Assembly (NCBI GenBank): GCA_034530615.2
Contig: JAVRCV020000046.1
Span: forward strand, 54,530-118,529
DNA from: Aulosira sp. ZfuVER01
Lineage (GTDB): Bacteria; Cyanobacteriota; Cyanobacteriia; Cyanobacteriales; Nostocaceae
Direction: 5' to 3'
Length of the DNA stretch: 64,000 bases
The notes beneath the pieces are model-generated. The model had not been told where the DNA came from, ran no database searches, and was given only the letters and a program-made list of their open reading frames with translations. Position numbers and translations under genes: made by a program. Positions within the stretch are counted from its first letter, which is position 1. Every line of letters begins with the position of its first letter. Below, piece by piece: positions 1 to 64,000 of this stretch.

Positions 1-125
1 GTTACGTGAGTTGCCCCAATGCTAATTTCCATCGCTGCCGCAATTTCTTCGGCAGTGTTGTATAGCTCTAAGCCATAATTATTCAAGCATTCGATGTTTC
101 CTTGTTTGCTATTTTTCAAACCCAT
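1..125 (-). pseudogene. Possible degraded fragment of a cyanobacterial retron-type reverse transcriptase N-terminal region (runs off window edge)
   Basis: Minus frame reads (stop)EDVSMGLKNSKQGNIECLNNYGLELYNTAEEIAAAMEISIG, then GQL in a shifted frame. From memory this resembles the GVSGGL...YGL...TAEQIAAAMGISVGQLRF segment of cyanobacterial RTs. Not searched. Confidence 0.3.
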
Positions 126-525
126 TGAAACATCCTCTTAAAATATTTACTAATTTGTAATATGCAAACTCAATTTTATTTGAAAACTCTGCAAATGCAG
201 GTGTTTACAGTTCAGTTGCGGACAAATACATCTCCAAAACTGGATCAAGATTGCTGCTACTTATCCTTAAACTACCCAAGGGCAATCTAGAAAAAGAAAA
301 CAGCGCTCAAATATGCCGTTCACTTTGCCAGTTCCAGAAATCTAGATCTAACAAGAGAAGGGACATACTCAAGTTAGGGAGAAATGCATTTGCGCTAGCT
401 TCTTTACTGTTACTACAGACATCACATCGTAATGAGCAGTAGTAAGCACCTACATCACAGAGTCTTTACTAAAGTTAAATTAGCTACCGTGACGGGGTAG
501 TGTCTTTTGACCCGGACAGGGTTTG

Positions 526-597
526 TGGAGCAGAAAGTGGATTTGAACCACTGACATTTGGATACTAGTCCAACGAGCTACCACTGCTCTATTCTGC
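526..597 (-). pseudogene. Degenerate tRNA-like gene (initiator-Met-like body, 6-nt anticodon loop)
   Basis: GCAGAA/TTCTGC acceptor, GAGC-AGTGGTA-GCTC D arm, TTGGA-CTAGTA-TCCAA anticodon arm, AGTGG-TTCAAAT-CCACT T arm, encoded CCA. Confidence 0.7.
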
Positions 598-625
598 AAA
601 TTTGCCTTTTTCCCTAGACAAATGT

Positions 626-700
626 TGGTCGAAAGTACAGGAATCGAACCTGCAACCAATCGATTATGAGTCGATCGCTCTACCAGTGAGCTAACTTCCG
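626..700 (-). tRNA. tRNA with CAT anticodon (Met, or Ile2), encoded CCA
   Basis: Full cloverleaf: CGGAAGT/ACTTTCG acceptor, GCTC-ACTGGTA-GAGC D arm, ATCGA-CTCATAA-TCGAT anticodon arm, GCAGG-TTCGATT-CCTGT T arm, A-CCA end. Confidence 0.88.
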
Positions 701-772
701 GGAGTTTGATGTAGGACTCGAACCTACGCCCCACCGATCGCTTCGGCTGCTCTACCACTGAGCTAATCAAAC
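701..772 (-). ncRNA. tRNA-like gene with perfect acceptor, D and T arms but a 5-nt anticodon loop
   Basis: GTTTGAT/ATCAAAC 7-bp acceptor, GCTC-AGTGGTA-GAGC, GCCGA-AGCGA-TCGGT, GTAGG-TTCGAGT-CCTAC; abuts the CAT tRNA directly. Confidence 0.7.
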
Positions 773-1123
773 AATGGAGTAGTGACGCATTACTCGGCGA
801 TATACGCTCAATCCAGAGGTTGGCGCACCAGTCGGGCATACTGAACCCGAACCATAGCTTTGCTTATGTATTACTATTCCACTACTTAATGTAACATAGG
901 CAAATCTTAGGCGGTAGTGAATAATTACTTACTTCCAATATTTAGGCAAAAACCATCACATCTCATGGCTGATGATACATGACGTAGCTCAAGTTTTAGT
1001 AGACTGTTCGGCAGAAAACTGGGATGCGGAAATTGCTACCCATAAAATAGGTAGCAATCTTTGGTGTTCTACACCTGATAAAAATTAAGGAAGGGTGAGA
1101 AATAACCCACCCTGTCACATTAT

Positions 1124-2191
<1,068 letters not shown>

Positions 2192-3437
2192 TCAAGAGCT
2201 TGCGAGCGGATATATTTGCTAGGATTTTCTATCAGGAGAACCAAGGGCATCAGCATTGTAGATAGTGGTAACTAAATCCATCGGTTGCTCAAGCCTTTAG
2301 AGTTTTTACAGTAGCAATTTCAACCTGTACAGAGTTTTGCCCTGCACCCAACCAACCAAAATTGCAATTTACTCTTAATGGTTGCTACAAATTTCCTATT
2401 TTGCTTGTGCGATAGTTGCCACATTCGATATCCTGAAATACTGCGCGATCGCTTCTTAGTGTTTCTTCTAGTTATTCCTAAAAAATCACTGAATCCTATT
2501 CCTATGAATGCAAGGAAGGGAGTCCTCAATTACAAGGGGATTCTCTGCATTGACAACCTTTAACACTATGGTTTAGGCAGTGTATTGGTGAATTTTGACA
2601 ATCTAGTTAAATTCCTTAATTTTGTGGAACGGTATCTACTCTGCTGGAAGTTTTAATTTCCACAGTAAGTAATTTCTAGAAAATAGTTAGAGCAATGAAA
2701 AATAGTTAATATTGCTTGCCCTAAGTTCAGTAACCGTTCTAATTCATTTCGGATTGCCAGGATTTACTATGAGTCTTTCTCCGTAGACTCTAAGAGTAAT
2801 TAGATCTGGCGGTTTAACTAACTAGTATAGCCAAACATTACTGGCTATTACCTAAGCAAGCTATAATTGACTTCAAGTTCTTACTAAGGTGATTATCTTG
2901 CTTATCTGGCTTTTGTTTATCGTTACTAAAAAGCATAACGATATTGAAGCGGACTTACCAGAGCAAAAGGACTTTATCGAGTTTACCTCAATATTGTCTT
3001 GAAGTCTTTTTGCAGTTCTTACTTTTTGATTCCTGTTTTTAGATTAGCACAGATTTGCTAATTTGTTTTTCCATATTCAAATTATTTTTTCATTGGCCAT
3101 AATATTGAAAATCCCACAATTTTTTTAAACTATTGCTCATATCTAACTTATTTAGATTTTATTAACGTTATTTGCAAGATATAAAGTAGGAATTCTAGCG
3201 ATTTTTAATAGTGAAATGCTTTAGCATCGCGCTCGTATAAACTGCAAGATGCATACAAGCATGGTTATATACAATACCTTAGTGTACATAGTCTATATAG
3301 TTTAGCTTCACAATATTTACCCTAAAATTAAGGTATGAATAGAAAAATGCTCCTTGTACAATCTGCAACTCAAACCTTAGAAAGATATTCTGTAGAGTAA
3401 CTGAATATCGTGTTAAGGTTGAAGATGAGAATAGAAA

Positions 3438-3545
3438 TCGGACACAAATTTTGTTTTTAGTATTAACAGGCTTTTACTCTTTGTTATTGACAGGCTTGTC
3501 TCCGAAATTTAAATCTCTCTACACTTTTAATTTTGGAAACAATTT
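3438..3545 (+). promoter_or_regulatory. rbp-type 5' leader (TTTGTTTTTAGT and TCTCCGAA boxes, AATCTCTCTACAC)
   Basis: Same boxes recur upstream of the other rbp genes in the window and match the described cold-inducible Anabaena rbp leader boxes. Confidence 0.7.
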
Positions 3546-3845
3546 ATGTCACTTTACGTAGGCAACCTCTCATATGAAGTTACACAAGAGACTTTAAATA
3601 CTGTTTTTGCAAAATATGGTTCTGTAAAGCAAGTTTCGCTACCTACTGACCGTGAAACAGGTCGTTTGCGTGGCTTTGCTTTTGTAGAAATGGGTACAGA
3701 TTCAGAAGAAAATGCCGCCATTGAGGCTCTTGATGGTGCTGAATGGATGGGACGTAACTTGAAAGTGAACAAAGCTAGGCCTAGAGAAGATAGAGGTTCG
3801 TTTGGCGGGAACCGAAATAACTCCGGCTTTCGGAACCGTTACTAA
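3546..3845 (+). CDS. rbp: RRM RNA-binding protein (RbpA1-like, upstream of rpsU)
   Basis: RNP2 LYVGNL, RNP1 RGFAFVEM, short Gly/Asn/Arg-rich tail. Confidence 0.93.
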
Positions 3846-3879
3846 ATTTTGAACTCAGAAATTTAAACTCTAACGTCTT

Positions 3880-3909
3880 TAGGACAGACAATGAGTCTGT
3901 CCTTTTTTT
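3880..3909 (+). terminator. Hairpin plus T-tract between rbp and rpsU
   Basis: AGGACAGAC-aatga-GTCTGTCCT followed by a T run. Confidence 0.6.
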
Positions 3910-3963
3910 CAGATTGACTAGATAGCCTCACACTAAGCAGTAATAATTAAGTAAGGAAATAGA

Positions 3964-4152
3964 ATGACCCAAATAATTGTGGACGATCGTGAAGGAATTG
4001 AATCAGCCTTGCGTCGTTTTAAGCGAAAAGTTTCCAAGGCAGGTATTTTTCCAGATATGAAGAAGAATCGCCATTTTGAAACACCAGAGCAAAAACGTAA
4101 GCGTAAAGAAGTTGCGCGGCACAGACAAAATAAGAGAAATTTCCGCAAATAA
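3964..4152 (+). CDS. rpsU: 30S ribosomal protein S21
   Basis: [14 protein letters not shown]...RHFETP motif. Confidence 0.93.
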
Positions 4153-4349
4153 GTTTAAGCGGTTGCATCATCTCTCTATGCTGATAAATACTCCAGAAGC
4201 AGATTAAAAATAGCAACTTTAATACGATAAGAGCCACAAATCCCCCTCACATTGCTAGTGTGGGGGAGAAGCTTATCATTGGAGGGCTGAACAAAAAAAT
4301 CCTACAAATTCAAGATTATTTTTAGTTAATGATGTGATGTCATTTATTT

Positions 4350-4766
4350 ATGGAATCTAAAAAATACAAAATTGAGTACAAGTTTCATTCAATTCATATT
4401 GAAGAGGAATCATTAAGTAGAAAAGCTTATTACTATAAAATTTCTGGTGAGTTATGTCATAATGGTGGGTTTGTCAATTCGATTGCTGAGGCAGAAAAGG
4501 AAGCAAAAGCGAAGATTGACGAAAAATTTAATCTAATAGAAAAAAAATCTGCATTACACAGATATTGTGTAATGCGTGATTTTGAAAGCTTTGTTGAGTT
4601 GTTAACTCAACAAAAGGAAATGCCGAAAGAGGTAGCTTATCAAGTAGCTTCTCAACTAGCTTTAGCTTCAACTTTAAAGTATTTTACGAAAGAAGCACTC
4701 AATGTTGATGCAAATGGCTCAGTAGATGTTAATAGAGATGTAAGCACAGAAAACTTGCAGCAATAA
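4350..4766 (+). CDS. Hypothetical protein
   Basis: 138-aa ORF, no recognised motif. Confidence 0.6.
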   Translation: MESKKYKIEYKFHSIHIEEESLSRKAYYYKISGELCHNGGFVNSIAEAEKEAKAKIDEKFNLIEKKSALHRYCVMRDFESFVELLTQQKEMPKEVAYQVASQLALASTLKYFTKEALNVDANGSVDVNRDVSTENLQQ

Positions 4767-4789
4767 TCAGTTGTGTTTGACCAGATTAT

Positions 4790-5308
4790 TTAAAATGCTG
4801 GCTGCATCATTTTTGTGAGGAGGCAAGAAGCTTCAAGAGTCCATGCATTATTACATAACTCAAGCGCTGGTACTTTTAATTCAAATGGATGAGGTGGTGA
4901 CTGTAGTAGCGAGGGTGCAACTCGGTCGTGGACTTCAACTAAGCTAACTATCCAAGGAAGAAAATCTAAAATTTCCCTTGGCAATACAGTTAACTCAAAG
5001 TCCCATACCAGATTAAGTCCTCGGGATTTTTGCAACTTTTTTCCCATCATGAATTGAAGAGCACTTTTATTAATAGCTAGCCGCAGAATGAACGGGCGCA
5101 ATGGGTTAAATTCGTCTGGTGCTGTATAAGCATATATATTTATATAATTCAGTTGCTGCCTATCATCTATCCAAGATGCAATAGGAGAATTACTACTATA
5201 GGATGTACTACTTATGCTCACTGGTGTCTTCATTGCAACAGCAAACAGAGAATAGAATTCATGCCTTAGTTCACTAACAATATGTTTGGTTTCTGGAGTC
5301 ATGGTCAC
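4790..5308 (-). CDS. Hypothetical protein
   Basis: 172-aa ORF, no recognised motif. Confidence 0.65.
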   Translation of the reverse strand: MTMTPETKHIVSELRHEFYSLFAVAMKTPVSISSTSYSSNSPIASWIDDRQQLNYINIYAYTAPDEFNPLRPFILRLAINKSALQFMMGKKLQKSRGLNLVWDFELTVLPREILDFLPWIVSLVEVHDRVAPSLLQSPPHPFELKVPALELCNNAWTLEASCLLTKMMQPAF

Positions 5309-5421
5309 TACACCTATAATTGTGTAGATTGTATTTGTAGAAGAAGTTTCAGGGGTAATATAATTATGGCTTAAGTACCTCCCAAAAAAATGGGAGAAGT
5401 AAGAATCTCCCCGAAAAAAAG

Positions 5422-5754
5422 CTAAAGAAGCTTAGAAACAGCACTGCTAAATTGCTCGTAAGGAGAAACTCCTACGATGGTTTCTACTAACTCAGCATCT
5501 TTAAAAATTAAAACTGCTGGAATACTGCGAAGTCCGAATTTTTTAAACAGCGGTTTGTTATTATCCACGTCTACCTTAACGACTTTGGCGCAATCTTTAT
5601 ATTCTTGAGCGAGTTGCTCCATTAATGGAGCGATCAAGCGACAAGGCCCACACCAAGTAGCAGTAAAGTCAACTACAACAACTTTTTCTTCACTTAAAAG
5701 AGTCTCAAATTCACTTTCTTGAATGTAAGCAACTAGATCAGTGTCAGTAGACAT
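5422..5754 (-). CDS. Thioredoxin
   Basis: VDFTATWCGPCR active site, SIP cis-Pro motif. Confidence 0.93.
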   Translation of the reverse strand: MSTDTDLVAYIQESEFETLLSEEKVVVVDFTATWCGPCRLIAPLMEQLAQEYKDCAKVVKVDVDNNKPLFKKFGLRSIPAVLIFKDAELVETIVGVSPYEQFSSAVSKLL

Positions 5755-5864
5755 TTTTTAATTCCTCAGTATTAAACTAACATTTCAAAAAAAAAGAATT
5801 TTCGGGGACATGATAGCCAACGAAGATTCAATATCTTACCTACACAGTCATGAAAAAGAGTTCA

Positions 5865-6170
5865 TTAATAAAAGGCTTCTACATTATTTCGAAAGGCAAT
5901 TAAGGCGTGCTTGCCCTGCTCTTCTTTTAGTGTCTCAAAGATAGCATCAGATACTTCTAATGAAACAAGCGTTTTGATTTCAATATTAGTGTTGTAACCT
6001 GCCATATCTGCCAAGCGTTTTCCATGTCCACCTTCACCTTGTACTTGACTAATTGTATAACCGCTTACACTATGGCTTTTTAGCAGTTTAACAATCCTTT
6101 CTTTCAAGACTGTTTCACCTATGATAGTGATAAGAACGGCGGGTTGAATCGGCAAGGTTAAGTTTGTCAT
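5865..6170 (-). CDS. PII-like protein (SbtB-like)
   Basis: ITIIGE...SGYTI..VQGEG.HG...NIEIKTLV pattern, 101 aa; no sbtA adjacent. Confidence 0.7.
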   Translation of the reverse strand: MTNLTLPIQPAVLITIIGETVLKERIVKLLKSHSVSGYTISQVQGEGGHGKRLADMAGYNTNIEIKTLVSLEVSDAIFETLKEEQGKHALIAFRNNVEAFY

Positions 6171-6330
6171 AAAGAATTCCAGAAAAAGGATTTTCGCTTT
6201 TCAATCTGACATTTTCATTCGCAGTCAAAATTGTGCAGAAAAAGACTCAAGCAAAAATGCCTGAGCCGTTAATAGATGAAGTTAAGTTATTGAACTAACG
6301 GGTTAGGCCAAATAGCTAAATCAGTGAAGC

Positions 6331-6636
6331 TTAGTAACGGTTGCGTCCACCGTAATTGCCACGGTTCCCACCACCAAATGAACCGCCTCTGTCTTCTTTA
6401 GGTTTAGCCTTATTTACTTTGAGGTCTCGTCCCATCCATTCGGCACCATCAAGAGCTTCAATAGCCGCAGTTTCTTCTGCATCGGTACCCATTTCCACAA
6501 AACCAAAGCCGCGCACACGACCTGTTTCGCGATCGGTAGGTAGCTGAACCCGCTTGACAGAACCATATTCTGCAAACACTGCATTCAGACTATCTTCTGT
6601 AACTTCGTAAGAAAGATTGCCTACATAAACTGACAT
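6331..6636 (-). CDS. rbp: RRM RNA-binding protein with Gly-rich tail
   Basis: VYVGNL, RGFGFVEM, GGSFGGGNRGNYGG tail. Confidence 0.94.
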   Translation of the reverse strand: MSVYVGNLSYEVTEDSLNAVFAEYGSVKRVQLPTDRETGRVRGFGFVEMGTDAEETAAIEALDGAEWMGRDLKVNKAKPKEDRGGSFGGGNRGNYGGRNRY

Positions 6637-6814
6637 AGATTGTCTCCGAAATTGTAAATGTGTAGAGATTTAGATTTCGGAGAAAAGTTTGTAAATACCA
6701 AAAACAAAAAACCTGTCAATACTAAAAACAAACGCTGTTAACCGAATTAATTCTCATCTTATATTATGACATAGAAATCAACTTTTAGGTGAACAATGGG
6801 AAAAAGATTATATA

Positions 6815-7024
6815 TCAGCTTACTAATTCAACTAAAGCGTCCCACTGAAACCTGACTACGCATGAGACTAAGCAGCCACGATAATGCTCACTTGTGAATA
6901 CTGAGAGTGTAACATTGGTCTGACTTAGATCTAAAATTTGTTTCACCTTACAGATTTGCCGTTTGTTCTTGCAGTATGCAACGATGCGATCGCCTGCTTT
7001 GACATCTAACGCTTTAATTTTCAA
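6815..7024 (-). CDS. Small hypothetical protein
   Basis: 69-aa ORF (TTG start) between two rbp genes on the same strand. Confidence 0.5.
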   Translation of the reverse strand: MKIKALDVKAGDRIVAYCKNKRQICKVKQILDLSQTNVTLSVFTSEHYRGCLVSCVVRFQWDALVELVS

Positions 7025-7172
7025 TTTCTACTCACTGCTACCGTTATTTAACTAAACCATAATATGTATTTAGATTTTTTTCACCTTCTTTTGGTTATAA
7101 TTTCTTCTGGGTTGTATGTAACCGCTATGAGAATTCCAACGCTTTTGCGTAACCCACTATAATAAGGCAGCA

Positions 7173-7427
7173 TTAAGCTACATCTACGATGGTTTTAGCT
7201 CTATTAATTTTCAGGCTATAACCCATCCATTCAGTACCTCTTAATCCATTAATCGCTGCTACTTCTTCGGTGTCTGTTTCCATTTCTACAACTGCAAATC
7301 CCCTCTTTTCACCAGATTTTTGCTTTGTAGATACTAGAATTCTTCTAACAGACCCATACATTAAAAAAACTTGTCTGATGTCTTCATCTTCAATTTCACT
7401 GGATAAATTACCAATATAAACTGACAT
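7173..7427 (-). CDS. rbp: Divergent RRM RNA-binding protein lacking the Gly-rich tail
   Basis: VYIGNL, RGFAVVEM; preceded by an rbp-type leader. Confidence 0.85.
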   Translation of the reverse strand: MSVYIGNLSSEIEDEDIRQVFLMYGSVRRILVSTKQKSGEKRGFAVVEMETDTEEVAAINGLRGTEWMGYSLKINRAKTIVDVA

Positions 7428-7743
7428 ATACTATCTCCCAATTAACAAAATGTAGAGATTTAGATTTGGAGAGGCGTCTATATATAATCAGTCACTTGAC
7501 CAAAAATATTTCTCAATAATTTAATAATAACATAGTTTTAAATTTGAAACTTACTTAAATATGTGTGAGTCTCAAGCAGTTTATTCAGCTTAAACCTCGA
7601 ACAAAATTAGAAAACCAGGCTCGTCCACACAAATAGTTTAAGACATACTTGTGCGTAAAATAAGCAACTGAGAATTAACTAAATCTTGTGAAATTTAAAA
7701 TTTCTACAATTGTTGCTCAATAATATATTTTTGATTTTTAAAT

Positions 7744-7941
7744 TTAATTAGAAATAGCAGCTATTTGTAGTTGAACCCACAACTCTTTTTTCCACTTCAG
7801 GGTTAAAATTTCTGGGTTTGTAATTCCCAAAGCTTTTAAGCAATTAGTTATGTCTTTTTTACTTAATGAGCTTGGTTCAAGTTCTGAAGCAACAAAGCGA
7901 GCAAAGTTAGCTGAGATAAATGTAGGTATTTGTAAATTCAT
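7744..7941 (-). CDS. Small hypothetical protein (65 aa) preceded by an rbp-like leader
   Basis: GGGAGG RBS 5 nt before ATG (MNLQIPTF...). Confidence 0.6.
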   Translation of the reverse strand: MNLQIPTFISANFARFVASELEPSSLSKKDITNCLKALGITNPEILTLKWKKELWVQLQIAAISN

Positions 7942-8307
7942 TTCATCCTCCCGAATCACATACAGTGTAGAGAGTTAGATCCGGAAAGGTGTCACGGGCT
8001 TATTCACATAGCCGAAAATATTTCTCATTGGTCTAAACATAACACTTGAATCTGTAAGGAGATTGGTAGGACTCTACAGGTCGTTATAACTACAAGTTCA
8101 TATCTTTGTAAGCTCTGCTGCTAAATGATTGTGGCTTCTAATTTACCCTAAAAAAGTTAATTATTATCTAGGGGCAGCTTTATCCATAACCCTAGAGCGT
8201 AATACAAATTTAACGTAAAATTAATATTTAGCTTATACTACAAATACTACTGCAAAGCTTATTCTTTATATATCTTTGTATTTCTTTATATTGTTTTCTG
8301 ATATTTG

Positions 8308-8394
8308 ATACCAATTTGAAAAAAGAATGCAACAGATGGATTCCCATAAGCGACACACAAAAAGCAATTCCCGATCTAAAATCCAAAATGGTAT
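8308..8394. repeat. Short dispersed element bounded by ATACCA...TGGTAT
   Basis: Inverted ends; left end ATACCAATTTGAAAAAAGAAT recurs near 29407; a similar element lies at 57456-57559. Confidence 0.5.
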
Positions 8395-8457
8395 GACATC
8401 GATTTTGATTGTCAGACAATCGGAGAATTTGAGAAGGCTTTGATTTATATCAGATTG

Positions 8458-9369
8458 CTATATATTGTTAATTAATTTACTTTTACGTTCGCGAAACCAT
8501 TGCAAACGTCTCTCAAAACGCTGCAAACTGTCGGGGTGTTGCTGCCCGATAATATAGTTCCAGAGAACTGTTTGAAATGTACGTGCCTCAATAAATAAAT
8601 CCAATACCTCATCATCAATATTTAAACCATAGCCATTGATTGCTGCATCGGCTTGCTCTACATCCTTCCCAAAGACACGAGATGAGGCAACAAAACAAGC
8701 AATATCCCAAAAGATGGGGGCGATAAATGTATCCTCCCAGTCACCCCACAATATCCCGCGTGTGGTATTCAAAACATTCGACGGGTTAGAGTCGCCGTGA
8801 ACAGGTTGCATGGGTAAGTCTAGTTGCTGGAACTTAATTTTTAACCGTTCGTTCACTTGTTGCAGCATTTCTGCGTCTGCGGGGCTGAATACTCTCTCGC
8901 TGCAAAGTTGGGAGAAAATCTGCTCAGATTCTGATAATGCATCAAGAACAGGAAGTTCGCCATCAAAATCTACGAGTGCTTCGTGACACTCACGTAAAGC
9001 CTCTCCCGCAGTAGCTGGATCTACTGGCTTGTCTAATTCTCGGACAAATTCCCAAAAGCTTAAAACCAAACCGTTGTGGTGATAGGGGCCAGGTGAAACG
9101 ACTGTACTAGGAGGCATAACAGGTGCACCTGCTGCTGTCAGATGACTCGCAACTGCAATTTCTCGTTTTAACCATGCATCGCCTTTGCGGACTGTTCCTG
9201 TTGTCGTCGCTACCCGCGCAACTACTGGAGTTGGGTGCAGATGTACGAGCAAATTACTACGGTCTGCCAAAATAATTGCTGTATCAAATTTAATTTTTTG
9301 CTGTTGAGCAACTTCATGTACAGTACGTACCGCAGCTTGTACGTGAACTGCATGACCCTTTTGAGTCAT
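8458..9369 (-). CDS. Aminoglycoside phosphotransferase / choline-kinase-like family protein
   Basis: VHGDSNPSN and GDWED motifs of the APH fold. Confidence 0.8.
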   Translation of the reverse strand: MTQKGHAVHVQAAVRTVHEVAQQQKIKFDTAIILADRSNLLVHLHPTPVVARVATTTGTVRKGDAWLKREIAVASHLTAAGAPVMPPSTVVSPGPYHHNGLVLSFWEFVRELDKPVDPATAGEALRECHEALVDFDGELPVLDALSESEQIFSQLCSERVFSPADAEMLQQVNERLKIKFQQLDLPMQPVHGDSNPSNVLNTTRGILWGDWEDTFIAPIFWDIACFVASSRVFGKDVEQADAAINGYGLNIDDEVLDLFIEARTFQTVLWNYIIGQQHPDSLQRFERRLQWFRERKSKLINNI

Positions 9370-9977
9370 CGTTTAACCTTTGAAATCTGCATAAACCACC
9401 ATCTATTACCATATCTCTATGCATTATCAAGAAAGCGCGATGATTCTAAAGTAGAACTCGCTAACTTAAATCCAATTAGCAAAACTTTTGATGCTGTAAA
9501 TGAATTATCAGCAGAGCAAAAAAGTAATAACTATATTGCAGTCAGTGCTTTTAAGATTGGTACTGCTCTGTATGAAGATATTCAAAATTTAGCTGAAGGT
9601 GGTGGACGGTTGAATTTTTCCGAAGTCATCAAACATCGGAGAAACACCATTGGCAAAGTACTAGCAGATGTAATTTAAGGATATTAACGAATGATATAGG
9701 TAGCCGTCAGTCTCAAGAGTCTGGCTCAAAATAGCGCATCTGCATATTTATGGCGGGTGCAGTGCTGCTACCAATTCACGAAAAATCTATTTGTATCATT
9801 CTTAAAGTGAAATGGTATGACTCCTAAACCTGCACAAAGACAGTCAAAATTGTGACGATATAAATAAGTAAAACTAATCACTTGTATCAGTTTTACAAAA
9901 GTATTAATACTTGATTAACTTTTGTAAAGCAGTGTAAAGTAACATTACAGACGCAAACAAAGTTGTCTGATTCATAA

Positions 9978-11084
<1,107 letters not shown>

Positions 11085-11119
11085 TTCTTGAGAAAGGGAT
11101 TATAGCTTCTCTGTGAATC

Positions 11120-11152
11120 AAAAGCGCTCTCCCACTTGGGAGGGCGCTTTTT
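11120..11152. terminator. Probable bidirectional intrinsic terminator between psbA and the Argonaute gene
   Basis: AAAAGCGCTCTCCCA-ct-TGGGAGGGCGCTTTT. Confidence 0.75.
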
Positions 11153-11208
11153 CATGCTGATTTTGTATTAAAAGCGCTCACAAAATATTTGTAACGTTGA
11201 AGTTAATT

Positions 11209-13530
11209 TTAGAGCCAAAACTGGCGATCGCCTTCAACTGTACCCGGAGCAATTCCTTGTAACCGCCGATAAGCTATTTTGTCAGAACCGTATAGTGGTA
11301 CGGGTAAGCGAGGTTCTTTCAATGCTCCGTGATGTAGCAATGTCAGTTTAAGAGTAGCTTCTATTAAACTTTCAATTGATACTTGCTGTTCATGTTCAGG
11401 ATCGGGAATAACCTTTAAACGTAGAGGATAAGGTAAACCCATTTTCTCAGACTTAACTTCAGTAGTGACTAAAATTACTTCATACGGCGATAAGCGAAGA
11501 GCTAACCCTTTAGTTGGTGCTGTGACTACAGACTGCTGAAATTTATATAGTCGTGGAATCTGAGATTTTACACACTCTACCAAAATAAACTTTGAACCAA
11601 TAACTTTTGCTCTTTCTCTTAAATTCTTTATTTCATCACCACAAAAACGTCCATCACGGTAAATTAGTACAGTTTTTTGTCTTAATTCAGCAGATGGTAG
11701 AAACCTCTCTAGTGTTCGTTTATCAATTGTTTCCCCTTCGGTTAAAGCATCTTCCAGTCGGTAACGAATAAACTCCCCTCGCTTGTCATAGAGACGTACA
11801 CTCGCACAGACATTTCTACTTCCGATTCCCTTCTTTTTAGAAATTCTGGAAACATCAAAGCCGATAAAATAATCAGCAATTTCTAAAGGTTCAGCTAAAA
11901 TAAAGGGTAAGTTTCCTAACTTTGCAAGAATTCCTGGAATTACCTGATGAAGGATATTCCCATAATTACTGGTGTTTTTTAATGTATCTTCATAAATTAC
12001 TTGACTAGCAATTTCACGCCGGAGTAAGCGTGAAGAAATAAAAGAATAAAAGCTACCATCATCACTATTATCAGCCTGACGATCGCGCTGAGGGAGAAAT
12101 GTCAAAACAATGTCAGTAGGAATTGCCATTAATTCATTAATAGCTTCTTTAAATTTTTTTCTATCTTCAGGAACTGCCATTAGTTTATCAACAGCTTCTT
12201 CAACTTTTTCTCTATCTTCAGGCACACTTGAACTACTTACTGTTACACCAACCCGATGAACAATTATACTTTCAAAACCATAGTATTTTAGACGTTTCTG
12301 AACTTCCCTGATAAAAGGATCTACCTTCAAATCACAAAGCTTCAAAGCTGTAATGCGAATCGGTGTTGCTTTATCTTCATATTGAGCTTGACGACGATAA
12401 ACGCTTCCTTGTGATAGTCCTTTAAGGACATCTCCTCTCCTACTTATAAAATTTTTACCAGATTTATCCTTTCCAAATAGAAGTTGAGTATCTTCAAGCT
12501 TAAATTTTAGTGGCAAGAATAATTCAGAGCAATTGCCGCTCTTTCTACTATTAATACAGGTTTCTGATAACACAAATCCATAAATACTTAGAGCAAGTGC
12601 AGCTTCTTTTTTATATGAAGCCAAACTATTTTGCCGCTCTTGATAAGGAATCTTAGCCTCTTTAAGTAAATCCCCATAGTTTACATCAAATTTTTTGGCT
12701 GTATCCTCTGTGACACAAGGAATAAGAGCAGCCATTGCATAAGGATACCGTTTTTTATTCTTACCAAATTGCACAAGTACAACAGGTTGATCTCTAGGTG
12801 CTTCACGAATAGCAATTTCACTAGTTGATGCAGGCTTATACTTGAGTAGTTCTTCTTCACGCTCACCAATAGTTCCTTCAATATCTACAATAGTAGCTGA
12901 ACTACCCTTTTCAATATCTCGAACATTTAAACCAATTAATAAATCTCTTGGATTTTGTCTGTAAGGATGATTCTCGTAGAATTCAGACAATTTTCCTTTA
13001 TATACAAAAGAACTGCGAACGGTTATAGCAATAGCAGGGTGTAAAATATTTTTAATTTCAATTATTTCTGCCCAAATTTTCGCTTCTCGCCTAACTTCAA
13101 CGTTGTTAAATAGAGTAGTAAAACATGAAAATGGTCGTCTAAATTTTAATATTCTTATAGCTAGTTCAGAAAAAATATCAGCAGATATCTGTGCTTGGCT
13201 TACCCATTGGATTGAATAGTAGCGATCGCCAATATCTTTTTTCAATTCCTCTTGAATTCCTGTTAAAGCTTTTCGCCATTCATCTAAACTTGGCATTGCT
13301 TGATCAGGTTTAGCTAAAACCCAAAAATTTCCATCTGCAAAGATCACCATAATGTCAGGAAATTTCTGACTAAACCGCCAACTTAAACGATTTCCTATTT
13401 CAGTATCTACTCTAGGAGTCAGTCGAAAGCAGATTAAGTTAGGTTGAGGAATATTGAGTAAAAATATTTCTGCCAAAAATATTGGGGATATATTAGTTTT
13501 TAAGGAGGATTGAAGCACACCAGCAGTCAT
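11209..13530 (-). CDS. ago: Long prokaryotic Argonaute with apparently intact catalytic tetrad
   Basis: MID SQVI and AKLGNLPF motifs; [40 protein letters not shown]. Start 13530 has a GGAGG RBS and an ATGA overlap with the upstream stop. Confidence 0.92.
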
Positions 13531-14348
13531 GTAGAAACCTCCGATATAGTAAATTCGCAAATTGAGTTAAACGAACAGTAGCGACAACTTACACCTGGAT
13601 TTTGGGGAAATATTTGACTGAAATCAGCAGAATTTTTACGGTAGCGTCTCAATTCCTCTTGATGTCGTTGAGCTATTAAAGCAAGTTCTATTTGAAAAGC
13701 CTTAAGAGTGTTAGATGTTGCGCTAATAGGTTCTGACCAGTTACCATTTTCTAAGTTATAAAAAGACGCTACTGCTTTGTGCTGGGGGTACAAATAACTA
13801 GCAGCTAGTAAGTAAATATACCCTTGTCGCCGATCAAAATCAGAGTGCCCAGTTTTGAAATCTAAAATGTGTAAAGTATCATCTTCTTCAGCAAAAATGC
13901 AGTCAATCGCAGCATAGAAGTTAAAAGACTGATTACCCTGCTTAATAAGAATTGGTTTTGGAAAACCCTCATCGCCTCGGCTAAGTTGAATAATTTTCTT
14001 CTTAGCAAGAATTGGATTTTGCTGGTAGTTTGTCAGTATCTGAACTACTCGCTGCTGAACCAAATCTGACTCTTTCCGCAATTCCAGAATCTCTTTCATT
14101 TGTTCTACAGCATCTTCTTGATGTAACATTAGGGAGTTTTCATGAAACTCATAAACCCCCCTTTGTGCTAGTAATCCAATTCGCTGAGGAGTGCTATCGC
14201 TTGCCAAGATTGCTGCAACCGCAGGTTCTCGCGATCGCGCTTTTGTAAAACCTCGTTTCATATCACAGTGTAAGTGTTCTTTCCCTATGGGTGGAGAATA
14301 CTGCAACCATAGGTTGTAACTGGCAAATGGTAGCCAATTTTGGCTCAT
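13527..14348 (-). CDS. PD-(D/E)XK Cas4-like nuclease associated with Argonaute
   Basis: IDCIF...ILDFKTG...Q..IY motif, one N-terminal Cys plus C-terminal CRYC....IC (Fe-S-type arrangement). Confidence 0.85.
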
Positions 14349-14386
14349 TGATGTCAAGTTCCAGAAGTCAGAAGGAATACAAGGTT

Positions 14387-14608
14387 TTATTTGGTGAGGA
14401 TTTCGTAGATTGCTGTGCTGGTTTTGTTGGGTGTTGATATACCAATCTTGTTTGCTTGTTCAAAAGTGCGTAAGCCTAGTAACATCTGTTCCGCAGCTTT
14501 CGTTAATTGTGGATTACCGCTTGAGTTTTGAATTTCCTCAAGTAGAACTGCTAAGGGTCTTCCTATTGAAAAACATAATTGTTCAGGATTTGAGGATTGT
14601 GTCTTCAT
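14387..14608 (-). CDS. Small hypothetical protein, first gene of the Argonaute operon
   Basis: 73 aa, GAGG RBS before ATG, co-oriented with the nuclease and ago. Confidence 0.65.
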
Positions 14609-14663
14609 ATCTTTTACCTCTATGCAAAACTTTGTAAGTCAATGAGCATAGCAACAGTCGGAA

Positions 14664-14786
14664 TTGATATATAATTTCAACTTAGTTACCAGTCAGGTAC
14701 TTATAGTTGAACTATATTATTCAACTTGAATTAATTTTGTCAACTAGTTATTTTGTTTTAAATAAATGTTGATTTTATTATTCAAC
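14664..14786. promoter_or_regulatory. Four TTGA-N9/10-TCAAC inverted repeats, candidate operators
   Basis: Copies start at 14664, 14707, 14726 and 14769 in the divergent intergenic region. Confidence 0.6.
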
Positions 14787-14947
14787 ACTGATATCATCTA
14801 TGCACAAGTAGATAAATTGGGGTAAATTATAGCCCCATAACTCCTGGAAACCATTGATGTGCAAAGCTTTTAGCCTTATATAGCTCAAGTAGATCTAAGG
14901 CTTATCATGTATGCTTCAGAAATTGCGTCAGGTAGTTGAATGCGATT

Positions 14948-16036
14948 ATGGATAAACAAGAGAGTCAAAGTTTTGGCAAGTGTATTTGGCAAGCTCGTAG
15001 AAAAAAAGGATTGAGTCAGCGTGAACTAGCGGTAAAGGTAGGAGTGGACTATACCTACTTATCTAAGCTAGAAAATGACCACGTTGAGCCAAGTGAAAAA
15101 GTGATCCGTTCTTTAGCAGAACATCTCAGTTTGAATGCCTTAGAGCTAATCTACTTAGCTGGACGCATGACTCAAAATGACTCAGAAGCTCTTGAGGAAT
15201 TAGTTAAAGCTAACTACAAGGAGATGCCTGCTTTATTCCGTCGAGTGCAGGAAAATCCAGGTATTGATTCATTGGTAAAGGCACGAGATGAGAGAATTAC
15301 AAGATTGCAAAAAGAAAATGCTGAACTGAAAGCTAAAGTTTCATCTCTGGAAAAAGAACTCCAGATTTATAACTTTTATTCAAAAAAGGAAATTGAATGT
15401 GTTGCTAATAATACTTTAAAGCTTATGCATAAAAACAACTATCCTCCAAGATGGCCTATGGATGCCTCTCGTGTAGCTGATTCTTTAGATATAGCGATCT
15501 CTTTTGCCAAAATATTTCCTGATGAGCAAGGGCCAATAGTAGCTAAAATTTTACCGTGGGAACGTGAAATTATACTCAATCAAGATATTCAAGAATTACA
15601 AGGAAAACTTCACGAATCTACAATAGCCCATGAAATTGGTCACTGGTTAATGCACGTAACACAATATAAAACAGAAAAGATAAGAAAAGAGATAAATAAT
15701 AATATAGAGGTTGAAGAAACTCAAAATATATTTTTATGTCGCAGTATTATTGAACAACTTGACACATATAAAGTTAATATAAAACACGATCATATCGAAT
15801 GGCAAGCTGAATATTTTGCCAGTTGCTTATTGATGCCAACATTTAAGCTAGAAGAAGTGCGAAGAGGACGCGATTTAACAAAGTGGCATCATATTTATGC
15901 AATTGCTGATGATCTTGGTGTAACAATATCTAAGCTCATCAATCGTTTGCAAGACATCGGTTGGGTTCATATTCCTAAAGGTTCTAAGCAAATATTTCTA
16001 GGAAATATAGAATCAGAATCTCAACAAAGAAATTAG
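14948..16036 (+). CDS. XRE helix-turn-helix / coiled-coil / ImmA-IrrE metallopeptidase fusion
   Basis: GLSQRELA..VGVDYTYLSKLEN HTH; TIAHEIGH; EWQAEYFASCLLMP. Confidence 0.88.
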   Translation: MDKQESQSFGKCIWQARRKKGLSQRELAVKVGVDYTYLSKLENDHVEPSEKVIRSLAEHLSLNALELIYLAGRMTQNDSEALEELVKANYKEMPALFRRVQENPGIDSLVKARDERITRLQKENAELKAKVSSLEKELQIYNFYSKKEIECVANNTLKLMHKNNYPPRWPMDASRVADSLDIAISFAKIFPDEQGPIVAKILPWEREIILNQDIQELQGKLHESTIAHEIGHWLMHVTQYKTEKIRKEINNNIEVEETQNIFLCRSIIEQLDTYKVNIKHDHIEWQAEYFASCLLMPTFKLEEVRRGRDLTKWHHIYAIADDLGVTISKLINRLQDIGWVHIPKGSKQIFLGNIESESQQRN

Positions 16037-16068
16037 TTGGTAATGAGCCAAGAAGGTGAGGAGTAAAA

Positions 16069-16764
16069 ATGAACATCTTCAAGAAATATCAATTTTATCG
16101 CAAAGAACAAATTGAGTTGAAAGCTAATCAAGTTTTAAGAATTATGGAGGTTGAGAATTTTCCGCCAAAATGGCCTTTTGAGGCTAGTCGTGCTGCTGAT
16201 GCTTTGGGAATAATGATTGACTGGCAAAGCATACCTCCTGATACTCAAGGGCCTATAGTAGCTAAGATTCTCCCATTGCAAAGAAAGATTGTACTTAATG
16301 AATCTATTCCACAACTAAGTGGAGGATTTGAACAATCTACAATCGCCCATGAAATTGGTCACTGGGTACTTCATGTCAATCAAGATGAAGCGGATGGTCT
16401 TACAGAACAGTTAGAATTAAATTTAGGGCTAGAAGATGCCACAAAATATTTTTTGTGCCGCACTGTAGACGCTAAAACTAGCCAGATAAATATAAATAGC
16501 CAGTTAGAGAATATTGAATGGCAAGCTCAGTTTTTTGCTAGTTGTCTGTTAATGCCTCTACAGATTCTAGAGGCTACAAGGAAAGGGCGTGATTTAACTA
16601 ACTGGAAACATCTTTATGCTATACAAGAGGAACTTGGTGTAACCATATCTAATCTTGTGTATCGTTTGCAAGACCTTGGCTGGATTTACATTCCCAAGGG
16701 TTCTAAGCAAATTTATCCTGGTAAAGCAGCACCGAATAGGCAGACAAATTTATTTAATAGATAA
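16069..16764 (+). CDS. ImmA/IrrE family Zn metallopeptidase
   Basis: TIAHEIGH, EWQAQFFASCLLMP; paralogous to the C-terminal part of the upstream gene. Confidence 0.88.
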   Translation: MNIFKKYQFYRKEQIELKANQVLRIMEVENFPPKWPFEASRAADALGIMIDWQSIPPDTQGPIVAKILPLQRKIVLNESIPQLSGGFEQSTIAHEIGHWVLHVNQDEADGLTEQLELNLGLEDATKYFLCRTVDAKTSQININSQLENIEWQAQFFASCLLMPLQILEATRKGRDLTNWKHLYAIQEELGVTISNLVYRLQDLGWIYIPKGSKQIYPGKAAPNRQTNLFNR

Positions 16765-16839
16765 AGTGCGATCGCTCTCCATCATCTCCAAAAAGCGATC
16801 ACCTCACTAAACTAGAAAGTAAGATGCTGGGATAAGTTT

Positions 16840-16941
16840 ATGGACACCGCTACAATCACTTTACCTTCTACAATCAAGTGAAAAATCGAATTGACTGATG
16901 ATCAATATGGTGCAGAACGTTCTCCCGATAACTTAAAATAG
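16840..16941 (+). pseudogene. Remnant of a Uma2-family endonuclease gene
   Basis: Reads MDTATITLPSTIK*KIELTDDQYGAERSPD: a Uma2-like N-terminus joined to the GAxRSPD motif, with an in-frame stop and an internal deletion. Confidence 0.55.
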
Positions 16942-16980
16942 TTTTTTCTGAAATTAAAAATTTAAAACTTTTGAGAAACT

Positions 16981-17442
16981 ATGGCTATTAAAGTTGGCGA
17001 TACTGCTCCTGATTTCACTCTACCTGCTCAAAACGGCTCAATGGTGAGCCTGAAAGATTTTCGGGGGAAAAATGCTGTAGTCCTATATTTTTATCCCAAG
17101 GACGACACACCGGGATGTACTGCTGAATCTTGCGCCTTTCGCGATCGCTATGAAGTGTTTAAAACCGCTGGCGCTGAAGTAATTGGTGTGAGTGGTGACT
17201 CTAATGAATCACATCAGAAATTTGCTGCGAAGTACAATCTACCGTTTACTCTGTTGAGTGACAAAGGCGACCAAGTGCGGAAGCTATACGGTGCAACTGC
17301 TGCTTTTGGTTTGTTCCCAGGACGGGTGACTTATGTGATTGACCAACAGGGAGTTGTGCAATATGTTTTCGATTCAATGTTTAACTTTCAAGGTCACGTT
17401 GAAGAGGCTCTGAAAAAGTTGCAACAGCTAGCCGCTAAGTAA
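16981..17442 (+). CDS. bcp: Peroxiredoxin Q / BCP
   Basis: [15 protein letters not shown] motif. Confidence 0.92.
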
Positions 17443-17499
17443 AAAATCGGGGAATAGTGCAGAAGCTACAGGAGCTTTTTGCACTATTCCCCAATTGCT

Positions 17500-18150
17500 T
17501 CATTTAGTCAAATAGGGTTTTTCCGAAGTGACAAAATTAGCATTGGCTGTTTTACCATTTTTGCCGTTGGTATGGCCATTGTTATGGCGGGGTTGAATCA
17601 CACCATAACCGCCATGATTGCGTTCATAAATTACATTAATTTCACCTGTCTCAGAATTTAGGAACATATAAAAGTCATGTCCTACCAGTTGCAGCTGTTC
17701 TAAAGCTTCTGCAACAGTCATTGGTGGCATGGAGAAATATTTAGTGCGAACGACTTCATTGGGTAGTTCGGGAGTGCGATCGCCAATTAGATCTGTAACT
17801 ACTGGTTGCGGTACTACTACCTCGTTAGTTGGTTGAGCCTGAGTTTTCTTATCTTGACGTCTTTCTTTGTATTTCCGCAATTGACGAGCAATTTTATCTG
17901 CTACTAAATCAATGCTGGCATATAAGTTTTCGCTGCTTTCCTCGGCACGGATGACGCTACCATTGGCATATATAGTGACTTCAGCCGCCTGTCTTGGATT
18001 AATTCGGGGATTGCGAGCTACGCTAAGGTGCACATCCACTTCATTTGTGATGTTCTGAAAGTGACTAACTGCCTTTTCTATTTTTTGATGCACGTAATCC
18101 CGAATCGCATCGGTGATTTCAATATTTTTGCCGTGGATGACAAGCTTCAT
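17500..18150 (-). CDS. hpf: Ribosome hibernation promoting factor (LrtA, long HPF)
   Basis: [35 protein letters not shown]...GHDFY...GGYGVI. Confidence 0.94.
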
Positions 18151-18777
18151 GTAAACTCTCCCGCTCAATATTTATTTGATGTGAATTGGTTTTGTATGAA
18201 ACGGAATTGCGGTAAGGTCTATCACTGCCGCCAAAACAATATCTGAAGCATTTTTATGTACAACCGATTCGCCTACCATGATTGTTGTTGTATCTTCACT
18301 TGTTACCGCGCGTTCCCTTAATCAACTTCTCTATGTCTGCGCTAATAGCCAACTGTTGCCAGACAATTGACTACCTATGGAACATACCTAATTGAGTCAG
18401 CCTGAACAGCATTCCCCTGGCTTGCCCTTGCTATCGGCGCAATGTTTACATAACTATAAGTAGTTCTTTGTTTTTCCAGGGGTCGTTCGTTTCGCATAGA
18501 GAATAGTAGTGTTGTCGATGCAAACAATTTACTTTAGACGTCATCAGCCATTACATTTCTTCTTGTTATTTTGGCGTGATGCTTATTGCAGAGAATTCCT
18601 CCTAAAACCATTCAGGTTATATATTCAAACTAGCACTTTGTATTTTCTAAAGCGGGTTCCCTTGATGTTCCTTTAAAATCCTTTGCATAGCTTGACAATT
18701 TTTGACTCTAACCCAGTGACTTGAAACATAGTTTATCCCTACAACAGTTGATTTTTAGAGGAATCCGTAGTAAGCAA

Positions 18778-19452
18778 ATGCATTTATATCGCTGTTTGTT
18801 ATATAACCAAGGGTTAATGCCTTACTTAGAGGCGTTGGCATGGCAACGATCGCTGATGAGCGATCGCATTCACAACCCGGATCTAGATGATGTGTTGATT
18901 CTGCTCGAGCATCCCCCTGTCTACACCTTGGGACAAGGAGCTAATGTGGAATTTCTCAAATTTGACCTTGACAAAAGTAACTTTGATGTCCACAGAGTCG
19001 AACGCGGCGGTGAAGTTACTTACCATTGTCCCGGTCAATTGGTGGGGTATCCGATTTTAAATCTGCAACGCTATCAAAAAGACTTACATTGGTACTTGCG
19101 GCAACTGGAAGAAGTTTTAATTCGGGTATTGGCAGTTTACAGATTGCAAGGTGAACGCATACCCGCATTTACAGGTGTTTGGGTGGAAGGACGTAAGGTG
19201 GCAGCGATTGGAATTAAAGTCAGCCGTTGGATTACCATGCACGGCTTTGCCTTAAATGTCTGTCCTGAGATGGAAGGCTTTACGAAAATTGTTCCCTGTG
19301 GGATTCCTGATAAACCCGTAGCAAGTTTAGCCGAATGGATTCCTGGGATTACTTGCCAAGAGGTACGCTTCCATGTTGCACAGTCTTTTGCTGAAGTCTT
19401 TGGCGTGGAATTGGTCGAGTCAGTAGATGAAGAATTTACTGTTCCAGAATAA
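18778..19452 (+). CDS. lipB: Lipoyl(octanoyl) transferase
   Basis: [36 protein letters not shown]. Confidence 0.95.
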
Positions 19453-22400
19453 ACCAACGCCGAATCAACTCTACCTGAAAGCGATCGCCATCACCAACTT
19501 CTTCAATTAACTCTCGCTGTAACAGTAACTTGCGGGTGGTTGTAGCGTGGGGAAACTGTTGTGATAGGGTGTGATGAAGTGCGATCGCACCTTCCCCTTG
19601 AGCAGCTATAAAGCGTAAAATCGCCCTACCATTTTCATCTACTTGGTTATTTTGGATATCAGCGAAGAAGAAACCGCCACTTTTGAAAGCTTCGGGAATT
19701 GCTGCTTCTACATCGGCTAAAGTTGCTAACCTCCGCATAGAAGGGTCTTGCTCATTTTTGAGGGCGATAATTTCTGCACAGAGTAGCTGTACTAAAAATG
19801 GGTGACAACGGGTGAGTTGCAACACTCGCTCAACTGCGTCAGGTTCATAGCGCAGGGTAAAATCTTTCACAGGGCGTTCAATGAGTTGTCGCGCTTCTGC
19901 TTCTTTGAGGTATGAGATATACACTACCTGCACATTTATGAGATAACTAGCCCAGCGTTGATATTCTGCGATCGTATGGGAACCTGCTAACAAAACCTTA
20001 AAGCGAGGACGATGTTGGATGAGGTGACGCAGCATTCCTAGAACATCTTGCTCATCAAAGCGTCCTTTGGTTATAGCGCTGTCTAGTACCTCGAACTCAT
20101 CTAACATCAGCAAAGCGGTATTTTGTTCGAGTGTCTGTTCTACTGTATCTAACCATTCATCGAAGGTGGTAAAGGGGTCAGAGTTTAGCGATTCGCGGGT
20201 GAGGGATGGTAGAGTGACACCTTGCTTCTTAGCTGATTTCACCATTTCTCTAGCAAGGTTGTAGAGAAAACCTGCATGATCGCTAGCTGATGAAGGCGCG
20301 CCTTGCAAGTCTACAAACATGGGGATGATGGTATTAGGTAGCAGCTTTCCCAAGTTGTTGAGTAGGGAAGTTTTGCCCATGCGTCGCTGACCGTAAAGTA
20401 GCAAAGGTGGGCGACGGCGGTCTAGGAGTAACTGCTCAATGCGTATACCGATATCATTACGACCTGTGAAAATTTCTTGCTCCTGTGTGAGGGGTACACC
20501 AATGATGTAAGGAGAGTCAATTTCTTGACGAAGTTCAGCAGCTTTTGCCAGTTCCTCTGCATAGATGGCTATGATTTCACGCCAACTTTTGGCGATAGGA
20601 TAGAAATTGATTGTGTATTTTTTACTAGTACGATTAAATTCTTGCAAGTATCCGTCTAAACGGTCGGTGACAGATCTGAGGGCTAGGCGTTGGTTGTAAG
20701 TACTTGCCTGATTCAGTGCAGCATCAACACCTTCACTGATGCGACTGAAAATGTTTAGTAGAGTGCGAACTGGGCTTTCAAGTTCGCCATTTGACAGACT
20801 ACGATGAGCTTGACGGATCGCTTCTACATCCGCACAGTTTTCTAAACTTCGTGCATCCAGTTCAATTTGAATTTGAGCAGCTTGAACTTCCCAGCGTTGA
20901 TTTTTGATTGCGATCGCAGCTGAAGAAGCAAGAGTTTCAATCATCTTTTTTTCATCTTCCGAAAAACTGTGAGGTCGGCGGTAATTAATAAACATTACTC
21001 CGACTATATCTTTATCAACTTCTAGCAAAACACCAGCTACGGAATGAATTTTTTCTCTATGAGTAAAGGCTGAATTCTGAAATATCGATTCTCTTTGCAA
21101 CTGTGGAACATAAACGTTTTCTCCCCGCTGAATAAGCAAAAAAGGGAGATTTTCTCCAATCATTTCATCTTGCATTTTCTGCTCTTGCCTTAATCTTCCT
21201 GCTATTTTAGGAGGAGTCGGAAATTGCCTTTCGGTTTGGATATATTCGTAGATATTAACTACATCTGCACCTAGAACATTCAAAATATTCCAAGCAATAT
21301 GACGCAAAAGATTATCTTCTGGTATACGCCCTAGAGATTGAGTTACAGAGTAGAGAGCTGCTAGCTGGCGTACTTCATTACGCATTTGTTCGATTCTGAT
21401 GGTGTGCCAAATTGCATCAACAGCCCACCGCCGGACAAATAGTTCTACTAAGCGCAGTTTACGTGTAGACAGTATATAAGTGCGTCGAAATAGAACATAA
21501 AGTATTCCTTCTTTGTTCTCAACTTGTAACGGAAAAGCTGCCATTGCTTTAATCCCAGCCGAAAAGGCTTGTGGGTTAAGCTTTGCCATTTCCAGTTTGT
21601 CATGACCTTGAGATAAGTCTGGAATAAACTTGTACTTTTTTTCGAGAATCGCTTGTCGTCCCAGTCCATTATGACGCGGTGGACAGGTTTTCAGAAATTG
21701 CTTACCAATGCCGTGAGAAAATACTTCATAAATGTAACGACCTTGTTCTAAATTTGGCTCATATAAGAAATGCAGGGTAGCTGCATCAGCATCGAGAATT
21801 TGCTTGGCTTTCTCTGCTATCGTTTCTAAAACCCGAGGTAGCTGTGCTTGCCAAATATCCAAAGATTGCCGAGCAATATAGTCCAGTAATCGCGATAATA
21901 TTTTTTCCTCAATTCGTCTTTCCGGAGAACTATAACCTGCTTCTACTGTACCGATGACTATCACCTCTGGATTGCGCCCCTCAGGTTGCAGATCTGGTGC
22001 TAGACGCAACTGGTAAACCTCATGCTGTCTTACCCTACTTTCCTCAAATTCAGGGCTTATTTTCTGCCATTTACAGCGCTCAAACCAATTTTTGATGACT
22101 CTGCCGTTATAATCTTGAACCAGAACTATTGGTGTAAATACACGAACCAACTTTTCATGACCATACTCATGATAAATCCAATGATCAAAGCGTTTGTCCC
22201 ACCCAGAAATCACCTCAGTTTGCTGAGTTTGGACTATATCTGCCTGAATATCTCTTAATTGCGGATCTGGTTCCAAGTAATGCTTGGGCATAGTAGCCCA
22301 TTCTACTCCACTACCACTCCCACATACTCCCTCAATAATGTTGTGTTCTCGGGAAATTAAAGATATGTTGGCGAAATCAAAACCCTGTGCCAGGATGTTT

Positions 22401-22570
22401 TGACAGACTGCTTCTAGAATATCTTCCAGCTTAAACAGTTTTGAGGTAGCTTGTTCTACCTGATCTAAAGCCTCCAAAATAGAAGTCTCAAAAGCTTTTA
22501 ACTGTGAATTTCTGCGAGCAGCCACCATAGCACCTCTCTTTCTTTGCCTCATGAGTATAATGCTAGACAA
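19436..22570 (-). CDS. Multi-GAF-domain protein fused to a C-terminal P-loop (STAND/AAA-like) ATPase
   Basis: GAF-type segments ([28 protein letters not shown]); [13 protein letters not shown] Walker A, LMLDEFE Walker B, CHPFLVQ; start uncertain. Confidence 0.8.
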
Positions 22571-22620
22571 TAGACCTGTCCGAAATATAAATTTTGGGAC
22601 AAAAAAATGGTAGAACGGAA

Positions 22621-22773
22621 ATGCAAGAAAGAATGCAAACTTTACTCAGACGTAATAAAACTGGAGAACTCAATCCTACAGAACAAAAAGAACTAGACGA
22701 GTATGAGCGCATTGAACATCTAATAATCATATTAAAAACAGGTAATTTAGCGCACTTAATTACTAACTCATAA
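22621..22773 (+). pseudogene. 50-aa ORF, probable C-terminal remnant of a small antitoxin-like protein
   Basis: MQERMQTLLRRNKTGELNPTEQKELDEYERIEHLIIILKTGNL; below the ORF track cutoff; family resemblance from memory. Confidence 0.4.
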
Positions 22774-22816
22774 ATGTTATGTCAGTTTACAAAAAACCTG
22801 CTAAACATACATTTTT

Positions 22817-22847
22817 TGTAGGGGTTTAGCATTGCCAAACCCCTACA
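22817..22847. repeat. REP-like GTAG hairpin
   Basis: TGTAGGGGTTTAGC-att-GCCAAACCCCTACA; near copy at 27903-27931. Confidence 0.7.
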
Positions 22848-22856
22848 GATGAAAGG

Positions 22857-23969
22857 TTAATGTAAAGAAAGAAATGGCTGTATCTGTCTTAAAGCTTCTT
22901 CTCTCCAATTCTCATCATCTTCTCCTTCTTCTAAAGTAAATAATCTTTCGCGACATAGAATTTGTAATAATATTGGCAAACACTGACTTTGATTTAAAAT
23001 CCACTCTATATCGTCATCATCAAAAGGAATAGGAGAACTGGCTATTAATTCTCGCGCTTCTTGTTCAGTCAAAGCTCCTAAATATGCGGTGTAGCCGAAA
23101 ATATTGAAAAAAGGTGAACTATGTCCTGTATTGTGCGCTAGTTCAATAGGTGATTCGGGGGTAGCTAAGATAAACGCGAGATTTCCGCCTGTGTGGTTAG
23201 TCGCCAAGGAACGCAAACTTTCCCAAAAGCTATCATCTAATTCTGGACAGCGTTGCAATCCCACGCCAATCTCATCTAATAAGATGACGGTGGGTGTATG
23301 CAAGTTGTCACTGACTACATCCATGAAATAATCTAAGTCGCAAGGTATTGGTACTTGCATTTTCAGGGATTCAAGGATGTACTTGAGCAATCCCTCCCGA
23401 TTCTGCATTCGTACATCTTGCAAGTCTATGAAAATCCACTGATAATTTTCTGGATTTGGTAGCCAATCAGACTTTTGATTGAGGCGCAGTTGTTCTCTTG
23501 GGGTGGTAGTAATGTTTTTCAGGTAGTGTAAAAGTGATGTTTTACCGCTACGCTTTTTACCAATGATGGCGGCGTTTTGTAGGGGATGGCGTTTGAGTAG
23601 GTGGAAGAGGCGTTTTAGTTCTTTCTCGCGTCCAAAAAAGTAACGGGGTTGGGTAATGGGTGGGCCTGTGATGAAGGGTGAGGCTTCTCCGTTGTTTGGC
23701 TGGGGTTGATGCGGTTGAATATTTGATGGGGGAGAAAGTTGAACTTGGCTTTTGATTATTTGTGCTTCAATTAGATCGAGTTGATTTTCTAGCTTCGACA
23801 ACTCTGCTTCTTCTTGTTGAAGCTGCTGTTCTAATTGAAATTTATTTGTGCTACCAGCCTGAATGGCTAAATCGTTGCGTAGCTGTGCGACTTTAGCGTT
23901 GCGAATATCCCACTCATTTTGCAGTCTTTCTCGTTTTTTTTCTAATCGAGATTGTTTTTCTTTGCTCAA
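22857..23969 (-). CDS. P-loop (STAND/AAA-like) ATPase with N-terminal helical effector-associated-like domain
   Basis: FFGREKEL, GKKRSGKTS, ILLDEIG; helical N-terminus LRNDLAIQ...KFQLEQQL. Confidence 0.8.
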   Translation of the reverse strand: MSKEKQSRLEKKRERLQNEWDIRNAKVAQLRNDLAIQAGSTNKFQLEQQLQQEEAELSKLENQLDLIEAQIIKSQVQLSPPSNIQPHQPQPNNGEASPFITGPPITQPRYFFGREKELKRLFHLLKRHPLQNAAIIGKKRSGKTSLLHYLKNITTTPREQLRLNQKSDWLPNPENYQWIFIDLQDVRMQNREGLLKYILESLKMQVPIPCDLDYFMDVVSDNLHTPTVILLDEIGVGLQRCPELDDSFWESLRSLATNHTGGNLAFILATPESPIELAHNTGHSSPFFNIFGYTAYLGALTEQEARELIASSPIPFDDDDIEWILNQSQCLPILLQILCRERLFTLEEGEDDENWREEALRQIQPFLSLH

Positions 23970-24068
23970 GGGTTAGCGGTGGTGGATTTTTCGATCGGTG
24001 TGCGATCGCTCTTCATTATAATCCCACTCTCTTGCTACTTCGCTGATGAGTATTTACAACTCATTCAC

Positions 24069-24389
24069 GAGTATCAAAGACTCGTTGACGAGGAAAAAAG
24101 CCTCATTAATGAGTATCAAAGACTCGTTGACGAGGAAAAAAGCTTCATTCACGAGTATCAAAGACTCGTTGACGAGGAAAAAAGCCTCATTAATGAGTAT
24201 CAAAGACTCGTTGACGAGGAAAAAAGCTTCATTCACGAGTATCAAAGACTCGTTGACGAGGAAAAAAGCCTCATTCACGAGTATCAAAGACTCGTCCACG
24301 AGGAAAAAAGCCTCATTAATGAAGATAAAAGACTCGTTCACGAAGAAAAAAGCCTCATTAATGAAGATAAAAGACTCGTTCACGAGTAT
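24069..24389. repeat. Tandem repeat of 42-bp units built from two 21-bp subunits, about 7.5 copies
   Basis: GAGTATCAAAGACTCGTTGAC-GAGGAAAAAAGCCTCATTAAT with minor variants. Confidence 0.95.
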
Positions 24390-24473
24390 TAGAACTTCGT
24401 GAACAAGTCTCAAAACTTTGTTGATGAGATTTAAGGAGTCGTAATTAACTACTGACTAATCACTCTCAAGTTT

Positions 24474-26117
24474 TTACAGCGCACAACTTAACTCGCCGGC
24501 TTTTTGGGTAAAGCGGCGATTCTCACGATAGTCTACAGGACAATCAATGACCGCCGGGACATCTTGAGCTAGGGCTTCTTTAAGTACAGGAATTAAATCA
24601 GTAGCAGCTTCAACTCTGTAACCTTTTAAACCCATGCTTTCGGCTAATTTGACAAAATCGGGATTACCAAAGCGGACAAAAGCTGACTGTCCAGGGCCGA
24701 AATGATTTTCCTGCTTCCACTCAATCAACCCATAGCCACCATCGTTGAAAATTAAGGTGACGAAGGGAGTACCGACACGCAAAGCGGTTTCTAATTCCTG
24801 GCAATTCATCATAAAGCCACCATCGCCAGTTACAGCTACAATTTTGCGGTTAGGATGAACAAGTTTTGCAGCTAAAGCGCCAGGAATCGCAATACCCATT
24901 GCAGCAAAGCCGTTGGAAATAATGCAGGTATTGGGGCTATGGCAATGATAATGGCGAGCCATCCACATTTTATGTGCGCCAACATCAGAGATGACAATAT
25001 CATCTGGGCCCATTACTTGCCGCAAGTCATAAATTAATTTTTGCGGTTTGATGGGAAAACCATCATCATAAGCGTGTTCTTCGTAGTCGGCACGAATATT
25101 TGTCCGTAAGCTGATAGCGTAGGGATTGGGTTTACCTTGTCTGTCTGCTAACTTTAAGATTTCAACCAAGGAATCAGAAATATCACCAATTACTTCTGCA
25201 CAGGGAATATAACTGCTATCAATTTCCGCAGGACTCAGTCCAATATGAATAACAGGAATTTTGCCGTCAGGATTCCATTTTTTCGGGGAGAATTCGATTA
25301 AATCGTAGCCAATTGCTATTACTAAATCTGTGTTATCAAAGCCACAGGTAATAAAATCCCGTTGTTGCAATCCTACTGACCATAAGGCTAAGTGATGAGT
25401 ATAGGGAATAACGCCTTTGCCCATAAAAGTATTGGCAACAGGAATATTCATTTGGGTGGCGAATTGAGTTACAGCATCACTAGCTTGGGCACGAATTGCA
25501 CCATTACCTACTAAAATTAACGGATTTACTGCTTGAGAAATTGCGGCTGCGGCTGCACGAATACTAGCAAAAGATGCATAAGTTTTTTCAATATTATGCT
25601 TATGCAAGGGTTTGCCTTCTACAGGCATAGCAGCGATATTTTCTGGTAAATCAATGTGAACTGCACCGGGTTTTTCCGATTGCGATCGCTTAAAGGCTTT
25701 GCGGACAACTTCTGGTGTAATACTGGGGCGGACAATTTGTTTATTCCACTTAGTTACAGGCGCAAACATTGCCACCAAATCTAAATATTGATGAGATTCA
25801 ATGTGCATTCTATCTGTGCCTACTTGCCCAGTAATTGCTACCAAAGGCGCACCGTCAAGGTTAGCATCTGCTACCCCAGTCATCAAATTGGTTGCGCCAG
25901 GGCCAAGGGTGGAAAGACAAACTCCGGCTTTTCCTGTCAGGCGACCATAAACATCCGCCATGAATGCTGCACCCTGTTCGTGACGAGTAGTAATAAATTG
26001 AATAGAAGAACTTTTTAAAGCTTCTAAAACGTGCAGATTTTCTTCACCAGGAAGTCCAAAAACATATTCTACTCCTTCATTTTCTAAACACTGTACTAAT
26101 AATTCTGCTGTATTCAT
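24474..26117 (-). CDS. ThDP-dependent acetolactate-synthase-like protein, probably 2-oxoglutarate decarboxylase
   Basis: RHEQGAAFMAD, GDGGFMMN...NDGGYG ThDP motif; operonic with SSADH as in the cyanobacterial TCA bypass. Confidence 0.85.
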   Translation of the reverse strand: MNTAELLVQCLENEGVEYVFGLPGEENLHVLEALKSSSIQFITTRHEQGAAFMADVYGRLTGKAGVCLSTLGPGATNLMTGVADANLDGAPLVAITGQVGTDRMHIESHQYLDLVAMFAPVTKWNKQIVRPSITPEVVRKAFKRSQSEKPGAVHIDLPENIAAMPVEGKPLHKHNIEKTYASFASIRAAAAAISQAVNPLILVGNGAIRAQASDAVTQFATQMNIPVANTFMGKGVIPYTHHLALWSVGLQQRDFITCGFDNTDLVIAIGYDLIEFSPKKWNPDGKIPVIHIGLSPAEIDSSYIPCAEVIGDISDSLVEILKLADRQGKPNPYAISLRTNIRADYEEHAYDDGFPIKPQKLIYDLRQVMGPDDIVISDVGAHKMWMARHYHCHSPNTCIISNGFAAMGIAIPGALAAKLVHPNRKIVAVTGDGGFMMNCQELETALRVGTPFVTLIFNDGGYGLIEWKQENHFGPGQSAFVRFGNPDFVKLAESMGLKGYRVEAATDLIPVLKEALAQDVPAVIDCPVDYRENRRFTQKAGELSCAL

Positions 26118-26140
26118 TATGATTTCCTCAATTTTTTATT

Positions 26141-26237
26141 GGTCATTGGTCATTTGTCATTTGTTTTTTGACTTTTGACTCTTGACTTTTGACTCTTGAC
26201 TTTTAACTATCGACTTCTGACCAATGACTCTTGACTA
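26141..26237. repeat. Heptameric STRR repeats (GTCATTG, TTGACTY)
   Basis: Direct observation. Confidence 0.8.
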
Positions 26238-26238
26238 A

Positions 26239-27606
26239 TTACTTAACCCACACAGTTTTAACATTGACAAATTCATGTATCCCTTGGATACTCAACTCTC
26301 TGCCATACCCAGAACGCTTAATTCCACCAAAGGGTAAGCGGGGATCGGATTTTACCATACCGTTAATAAATACTGAACCGGCTTCGATTTCTTCAACCAA
26401 GCGATCGCATTCTTGATCGTTGGTAGTCCAAGCGCTTGCGCCTAAGCCAAAGGGTACGGAATTAGCTAATTTAATGGCTGCATCAATATCTGGGACGCGG
26501 AATAGTAAAGCCACTGGCCCAAAAAATTCTTCTTGGGCGATCGCACTATCTTGGGGGATATCTGTAAGGATCGTGGGTGCATAGTAATTGCCCGGACGAT
26601 CTGAGATTGGATGTCCACCTGTGAGGACTTTACCGCCGCTTTTAGTTGCAGCTTGCACTTGTTGATCTAAATCCTGGAGAATACCAGGAGTTGCCAACGG
26701 GCCTAAGTCGGTGTCTGGTTGCATGGGATCGCCAACTTTTAAAGCCAGAAATTTATCTAACAACAGTTTTTCAAATTTGTCAGCGATCACTTCTGCAACA
26801 ATGAAACGTTTCGCTGCTATACAAGATTGCCCGTTATTTAACATTCGTGCTGTAGTTGCGGTGACAACTGCTGCTGTTAAATCAGCACTTTCTAACACGA
26901 TGAATGGGTCACTTCCTCCCAATTCCAAAACAGTTTTTTTAATTTGTTTCCCCGCAGCCACAGCTAAAGATATACCTGCGGGTTCGCTTCCGGTTAAGGT
27001 AGCAGCTTTAACTCGCTCATCCGCCATTAAATCGGCAACTTGAGCAGCACCGATCAATAGAGTTTGAAACACACCTTTCGGGAAACCTGCCCGTTGAAAA
27101 ATATCTTCAATTGCTAAAGCGCATTGGGGCACATTAGAAGCGTGTTTGAGTAAGCCAACATTACCCGCCATCAGTGCTGGTGCGGCAAAGCGAAAAACTT
27201 GCCAAAAGGGGAAATTCCAGGGCATGACTGCAAGAATGACACCTAATGGTTGATAGCGCACAAAGCTTTTGCTCGCATCGGTTTCTACGGTGACATCAGC
27301 TAAGAAACTAGCAGCGTGTTCGGCGTAGTAGCGACAGACAAGGGCACATTTTTCGACTTCTGCGATCGCAGCTTTCAAAGGCTTGCCCATTTCTAGAGTC
27401 ATCACTTTAGCAAATTCTGCTTTCTCTTGCTCTAAAATATCAGCAGCTTTTTGTAGCCATTGCGATCGCTCTAAAAAACTAGTCTTGCGGTAATGCTCAA
27501 AAGCCTGACCTGCTAAATCCAGTTTAGCGGCAATTTCTGTATCATTCAGCGACTCAAAAGTTTTGAGTGTCTCCCCAGTAGCGGGATTAATGGTGGCGAT
27601 AGCCAT
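26239..27606 (-). CDS. NAD(P)-dependent succinate-semialdehyde dehydrogenase
   Basis: MPWNFPFWQ, LELGGSDP, NNGQSC, EEFFGPV, PFGGIKRSGYGRE. Confidence 0.92.
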   Translation of the reverse strand: MAIATINPATGETLKTFESLNDTEIAAKLDLAGQAFEHYRKTSFLERSQWLQKAADILEQEKAEFAKVMTLEMGKPLKAAIAEVEKCALVCRYYAEHAASFLADVTVETDASKSFVRYQPLGVILAVMPWNFPFWQVFRFAAPALMAGNVGLLKHASNVPQCALAIEDIFQRAGFPKGVFQTLLIGAAQVADLMADERVKAATLTGSEPAGISLAVAAGKQIKKTVLELGGSDPFIVLESADLTAAVVTATTARMLNNGQSCIAAKRFIVAEVIADKFEKLLLDKFLALKVGDPMQPDTDLGPLATPGILQDLDQQVQAATKSGGKVLTGGHPISDRPGNYYAPTILTDIPQDSAIAQEEFFGPVALLFRVPDIDAAIKLANSVPFGLGASAWTTNDQECDRLVEEIEAGSVFINGMVKSDPRLPFGGIKRSGYGRELSIQGIHEFVNVKTVWVK

Positions 27607-27902
27607 TACCTGACCTCCCGTTTAAAAATAACTTGAGCAGCTTCTTAGTGTTACACAGATCAATTGTGGAAGCTACCACCCAAATTGTAGACTTTGGATT
27701 AAAAATTGGGGGCTGAATATTACGATTTCACAATAAAAATAGAAATAAACTATACAAATTACTCTGTATTTTTACTTATAATCTACTTATTTTCAGTAGT
27801 GATTATTAACAGCGTATAGTAGTACACTGAAATATCTTCTTGATGACTAAGCATTTGGCTCTCATCCCAATTTACTAAAATCGCGATCGCGATAGGTTTT
27901 TC

Positions 27903-27931
27903 GTAGGGGTTTAGCATTGCTAAACCCTTAC
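27903..27931. repeat. REP-like GTAG hairpin (second copy)
   Basis: GTAGGGGTTTAGCATTGCTAAACCCTTAC. Confidence 0.7.
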
Positions 27932-28068
27932 CCAAGTATTTCTATCATTATTAAAGTTAGATGGTATCAGACATAAAAATTCTCAGCTACTGTGACTTCA
28001 AAATAGACATAGCGATCAAAATTTTGATATAGGAAATTTTCTAATTTAGAATTTTGAATTGGTATAAC

Positions 28069-29229
28069 TCATGGTTTCTTTGATGTTGAAAACAGGCTAG
28101 CCCCTTCATATAAGCCTGTATGATAAACCCAATTTTGCACTCCATTAGTAGTTGTGACAATCCAACCAGGAAAATTACCAGGTGTACAGATATCTTTAGG
28201 GACAGTCACAGGAAAGCCACGGCAACTATCTGTCCAGACTTTTTGTTCTACCCAAAAGATTTTGAGGTTGGCAGGTGGTATTTCTGTGGCAGGATAGACA
28301 TCTTTCAATACTCCTCTCACCAGCTTTCTTGGTAAACTATCGGGGCCATTCAACTTCAAACCGCGTCCGGGTGCTACATGATAAACCCAGCGTTGTTGAT
28401 AGCCTTGGGCGACTACTCGCCAACCTGTCAAACCAATTTGACTACAAGCTGTTCCGGGTGGGGCAATATCTAAACAACCATTCAAGGTTCTGGGTTCGGC
28501 ACTCACAACTTGCAGTGCAGCTAATGAAATAGCTGTGCGCTTGGACATATCTTGCAAAACAGCGTTTGCAGTTCCCTTGGTGAAATTGGCTGGTATTTTG
28601 GGATTAATTTGGCTAGCTGCATTATCAAATAAGGCAGAATAAGATAAACCTGTGCGATATACCCAGCGTTGCTTTGCGCCATCAGTGACTGTCACTTGCC
28701 ATCCTGGTGTTTTAGCAGCAATACAGGAAATTAAACCTGGCAAACCAAAACAGCCATTTTGCCAAGTTTTGTTTTCCACCCAGTAAATCTTGAGGCGGGA
28801 AACTGGTAAACCCGAACGCCAAGAAGCTTCTTCTAAAACTTCATTGGCGATCGCAGGTGATAAACTTACTGGGCCATTTAACTTAAACCCATAATTTTCG
28901 GTTGCGTGGTAAATCCAACGATGTTGTCTAGCTGCGATTGTCACTTTCCAACCACGAAGGCCAATGGCCTGACAAAGTTGATCTGGTGGTGCAACACTCA
29001 AGCAGCCATCAACTAAAGTTTCCTCCGTGCGTAGAATCTGCACTTCTGGCTTAGGCACAAACGATCGCCATGCCATATCCTGTAAGAGTTTGTCTTTTAG
29101 GGATATTGGTAAAGTTGCACCCTTGGTTTCTACTGGAGTTTGTGCTGCACGACTAGGGAAGTTAGCCATGACGAAGATGCTGGCTAACAACACTGTCATC
29201 CAAGATTGAAGATGCAATCGCCCGATCAA
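28069..29229 (-). CDS. Probable exported protein with four Cys-containing repeats
   Basis: Signal-peptide-like N-terminus; four (W)xxGC...C.....GWxV...WxY(H/R) units. Confidence 0.75.
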   Translation of the reverse strand: MIGRLHLQSWMTVLLASIFVMANFPSRAAQTPVETKGATLPISLKDKLLQDMAWRSFVPKPEVQILRTEETLVDGCLSVAPPDQLCQAIGLRGWKVTIAARQHRWIYHATENYGFKLNGPVSLSPAIANEVLEEASWRSGLPVSRLKIYWVENKTWQNGCFGLPGLISCIAAKTPGWQVTVTDGAKQRWVYRTGLSYSALFDNAASQINPKIPANFTKGTANAVLQDMSKRTAISLAALQVVSAEPRTLNGCLDIAPPGTACSQIGLTGWRVVAQGYQQRWVYHVAPGRGLKLNGPDSLPRKLVRGVLKDVYPATEIPPANLKIFWVEQKVWTDSCRGFPVTVPKDICTPGNFPGWIVTTTNGVQNWVYHTGLYEGASLFSTSKKP

Positions 29230-29497
29230 TTTCTGCTCCTTTTTTGCCGATCTGTCACTGAGTTAAATGTGCGGGAAACCAGAGATTCTGACCCTGCGTC
29301 AACTCAGTTTACAGAGAATATTTCACCTATATCTTGTGCTTTTTATGCAAATTACTCAGTTATTTTTAATAATTGCGATCGCAGGGTTAGGAATTAAAGT
29401 TTGTAATACCAATTTGAAAAAAGAATACGACAGTAAATCTTTGGTGGTGCGTTAGGACTAACTAGTTTACCTTCTGCCTTCTGCCTTCTGCCTTATT

Positions 29498-31129
29498 TTA
29501 TTGATGCATATTTGTTTGATAAACCTTAATTAAACGCTTAATGCCTTTGAAACTATAACTACCCATTTCTTGAAAATCTGAGGGTTGTTTGAGCATTTTA
29601 TAAGTAACTTCACTAATTACGCATTCACCTGGAGGACAAACTCCTTCCATGCGTGCAGCTAGGTTAATAGTAGCGCCTAAAGCCGTATATTCTACCCGTT
29701 GGGAGCTACCAACATCTCCGACAACTGCTTTACCGCTATTAATTGCAATGCGTAATTGTAGAGGTTCTTGCCAAAAACCATTCATATTCAGACGTTCTAG
29801 CCGAGTTAGCATCCCCTTAGCCGCCGCAATGGCGCGTTCGGCATGATCTGGTTGGGGTTCGGGAGCGCCAAAGAACGCCATGATACAATCACCAATATAT
29901 TTATCTAAAGTGCCGCCATAGGCAAACACTTCTTGCAGCATCTCTTCAAATAAATTATTGAGTAATTTGGCGATCGCGGTTGGTGTGACTCTTTCAGAAA
30001 TGGCAGTAAAACCAACTAAATCTGCAAATAATATACTAATTTCGCTTTCTTCGGGAGATAAACGTCCATCTGGTAGCCTACCCACAGATATTAACTGCTG
30101 AACTACTGCCGGAGAGTGATAACGTTCAAGTCTGTGACGAATTACTTCTTCGTTTTTGAGCCTATCTACTAATAACCAGCGTTGTACGCTAGTCGCTACA
30201 AGGTTAGCTAAAGCCGAAAAAAAGCTGAGTTCTTCTTCACCTTCGTTAGCCCAATGGTAAGAAGACAAATGTGCATCTGCGTAGAGAACGCCAACAACTT
30301 TATTTTCATCCCATAACGGCACCGCCATAACGCTGCGAATTCCCTTAACTAAAACGCTGTGTTCTCCAGAAAAGCGTTCATCTTTATGGGTATCAGCAGA
30401 CTGAACAACAACTTTTTCTTCAAATACTTTTTGGCAAATACTACGACTAATCCAACTGCCATCAGCTGCCAAATTTTGTTGGTGGGAAGCGTCTCTGGTT
30501 GCAGCATTCATCAATTCCAGATTACCACCGCCACTGACATCGACTAATAGCCCCAAGCGATCGATACTATCTAAGTAACGAAAAACTACTTCTTGTACTT
30601 GGGAAAAAATCTCTTCTATAGATGTAGCTGCACAGAGATTTTTGGCGATATCTACCAAGTCTTTGAGTCGGGCAATGGTAATATCCTTAGTGCTGATATC
30701 ACCATCTTTGCTATCAGCTTGTATCCATTGCTGTTGCAGTTGTTTGACGTTTCGGAGAATCGTTTTTTGCTCAGTATTATCCCCATCCCGCTCTTTAGTT
30801 GGTTGAGTCCTACTCATTGGCTGTGCAGCAGGATCTCCAACTAACACCAGTAAACTCACATTACCCAACCAAACAACGTCACCGTGATGCAGCTGCTGTG
30901 GACGGGTAATTAGACGTTCATTCACTTGCGTCCCATTTTTACTGCCCATATCCGCAATAGTCCATACCTCATCATCAGTCTTGACAATCTGGGCATGGTT
31001 ACGGGAGACTCCTCCAAAAGGTAGATATAAGTTACATTCTGGTAAACGGCCGATAGTGAATACATCTCGATCCACTGAAACCGTTTTTTCCGTATCTCCT
31101 TCTTGTAGACGTAGTTTGAGTTCAGTCAT
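29498..31129 (-). CDS. cyaD: FHA-GAF adenylate cyclase
   Basis: FHA (IGR, VSRNHA, SKNGT.VN), GAF, class III cyclase FADLVGFT / DKYIGDC / INLAARME. Confidence 0.85.
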   Translation of the reverse strand: MTELKLRLQEGDTEKTVSVDRDVFTIGRLPECNLYLPFGGVSRNHAQIVKTDDEVWTIADMGSKNGTQVNERLITRPQQLHHGDVVWLGNVSLLVLVGDPAAQPMSRTQPTKERDGDNTEQKTILRNVKQLQQQWIQADSKDGDISTKDITIARLKDLVDIAKNLCAATSIEEIFSQVQEVVFRYLDSIDRLGLLVDVSGGGNLELMNAATRDASHQQNLAADGSWISRSICQKVFEEKVVVQSADTHKDERFSGEHSVLVKGIRSVMAVPLWDENKVVGVLYADAHLSSYHWANEGEEELSFFSALANLVATSVQRWLLVDRLKNEEVIRHRLERYHSPAVVQQLISVGRLPDGRLSPEESEISILFADLVGFTAISERVTPTAIAKLLNNLFEEMLQEVFAYGGTLDKYIGDCIMAFFGAPEPQPDHAERAIAAAKGMLTRLERLNMNGFWQEPLQLRIAINSGKAVVGDVGSSQRVEYTALGATINLAARMEGVCPPGECVISEVTYKMLKQPSDFQEMGSYSFKGIKRLIKVYQTNMHQ

Positions 31130-31377
31130 GTGTGTGAAATATCTGTCCTGGAATCTGGAGGTTAGAGCCTTTGTGTGACTGGGAATATACCAAGTATCAG
31201 CCCTTGGCTCTATATTTATGACACTATTAATGGCATTTCGACAACTATAATGTAGTGAATATTACGGAACAATTATATTCAGATATACATCAGCGTTATA
31301 GATAAATTCGCAATCAACTTCTTGTTTTAGGAAAAAGTGTATTCTAGTTAACAGTTAACCTCAGTCCAGCTATAACC

Positions 31378-32847
31378 ATGATCGGCAGATTACTAGACCA
31401 CCGTTACGAAGTGGTTGAACTATTAGGCAAAGGCGGATTTGGTCATACTTATATAGCCCTAGATACTCGCCGTCCTGGAAACCCCACTTGTGTCGTTAAA
31501 CATCTTAAACCTGTTACCAGCGACCCGGAATTTTTGCCATTAGCTAGACGCTTGTTTAATAGAGAAGCCGAAACTTTAGAAAAGCTGGGACATAATGACC
31601 AAATTCCCCGACTTTTAGCTTACTTTGAGGAAAACGAAGAATTTTATTTAGTACAGGAGTTGATCGAGGGACAACCACTAGCGTGGGAAATGCCACCGGG
31701 AAATAGATGGAGTGAAGAGCAGGTCATTAAACTACTGCAAGATGTCTTACCTATTCTAGAATTTATTCATGGTCATGGGGTGATTCATCGAGATCTCAAA
31801 CCCGACAATTTAATCCGCCGGGCTGCGGACAACACAATAGTCTTGGTTGATTTTGGGGCGGTCAAACAAATTAAGAGTTACTCACTGATGACTCCAGAAC
31901 AGCTGAAAAACGACACTGTTGCTGTTGGGACTCCAGGCTATATGCCTAGCGAACAGGGACAAGGTAGACCGCGTCCTTGTAGTGACATTTATGCACTAGG
32001 CATGACTTGTATCCAAGCTCTCACAGGCTTGAATCCCAAACAGTTAGGAGAGGATGCTGTCAGTGGAGAGATATTATGGCAGCATCATGCCCAAGTCAGC
32101 AACCAATTGGCATCAATCTTAAATAAGATGGTACGCCATTACTTCAAATACCGCTATCAGTCAGCAACCGAGGCATTGCAAGCACTCTCTTCCATCACTA
32201 ATGCCAGCACACCTGCTGCTGTCGCATCTGTCGTAACTCAGGTGGTAGGCCACTATTTAAAAGATGGCTATGTGACTGCAACCAAAGTTATGAACTATCT
32301 TCAGGAACTAGCAAAGCCTTGCTATATTCCGCCAGATAACGAAACTACTTCTGGTTCTACACCTCAACCCCTAACAGCGCCATCTACCCTACGGGCTTCT
32401 GAAGTACAGAATGCGCTGTCAACTACTGCTACTAATGCAACCCAAGCGCCTAGCCGTTCGCAGTTTAACTTGCGTTCTCTTCCTAAATCTTCTCCCAAAT
32501 CGCGACTGCTAATTGGGGGCAGTGCTGCGATCGCAGTCGTTGCTTTTGGTATCATGTCTGCTAATCACTCCCAAAAACCATCTTCTGAGCCTGGGCAAAA
32601 TGAAGTTAAAGCAGTAGCAAATAATACGAATGCGCCCGAACAGAAAAAAAGTTGTCTGGTAGTTACTAGTTCATCAAACTTGCGCTCTTTATCTGGCTCT
32701 GGACAAAGAAAAACAGGTAAAGTTGTCAAAGCCGGTACTCAAGTAACAACTACCGGCAAAACAGAAGGTGGTTGGATTGAAATTAGTTCTCCAGAGCCAG
32801 GTTGGATTTGGAAAAGTCGAACAAGAAATTCTTGCCCTGCTAAGTAA
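31378..32847 (+). CDS. Ser/Thr protein kinase (Pkn2-type) with TM segment and C-terminal SH3b-like domain
   Basis: LGKGGFG, VVK, HRDLKPDN, DFG, GTPGYM. Confidence 0.92.
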   Translation: MIGRLLDHRYEVVELLGKGGFGHTYIALDTRRPGNPTCVVKHLKPVTSDPEFLPLARRLFNREAETLEKLGHNDQIPRLLAYFEENEEFYLVQELIEGQPLAWEMPPGNRWSEEQVIKLLQDVLPILEFIHGHGVIHRDLKPDNLIRRAADNTIVLVDFGAVKQIKSYSLMTPEQLKNDTVAVGTPGYMPSEQGQGRPRPCSDIYALGMTCIQALTGLNPKQLGEDAVSGEILWQHHAQVSNQLASILNKMVRHYFKYRYQSATEALQALSSITNASTPAAVASVVTQVVGHYLKDGYVTATKVMNYLQELAKPCYIPPDNETTSGSTPQPLTAPSTLRASEVQNALSTTATNATQAPSRSQFNLRSLPKSSPKSRLLIGGSAAIAVVAFGIMSANHSQKPSSEPGQNEVKAVANNTNAPEQKKSCLVVTSSSNLRSLSGSGQRKTGKVVKAGTQVTTTGKTEGGWIEISSPEPGWIWKSRTRNSCPAK

Positions 32848-32848
32848 G

Positions 32849-33805
32849 TTAATTAGCAATTATTTTGTCAAATTCTTGTTTAATTTCATCAGCAAAGAAT
32901 TGTGGGCTTAAAATTTGCGCATTGGCACCATATTTCAAAATACGCTGGCGAAACCAAAACCAATAATCTACCGTTGCTGCAATGTCTCGGTATTTTCCTT
33001 CCGGGTCAATGTCAACGATCGCTTCATCTTGGCGTCGCGGTTGATAATTAGATAATGCGCCACTGGTACGATAGCGAATTTCTAATTTGGGAAAATCGCA
33101 GGATACCCAATGAGTATCTGATGCAGCACCAACGCTAGTAATTTTATCGAGGCGAAAGATATGGTTTTGGTCGATGTTTTGCCAATAGTCAAATCGCCAA
33201 GAACGCCAGTCGGGGATAAATGCAAATAGGTAGAGAACTCCATCGTGCAATCGCAATTCTGAACGGTCGATATCCCAGATGCGTCCTTCTGCTCCTGGTT
33301 TACTTTGATAGCGAATAGTATAGCGACATTGTTGCACAAAGCGTTCTTGGAGTTGGCTAACGATCGCACCCAAATTGCGAGCGCTATAATCAACAGGAGG
33401 ACTAAAATCGACTTTCACAAACGCGGGTATATCCAACTCTGTTAAATTACCGATGCGTTGAATTTGGCTAGCTTGCGCCGAAAAGCCCATGTCAGCTAAG
33501 AAATATGCCGCTATTGCTAGGGCTTCTCGCTGTTCGGTTGATAAAATAACAGGAAAATTTGACTCGATTAGTTCGTAGGGGCTATGAGTACTGCTGTTAA
33601 TTTCGATACCGCAGTCTCTAAGTTTGCGAATTGTACGGATAATTTTTTGTTTAATATCACCATCCGCCGATTTACCATGTTGTACTAAAAAAGCTGAAAG
33701 TAAATCTTCTAATTCTTGGCGTCGTCGTGGCTTTTCGGCTAGAAGTCTCAGGATTTCCAGAGCAAAAGCTATTTGGTTGTAATTGCCGTCACTTTTGGCG
33801 GGCAT
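32849..33805 (-). CDS. WYL-domain transcriptional regulator associated with type I-D CRISPR-Cas
   Basis: N-terminal wHTH, LYLFA...FRLDKI WYL core, ILKYGANAQILSP WCX-like end. Confidence 0.85.
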   Translation of the reverse strand: MPAKSDGNYNQIAFALEILRLLAEKPRRRQELEDLLSAFLVQHGKSADGDIKQKIIRTIRKLRDCGIEINSSTHSPYELIESNFPVILSTEQREALAIAAYFLADMGFSAQASQIQRIGNLTELDIPAFVKVDFSPPVDYSARNLGAIVSQLQERFVQQCRYTIRYQSKPGAEGRIWDIDRSELRLHDGVLYLFAFIPDWRSWRFDYWQNIDQNHIFRLDKITSVGAASDTHWVSCDFPKLEIRYRTSGALSNYQPRRQDEAIVDIDPEGKYRDIAATVDYWFWFRQRILKYGANAQILSPQFFADEIKQEFDKIIAN

Positions 33806-34049
33806 ACTTGAGGAAGATATTCCTACAGATGGCGAGGAATCATTAACTTGAGAGTTTAGCAGAAAATTTTGGCTTTGCTAACTCAGTAGTTCTGCCAAAA
33901 ATTGCGCGATCCTACGACCTTTTGACAGCGAGGACACCAAAGTCGTTGTCTTGTTAAAGAAAGCCCTCGTTTTGACTAAATAAATTATTGTAGTGCGATC
34001 GCAGTTCTGATCTGTGGGATGATGCGCGATCGCTTTCATCATTGGTTTA

Positions 34050-34241
34050 TTATTCAACTTGGGATTGTCTGATTTTTTCTCTAACCAGTTGCTCGAACTG
34101 ATCCATCGAAGTTATCTCAATCCCTGGTTCGCTTTGCAGCCTATCCATGTATGCATGGAATGCAGCTTGGTCTTGCGGATGTGTTCTCACATATTCCCTT
34201 AGCTGCTCTCTGCTCATGGTGGCAAAATTTATCTCAGTCAT
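34050..34241 (-). CDS. DUF6887-like small protein
   Basis: NFATMSREQLREYVRTHPQDQAAFHAYMDR; ATGA overlap with upstream gene. Confidence 0.7.
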   Translation of the reverse strand: MTEINFATMSREQLREYVRTHPQDQAAFHAYMDRLQSEPGIEITSMDQFEQLVREKIRQSQVE

Positions 34242-34423
34242 AAAAACCTCACTTTACCGTTTGGATAAATCAGTATTTCTGTCTCCTCCCCAGCTAAAAC
34301 ATAGATTTGATTTGTTCTCTCATCTAGCCTAACCACGTTAATTGGTTGAAGTACATTACTTAATCTGACGCAAACTAAGAAAAATTCAAAGGTTTGCTTG
34401 GAAGTTGGTATTTCTGGATACAT
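34238..34423 (-). CDS. DUF6888-like small protein
   Basis: LSN...PI..VRLDERT..IYVLAGEE.EI.I.PNG..RFL. Confidence 0.7.
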   Translation of the reverse strand: MYPEIPTSKQTFEFFLVCVRLSNVLQPINVVRLDERTNQIYVLAGEETEILIYPNGKVRFL

Positions 34424-34478
34424 AACTGCGGAATATTGACCTTGGAAAATAACCAGCTAAACCTATTTTTAGATTTGA

Positions 34479-34770
34479 GTTTTAATCCCATTACTGGGAA
34501 TTATTAATTTGAAAGTGCCTTGGCTTTGTGTTGCCCTTCGCGTCTTACCTCTGTTTCAATCCCGTTGCCAAGAGTCATTAATTTGAAATGACTAGAAAAA
34601 GCATGTTCGGATTACTTGCAGCAGCAAGTTTAAATCCCGCGAACGGGTTTCATTAATTTTAAAGTTTGCTCTCCTTGCTAAAAGTAAGGAGATTCAGAAT
34701 AGTGGGGAAAGGCCAGTTGATAAAATGGAGACTGTTTCAATCCCGCGTGCAGGTATTCATTACATTAAAA
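34479..34770 (-). CRISPR. Degenerate CRISPR mini-array (4 repeats, 3 spacers), opposite orientation to the main array
   Basis: Repeats at 34479-34515, 34553-34589, 34628-34664 (2 mismatches to the main repeat) and 34734-34770; spacers of 37, 38 and 69 nt. Confidence 0.85.
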
Positions 34771-34828
34771 TGCAACTGACCTCCCTTATAAGAGCATATC
34801 ACAAGGTCATTGCTTCAGTTAATTTTTG

Positions 34829-34881
34829 GTAAGTCTATATTTAATCAAATATTTGACTTTCTTGGGTGTAGGTGGTAAAAA
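34829..34881 (+). promoter_or_regulatory. GTA-PAM self-target site of the mini-array spacer, adjoining a sigma70-like promoter (TTGACT-17-TAAAAA with TGn extension)
   Basis: AGTCTATATTTAATCAAAT versus spacer AGTCTCCATTTTATCAACT; -35 at 34853-34858, -10 at 34876-34881. Confidence 0.6.
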
Positions 34882-35021
34882 ATTAATTAGGATTAAAAAT
34901 CTAAGCAAAAGCCCCCGCTGGAACTGGCATTCCAACGGAGGAAACTTAAGATTTTTATTTTTAGAGGCAAAGATGTGTGTTTGCCCTAAGTTTTTCGTAC
35001 CTTAAAAAAGGAACTCATTAA

Positions 35022-35222
35022 ATGTACTGTAATTTTACCACTGTTTCAGAAACTTTGCATCTCAATATTGAGCAAAGTTACAATTTATTGCTGGAACATT
35101 CAACACCAACAGGAAGCATTAACCAAATCCAAGTATCTGCTTGGAGACAAGTTTCTGTAACTGCTTGCAGAGTGTATAAAGAGGAAAAGAATTGTACTCC
35201 CTCTGTGTTGCACGAAAGCTAA
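35022..35222 (+). CDS. Small hypothetical ORF (66 aa) upstream of cas3
   Basis: AAGGA RBS-like sequence before ATG; no recognised motif. Confidence 0.35.
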   Translation: MYCNFTTVSETLHLNIEQSYNLLLEHSTPTGSINQIQVSAWRQVSVTACRVYKEEKNCTPSVLHES

Positions 35223-35421
35223 ATTTTTACTCCTTCAAAAAGAAGTTTGCGGAAAATGCCATTAATCTAAATAAAAATGCTAGTTCTGGGATTGCAAAAT
35301 TTCAGTAGTCTAAAAACTAGCACAAAGTAGCGTTTTCCTCATTTTTCCCTTGTCGGAGTACCATAATATGCCAGCAATTAGATTTCAATTGCTGGCTCAC
35401 TCTGTATTGAACAATTTAAGC

Positions 35422-35467
35422 AATTTGATATCAACAGCTTCAAAAAAATATAGATTGATATCAAATT
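35422..35467. promoter_or_regulatory. Perfect 13-bp inverted repeat upstream of cas3, candidate operator
   Basis: AATTTGATATCAA-N20-TTGATATCAAATT. Confidence 0.55.
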
Positions 35468-35528
35468 TTGACTACAACATTCCCAAAACTAGTCTTAAAC
35501 TGGGTGCAAATAACAAAAAGTAAGTCAG

Positions 35529-37664
35529 GTGAAACTTTTTTTACAACCTCTTTACTCTCAACTCAACCCAGGAGTTGAGAACTGTCTCCTTGAGTGTAAC
35601 TCTGAATGCCTTGTTACACAAAGGGCTAGTGACCTTAAACCACCCGATGGATGTATCTGTCCTCTCTCATCACACCAAGCGCAAAACTATAAGGAAATTA
35701 TACACGGTGATGCAGATATTATCTGTAATCAAGCGGCAACTGGTGATGGTAAAACCCTGGGTGCAAATTTACCGACGCTGATTAATCCTGATTTTCGCAT
35801 TATGGGGTTATATCCCACAATTGAACTCGTGGAAGACCAAGCCGAACAGCAATATAAATATCATGCGCTGTTTGGGTTGGATGCTGCTCAACGAGTAGAC
35901 CGTTTATTTGGTGCGGAATTAAGCAGAAGGGTAAAGCAAGCAAATAAAAGTAATAAATTTCAAGAATTACTACTAGCGATTCAACAAAAGCCAATTTTGC
36001 TGACTAACCCCGATATTTTCCATTACATGACTCACTTTCAATACCGCGACCCGGCTTATGGTAGCGATCAACTACCATTAGTATTGGCAGAATGGCCTGA
36101 TTTGTGGGTATTTGATGAATTTCATATTTTTGGTAGTCATCAAGAAACAGCAGCTTTAAATAGTTTGGCTTTTATTCGTCGCAGCCAAGAAAATCAATCC
36201 CGTCCCCGGCGGTTTTTGTTTACTTCCGCAACGCCAAAAGAAGATTTTATTCAACAGTTACGCACAGCCGGGTTTAAGGTGGCTGAGGTTAAGGGAGTTT
36301 ATGCAAGTGAAGCAAAGCCAGGATTTCGCCAAATTCTGCAAGCTGTGGAATTAGAGTTAGTGGAATTAGCCAAAGATGGAGACACGCAGACATGGTTAAG
36401 GGAAATGATTCCCACCATTCAGCAAATTCTGAATGCAGAGTCTAAAGCCAGGGGATTGATAATTGTTAATTCCGTGGCGAAAGCTGGTCAGGTGACTCGG
36501 TTGTTAGATGCTTTATTACCAGGAGTGAAAGTTCGAGAAATTAGCGGACGCATCGACAGACAACAAAGATTGCAGGTACAAAGCGACTTAAAAGATGCAC
36601 AACAGCCAGTATTAGTAGTGGGGACATCTGCGGTTGATGTGGGTGTGGACTTTAAAATTCACCTGTTGATTTTTGAAAGTAGCGACTCTGCAACAGTAAC
36701 GCAGCGTTTGGGAAGATTGGGGAGACATCCGGGTTTTAATGTGTACACAGCATTTATTTTAATTCCCGGTCATACTCCTTGGGTGATGGCGAGACTGCAA
36801 GAAAAACTCAGTCCACAACAGAAAGTGACAAGAGAGATTTTAACAGATGCGATCGCCTACGCCTTTGACCTACCCAAAAAGTTTGAAGAATATCGCCAGC
36901 ATTGGGGTGCATTACAAGCACAGGGAATGTTTTGGCGAATGACGCAAGAGAATAAAAAAGTTAGTGAATTAGTGCGCGCAAACATAACAAAAGATTTGCA
37001 GCGCCTATATTCTAAAAGCATTGAATCAAAACAGGCTTACTGGTATAAAAAGCAGAAAACTGAGGTCGAAAAAGCCACCCAACAAGAACTGTTACGCTTT
37101 CGCGGAGGTTCAACCTTACAAGCGGCGGTTTGGGACGAGAATAATTTTTACACTTACGACTTGCTGCGACTTTTACCTTATGCGCGAGTAGAAATAATCG
37201 ACCGTGAGACATTTTTAAAAGCAGCTAATAAATCAGCAAGAGGTGAAGAAGAATTTCCCGATGATTTCATTAATGTTTATCTTCGCATTCAGTCATGGGT
37301 TGACCAGCGAATTGAGCATTTGAGTTTACACACCAACCGTCAAAGCAGCGAAATCCAAATTGGCGAACTTTGTCTAATCGATAAATTAACCCTCATTGGA
37401 CATCCTCAAGCTGATGTCATTAATTGTTTGCGACAAAAGAAACTCCTAACTTTTCTCGTCCCAGTCAACAAAAACAAACAAAGTAGCCATTGGGAAGTTA
37501 GCCGTACCCTTAACCTCAGTCCTTTATTTGGTTTATATCGCTTAGTTGACGCTAGCGAACAAGCTTACGCCTGTGCATTCAATCAAGATGCATTACTTCT
37601 CGAAGCTTTAAAGTGGCGCTTAAAAAAATTCACCAACACCCGCTTTGAATCTTCCATATTTTAA
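35529..37664 (+). CDS. cas3: Type I-D Cas3' helicase (no HD domain)
   Basis: ATGDGKT, DEFH, TSAT, GTSAVDVGVD, QRLGRLGR. Confidence 0.93.
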   Translation: MKLFLQPLYSQLNPGVENCLLECNSECLVTQRASDLKPPDGCICPLSSHQAQNYKEIIHGDADIICNQAATGDGKTLGANLPTLINPDFRIMGLYPTIELVEDQAEQQYKYHALFGLDAAQRVDRLFGAELSRRVKQANKSNKFQELLLAIQQKPILLTNPDIFHYMTHFQYRDPAYGSDQLPLVLAEWPDLWVFDEFHIFGSHQETAALNSLAFIRRSQENQSRPRRFLFTSATPKEDFIQQLRTAGFKVAEVKGVYASEAKPGFRQILQAVELELVELAKDGDTQTWLREMIPTIQQILNAESKARGLIIVNSVAKAGQVTRLLDALLPGVKVREISGRIDRQQRLQVQSDLKDAQQPVLVVGTSAVDVGVDFKIHLLIFESSDSATVTQRLGRLGRHPGFNVYTAFILIPGHTPWVMARLQEKLSPQQKVTREILTDAIAYAFDLPKKFEEYRQHWGALQAQGMFWRMTQENKKVSELVRANITKDLQRLYSKSIESKQAYWYKKQKTEVEKATQQELLRFRGGSTLQAAVWDENNFYTYDLLRLLPYARVEIIDRETFLKAANKSARGEEEFPDDFINVYLRIQSWVDQRIEHLSLHTNRQSSEIQIGELCLIDKLTLIGHPQADVINCLRQKKLLTFLVPVNKNKQSSHWEVSRTLNLSPLFGLYRLVDASEQAYACAFNQDALLLEALKWRLKKFTNTRFESSIF

Positions 37665-37767
37665 AACTTACAGCTTGAACATTAACCCTTACAGCTTGAA
37701 TTTTGAATACTTCGACTTCGCTCAGTACAAGTTTTGAATTTTGAATTTTGAATTTTGAATTGTTAAT

Positions 37768-40713
37768 ATGTCTACCCTCATCCAAACACTCCTCATCGAA
37801 ACCCTCCCACAAGACACAGACCCAATTCTGCATTCCTATATCGAGAAATTACTCCCATCTCTCGAACAAGAATTTTCCTCAATTTCCGCATTAGGCGGTA
37901 GTTACGACGCACATTATCAAATTTTATCTCAGCTAGGCGATCGCTATGCTCAAAAAAATGCCCAAAACTGGTCAAACCGTGCTGACCAAAATTTACTAGT
38001 TCACGTTCTCAATGGCTTACTCACAGCTTGGAACATCAGCAAATATTTACCTCAACCTTTATCAGATATCGAAAAATATCTCCTTTGTTTAGGCTTAACT
38101 TTGCACGATTACAACAAATATTGCAACGGACAAGGAGAAGAAACACCCAAAAATTCGCAAGTTGAAGAAATTATCAATCTCTGTCGTAACTTAGGCGAAA
38201 AACTCAACTTTCAATTATTTTGGACAGAATGGCAAGCGTATTTACCAGAAATTGCTTACTTAGCACAAAATACTCAAAACAAAGCTGGCACAAATCTTTA
38301 CCCTGCTAACTGGCCTGTTCCTAAAATTAAAGACCGTCACCGTTTAGAAATTCCCCTACGTCGTCTGCTAGCTTTTGGCGATATTGCAGTACATTTTACC
38401 GACCCAGGTGATATAGATACTCAAACCAGAGGAGATAGACTGCGAGAACAACTGCGGTATTTAAATATTAACAAAAGTTTGGTTTATCATCGCTTGCGAG
38501 ACACCATAGGTATTGTGAGTAATGGTATTCATAACGCCACAATTAAATATGCCAAAGACCTAAATTGGGAACCCATTTTATTTTTTGCTCAAGGTGTAAT
38601 TTATCTCGCACCATCAAATACTGAAACTCCAGATATTTACGAACTCCAAGAATTTATTTGGCAACAAATCAGCGGAGTTTTGGCAAGTAAAATGATGGGT
38701 GGTGATATTGGTTTTAAGCGAGATGGTAAAGGCTTAAAAGTTGCACCCCAAACCATAGAATTATTTTCGCCAGAGGAACTGATTCCCAAACTACCACGAG
38801 TAATTGAAGTCAAAGTAGCAAATATCAAAGACCCAGCTACACCCAAACGTTTAGAAAAATTAGATTTAACTGCAACTGAGCGAGAATTTCTCAATCAAGG
38901 TGCAGATATTCGTGCTGATAGAATTGCCGAATTTATTTTTCTGACTCAAAAAGAGTTTTTTGGTGATTCCCCAGCATACATCAACTGGATGCTAAATAAA
39001 TTAGGAGTGCAAGATAACATATCTCCCGAACAAACCCAAATCCAAGCGGGAGGTGTGAATTATGGCTGGTATCATACAGCAGCTTATTATGTTGCTAATC
39101 ATGCATCTTCTAAGCCAGAAGATATTTCAGAATCGATGGAAAAATGGGCGGAAGATTTAGCAAGTTGGGCAAGTGCAAATAACTTACTCCCCTCACATTC
39201 TAGCCCTATCCATGAGATTTTCTCTCAATACTTAACCCAATATTTAGAAGTTAAAGGCTGGTCTAGTAATCAACCATCATTTAGTGCGGAATTTACAGCT
39301 TATGCTGATGCAAAAACCAAAGCCGCAAAACAACCAATTTGTTCCTTAAGTTCCGGTGAATTTGCATCAGAAGACCAAATGGATTCAGTGGTTTTATTTA
39401 AACCGCAACAATATAGTAACAAAAATGCCCTTGGCGGCAGACAAATTAAACGCGGTATTTCCAAAATCTATGCCCTAGAAATGTTAATGCGTCAAGCTTT
39501 TTGGGCAGTCCCAGCCGGAAAATTAGAAGAACAACAACCAGTATTTTTATATATCTTTCCAGCTTATGTCTATTCTCCTCAAACTGCGGCGGCTATCAAA
39601 TTGTTAGTCAACAATATGAAACAGATTAATCTCTGGGATGTCCGCAAGCAATGGTTAGAGAAGGAGATGAAAATTCAGGCTTTACAATCAGTTGCTTGGT
39701 TAACTGAAGAAGCAACATCAGGACGCTTTCACAACGATAAATACAATACAGAAGACTTGCCCTTTATGGCAATGAATTACACAACCACCAGAGGTAAAAC
39801 CCTCACCGATGCGTGGGTACAACCTGCTTTTTTGGCTTTATCTCTGCCAATATTACTAGGAGTAAAAGTAATAGCTACCAGTAGTTCTGTCCCCCTGTAT
39901 AACAGCGATAGTGACTTTAAAGAGTCTGTAATTCTGGATGCACCCGCATCATTTTGGAATTTACTCGGATTATCCAATTCTCTGCGAATTCAGGATTTTG
40001 AAAATGCCATACAGCGCCTTTTATTTGCCTACAGTCTGCATTTAGATACTCGCAGTTCTCCCCCTGATGCTAAATGGCGAGATTTGATTAAAACAGTGCG
40101 AGAAGTAACAACAAATGTCCTCAATATTTTTGCTTTAGCAGAAGAAGGATTGCGACGTGATAAACGTATACCCAGCCAAGAAGAAGTCAAACGTTATTGG
40201 CTATATGCCCAATTATGGGTAGATGATAAAAATGAAATTAACGAGGGAGGAAAGTATTTAATGAATTTCATAGAAGAAATAGCTCAAAAATACCGCAAAT
40301 TTTATCGTGTTGGAGAAGATGATTTAGGTAATGTTTACTCTAATGAATCAAGTCATTCTATTCTACGTCCAATTAGCATTGCCTTAGACGTTATGCTCAG
40401 TAGTCCTGTTAATACGGATAAAGATACTTTAATTAAGATTGGTTGTGGACAAATTAGAGATGCTTTAGAACGGCTCAAAGGGAAAGAAATTTCAAGACGT
40501 ATTTTACGAAATAACAAATCCCAAGAGCTATATGTAATTCAAGAATTTATGGAATTCTGTGTCGAAGAAATTTTGGGAAATGAACAAAATAAGCAAGGTT
40601 ACTGTAAAGGCGATCGCGCTTTATTACAAGAAAACCGCAACCGCATCAAATCCGGTGCAGAATTTGCTTATCGGTGGTTAGCTTTGCAAGAAAAAGCTGC
40701 TAAATCATCCTAA
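37768..40713 (+). CDS. cas10d: Type I-D large subunit Cas10d/Csc3 with N-terminal HD nuclease
   Basis: DQNLLVHVLNG and LHDYNK motifs; position between cas3 and csc2. Confidence 0.93.
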   Translation: MSTLIQTLLIETLPQDTDPILHSYIEKLLPSLEQEFSSISALGGSYDAHYQILSQLGDRYAQKNAQNWSNRADQNLLVHVLNGLLTAWNISKYLPQPLSDIEKYLLCLGLTLHDYNKYCNGQGEETPKNSQVEEIINLCRNLGEKLNFQLFWTEWQAYLPEIAYLAQNTQNKAGTNLYPANWPVPKIKDRHRLEIPLRRLLAFGDIAVHFTDPGDIDTQTRGDRLREQLRYLNINKSLVYHRLRDTIGIVSNGIHNATIKYAKDLNWEPILFFAQGVIYLAPSNTETPDIYELQEFIWQQISGVLASKMMGGDIGFKRDGKGLKVAPQTIELFSPEELIPKLPRVIEVKVANIKDPATPKRLEKLDLTATEREFLNQGADIRADRIAEFIFLTQKEFFGDSPAYINWMLNKLGVQDNISPEQTQIQAGGVNYGWYHTAAYYVANHASSKPEDISESMEKWAEDLASWASANNLLPSHSSPIHEIFSQYLTQYLEVKGWSSNQPSFSAEFTAYADAKTKAAKQPICSLSSGEFASEDQMDSVVLFKPQQYSNKNALGGRQIKRGISKIYALEMLMRQAFWAVPAGKLEEQQPVFLYIFPAYVYSPQTAAAIKLLVNNMKQINLWDVRKQWLEKEMKIQALQSVAWLTEEATSGRFHNDKYNTEDLPFMAMNYTTTRGKTLTDAWVQPAFLALSLPILLGVKVIATSSSVPLYNSDSDFKESVILDAPASFWNLLGLSNSLRIQDFENAIQRLLFAYSLHLDTRSSPPDAKWRDLIKTVREVTTNVLNIFALAEEGLRRDKRIPSQEEVKRYWLYAQLWVDDKNEINEGGKYLMNFIEEIAQKYRKFYRVGEDDLGNVYSNESSHSILRPISIALDVMLSSPVNTDKDTLIKIGCGQIRDALERLKGKEISRRILRNNKSQELYVIQEFMEFCVEEILGNEQNKQGYCKGDRALLQENRNRIKSGAEFAYRWLALQEKAAKSS
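40261..40713 (+). CDS. cas11d: Cas11d small subunit from an internal in-frame start in cas10d (150 aa)
   Basis: GGAGG at 40246-40250 followed by an in-frame ATG at 40261; known feature of type I-D. Confidence 0.75.
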   Translation: MNFIEEIAQKYRKFYRVGEDDLGNVYSNESSHSILRPISIALDVMLSSPVNTDKDTLIKIGCGQIRDALERLKGKEISRRILRNNKSQELYVIQEFMEFCVEEILGNEQNKQGYCKGDRALLQENRNRIKSGAEFAYRWLALQEKAAKSS

Positions 40714-40763
40714 TTTTTTATCTTTGATTATCGCCGTAATCTCAAATTATCAGGAACCAAACC

Positions 40764-41768
40764 ATGAGCATTCTCAAAACATTAAAACCCGAATTTCAAT
40801 CTGTATTTCCCCGCTTGGCTTCTGGGAAGTATATCCACTTCATTATGCTACGTCATAGTCAATCATTCCCCGTATTCCAAACAGATGGAATTCTCAACAC
40901 TGCACGTACACAAGCCGGGTTAGGAACTACAGATGAAAGCAAAAAACAAATTAGTCGTTTGGTGATGTTCAAGCGCAAACAAACCACCCCCGAACGACTT
41001 GCGGGACGCGAATTACTGCGGGGGTTAAATCTGACTAGCGCCGATGAAGCAAACAAAGATAAACACTGCGAATATAACGGCGAGAAATCTTGCAAAAAAT
41101 GCCCCGATTGTATTATCTATGGATTTGCGATCGGTGATAGTGGTTCGGAACGTTCTAAAGTCTATTCTGACTCAGCTTTTTCTCTTAGCGCTTATGAAAA
41201 ATCCCATCGCAGTTTCACATTTAATGCACCCTTTGAAGGTGGAACAATGAGCGAAGCTGGAGAAATGCGTAGTAGTATTAACGAATTAGATCATGTTATT
41301 CCCGAAGTCACATTCCCCACAATAGAAACCCTGCGCGATCCTACTTATGAAGGCTTTATTTACGTTCTAGGCAATTTACTGCGTACCAAACGTTATGGCG
41401 CACAGGAATCACGCACAGGAACAATGCGAAATTACATCGCCGGAATTGTATTTGGCGATGGTGAAATCTTTAGTAATTTACATTTCACGCAAGCGCTTTA
41501 TGATGCTTTAAAAGGTGATGTAAATGCTCCAGTTAGCGATATTTTACAGCAGGTAGAATCAGTGGCTAATAATTTACTCAACGATGAACCTATACGCAAA
41601 ACTAAGCTGATTTTTGGTTCACAGTTAAATGATTTGTTAGAGGAAGTTAACGCACTTTATCAAGATGAAGTAAGTTTAGTAGAAACAATGTCTGCACTCT
41701 ACGGACAAACTAAAGCCTATGCAGAATCTTTTGGAGCGTTGAAAAAGAAAGGGAAGAGTAATTCGTAA
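40764..41768 (+). CDS. cas7: Type I-D Cas7/Csc2
   Basis: FKRKQTTPERLAGRE, CxxCPDCIIYGFA, RYGAQESRTG. Confidence 0.93.
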   Translation: MSILKTLKPEFQSVFPRLASGKYIHFIMLRHSQSFPVFQTDGILNTARTQAGLGTTDESKKQISRLVMFKRKQTTPERLAGRELLRGLNLTSADEANKDKHCEYNGEKSCKKCPDCIIYGFAIGDSGSERSKVYSDSAFSLSAYEKSHRSFTFNAPFEGGTMSEAGEMRSSINELDHVIPEVTFPTIETLRDPTYEGFIYVLGNLLRTKRYGAQESRTGTMRNYIAGIVFGDGEIFSNLHFTQALYDALKGDVNAPVSDILQQVESVANNLLNDEPIRKTKLIFGSQLNDLLEEVNALYQDEVSLVETMSALYGQTKAYAESFGALKKKGKSNS

Positions 41769-41782
41769 TTATCTTTTCTATT

Positions 41783-41886
41783 GTAGGGTGCGTTATCGCT
41801 TTAGCGTAACGCACCACCAACCAATTAATTTTTCTCTGCACCATCAACAATTAAGGTGCGTTAGCCTGCGGCATAACACACCCTAC
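41783..41886. repeat. REP/REPIN-like element between cas7 and cas5
   Basis: GTAGGGTGCGTTA...TAACGCACC ... GGTGCGTTA...TAACACACCCTAC, two hairpins with inverted outer ends. Confidence 0.65.
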
Positions 41887-41911
41887 GAAAATTAAAAATG
41901 GCGTGCTTTTT

Positions 41912-42703
41912 ATGGCATTATATCACTGCACATTGACGCTACACGATAACGTTTTCTTCGCTACAAGAGAAATGGGTATTCTCTATGAAACTGAAAAATA
42001 TTTACATAATTGGGGATTAAGTTTTGCACTTTTTGCAATTCATTACATTCCCCAACCATATAGATTACAAGGAGAATTAGCACAAAAACCCACATATTTA
42101 GATGCACGTGCTGAACAAAATCTTCTTCATCTCAATCAAGCAGGAATTTATGTATTTCCCGCCCAACCTATTAATTGGTCGTATCAAATTAATACTTTTA
42201 AAGCTGCTCAAGTTGCATATTATGGCAAGTCAAAGCAGTTTGGTGATAAGGGTGCAGATAAAAACTATCCAATTAATTACGGGAGGGCGAAAGAATTAGC
42301 TGTTGGTAGTTTATATCGTACTTATATTATTGCTCCAGAAAATCTCAAAATACCCCGTTGGATACGTTTGGGTAAATGGGCAGCAAAAATTAGGGTTGAA
42401 GCGGTCAAAATTCCCGATCGCATCATGCAAACTAAATCCGGAGATTACATCTGTTTGCATCCTTTAAACCCGTTGGATTTGCCAAGGGATACTCAATTGC
42501 TACTTTATAACCGGATTGTTATGCCTCCAGTAAGTTTGGTCAGTCAGGCACAGTTACACGGTGAGCATTTAGTAACTAAAAAAGATGAGTGGCAAGATTT
42601 TAAATTAACATTAACACCAGAGCAATATCAACAGTTACCAGCAGAAATTTCTCTACCAAAGGTGGCATTTTATGGAGCCGGAAATGTTGTTGCAACCGCT
42701 TAA
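41912..42703 (+). CDS. cas5: Type I-D Cas5/Csc1
   Basis: FFATREMG..YETE.YLHNW, NYGRAKELA, PRWIRLGKW. Confidence 0.92.
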   Translation: MALYHCTLTLHDNVFFATREMGILYETEKYLHNWGLSFALFAIHYIPQPYRLQGELAQKPTYLDARAEQNLLHLNQAGIYVFPAQPINWSYQINTFKAAQVAYYGKSKQFGDKGADKNYPINYGRAKELAVGSLYRTYIIAPENLKIPRWIRLGKWAAKIRVEAVKIPDRIMQTKSGDYICLHPLNPLDLPRDTQLLLYNRIVMPPVSLVSQAQLHGEHLVTKKDEWQDFKLTLTPEQYQQLPAEISLPKVAFYGAGNVVATA

Positions 42704-43562
42704 ACCATCAACATTACATTCAATTGTTGTTGAAGTTGCGGCTGCGGAGATGGGAGATATGCCTTTTACTTTATCTCGTGCATTACACGCGCTGGTAATT
42801 AAGTGGCTAGCCGCCGCAAATCCAGCATTGGCTGAAGCTGTTCACAACAGTCAAAATTCCCCATTGACTATTTCGGGACTGTTGGGAAATCGTCGTCAGG
42901 GTGGGGTGCGTGTTGGGGATTATTTTTATTTTCGGATTGGTTTATTGGATGGTAGTTTAATTGAGCCATTAATGCAGGGATTTGAAAAATCCGAAACTGA
43001 ATCTTTAGTATTAGCTGATTTTCCGTTTGTTTTACGGAATATGTATGCGCTACCAGGAACGCATCAACTAGCAGGTGCGGCTGACTATGCTTTATTATTT
43101 AATCCAGCACAGGTTTTACATGAGATTGAATTAAACTTTCTCTCTCCTACTAGCTTCAAACAAAATCAAAATGTGCAAACCTTTCCTTTACCCGAATTAG
43201 TGTTTAATTCGCTGCATCGACGGTGGAATATTTTTGCACCAGAACAATACCAAATTCCTAATTGTGAATGGAATGCTTTAGTTACAGCCTACGAACTCAA
43301 AACCTACGCACTCAAAATGGAAGGAGGTTCGGAAATTGGGGCGCAGGGTTGGGTACGCTATCGATTCAATAGTCCAGAAATGGCTCGAATTGCAACTATC
43401 CTAGCTAATTTTGCTTTCTTTGCTGGGGTAGGGCGTAAAACTGCAATGGGAATGGGACAAACACAGGTGGGGAATTCAAAATTCAAAATTCAAAATTCAA
43501 AAGCTCAAAATTTGCGAAAAAGTCGTAACCAAAATTTTGAAACTCAGCCGTTTCACATTTAA
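42684..43562 (+). CDS. cas6: CRISPR endoribonuclease Cas6
   Basis: FLSPTSFKQ, GVGRKTAMGMG Gly-rich loop; 3' end extended by AATTCAA heptamer repeats. Confidence 0.93.
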   Translation: MLLQPLKPSTLHSIVVEVAAAEMGDMPFTLSRALHALVIKWLAAANPALAEAVHNSQNSPLTISGLLGNRRQGGVRVGDYFYFRIGLLDGSLIEPLMQGFEKSETESLVLADFPFVLRNMYALPGTHQLAGAADYALLFNPAQVLHEIELNFLSPTSFKQNQNVQTFPLPELVFNSLHRRWNIFAPEQYQIPNCEWNALVTAYELKTYALKMEGGSEIGAQGWVRYRFNSPEMARIATILANFAFFAGVGRKTAMGMGQTQVGNSKFKIQNSKAQNLRKSRNQNFETQPFHI

Positions 43563-43763
43563 TATCATGTCCAGTTGAACACTTGTCATTGCGACCGCAG
43601 GGAAGCCACTTCGTGTCTACGTTTCACTACCCTGCGGGAAGGCGCCTTTCAGGCGTCTACGTTGCACTCGCGGCGGACATATCGCAACTACACATTTAAC
43701 TTGCATAATTTGGGCGGGCAAAATGCCTACCCCACAAGATTTATAGAGATTTTAGATATGCAC

Positions 43764-44348
43764 ATGAATGAACAGTTCTATCTTCCCTTAGCTTATTTGA
43801 ATGCTTGGGAATATTGCCCACGTCGTTTTTTTCTGGAATACGAACTGGGGGAAAATGCGGATAACGAACACATTATTATTGGTCGTCACCTGCATCGCAA
43901 TGTTGATGATGAAGGCAAGAATATTGAAGGAGACAAGGTAGTTTACCGACATCAGTGGGTGTGGTGCGATCGCCTCCTCATCAACGGTATTATTGACGCA
44001 GTAGAAGAAAAAGACAGCCAGCTTATCCCTTTAGAGTTTAAAAAGGGACGCATGGCTAACCACAAAAGCGACCATTTTCAACTCTGCGGTGCAGCTTTGT
44101 GTTTGGAAGAACGCACTGGTAGCACCATTCCCTACGGAGAAATTTTTTACTACGCCAACCGCCGCCGCGAACAGGTACATTTTACACCTGCATTGCGACA
44201 AGCTACAGAACAGGCAATTCAAGCGGCGCGGGCTGCAATCGGTGGAACAATGCCAGCACCAATTGACAATCCCAAAAAGTGTCGGGATTGCAGCTTGCAG
44301 AAAATTTGCTTACCCAAAGAAATCAAAAAATTACATCTTGAGGTCTAA
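43764..44348 (+). CDS. cas4: CRISPR-associated Cas4
   Basis: YCPRR, GIIDAVE, EFKKG, Q...AALCLEE, CRDCSLQKIC. Confidence 0.93.
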   Translation: MNEQFYLPLAYLNAWEYCPRRFFLEYELGENADNEHIIIGRHLHRNVDDEGKNIEGDKVVYRHQWVWCDRLLINGIIDAVEEKDSQLIPLEFKKGRMANHKSDHFQLCGAALCLEERTGSTIPYGEIFYYANRRREQVHFTPALRQATEQAIQAARAAIGGTMPAPIDNPKKCRDCSLQKICLPKEIKKLHLEV

Positions 44349-44351
44349 AAA

Positions 44352-45329
44352 ATGTCTGTTCTTTATGTAACTCAGCCTGATGCTATTCTCAGTAAAGCTG
44401 CGGAAGCTTTTAAAGTCGCGTTAAAACAAGAAGATGGCAATTGGGAGAAAAAATCGGTTCCCGCCCAAACTGTCGAACAAGTGGTATTAATGGGCAATCC
44501 CCAAATTACTGGTGATGCGCTTGTATATGCATTAGAACTAGGAATGCCAGTACATTACCTTTCTGGTTTTGGTAAATATTTAGGTTCGGCGCTTCCTGCG
44601 TACTCCCGTAATGGTCAGTTGCGGCTGGCACAGTATGCTGCTTACTGTGACCAAGCCCATCGCTTGCAGATTGCCAAAACAATTGTGACGGGCAAAATCC
44701 ACAATCAATATACTGTTTTATACCGCCACGATCAAAAAGACAATCCGCTCAAATCCCGCAAACAGCTAGTCGCAGAACAAACAACCCTCGATGAAGTCCG
44801 GGGGGTAGAAGGATTAGCAGCACGAGAATATTTTGCGGCTTGGTCGGCAATGCTGGAAGCACAATGGTCTTTTAATGGCAGAAATCGCCGTCCTCCCACG
44901 GATGCAGTAAATGCATTGTTGGGATTTGCCTATGGACTTTTGCAAGTACAGGTGACAGCAGCCGTACATCTGGCAGGTTTAGATCCTTACGTTGGCTATT
45001 TGCACGAAGCCACCAGAGGACAACCTGCAATAGTTCTCGATTTAATGGAAGAATTTCGCCCGTTGATTGCCGATAATTTGATACTTTCGGTTATCAGCCA
45101 CAAAGAAATTAAACCCGATGATTTTACGGATCATCTTGGTGCATATAGACTTTCGGAAGCCGGACGCAAACAATTTTTGCAAGCGTGGGAACGCAAAATG
45201 AACGATGAGTTTAAGCATCCTACTTTTGGCTATCGTTGCAGCTATCGTCGGGCAATTGAATTGCAAGCACGTTTATTGAGTCGGCATTTACAAGAAGGGG
45301 TTCCCTATAAAGCGCTGGCACTAAGATGA
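44352..45329 (+). CDS. cas1: CRISPR-associated Cas1
   Basis: RGVEG.AAR.YF, RNRRPPTD.VNALL, GYLH, DLMEEFRP. Confidence 0.96.
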   Translation: MSVLYVTQPDAILSKAAEAFKVALKQEDGNWEKKSVPAQTVEQVVLMGNPQITGDALVYALELGMPVHYLSGFGKYLGSALPAYSRNGQLRLAQYAAYCDQAHRLQIAKTIVTGKIHNQYTVLYRHDQKDNPLKSRKQLVAEQTTLDEVRGVEGLAAREYFAAWSAMLEAQWSFNGRNRRPPTDAVNALLGFAYGLLQVQVTAAVHLAGLDPYVGYLHEATRGQPAIVLDLMEEFRPLIADNLILSVISHKEIKPDDFTDHLGAYRLSEAGRKQFLQAWERKMNDEFKHPTFGYRCSYRRAIELQARLLSRHLQEGVPYKALALR

Positions 45330-45619
45330 GTACTTTGTTTTACCTGGTAATTTACGATTTGCCGGATAGTAAAGCAGCAAATAAACGGCGCACAAAACTA
45401 CATAAAATGCTTTCCGGTTATGGAACTTGGACGCAGTACAGCGTGTTTGAATGTTTTTTGACTGCCGTGCAGTTTGCTAAATTAAGGGTACAAGTTGAAA
45501 ACTTAATCAAACCCGCCGAAGATTCAGTCCGTATCTATGTTTTGGATGCTGGAGCAGTACGTAAAACTATTACCTACGGTTCTGAACAACCTCGACAGCA
45601 AGAGACTATCATATTATGA
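45326..45619 (+). CDS. cas2: CRISPR-associated Cas2
   Basis: YLVIYDL, QYSVFEC, DSVRIY. Confidence 0.95.
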   Translation: MSTLFYLVIYDLPDSKAANKRRTKLHKMLSGYGTWTQYSVFECFLTAVQFAKLRVQVENLIKPAEDSVRIYVLDAGAVRKTITYGSEQPRQQETIIL

Positions 45620-45822
45620 TGTTGGTGAATTTTTTGGCATGGGAAAGCACGGGCGAAAACCCCCCACCTCCCGCCAAATCGACAGAACCTTGACAATTCA
45701 ATACTTTCGGCGTTTTGAGTACTTTTCGGCTCGCTGTTACCAACGGCTGAAATGGACTTTTAAAACAGTCCTGCCAAAATTGCTGCTAGAAATGCCGCTA
45801 TAATTAGCTTCTGGCTGGCGGA
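45620..45822 (+). promoter_or_regulatory. CRISPR leader
   Basis: Non-coding stretch between cas2 and repeat 1, TATAAT at 45799-45804. Confidence 0.75.
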
Positions 45823-46901
45823 CTTTCAAATTAATGAAACCCGTTCGCGGGATTGAAACTGTTCAGCCATTCGGGTACTCATTACCCAGTACTGTATTTG
45901 TGCTTTCAAATTAATGAAACCCGTTCGCGGGATTGAAACGTTTTCGTTAGATCGTGTAAACTCACTATAATGTGCTTTCAAATTAATGAAACCCGTTCGC
46001 GGGATTGAAACTAATTAATTTCCTGTTAGTTATCAGGATGTTTAAAATCTTTCAAATTAATGAAACCCGTTCGCGGGATTGAAACTTCATTTGAATGCTG
46101 CATCACAAAGATGGTTAGGCGCTTTCAAATTAATGAAACCCGTTCGCGGGATTGAAACCAAAAATCTTAATAGATAACGCGGAAATTTTAGAACTTTCAA
46201 ATTAATGAAACCCGTTCGCGGGATTGAAACTACAAATTTGACATTTCATACATTCCTTAGACATTGCCTTTCAAATTAATGAAACCCGTTCGCGGGATTG
46301 AAACCAACAGCCACTACTGCATTAGGGACGGCTGAAACAGCCTTTCAAATTAATGAAACCCGTTCGCGGGATTGAAACCATTATTCCATTTGATTCTAGT
46401 GGTGCGTCACTGGCTTTCAAATTAATGAAACCCGTTCGCGGGATTGAAACTACGGCACATAGTCCAGCAAGGGCACAGTGGACACTCCTGTCTTTCAAAT
46501 TAATGAAACCCGTTCGCGGGATTGAAACCTTTACTATGCCTACATTTCAGACATTTACGCATAAAACTTTCAAATTAATGAAACCCGTTCGCGGGATTGA
46601 AACAACCAATTTGTCCGCGCGGACCGGGTATACCTTGCGGCTTTCAAATTAATGAAACCCGTTCGCGGGATTGAAACGAGCCATTCTACTTTTCCACCAA
46701 ATGCACATAGAGGACTTTCAAATTAATGAAACCCGTTCGCGGGATTGAAACCTTTCACCTCTCTGGCGGCTATCCGCGCTAACTCTAAACTTTCAAATTA
46801 ATGAAACCCGTTCGCGGGATTGAAACAGCTTGCTCTATCAACACAATGATATTAGCATTCCCGTCTTTCAAATTAATGAAACCCGTTCGCGGGATTGAAA
46901 C
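45823..46901 (+). CRISPR. Main CRISPR array: 15 identical 37-bp repeats, 14 spacers of 35-43 nt
   Basis: Repeat CTTTCAAATTAATGAAACCCGTTCGCGGGATTGAAAC with CCCG-TTCG-CGGG stem. Confidence 0.99.
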
Positions 46902-47000
46902 TCAAGCAAATATAAGTACAAGCAGAGCGATCGCTCTTTCCACTGCTTATTGCACAATGTCATCATGAGCGATCGCCCCAATACAATATAATTTAGCAAT

Positions 47001-49157
47001 TTAACAATCAATCCAAGCTTGCAGATAATCGCGCAGAACTGCTTCCTGAACTTTCTCTACTACTTGTTGGGCTTTATCGAGTTGATCTAAAGCCACATAC
47101 TGCTTCACCAAGCGGGTGTATTGGCTACGGCGATCGTTGTAATCGGGTTCTGGTGTATTTTCGTAACGGATAATTGTGCGGCTTTCGGGATCGGCAATTT
47201 TTTGAGCTACTACAAAGGCGCGATCGAGAAATGCGATCGCATCTTCATTGCGTTGCTGTAAAGCATAGATATTGGCGATCGCTAGCAGTGTTGTGGCTTG
47301 TCTATCTGGTAGCAATTCTACTTTTACCACTGACAACGCGACATCAACGGCGTAGTGAGAATTTAGCTGATAGAATACGGCATTGTAGACATTATCCTGC
47401 AAGTAAGAAGCTGGATAAGCCTGAGCTATTGTTAGGGCGGCAGTATATTGATTTTGGATAATTAGATAATCGTTAATTTGAGCGAACAGACGACCGCGAC
47501 TTTGATTTTCATCATCTTCTACCTGCTGCATTGTTTGGATCGTTTGTTGCAGGAAAGATTGTGCCTGTTCTTCATTTCCCGAACGCAGATATGCAACAGC
47601 GATCGCTGCTAGTGCTAAGGCTTTTTGCTCAATCGCTTCTAAGGCTTGTGCTTGTGCAATTGCAGGCTGAATTAAGCTGGTAAACTCTGCTGGTGTCGGT
47701 GCGATCGCCGCTAGTTCCACCCGTGTTAATACCTGATATGGGGTACTGGAGGTATTTTCAATTTGTGTTACTACTTCAATAGCTCGGCTCCATTGTTGAG
47801 CATTGGCTAATGCGATGCCTGCGGCGACGCCAAGGGCGAGCGCAATTTGTTGCAAACTAGAACTTTGTTCATCTGGCGAAACATGATTAGGAGCTTGTTT
47901 TGCTAATTCCAGTGCTTCGTTGAGATGTTGCGAACGCAGCAGCGCTTGCACAAGTTCTCGATACAAACCCGACTTATAAATCAAGTCGCCTTTGTTTTTC
48001 ACCGCATTGAATACTATCATCGCTAAATGATACTGTTGTGCATTGCTAATAATGCTCATTAGCGCGATTTCCCAATTATTTAAACTCTTGAGTTCAGCAA
48101 GAATTTTTTGTAACTGCTGGTGTTGGTTGGCTTGTGCGTAAGTCAGAGCAATTTCACTCAATGCTTGAGCCTTGTGTCCATCCTGAGTCAGTCTTTGAAT
48201 AGCATTGAGAACAATAGTGAGTTGACCTGATGTGCTGTAATTTTTAATCAATACGTATTGTAAGCCTTGGGCGTACTCTTCTTTCGCCACTCGTTTGAGT
48301 GCTTTGGCAAACAGGCGATTACCCAATCGGGGTTGATGATGAGTTGCCCAATAAACTGCCATTTCCACTAAAGCATAAGCTTGGTATTCAGCCCCTTGAA
48401 TTTTAGCTGTAACAGCCTGGGCTAAATGCAAATCTCCTCTTTTAATCGCATCGCGCACAATCTCTTGATGAATTGTGTCAGGGGAATGGTAATTGCCAAT
48501 TTTGTCGGCTAATGCCAAAGCGCGTTGTACTTCACTCAGTTGAATATATAGGAATGCGATTGATACAAGATAATTTCCGCGAGTGAAAGTATCTTCACTA
48601 GGAATTTGTTCAACGGTTGCTATAGCTTGCGTGAGTAATTGTTGGGCTTCGGCTTTTTGTTGAAATTCTAAGCGAATAGATGCTAGTTGAATTAATTGGT
48701 CGGTGCGACTTGTGGGGTCAGGAATTTGCTGCGCTGCTGCGGTGGCTTGTTGAAGTGCGTTCTCCACCAGTTCCCTTCGTCCCAGATTGTGATAAATCTT
48801 CGCAAGATGTCTTAAATCTTGGGCAATCCCTATAGGATGTTCGTGAAAATTCAGTGCATACTGCTGCACTTTTTCTAGCCACTCAATCCACTTATCTTGC
48901 TGCTGGCACGGGAGTTGAGTTAAGGGTTGAAAGAGATTTGCTATTTCATGATAACCAATGACATAGGAAATCCAATATGATTGTTGTTCGCGGTTGCTCA
49001 GAAGTGCAACGCGATCGAGAATTTGATGATATGTATTCAGCGCTTGGTCATAAATCTGGAAACGCACTAATTGCACTGCATGAGCGATCGCCTCATTAAT
49101 TTTGTCGTAAAGAACCGTTTGACGAAGTTCTGGAGCAATTTGTAGGGTAGATGTCAT
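47001..49157 (-). CDS. Large TPR-like helical-repeat protein
   Basis: 718 aa, Ala/Gln/Leu-rich helical repeats; paralog of the next gene. Confidence 0.8.
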   Translation of the reverse strand: MTSTLQIAPELRQTVLYDKINEAIAHAVQLVRFQIYDQALNTYHQILDRVALLSNREQQSYWISYVIGYHEIANLFQPLTQLPCQQQDKWIEWLEKVQQYALNFHEHPIGIAQDLRHLAKIYHNLGRRELVENALQQATAAAQQIPDPTSRTDQLIQLASIRLEFQQKAEAQQLLTQAIATVEQIPSEDTFTRGNYLVSIAFLYIQLSEVQRALALADKIGNYHSPDTIHQEIVRDAIKRGDLHLAQAVTAKIQGAEYQAYALVEMAVYWATHHQPRLGNRLFAKALKRVAKEEYAQGLQYVLIKNYSTSGQLTIVLNAIQRLTQDGHKAQALSEIALTYAQANQHQQLQKILAELKSLNNWEIALMSIISNAQQYHLAMIVFNAVKNKGDLIYKSGLYRELVQALLRSQHLNEALELAKQAPNHVSPDEQSSSLQQIALALGVAAGIALANAQQWSRAIEVVTQIENTSSTPYQVLTRVELAAIAPTPAEFTSLIQPAIAQAQALEAIEQKALALAAIAVAYLRSGNEEQAQSFLQQTIQTMQQVEDDENQSRGRLFAQINDYLIIQNQYTAALTIAQAYPASYLQDNVYNAVFYQLNSHYAVDVALSVVKVELLPDRQATTLLAIANIYALQQRNEDAIAFLDRAFVVAQKIADPESRTIIRYENTPEPDYNDRRSQYTRLVKQYVALDQLDKAQQVVEKVQEAVLRDYLQAWIDC

Positions 49158-49239
49158 AGTTTGAGGTATTTGCGTTACTACTTGCAGACTTACTACAACT
49201 AGCTCATCCGTTTTTCCTCAAAACAATCAAAAATTTCCT

Positions 49240-49352
49240 AGTAAGTCGTTGAGAAAAAACCAAACTATGTAAAGAAATGTGTATTTGGCTCGTAGTTGCG
49301 CTTTAGCGCTAAAGCGCAACTACAAACAAGTGATTATTTACATCGACTTACT
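49240..49352. mobile_element. Miniature inverted-repeat element carrying a perfect 32-bp palindrome
   Basis: Ends AGTAAGTCG / CGACTTACT; palindrome GTAGTTGCGCTTTAGCGCTAAAGCGCAACTAC at 49292-49323. Confidence 0.55.
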
Positions 49353-49385
49353 TAAGGACTTTAGTCTTTACTAGGAGTTGGCTGT

Positions 49386-51550
49386 TTAACAATAAATCCA
49401 AGCTTGGAGATAATCGCGCAGAGATGCTTCCTGAGCTTTCTCAACTACTTGTTGAGCTTTATCCAGTTGTCCTAGGGCGACATACTGCTTCACCAAGCGG
49501 GTGTATTGGTGAGCGCGATCGCTTTCATCGGGTACTTCCGTATACTCGCTGACTTGAATCATGCGGCTTTCGGGATCGGCAATCTTTTGAGCTACTCAAA
49601 GGCGCGATCAAGTAATACAATTGCATCTTCATTGCGTTGCAGTTGAGCATAGGTTTTGGCGATCGCTAGCAGTTTTGTCGCTTGTGTATCTGGTAGCGAG
49701 TCTAGTTCTACCACTTGCAAGGCGACATAAAAGCCGTAAGCTGGAAGTGCTTGTTGGAAGATAGAACTGTAGCTCGATTGTTGCAAGTAGGAAACAGGAT
49801 TAGCCTGCGCTATCGTTATAGCAGCCGTATATTGTCGCTTTTGGATTAAATAATCAGCGATTTGGTTGAGCAAACGACCGCGATATTCTTCATCTTCTAT
49901 CGGCTGCACCGTTTGGATGGCTTGTTGCAGGAAAGATTGTGTCTGTTCTTCATCCCCAGAACGCAGATATGCTTGAGCGATCGCCGCTAGTGCTAAAGCT
50001 TTCTCCTCAATCGGTTCTAAAGCTTGCACTTGTGCAATTGCAGCTTGAATCAAACTGGTGAATTGTTCCGATGTGGGTGCTATCGCCGCAAGTTCCGCCT
50101 GTGTTAATAGTTGATATGGGGTGAAAGTGGTATTTTCAATTTGTTTTACTACATCATTGGCTTGATTCCATTTTTTGTTATTGGCATAAGCAAGCGCAAT
50201 TTCTTGCAGGCTAGAGTTGCGTTCCTCAGGCCAAATATCATTAGGAATCTGTTTTGCTAATTGCAGTGCTTCATCGAGATGTTGTAGCAACGCCGCTTGC
50301 ACAATTTGTCGATACCAACCCGGTTTCGAGAGAAAGTCTGCGTTATTTTGCACCGCATTTAAAATTGCGATCGCCAAATTATACTGTTCTGCATTCACAG
50401 CAGCTTGCAGTATATTGTTGACATAACCAACATTATTTACGGCAGTTTCCGATTGAATTAAACCCGTGAGTTGGGCAAGAACTTGTTGCACCTGCTGAGA
50501 TTGCTTGGCTTTGGCGTAAGCAACTGCAATTGCACCCAATGCTAGCGCTTTCGGTTCATCCTGAGTGAGTCGTTGAGCTGCATTGAGGGCAATAGTGAGT
50601 TGATCTGATGTAGTGTAAGTTTGAATCACTGATGATTGTAAAGCTTCTGCACGCTCATCTTTCGCTACCCGTTTCAAAGCTTGGGCAAACAGGCGATTTC
50701 CTCGTCGAACTTGATGATGAGTTGCCCAATAAATTGCCATTTCCACCAACGCATTAGCTTGGTATTCAGCTACTTGAATTTTAGCTGCGATCGCCTGAGC
50801 TAACTGCAAATCTCCTCTTTTTACCGCATCGCGCACGACTTCTTGACGAATTGCATTCGGGTAATACTCATTAGTAATGTTTTCGGTTAATGCCAAGGCG
50901 CGTTGTGGTTCGCTCAGTTGAATGTACAGCGATGCAATAGAAGACAAATAATTCCACTGAGAGTAGGGATCGTCAGTAGGAATTTGTGCAACCGCTGCTA
51001 AAGCTTGGGTAAGTGCTTGTTTAGCTTCAGCTTTGTCTGAGAATTGCAGCCATTGGGTTGCGAGTTGAATCAATTCATTGGCGCGATTGAGAACTTCAGG
51101 AATCTTCGCCGCTGCTTGAGTTGCTTGTTGAAGTGCGATCGCAGCGAGATCGGTTCGTCCCAGAGTTTGATAACCTTTTGCAACTTGTTCTAAATGTTGT
51201 GCGATCGTTAAACTTGAGTTTTCGCCTAAATTCAGCGCATACTGCTGCACTTTCCCCAGCCACTCAATCCATTTATCTTGCTCTTGGCGCGGCAGTTGAG
51301 TCAAGGGTTGTAGGGCAAAGCGTTCATCTCGGATAATATTGAGAATCACATACTCCCGTTCAGGGGCGCTGAGAAGTGCAGCACTTTCGAGGGCTTGATG
51401 GTATATTTTTAGCGCTTGGTCATATAGCTGGGCATCCATTAATTGCCGCCCATCAATGACAGCATCATTAATTCGTTCGTTGAAAACAGCTTGGCAAAGT
51501 TCGGCGGCAATTTGAACGGTAGGTGTCATGGTTTGAGGTATTTGTGTCAC
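49386..51550 (-). pseudogene. TPR-like paralog with a 1-bp frameshift near 49594
   Basis: ORF stops at LDRAFE*, but the shifted frame continues VAQKIADPESR...LRDYLQAWIYC*, matching the paralog's C-terminus. Confidence 0.8.
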
Positions 51551-51767
51551 TACTAGGAGAATTACTACAAGTAGTTCACAAACTTTTCCTCAAAGGCTCA
51601 TCTCTCTGAAGTATTGTGTTTGGTGATACATGCTATTAGCTAATGCAGTATGTATGATTAGCGATCGCACTTCTTGCTTTTCTGTTGGATTGTGTTACAG
51701 CAAGAATTAGAAGGAGAAGCGATATTGTTCTGCATTTGCGATCACATCAGTAAGATGAGTAATAACT

Positions 51768-53978
51768 TTAAGTAACTATTTCTTGAATAATATCTTTAAT
51801 TTCTTGGTTAATTTCATCCTTCTCCATCAAACCTGCCAATCGATAAGTATCTTTTTCCTTTTTAAAGCGAACATTATATCTTTGACAAACTTCATCTAGT
51901 AGAATATCACCGGGAACTAAGTCTAACTTTTTAGATTGCCAATCAGCATTTATCTCATTATACTTAGCTGTATATATAGGCTCTAAGTTATTTTTTTCTG
52001 CTTCTAGATGTTCAATAATTTTCTGAATTGAATTATTTATTTGAATAACAGTATCTTGGTTATGAACATCTTTAAAAATTGTTTGTGTATCGGGATAAAT
52101 GGGTTTACACGCAATTTTGACTACTCTTTTATTTATAGCAAACTGCTTGAGAGTCTCAGCACATTCATCAATTTTGGAATTAATATCAGTCTCTGTTGGT
52201 AACTCCTCGTTCAAATGACCTCTTAATTCACTTTTGTATTTAATAAAACTTCTTATAGCTCTTGAGCATATTAAATAATTTTCAATCTCTCGTTTACTTA
52301 AAACTTTAATTTTAGCGTTTTGACCAAGCATACTTTGCATTTTCTGAATTTCAGAATCATCTTTCTCGTCTCGATCAATAAGAAACCACATTTTGACTTG
52401 ACGCTTTGTGAGAAATCCTAAGGTTGCTTCTGTTGCAAAGTGTGCAAAATTACGCGCACCACCCATATGAATAAATCCTACATTCGCTTGGCTAAGATTT
52501 ATTCCTAATACAGAAGCCCATTCTCTAATAGCATCTTCATCTGATTGACCTTCTACAAAAACAAGACGATCAAACATAAAAAGAGAACTCAACCTGATGC
52601 CAAGTTCCTGTGGAATTTTTGCTTCAGCTTCGCCAACATCCAATTGCTGTATCTGAGTAGAGTTTAGTTTTGTAACCAAATACACATTATTCATTTCAGC
52701 CGTATCCAAGAAGTTGGTTGAATGAGTCGTTAAAAATACTTGACAGTCATGACTTATGCGTTTTAAATACCGCATGGTATTTGTTTCTAGAGCAGGATGT
52801 AAATGTATTTCTGGCTCTTCAACAAGTAGTATATCGGGATTTTCAAATTCAACATCTAGTAATAATCTCAAAGCCTCTTTAATTCCTGAACCGTTTACTT
52901 CTACTAAAAAGTTATCAACATCCATCTCAGCAGATGCTTGATTTGTAATCGAGGAAGCGCTACTCTCAAAGGCATCTATGTGTACACCCAATAGGGCTGT
53001 AACAGTTTCTTGAATGTTTTTGAGAATGTCATTTCCACCTCGTTTGACTTTTAAAGAAAGAAGACGCTCTGCTTCTTCTTTACCTATTTGTTTGCGTCTT
53101 TCTGTTAAATAAAGTATTTTTATTTTGCCTATACTTTGTAATAAATTTTTTACATAATTAGGAATTGAAGATTCTTCACCAGAGAAAGTTCCCACCTTGT
53201 TCTTTAAAGGTTGATTTAAAATTGCTTGACATTCATCCTTAAAATTAGATATTAATTCTAAGACAACGTTTTCTATTTCTTCAATAGATGCTTTTGTACC
53301 AACTCTATTCTCAATTAATAAATAAATTTCTCTATTAATTTCTGCAAATGAACTCAAAATTTCCATTGGGGAGCGTTCCCGAATTCTTTGTGCAATAAAT
53401 CTTCGGATTTTCTCAATATCAACATGACTTAAATTTTTTATATTTTTATTTAATTCCTGACACGATAAAAAATTATTATAAATTTCTGATGCGCTATTAT
53501 TATCAATACTCAAAATAATTCTTTCAGAATCACAATTTTTTGTTCCAAGCTTTCCTGTTTCTCTTAAGCTGAGCTTCTTAACATAACTAAAAGATGATGG
53601 TGGAGGCATAATGATGAGAGTTACAGACAGACGCAGTACAGGATCAATACCATCAACTGCATTTTTCATTTGCGGCGCTTCTGTTACAATATCTCGTATC
53701 AAAACATCTCTTTCAGCCAGTGTTAAAGAAAAAGTAAGGGAAATCTCGATAGGAACTTGAGTATTTCTATTAAAAAAATCTATCTCTCTACTAATTTGAG
53801 GTTTCAGAGTAAGTACTTCACCATCACGTAAACAGTTGAAAAAAGCGTGTATTGCTGAAAGAGCACTTGATTTACCAGAATTGTTTTTACCAATAAGAAC
53901 GTTAAACCGACCACAGTTAGTAAGTTCCGAACTCTCAATGCTCCGAAAACTTTTGACGAATACGCTTTCAAGCTTCAT
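51768..53978 (-). CDS. OLD-family ATP-dependent endonuclease (ABC ATPase plus TOPRIM)
   Basis: GKNNSGKS, NGSG, VEEPEIHLHP, TTHS, FVEGQSD, IDRD, REIENY. Confidence 0.88.
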   Translation of the reverse strand: MKLESVFVKSFRSIESSELTNCGRFNVLIGKNNSGKSSALSAIHAFFNCLRDGEVLTLKPQISREIDFFNRNTQVPIEISLTFSLTLAERDVLIRDIVTEAPQMKNAVDGIDPVLRLSVTLIIMPPPSSFSYVKKLSLRETGKLGTKNCDSERIILSIDNNSASEIYNNFLSCQELNKNIKNLSHVDIEKIRRFIAQRIRERSPMEILSSFAEINREIYLLIENRVGTKASIEEIENVVLELISNFKDECQAILNQPLKNKVGTFSGEESSIPNYVKNLLQSIGKIKILYLTERRKQIGKEEAERLLSLKVKRGGNDILKNIQETVTALLGVHIDAFESSASSITNQASAEMDVDNFLVEVNGSGIKEALRLLLDVEFENPDILLVEEPEIHLHPALETNTMRYLKRISHDCQVFLTTHSTNFLDTAEMNNVYLVTKLNSTQIQQLDVGEAEAKIPQELGIRLSSLFMFDRLVFVEGQSDEDAIREWASVLGINLSQANVGFIHMGGARNFAHFATEATLGFLTKRQVKMWFLIDRDEKDDSEIQKMQSMLGQNAKIKVLSKREIENYLICSRAIRSFIKYKSELRGHLNEELPTETDINSKIDECAETLKQFAINKRVVKIACKPIYPDTQTIFKDVHNQDTVIQINNSIQKIIEHLEAEKNNLEPIYTAKYNEINADWQSKKLDLVPGDILLDEVCQRYNVRFKKEKDTYRLAGLMEKDEINQEIKDIIQEIVT

Positions 53979-54165
53979 AATGTTCTTTTTAATATTCAAT
54001 ATCTAAGTTACTTAGTATAATATTTTACTTTAAATGGCTAGAGATTTTTCTGTGTATTAGACATTATTCTATTATTCTAAGCTTTTTGACTGACCTAGCA
54101 ATTTAAGCATAAGTGTCTGCTTGACATAAATTTAAGTATAAATACAAACAAATTTATTTATGCTT

Positions 54166-54254
54166 GCATCACCTCATGCTTTACACAAGAGCTAACGCAG
54201 CCTACAAAATTAGCGATCGCTCTTTCTACCGCCTGTTACTGCACAATGTTAAGC
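54166..54254. repeat. Imperfect ~90-bp direct repeat, copy 1 (copy 2 at 55197-55284)
   Basis: TTACACAAGAGCTAA..CAGCCTACAAAATT.GCGATCGCTCTTTCTA shared. Confidence 0.8.
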
Positions 54255-54295
54255 TACTCTGGGCACAAAGGCATACTATGCAGTCTACAACCATC

Positions 54296-54364
54296 ATGAG
54301 CGATCGCAATATTATTACCATTGAGCCAGATAAGCAAGGCAGTAAGCCGTGTATTCTACAATAA
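54296..54364 (+). pseudogene. 5' remnant of a DUF433-family antitoxin gene
   Basis: MSDRNIITIEPDKQGSKPCI followed by an early stop. Confidence 0.6.
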
Positions 54365-54401
54365 TGAAAGTTCACGGACTTAAACAGAGAAAATTTTTGA
54401 T

Positions 54402-54671
54402 ATGTCCTACCCTAAACTTAGTGATGAAGAAATAACGCGACGTGGCAAAGAACTCTATGAAAACAGTATTCGCGCTCAAGTAGAAACACCAGAGAATATT
54501 GGCAAAATTATCTCAATAAATGTTGAGACAGGTGAATATGAGATTGGTGATGATTTGGTTGTAACGAGTCTGCGGTTACGAGCCAAACAAGCTGATGCGG
54601 CACTTTGGGCAGAAAGAATCGGATTTAATGCAGTCTACGCAGTTGGCGGTACATTGTTCAGGACGGCATAG
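54402..54671 (+). CDS. Small hypothetical protein coupled to the downstream protease
   Basis: 89 aa; stop overlaps the next start. Confidence 0.75.
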   Translation: MSYPKLSDEEITRRGKELYENSIRAQVETPENIGKIISINVETGEYEIGDDLVVTSLRLRAKQADAALWAERIGFNAVYAVGGTLFRTA

Positions 54672-55039
54672 TGATACATGGAACTGTAGTTGGGCTTCAA
54701 GCTCAAATTGGTGTTATTCTTTGTCTCAATGAAGGTCAAAACATAGAAATTAAATGTGTTGTTGATACAGGCTTTGAAGGTTTTTTGACTTTGCCACCTG
54801 ATGCCATTGCTAGACTTGGGTTAACTTATGTTGCCCGAATTAATGCAAATCTTGCTGATAATTCCAATGTTGCAACTAACGTTTATTTAGCAACTATTTT
54901 GTGGAACGGTGTAGAGCGCGATGTAGCAGTCCTAGCTATGGGTCGTCGTCCACTAATTGGAACTGCGCTACTAGAAAATTATCATCTCAGTATAGATTTC
55001 TGTGCAGATGGAACAGTTCTAGTTGATGATATTTTGTGA
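54671..55039 (+). CDS. Clan AA (retropepsin-like) aspartic protease
   Basis: VVDTGF and PLIGTALL motifs. Confidence 0.82.
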   Translation: MIHGTVVGLQAQIGVILCLNEGQNIEIKCVVDTGFEGFLTLPPDAIARLGLTYVARINANLADNSNVATNVYLATILWNGVERDVAVLAMGRRPLIGTALLENYHLSIDFCADGTVLVDDIL

Positions 55040-55196
55040 TTTTGAGCAATAAACTAGCAATCGCGATCAGTGGTGCTGTATTTTTATCATGTAGATTTTT
55101 TATATAACTGTAATCAAAAAGCTGGGAAAATTGCTGAACGCAGTTTAGAGTAAATCATCCCAACGCGTAGACGCGGAGCGGCTTGTCGTAGACATC

Positions 55197-55284
55197 GCAT
55201 TACCTCATACGTTACACAAGAGCTAATACAGCCTACAAAATTGGCGATCGCTCTTTCTAGGCTTGTTACATCACAATATTAAGC
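55197..55284. repeat. Imperfect ~90-bp direct repeat, copy 2
   Basis: Aligns by eye with 54166-54254. Confidence 0.8.
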
Positions 55285-55328
55285 ATAGGGCATAGGGCAT
55301 TGGTGAATCTTTGCCATGCCCCATGCGC

Positions 55329-55362
55329 AAAAACTCCATCCCAAGAGTGGATGGAGTTTTTC
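55329..55362. terminator. Hairpin terminator between convergent units
   Basis: AAAACTCCATCC-caagagt-GGATGGAGTTTTT. Confidence 0.65.
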
Positions 55363-55483
55363 ATGTTTAGCAAGTGCGATCGCCTTCACGAGAACCCGCA
55401 TTATAGTAACTAGCGTTCCCCAGTCCAAGCTAGCTTTTGACGCTTGACAATTTGGGTAAAGAGCGATCGCAATTATCTATTAG

Positions 55484-56635
55484 TTACACAGGCTGCATTG
55501 CAGTCAGATCGGATGACATCTGTGCCCCTAAATTTTGCAGGCAAGTAAGTTTATCAATATGATTAAAATTCAGACTGCGAAAACTATCCTTTGTAGCTCG
55601 GACAGATATTAAGCAGGTTTGGACATTTGTTCCTGTGGTGGAATCAACCGTTTGTACAAAGCCATTAAATACAACTAGATCTAGATGTTGAGCTAGATCT
55701 GCGGCGAAAACTTCGCTAATTGTTCGCAGAGTGATAGCAGCTACTATATCTTGATATAACCCCTCAATTTCGCTTGGCTTTCTAGTTATGCCATGAATCT
55801 CATCTTTAGTGTGGTCGTATTTGACTGCTGCTATGGTCGGGATAATTTTAGCAGCAGGCAGTTCATACTCAATAACTAATTGTTTAGATTCAGATACATA
55901 GGCTACTTGAAATTCCTGGGTAAATGCCACCTTGTCCTGCTTTGTATAACAGAGGTATTGAAACTCTTCTAAGGATGGATATTCCGAACGTTCTAACACC
56001 ATCTCATTGTAAATTTCTACAGCAGATTCCTCACCATCTTGGTAAGCTGCTTCTAATTCGTCTACTTCCGCATTGCGTTTTTTATTGTCTAAAATAAAAC
56101 TATGTTTTTTCCATTCATAATTTGCTTTTAGATGATCGAGAGATAATTGGCGACTAGTTTCTGCCTCTTCATATTCTTTTTTCGTAATTTGACAATCTAA
56201 TTCTGCTTTTTTTTGGGCATTTATATATTCTTTTTCTATGAAAGGAAACAGTCTGATGAGCCACTTAGGAGGAGATTTAGGCTGGTAACATTGTGTCAGT
56301 TCTGATTCTGCTAATAAATCCGGAGGTACTTCCATTTCCGGAAATGTTTCTTGAATCCGCAAGTCTTCAAATGAAATTGTATCTTCTGGCTTAAGAGTAT
56401 GCTCTAGAAGTGTTTGTAACTGATGTATCCATTCTGCTATTTCCCTATTAATATCTTCGACATCAGCCAAACGTTGTTCTAAGTAATTATGCTTGGTTTG
56501 ATTTTGTTTTATATGTAAAGATTTTTCTTGTTCGCGGACAGCAAGTTTCCTTTTAATTTCGGACTGTCTTTGATTACGAGCAAATTTTTTGGCAGTAGTT
56601 TTCATCAAAACAGATGGTCTGCTTCTAAATGACAT
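55484..56635 (-). CDS. Protein resembling the N-terminal region of Mrr-type restriction system proteins, without nuclease domain
   Basis: Coiled-coil N-terminus, LVIEYELP, ITLRTISEVF, VVFNGFV...TG...CLISV; resemblance from memory. Confidence 0.6.
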   Translation of the reverse strand: MSFRSRPSVLMKTTAKKFARNQRQSEIKRKLAVREQEKSLHIKQNQTKHNYLEQRLADVEDINREIAEWIHQLQTLLEHTLKPEDTISFEDLRIQETFPEMEVPPDLLAESELTQCYQPKSPPKWLIRLFPFIEKEYINAQKKAELDCQITKKEYEEAETSRQLSLDHLKANYEWKKHSFILDNKKRNAEVDELEAAYQDGEESAVEIYNEMVLERSEYPSLEEFQYLCYTKQDKVAFTQEFQVAYVSESKQLVIEYELPAAKIIPTIAAVKYDHTKDEIHGITRKPSEIEGLYQDIVAAITLRTISEVFAADLAQHLDLVVFNGFVQTVDSTTGTNVQTCLISVRATKDSFRSLNFNHIDKLTCLQNLGAQMSSDLTAMQPV

Positions 56636-57455
56636 TGCTTAATACTCCTATTTTTTATACAAATAACTTATAAGTAACAGTTTCAACGTCTTCTATTCTC
56701 AAGGTAAATAAACTAATTAGCTGTGTTCCCCTTATACATAGTAATACTAGCTTAGATCCCAATTACTTCAGTATGCTATTGGTATGAGAAGCTCAGGACT
56801 TTAAATAATAAAATCTAGAACCTAACTGAGCAATTATGTTACAAAAGAAATTGTAGATACTTCTCTATCATAAATAGCCAATAGCGATAGCATCCACTAT
56901 TTCAAAATCATTTAACCCTAACAACAAGATAGCTTCATCTGAGTTTTTTAATGTCATGAATATCAAAACTCCAATATTCCAAAAAGGACTTTACACCTTT
57001 GTGTGAGATATTAGTGCATTAGAGGCTACTTTTAAAGAAATATAAAGATTGCAGATCATAGATTTGCAGAGAAACATAGAGTAAATACAATGCAAAACTG
57101 AAGATAGTTATTTTGCTAAGTATAGTAGCGATCTATCTCAGATTTCGCCTGCGTATAAATAATGCAGTGCTTTCATCTACATTTCGCAATCCGGCCAGTA
57201 CATAGTAGATACAGTTTTTCCCTGTTTATTTTCTAGCTATACCAATTTAATTAAGCTTCAAATGCTTTGTTTGTGAAACTTTGAGAATCAACTCACTTTT
57301 GAACTCTCATCAATTGTAACCCGCAAATCTGAGGAAAATATGAGGAATCAAAAGCGCCAGGAGCCAACAATCAACGATAGTTGAGGTATTTCTCAATGAA
57401 TTGGGTGTAAAGAATATAACCATTGATAGTTTACATTTCTTCAAGAATATCCTTA

Positions 57456-57559
57456 ATACCATTTCACCAAAAATTATGATGCAGACGCAAACCCTGGAAC
57501 CTTTGCTGAGTCTTAATTTCTTAATTTTGAATTTTGAATTTTGAATTTTGAATTGGTAT
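57456..57559. repeat. ATACCA...TGGTAT-bounded element with TTTTGAA heptamers
   Basis: Direct observation. Confidence 0.55.
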
Positions 57560-57631
57560 AAGACCCAGCTACAATAATTCTCGGTTCGCAAAACCGAGAA
57601 TTATTCTGCACAAACAGTTGGGAGATTAGAA

Positions 57632-58369
57632 ATGGGATTAGCTGGATTAAGAATTGTGTTGATGGAGCCAGCTGGTCCAATGAATGTGGGATCGATCGCC
57701 AGGGTAATGAAAAATTTTGGACTAAATCATCTGGTAATAGTCAATCCCCAATGCGATCCGTTGTCGATGGAAGCGATGAAAATGGCGGTTCATGCCAAAG
57801 AGATTTTAGAATCTGCGATCGTGGTGCAAACATTACCGGAAGCTTTACAGGGATGTGTACGGGTAATAGCCACTACCGGAAGAGTTCGCAGTGCCCAAAC
57901 GCCTTTAGAAGACCCCCGCACGGCATTACCTTGGTTAATAGAAGAATTAGAAAGACCAGTTGCGCTAATTTTTGGTAGAGAAGATCGGGGATTAAGCAAT
58001 GAAGAATTAAACTATGCTCAACGGTTTGTAAAGATTCCCACACATGAGAGTTATCAATCCCTGAATCTAGCTACAGCGGTGGCTATCTGCTGTTATGAAC
58101 TGGCACAATCTCCAGAAGTAGCTGCAACTGAGCTATCATCAACAGAACTCGCACCTTGGGATATGGTGGAAGCTTATTACCAACAATTAGAAACTTTACT
58201 GCTGAGGATCGGTTATCTTTATCCGCATACCGCAGCTAGCCGAATGGAAAAATTTAGGCAACTATATAATCGTACACACCTGCAAACGACTGAAGTAGCT
58301 ATGTTGCGAGGGATTTTGCGGCAAGTAGAATGGGCACTGACAAACCATAGCGATCGTGAAATCTTGTAA
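57632..58369 (+). CDS. trmJ: TrmJ/LasT family SPOUT RNA methyltransferase
   Basis: NVGSIARVMKNFG, FGREDRGLSNEE, SLNLATAV. Confidence 0.88.
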   Translation: MGLAGLRIVLMEPAGPMNVGSIARVMKNFGLNHLVIVNPQCDPLSMEAMKMAVHAKEILESAIVVQTLPEALQGCVRVIATTGRVRSAQTPLEDPRTALPWLIEELERPVALIFGREDRGLSNEELNYAQRFVKIPTHESYQSLNLATAVAICCYELAQSPEVAATELSSTELAPWDMVEAYYQQLETLLLRIGYLYPHTAASRMEKFRQLYNRTHLQTTEVAMLRGILRQVEWALTNHSDREIL

Positions 58370-58548
58370 TTCATCGATTAATATGTACGCATTCATCCCC
58401 CCAAAATAGATAATATGGCCTAAACTAAACACAAAAATGCCACTAAGTGGCAAAACGTGATTTCAGTATTAAAGTAAAGGTACTTGAGGAGTAAGTTTTG
58501 GGTCGGGAGTCAGCAGGAAAACAATCGAGTGGGTCACAAGGAGTAAGG

Positions 58549-60153
58549 GTGTCAGAATCAAGTGACAAACTAAGAGCTTTCTCGCGGCGTCAACCCGTAA
58601 ACCGCCGCCAGCGTCCACGCAAAGTTGAAAAGGTGGAACAAAAAAAAGTGAAAGTTCCCAACCAGAAGCGTGCTGTCGCTAAAGAAGCTACGCTTACACG
58701 TGTAACGAAGAGTGTAAATCCTTCTTCAATGGCAACGGGAGTATCAAGGTCAAGACCAGGGTTGGTAATGCCAGCAGCAGTCAAACCAATCCCTAGAACA
58801 AAGGTAATGGCTCCTCAAGTACAACCCAGTACTGTGAAGATGAAGACAGTACGGATTGATCGGCATGGGTTGCCGAAAACAGCGATGCGATCGCGCAAGA
58901 CACGTTTAAAGCCAATGGCCAGAACCCTGCTGTATACTATGCGGCTGTTGATTGTGGGAGTTGGTATCGGCGCAATTATGGGTACAGTATTGTCTGTATT
59001 AGACCCCGCTAATCGCATGACTCCAACTTCATCATCTAATACTAATGTTGGGCAATCTCAACCCCAACCCACCCCAACGGCGCAAACTCCTTCTGGCTTA
59101 ACTTTATCCCAGGAAATTACCTCGTTGAAAACTGCCGTACAAAACCTGGCGGCAGCAAATCCAAATCTGACACCGGGAGTTTTGTTAGTAGATTTGGATA
59201 CAGGTGCTTATGTAGATGTGAATAGTGCTGCTAGTTTTCCAGCGGCCAGTACAATTAAAGTCCCAATTTTGGTTGCCTTTTTCCAAGATTTGGATGCGGG
59301 GAAAATCCGCCTGGATGAAATGCTGACCATGCAGCAACCGATGATTGCTGGTGGCTCCGGAAATATGCAATACAAGCCAGCGGGAACCCAGTTCACGGCT
59401 TTAGAAGTTGTCACTAAAATGATTACCATCAGCGACAATACAGCCACCAATATGCTGATTGCTCGACTAGGAGGTATGGAGGCGCTGAACCAACGGTTCC
59501 GCACTTGGGGTTTGACAACTACCGCAATTCGCAATCAACTCCCAGATTTACAAGGGACAAATACTACCAGTCCCAAAGAATTAGCTACCTTGATGGCGAT
59601 GGTGAATCAAGGGAATTTGGTAAATATGCGATCGCGCGATCGTTTGCTTGATATCATGCGCCAAACCCAAAGAGATAATTTACTACCCTCTGGTTTGGGA
59701 GCAGGCGCTAGCATTGCCCACAAAACAGGCGATATTGGCACAATGCTGGCAGATGCAGGTTTAGTTGATATCCCAACTGGCAAGCGCTACATAGCCGCAG
59801 TGATGGTACAACGTCCTAATAACGACCCCCGCGCCGAAAAACTCATTAGCGCTATTTCTCGCGCCGCTTACCAGCAATTTAGCCAAAATGCAGCCATACC
59901 CAATGGCACAACAAGTGGTACAACAACCAATATGCCCGCAACTGGTTATCAGTCGTCAGTAATGACTCCGCCTGTACCCAACAGTACATTTAATACTGTA
60001 CCCATGCCCAACAATACGGGTACTACTGTACCCATGAATGGTTATCCACCTCCAATGATGACTCCTTATCCCAACGGCATGGTAAATCCTATGCCTAATA
60101 CTGGCTACCCATCATCCCCAATGATGAATCCTCAGTATTATCCACCTAGATAA
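58549..60153 (+). CDS. Class A beta-lactamase-like serine hydrolase with N-terminal TM anchor
   Basis: ASTIK, SDN and HKTG motifs; GTG start with AAGGAG RBS. Confidence 0.88.
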   Translation: MSESSDKLRAFSRRQPVNRRQRPRKVEKVEQKKVKVPNQKRAVAKEATLTRVTKSVNPSSMATGVSRSRPGLVMPAAVKPIPRTKVMAPQVQPSTVKMKTVRIDRHGLPKTAMRSRKTRLKPMARTLLYTMRLLIVGVGIGAIMGTVLSVLDPANRMTPTSSSNTNVGQSQPQPTPTAQTPSGLTLSQEITSLKTAVQNLAAANPNLTPGVLLVDLDTGAYVDVNSAASFPAASTIKVPILVAFFQDLDAGKIRLDEMLTMQQPMIAGGSGNMQYKPAGTQFTALEVVTKMITISDNTATNMLIARLGGMEALNQRFRTWGLTTTAIRNQLPDLQGTNTTSPKELATLMAMVNQGNLVNMRSRDRLLDIMRQTQRDNLLPSGLGAGASIAHKTGDIGTMLADAGLVDIPTGKRYIAAVMVQRPNNDPRAEKLISAISRAAYQQFSQNAAIPNGTTSGTTTNMPATGYQSSVMTPPVPNSTFNTVPMPNNTGTTVPMNGYPPPMMTPYPNGMVNPMPNTGYPSSPMMNPQYYPPR

Positions 60154-60345
60154 GTGTGGGGAGTGTGGGGAGTGTGGGGAGACAAGGGGGATGAGGGAGT
60201 GTGGGGAGACAAGGGGGACAAGGGGGACAAGGGAGTGTGGGGAGACAAGGGGGACAAGGGGGACAAGGGGGACAAGGGGGACAAAGGGGATATAACTAAT
60301 GACTTTTGACTCTTGACTCTTAACTCTTGACTCTTGACTCTTGAC
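60154..60345. repeat. Short tandem repeats (GGGGACAAG / GGGGAGTGT nonamers and TTGACTC heptamers)
   Basis: Direct observation. Confidence 0.9.
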
Positions 60346-60522
60346 AACCTGAGCGCGAAATATACAATTTAAATGCGTCGTAGCTGATTACATAGAAGTT
60401 AACGAAAACATAATGAAGTATGAAAAAAAGGTGAAGTATTTAGCTTAAAGGATGACAATAAAAATGGAATGGTTCATTTCAAATTGCATCATTACTACTT
60501 TATATTTCATGCTTCATTTAAT

Positions 60523-60891
60523 ATGGAATCCACTACACCTTCAATCGAATTTTTTGCCGGACTTGTTGAAGAACTGAGTAATGTAAGTTTGCGTCGCGAA
60601 GTCCGTACTGGTAAACGCATAGTTGTAATGTTTTTCGAGAAATTGCAAGCTTTGGAAGGGTTTAATAGCTTTACCAAACAATCTTTAAATTCCTTGCGGT
60701 TAACTGATGAAGAAGGGGAAATTAATCTGACTCCTGCTTCTACCCGGTTCATTTTTGGGGGTGATGACGGGGATGATTTACAGCGAGTTGAGTGTAAATT
60801 GGAAATTGAGCAAGATGACCGTTGGGAAAGATTCATGCGATTTATGCATCGCTATGCTGCGGCTAATGGTATGGAATATGGCGAACGCTAG
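60523..60891 (+). CDS. psb28: Photosystem II assembly factor Psb28
   Basis: SIEFF.G..E, L.DEEGEI, WERFMRFMHRYA..NG. Confidence 0.9.
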   Translation: MESTTPSIEFFAGLVEELSNVSLRREVRTGKRIVVMFFEKLQALEGFNSFTKQSLNSLRLTDEEGEINLTPASTRFIFGGDDGDDLQRVECKLEIEQDDRWERFMRFMHRYAAANGMEYGER

Positions 60892-61124
60892 ATGTTGCTT
60901 GCGATCGCTGATAGGGATTTTAGCTGAATCATAGCGGAGGAAAAGGGGCAGGGGGCAAGGGAGAGAAGCCCAGACATAGGCAATGATTGCCTACCTTCGG
61001 TTTACACGGATGCAGTGACAATATTTTTTACTGGATAATTATTATTGTGTAATTGGAAAATCTGCCGAGTGGGTATGCACTCTGCCTACTGTGCCTGATA
61101 ATTCCTCCAAGAATGATGTATACC

Positions 61125-63242
61125 ATGAGCCAAAATTCTCATATTCAGAGTGAGTTCCAGCAAGACGATCTGTACTGCTCGTTTTTGGAACACCTGCCAA
61201 TTGCAGCTGCGATTTTAGACCGCGAAATGAAGTATTTGCTGACCAGCCAACGATGGTTGAGTGAGCTAGGCTTGGAGGGGCAAGATATTATTGGGCGATC
61301 GCATTCAGAGGTATTTCCACAGTTCTATGAACCATTGGCAGAGGCATATCAGTACTGTCTGATGGCAGCGGTTGGATTGTGTCTAGAGGAGCAATTTCAG
61401 CAGATTGATGGTTTAACAGGTTGGCGTCAGTGGATGCTTCACCCCTGGTACAGCAGTGCGGGGGTTGTGAACGGGGTGATACTTGTAAGTGAAGATGTTA
61501 CACAACGCAAACAGGCAGAACTGGCATTACGCCAGGAACACAAACAAGCCGAAGAAGCTATGTTTCGCCTAGCGGCAATTGTCGAGTCCTCGGAAGATGC
61601 GATTATGAGCAAAACCTTGGAAAGCATAATTGTCAGCTGGAATCATGGGTCAGAAGCACTGTTTGGTTACACAGCACAAGAAGCGATTGGTCAATGTGTA
61701 ACAATACTAATTCCAGGCGATCGCATCAATGAAGAAGCTCAAATAATTGAGAAACTCAAGCGCGGAGAACGGGTTGAGCACTTTGAGACTGTGCGCCAAC
61801 GCAAGGATGGATCTTTAATTGATATTTCGCTGAGTATTTCTCCAGTCAAAGATGCCACAGGCAAAATCATTGCTGCTTCCACAATTGCTCGTGATATCGG
61901 TGCGCGTAAACAAGCCGAAGAAGCTATGTCTCGCCTAGCAGCAATTGTCGAGTCTTCGGAGGATGCCATTATCAGCAAAACTTTAGATGGAGTGATTATT
62001 AGCTGGAATCGTGGAGCAGAAACACTATTTGGCTACACAGCACAAGAAGCGATTGGTCAACCGATGGTAATGCTTGTCCCTAGCGATCGCATCAATGAGG
62101 AACCCCAAATTCTGGAAAAACTCAAGCGCGGAGAACGGGTCGATCATTTTGAGACCGTGCGCCAACGCAAGGATGGATCTTTAATTGATATTTCGCTGAC
62201 GATTTCTCCAGTGAAAGATTCCACAGGCAAAATCATCGGTGCTTCTAAAATTGCTCGCGATATTAGCATTCGCAAACAAGCCGAAGCCGCTTTGCAAGAG
62301 TCAGAAGTCCAGTTGCGGCAGAAAGCAGCCGATTTGGAAACTACCCTACTTGAACTGAAGCGAACGCAAACTCAGCTAGTGCAAAATGAGAAAATGTCTA
62401 GTTTGGGGCAGTTAGTGGCAGGGATAGCTCATGAAATCAATAACCCAGTGAACTTTATCTATGCCAACTTCAACCCTGCTAATGAGTACATTCAAGATCT
62501 ACTAGGACTACTGCAATTATATCAACAGCATTATCCCAACCCGGCACCAGAAATCCAGAACAAAAGTAAGAAGATTGACCTAGATTTTTTGGTAAAAGAT
62601 TTGCCCAAGTTGCTCTCTTCAATGGAAGTTGGTGCAGATCGGATTAAAAAGATTGTACTCTCTTTACGGAACTTCTCCCGGATGGACGAAGCCGATATGA
62701 AAGCGGTCAATATTCATGAGGGCATTGATAATACACTGATGATCTTACAGAATCGGCTAAAAGCCAAGCAAGATCGTCCAGAAATTGAAGTTATTAAACA
62801 ATATGACAACCTGCCATTAGTTGAGTGTTACGCCGGACAACTCAACCAAGTATTTATGAACATTATTAGCAATGCAATAGATGCCCTCGAAGACCCAGAC
62901 CAATCACGCACGTTTGGGGAAATTAAACGACAGTCCTGCCAAATTCGGATTTGTACAGAGATGGTAAGTTCAGACCGCGTACAGATTCGGATTTTGGATA
63001 ATGGTTGCGGTATGCCAGAATCGGTTCAAAAGCGTTTGTGTGACCCATTCTTTACGACTAAGCCAGTTGGCAAGGGGACAGGATTGGGAATGTCGATCAG
63101 CTACCAGATTGTCACTGAGAAGCATGGTGGTTCATTGTCGTGGAATTCAATACCCGGTCAAGGAACCGAGTTTGCGATCGCAATTCCGATTCGACAGTCT
63201 AAGCAGACAGCCTGTAAAGCAGGAGAAACGCATCTTAGTTGA
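61125..63242 (+). CDS. PAS-PAS-PAS sensor histidine kinase
   Basis: AAIVESSEDAI PAS repeats, GIAHEINNP H-box, NAIDA, DNGCG, FFTTK..GKGTGLG; start uncertain. Confidence 0.92.
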   Translation: MSQNSHIQSEFQQDDLYCSFLEHLPIAAAILDREMKYLLTSQRWLSELGLEGQDIIGRSHSEVFPQFYEPLAEAYQYCLMAAVGLCLEEQFQQIDGLTGWRQWMLHPWYSSAGVVNGVILVSEDVTQRKQAELALRQEHKQAEEAMFRLAAIVESSEDAIMSKTLESIIVSWNHGSEALFGYTAQEAIGQCVTILIPGDRINEEAQIIEKLKRGERVEHFETVRQRKDGSLIDISLSISPVKDATGKIIAASTIARDIGARKQAEEAMSRLAAIVESSEDAIISKTLDGVIISWNRGAETLFGYTAQEAIGQPMVMLVPSDRINEEPQILEKLKRGERVDHFETVRQRKDGSLIDISLTISPVKDSTGKIIGASKIARDISIRKQAEAALQESEVQLRQKAADLETTLLELKRTQTQLVQNEKMSSLGQLVAGIAHEINNPVNFIYANFNPANEYIQDLLGLLQLYQQHYPNPAPEIQNKSKKIDLDFLVKDLPKLLSSMEVGADRIKKIVLSLRNFSRMDEADMKAVNIHEGIDNTLMILQNRLKAKQDRPEIEVIKQYDNLPLVECYAGQLNQVFMNIISNAIDALEDPDQSRTFGEIKRQSCQIRICTEMVSSDRVQIRILDNGCGMPESVQKRLCDPFFTTKPVGKGTGLGMSISYQIVTEKHGGSLSWNSIPGQGTEFAIAIPIRQSKQTACKAGETHLS

Positions 63243-63381
63243 GTGACAAAACAGGGACAAGTAGCACATCCTCAGAAATACGATCGCTCTTTGACTAACC
63301 AAATGTGATGAATGAAATTTTCAGATGCAGCCAGCATCTTTGCTACCATCTTATATAGAAAAGCACATATTACTATTAATT

Positions 63382-63678
63382 ATGGAGCAAGTTACATTAC
63401 CAGATATTCTCACCCTTGAAGAAGTTTCAGAATACTTACGCTTACCTGCGGAAATAGTGCTGCGTCAAGCCTTACAAGGAAATCTTCCAGGGCGTAAGAT
63501 TGAGCATGAATGGAGATTCTTAAAAGTAGCAATAGATGACTGGTTGCGTTATCAAAGTAGCAGTTCTATCCTTCTTCAACAAGCAGGTGCTTTAGCTGAT
63601 GATGATTCACTGACAGAATTGAGAGCAACAATCTATCAGGCTAGGGGACGTTCCGAAGTCGATGAAAATTTTGTATAG
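63382..63678 (+). CDS. Excisionase-like helix-turn-helix protein (putative antitoxin)
   Basis: ILTLEEVSEYLRL...LPGRKI..EWRF; directly upstream of a PIN gene. Confidence 0.8.
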   Translation: MEQVTLPDILTLEEVSEYLRLPAEIVLRQALQGNLPGRKIEHEWRFLKVAIDDWLRYQSSSSILLQQAGALADDDSLTELRATIYQARGRSEVDENFV

Positions 63679-63681
63679 ATA

Positions 63682-63972
63682 ATGCATTTGCTTGATACTG
63701 ACACACTAACCCATCTTTATGCAGGAAACCCGAATGTAGTTGAGCGATTAAAAGCTGTTGGAGATCCAGAGGTGGGAATTACCATCATTACCAAAGCTGA
63801 AGTATTACGTGGACGCATTGATTATCTTCTCAAAGCTGAAACAGGGGAAAATTTACTGAAAGCTCAAGAACTTCTATTTCGTACAGAAGAATTATTACGG
63901 CAGCTTTTGATTATCCCAATTAGTCAAGTCGCATCAGATGAATTTATATCATGTTCGGAAAATGACTTATGA
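63682..63972 (+). pseudogene. vapC: PIN-domain (VapC-like) toxin, C-terminally truncated
   Basis: HLLDTD, ITKAEVLRG; ends at 96 aa without the later D..IA and TxNxxDF motifs. Confidence 0.7.
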
Positions 63973-64000
63973 TTAAGCTCCGATTTTAATCCACCAATGA

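Follow-up and report, generated by a model that had tools for sequence, protein, structure and literature searches.

Cascade-type complexes leave every sixth guide base unpaired. Guides that turn Cascade into a repressor have been demonstrated experimentally in type I-B, I-E, I-F and V-A systems, and the type I-D literature that we found consists of computational predictions only. The available text of Shmakov et al. 2023 predicts mini-arrays in 15% of 128 I-D loci, with targets at the cas10d promoter and at the promoters of cargo genes, and with one clade in which the cargo lies upstream of the locus. For I-D, creA-like elements are mentioned by Liu et al. 2023, whose Figure S7 reportedly lists them (10.1101/2023.03.10.532045). 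The terms Nostoc, Tolypothrix, Calothrix and CAS-I-D are absent from the text of two PMC10120712 supplements, a 2023 review of I-D biology leaves mini-arrays unmentioned, and literature searches combining CreTA with type I-D, or I-D with cyanobacteria and crRNA-like, returned no experimental study of such an element in I-D. A 2025 review asks, in its accessible part, whether CrePA-like systems occur in other CRISPR types and have other cellular targets (PMC12737573).

The locus considered here lies in a window (the whole stretch of 64,000 nucleotides that was analysed) from a Nostocaceae genome of 8.0 Mb and 41% G+C. The window carries a complete type I-D operon, whose cas10d is the sole copy genome-wide, followed by the main array; four other contigs carry orphan arrays with the same handle. 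From the sequence and its relatives we consider it likely that a degenerate repeat upstream of the operon (R1), together with the 22 nt that follow it, constitutes a crRNA-like guide of the CreA/CreR type, which would park the I-D Cascade on a neighbouring putative promoter and thereby repress a cargo gene, ORF66. The features are listed in the following table.

Features of the type I-D locus and of the module upstream of it, in window coordinates
Feature	Position	Strand	Details
CRISPR-associated WYL-type regulator gene	32849..33805	-	PADLOC WYL, E 4e-15
Remnant of divergent upstream array	34479..34664	-	R2-R4 and two spacers
R4, degenerate repeat	34515-34479	-	28/37 to consensus
R3, degenerate repeat	34589-34553	-	28/37 to consensus
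R2, degenerate repeat	34664-34628	-	35/37 to consensus
Decayed second repeat and small hairpin	34665..34711	-	CTTTCCCC...; CTCCTT-N9-AAGGAG
Pseudo-spacer (guide)	34712..34733	-	22 nt, AGTCTCCATTTTATCAACTGGC
R1, degenerate repeat (psi-repeat)	34734..34770	-	25/37 identity to main-array consensus CTTTCAAATTAATGAAACCCGTTCGCGGGATTGAAAC
Leftward promoter-like element (guide)	34793..34822	-	TTAACT 34822-34817, 18 nt, TGATATGCT 34801-34793
PAM and target	34829..34852	+	GTA 34829-34831, 21-nt target AGTCTATATTTAATCAAATAT
Rightward promoter-like element	34853..34881	+	TTGACT 34853-34858, 17 nt, TGGTAAAAA 34873-34881
Structured leader	34888..35021	+	~130 nt
ORF66	35022..35222	+	66-codon orphan ORF, open in six loci
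10-bp hairpin	35370..35396	+	GCCAGCAATT-N7-AATTGCTGGC, no U-tract
cas3-proximal control region	35425..35473	+	two TTGATATCAA palindromes, 35425-35434 and 35455-35464; TTGACT 35468-35473
Complete type I-D operon	35529..45619	+	NCBIfam
cas3'	35529-37664	+	NCBIfam
cas10d	37768-40713	+	NCBIfam
csc2/cas7d	40764-41768	+	NCBIfam
csc1/cas5d	41903-42703	+	NCBIfam
cas6	42672-43562	+	NCBIfam
cas4	43575-44348	+	NCBIfam
cas1	44352-45329	+	NCBIfam
cas2	45326-45619	+	NCBIfam
Main array	45823-46901		15 repeats, consensus CTTTCAAATTAATGAAACCCGTTCGCGGGATTGAAAC; 3' of cas operon

R1 is located 758 nt upstream of cas3' and retains a weakened Cas6 hairpin (CCTG-CACG-CGGG, with a CCTG/CGGG stem that includes one G-U pair), ending in the exact 8-nt 5' handle ATTGAAAC, after which the minus strand continues as AGTCTCCATTTTATCAACT. 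The coordinates, stem, handle and spacer given in the initial annotation were all confirmed from the sequence. The same annotation described a mini-array, and the repeat-spacer unit is real; it heads a longer structure, however, as R1 is the first of four degenerate repeats on the minus strand and the 'mini-array' is thus the head of a decayed divergent array. In the closest relative (G009) the segment from R4 through its spacer to R3 is common with the window at 96%, and a deletion that follows runs into the middle of cas3, removing R1, the guide, ORF66 and half of cas3, while other relatives, such as G014 and G031, carry full arrays at the same place and in the same orientation. The decayed second repeat behind the guide is homologous to the degenerate second repeat in three relatives (L046, L032 and L104, introduced below) and to the intact one in two others (L023 and L025). 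Its decay in the window leaves the guide RNA without a defined 3' end; the segment that includes the small hairpin, which is present in the computed fold, is a possible 3' end. The region upstream of R1 was also considered as a copy of the main-array leader and this was rejected, as the local alignment score is 28 compared with 25.6 +/- 4.9 for shuffled sequences.

The gene for a WYL-type regulator lies on the far side of this array remnant, and the protein encoded in the window is 71% identical to its counterpart in L046. In L046 and L032 the WYL gene is directly 3' of the guide on the same strand, with its start approximately 70-90 nt away, and guide and regulator may therefore share one transcript; in the window the two are further apart, with a DUF6888/DUF6887 gene pair and three decayed repeats between them.

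The guide has a partner between R1 and the cas genes. On the plus strand, positions 34832-34850 read AGTCTATATTTAATCAAAT directly behind GTA, and match the guide at 15 of 19 positions (1-5, 8-11, 13-17 and 19), leaving 6, 7, 12 and 18 mismatched and with no further match at positions 20-23. These coordinates, the mismatch positions and the GTA are all as first reported, and the accompanying statement that type I-D uses GTN PAMs agrees with the accessible text of a study that places a 5'-GTN-3' PAM on the non-target strand (PMC9123187). The site is 98 nt away and is the best non-self match of the guide in the locus, pairing at 15 of the 18 positions that are not multiples of six. A scan of both strands of the whole genome (16,055,300 positions) returned 35 sites matching at 15/19 or better, the spacer itself and the target included, which by simple arithmetic from the genome count gives a chance expectation of about 0.003 for a match at this level within the 758-bp intergenic region. 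When scoring is restricted to the 15 non-sixth positions, a single genomic site besides the spacer itself reaches 14/15, and since this site has a GT PAM it is the target in the window. The match is beyond chance.

Relatives carrying the same arrangement were sought in several ways. A search with Cas3' yielded 79 loci, four of which share the region from about 34705 to 35528: those of Nostoc paludosum (L023), a Nostocaceae metagenome-assembled genome (L025), Tolypothrix carrinoi (L046) and Amazonocrinis nigriterrae (L032). A search of 389 genomes of the family for ORF66 found it in six, that of the window included, and added L104 as a new locus, so that the comparison rests on six loci (the window, L023, L025, L046, L032 and L104); the guide is present beside ORF66 in all six. 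A DNA search of the 60 nearest relatives gave no match to 34734-35440, only the ORF66 of the window and one weak partial match were found in 401 genomes of the order, a metagenome scan with the ORF66 alignment returned only the L046 contig, and nothing matching turned up in collections of plasmids and phages.

Within the module, conservation is highest in the 3' 20 nt of the repeat and in the pseudo-spacer, with mean pairwise identities across the six loci of 0.95 and 0.91, followed by ORF66 at 0.85, and with the flanks at about 0.5. A true spacer would not be expected to be conserved across genera in this way. L023 and L025 have a good second repeat, and there the stretch separating it from R1, the pseudo-spacer, measures exactly 22 nt; the other four loci (the window, L046, L032 and L104) have a decayed one.

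In all six loci the best non-self match of the guide is on the plus strand, 98-140 nt from the handle and behind GTA or GTG, and the best targets score 15, 15, 18, 17, 16 and 17 of 18 non-sixth positions, although the loci are related and their agreement does not amount to six independent observations. Positions 6, 12 and 18 match in just one of the 18 cases offered by these six targets, and the L025 pair has no mismatch elsewhere along its 21 nt. L025, L032 and L104 each contain an additional, weaker copy of the target behind GTT or GTG, such that GTA, GTG or GTT is found at each of the nine targets. Pairing stops at position 21 or earlier in every locus, which as read from the sequences fits binding without interference. 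The pair in the window is among the weakest of the six, being mismatched next to the seed, at position 7, and having lost pairing at 20-21 to a 4-nt deletion.

Guide and target also change together, bearing out the expectation of the initial annotation that they would covary in homologous I-D loci. The seed (positions 1-5) is AGTCT in both guide and target of the window and ACTGT in the targets of L025 and L046 and the first target of L032, with the guides likewise, so that where the guide of the window has changed in the seed, at positions 2 and 4, its target carries the same changes. L023 differs from the others at position 21, where its guide and its target each have A instead of G. Some changes are not compensated: the L104 guide has C at position 4 opposite G or A in its targets, the L023 target deviates at positions 3 and 4, and position 10 is mismatched in L046, L032 and L023.

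As a control we used 50 Cas3' loci with a divergent repeat no more than 2.5 kb upstream of cas3, scoring the repeat-proximal spacer of each against its own intergenic region over 18 positions and requiring a GT PAM. The 22 loci with at least eight repeat hits, which are real arrays, score 7-11, and the four module loci in the set score 15-18. Four loci with one or two repeats and quite different guides (L089, L095, L072 and L082) score 15, 15, 14 and 13, respectively. When guides were compared with non-cognate regions, 2,307 of 2,319 values were 13 or below and 12 were 14 or above; 12 is also the number of ordered pairs among the four module loci, an agreement in count alone.

The target in each of the six loci is flanked by two promoter-like elements that point away from each other. 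In the window, the -35 box of the rightward one begins directly after target position 21, and this box (TTGACT or TTGCTT) and GTGGTAAAAA are kept in the six loci with identities of 0.82 and 0.90, with a gap of 17-18 nt between the -35 and TGGTAAAAA. For the leftward element, one alignment (A2) of five loci shows an extended -10, TGnTATnnT, lined up in every one of them approximately 25 nt upstream of R1. The hexamers of both elements are at the positions first given for them, and a generic promoter scan (9-of-12 rule) lists neither, both being below the rule and TAAAAA lacking a final T.

These arrangements suggest how the guide could act. It would be transcribed leftward from the extended -10 promoter near 34795 and cut by Cas6 to leave the handle AUUGAAAC, and the resulting RNA would be loaded into the type I-D Cascade of the same locus, with the operon in the window supplying both effector and Cas6. 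The guide would then recognise the GTA-flanked sequence at 34832-34852 by pairing over about 19-21 nt with every sixth base unpaired; as pairing of this length is too short for a full R-loop, Cascade would presumably remain bound without cleavage. The bound complex would reach from the PAM across the adjoining -35 box (34853-34858) and block the putative rightward promoter of the leader and ORF66, just upstream of cas3. If guide-loaded Cascade blocks the promoter in this manner, its output would be repressed only while crRNA-free Cascade is available. An RNA-guided repression circuit had been proposed at the outset with the cas operon or a toxin as its object; the circuit is supported by the relatives, and the regulated gene can be narrowed, since on the sequence what is directly behind the targeted promoter is the leader and ORF66, not cas3.

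The leader is predicted to form a long stem around a hairpin holding GGAGG (34912-34941), followed by a terminator-like hairpin (34966-34985) and then a Shine-Dalgarno sequence, AAGGA. In an alignment of five sequences 88.8% of cells are paired, compared with 25.6-60.5% when the partners are slid. Covariation is non-significant, with three double changes and equally good results in 140 of 500 shuffles, and an Rfam search over 34200-35700 gave nothing relevant, its sole match being a chance miRNA (E 0.74). The GGAGG is buried in the stem, and no conserved start codon or mini-ORF was found after it when the six sequences were read by eye. Since transcripts from the promoter would meet the terminator-like hairpin before ORF66, this promoter may express the ORF poorly.

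ORF66 is open at 64-66 codons in all six loci, with the ATG conserved. It has eight homologues among 5.8 billion proteins, all of 64-66 aa and unnamed, and when 1.84 billion proteins were searched with a profile, three more homologues, diverged and of 61-67 aa, were found, as well as two repeat proteins that match via strand-like repeats. There is no significant match to Pfam (KilA-N included), PHROG or PADLOC. Variable sites at codon positions 1, 2 and 3 number 18, 18 and 28, and of the 15 pairs compared, 14 have more non-synonymous than synonymous differences and the remaining one has equal numbers; with a non-synonymous excess and a modest third-position enrichment, ORF66 is thus probably, though not certainly, coding.

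A first reading of ORF66 by eye as a helix-turn-helix was dropped, as AlphaFold predicts a long beta-hairpin both with nine sequences, where two of the five models have a pLDDT below 55, and with 14 sequences, where a single long hairpin (residues 2-27 and 33-59) is modelled at a pLDDT of 85.7 and all five models agree (83-86). In the ESM Atlas the model is of poor quality (pLDDT 0.49), and its neighbours are uninformative. A Foldseek search of the PDB with the AlphaFold model gave no match at E <= 0.001. Its highest-ranking rows are weak (E 0.018-0.16) and consist of pore-forming-protein stem hairpins and parts of phage tails, and appear to reflect only the long-hairpin shape of the model. 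By inspection of the sequence, the hairpin has a largely hydrophobic face opposite a polar one. If modelled correctly, the hairpin could not stand alone and must oligomerise or have a partner.

What such a protein might do is a matter of analogy. The leading guess, though one that falls well short of even chances, is a growth-arresting 'guard' protein as in CrePA. Put more fully, and tentatively, ORF66 could be a new CRISPR-repressed guard, an amphipathic beta-hairpin of about 66 residues that oligomerises and is possibly membrane-active or otherwise growth-arresting, and that would be silent only while the I-D Cascade and the guide are intact. If so, no CrePA-like module, whether for addiction or as an anti-anti-CRISPR device, would be known before this one from type I-D or from cyanobacteria, and its toxin would be unrelated to KilA-N.

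A second possibility, about which we are equally tentative and which can be compatible with guide-directed repression of the leader and ORF66, is autoregulation of the CreR type, where the targeted promoter is a main promoter of the cas operon and reads through ORF66 into cas3-cas10d, such that the guide throttles Cascade synthesis and ORF66 is a passenger or a co-regulated helper. ORF66 and cas3 are co-directional and 306 nt apart, and a plus-strand scan between them found no terminator-like site, so that read-through from the targeted promoter into cas3 is possible. There is also precedent, in that CreR guides at cas promoters are experimentally shown in I-B, I-E and V-A, with creA-like elements listed for I-D according to the available portion of the report (10.1101/2023.03.10.532045), and the predictions of Shmakov et al., as far as their accessible text goes, place I-D targets at the cas10d promoter. 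The distances fit less well, however, as the target is 676 nt upstream of the cas3 start, a conserved 10-bp hairpin intervenes (its stems are conserved and its loops vary in five loci), as does an insertion of about 230 bp between ORF66 and cas3 in L032, and a terminator-like hairpin is present already upstream of ORF66. Furthermore, the only intergenic part kept in relatives that lack the module is the approximately 90 bp at 35440-35528, and cas3 therefore probably has its own proximal promoter.

It is also conceivable, but improbable, that the toxin is of the CreTA type and consists of the leader itself, an RNA of about 105 nt (~34888-34995) that is ended by the terminator-like hairpin and leaves ORF66 outside the circuit. 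The leader does have two conserved hairpins, a GGAGG motif and a terminator-like end, and it diverges from the guide with the target in between, as is described for creT-creA in the accessible text of PMC12737573. Nonetheless, the six sequences have neither a conserved start codon nor a rare-codon mini-ORF following the GGAGG, which is sequestered in a stem, ORF66 with a Shine-Dalgarno of its own is always present no more than 35 nt further on, and the pairing of the leader lacks significant covariation.

The least probable account, which is already disfavoured and which we regard as very unlikely, is that R1-R4 are leftovers of an upstream array and that the 15/19 match, a product of chance or what remains of an old spacer acquired from self, serves no function today, for although all four repeats are degenerate, relatives have full arrays at the same place, the closest relative has lost R1, the guide, ORF66 and half of cas3, and pairing in the window is weakened at 7, 20 and 21, the guide and R1 are the region's most conserved parts across genera, the target co-varies with the guide, the match is unique among 16 million positions, and the first spacers of real arrays have no such match.

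Returning to a guide that represses the leader and ORF66, the relatives provide a natural test case, with mismatches at 6, 12 and 18 and a seed that has co-evolved with its target, and the sequences offer in-genome evidence suggesting that DNA is read by the I-D Cascade in 5+1 steps and that short pairing is tolerated with no cleavage. They also point to an uncharacterised small protein under putative CRISPR control, and the ORF66 module bears directly on the question raised in the 2025 review of CrePA-like systems beyond I-F.

The locus shares features with each of the described systems. CreTA of the Haloarcula hispanica I-B system has, in the available description, a degenerate repeat-spacer and a small structured transcript that diverge from a shared interval, where the target lies beside the promoter, and partial, non-cleaving pairing, as we propose here; unlike the leader, which has no conserved mini-ORF and is followed by a real small ORF, the CreT RNA has a start codon and rare arginine codons (PMC12737573). 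CreR (I-B, I-E and V-A) is likewise a degenerated mini-CRISPR beside cas genes with a PAM-flanked partial target at an upstream promoter, but in the accessible account its targets adjoin the promoter of the effector gene, whereas here a leader, an ORF and 306 nt precede cas3 (10.1101/2023.03.10.532045). In CrePA of the Acinetobacter I-F system, as given in the available parts of two sources, the gene whose promoter Cascade is directed to by a crRNA-like CreA codes for a protein and lies within the cas locus, and loss or inhibition of Cascade would derepress that gene, as expected here (10.1101/2024.01.05.574328; PMC12737573). It differs in that CreP has a KilA-N domain and, in the available text, blocks cell division (10.1101/2024.01.05.574328), whereas ORF66 has neither KilA-N nor another Pfam domain, and in that it belongs to I-F rather than I-D and to a host of another phylum. 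The I-D mini-arrays of Shmakov et al. are computational predictions and, from the accessible text, resemble the present case in subtype, in a mini-array that lies near cas3, in a partial PAM-flanked target at the promoters of small non-cas genes and in patchy occurrence among relatives, the difference being that their cargo comprises toxin-antitoxin genes and regulators and the cargo here is an orphan 66-aa ORF without a known family. Judged from these sequences, the device is very probably one of a known kind, acting on an uncharacterised cargo and unusually well supported here by the relatives.

The partial guide matches beside the rightward promoter differ in copy number among the module loci. 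In three relatives, a Nostocaceae MAG (L025), Amazonocrinis nigriterrae (L032) and L104, the target is a tandem pair with copies spaced about 27–30 bp apart, and the copy with the better match to the guide is usually the promoter-proximal one. A single copy is present in the window and in Tolypothrix carrinoi, where it corresponds to the proximal target, and in Nostoc paludosum, where it corresponds to the distal one.

Coordinates of neighbouring genes, tandem targets and additional arrays
Feature	Location	Strand
DUF6888	window 34423–34238	minus
DUF6887	window 34241–34050	minus
FHA-domain protein	window 29498–31129	minus
Ser/Thr protein kinase	window 31378–32847	plus
Tandem targets, L025	3265–3320	
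Tandem targets, L032	3048–3100	
Tandem targets, L104	about 1290–1345	
GGGATTGAAAC-type arrays, Aulosira genome	C3 14824–15942; C4 6594–7116; C28 51303–51681; C52 106109–106631	

ORF66, the 66-codon reading frame upstream of cas3, contains an internal direct repeat (window 35133–35171; GTATCTGCTTGGAGA and GTAACTGCTTGCAGA) encoding VSAWR and VTACR, which maps to the second predicted strand. Between ORF66 and a conserved hairpin, Amazonocrinis alone carries a hairpin-rich, MITE-like insertion of about 230 bp (L032, about 3620–3850). Within window 35425–35473 the perfect palindrome TTGATATCAA occurs twice, 30 bp apart and immediately 5' of a TTGACT, and the pair is kept in five loci; the WYL regulator might use it as an operator at the cas3-proximal promoter. 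On the leftward side of the guide, the decayed array is separated from the WYL regulator gene by the small overlapping genes for DUF6888 and DUF6887, which share the guide's strand and look like a two-gene cassette; FHA-domain protein and Ser/Thr protein kinase genes are located just beyond the regulator.

We compared the closest relative (L002, G009:C27, 1600–1800) with window 34553–37000. The segment comprising repeat R4, its spacer and repeat R3 is 96% identical, after which one further repeat is joined directly to mid-cas3, at about residue 470. One deletion event has taken out repeat R1 and the guide together with ORF66 and the 5' half of cas3.

The Aulosira genome has four more arrays sharing the repeat end GGGATTGAAAC, all away from any cas10d gene, and the guide would face competition from their crRNAs for the one I-D effector.

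Divergent units of one or two repeats are also found in four cyanobacterial I-D loci outside the module family, L095 (about 1170–1230), L082 (about 3300–3370), L089 and L072. Each of L095 and L082 carries two targets, in inverted orientation, and behind them a small ORF other than ORF66; these ORFs (88 and 113 aa) are related to each other and have no Pfam family. The guides of all four loci differ from the module guide, with a GTATCT core common to several, and each has a nearby GTN-flanked match at 13–15 of the 18 non-sixth positions; in L095 and L082, the two loci inspected by eye, positions 6, 12 and 18 are mismatched.
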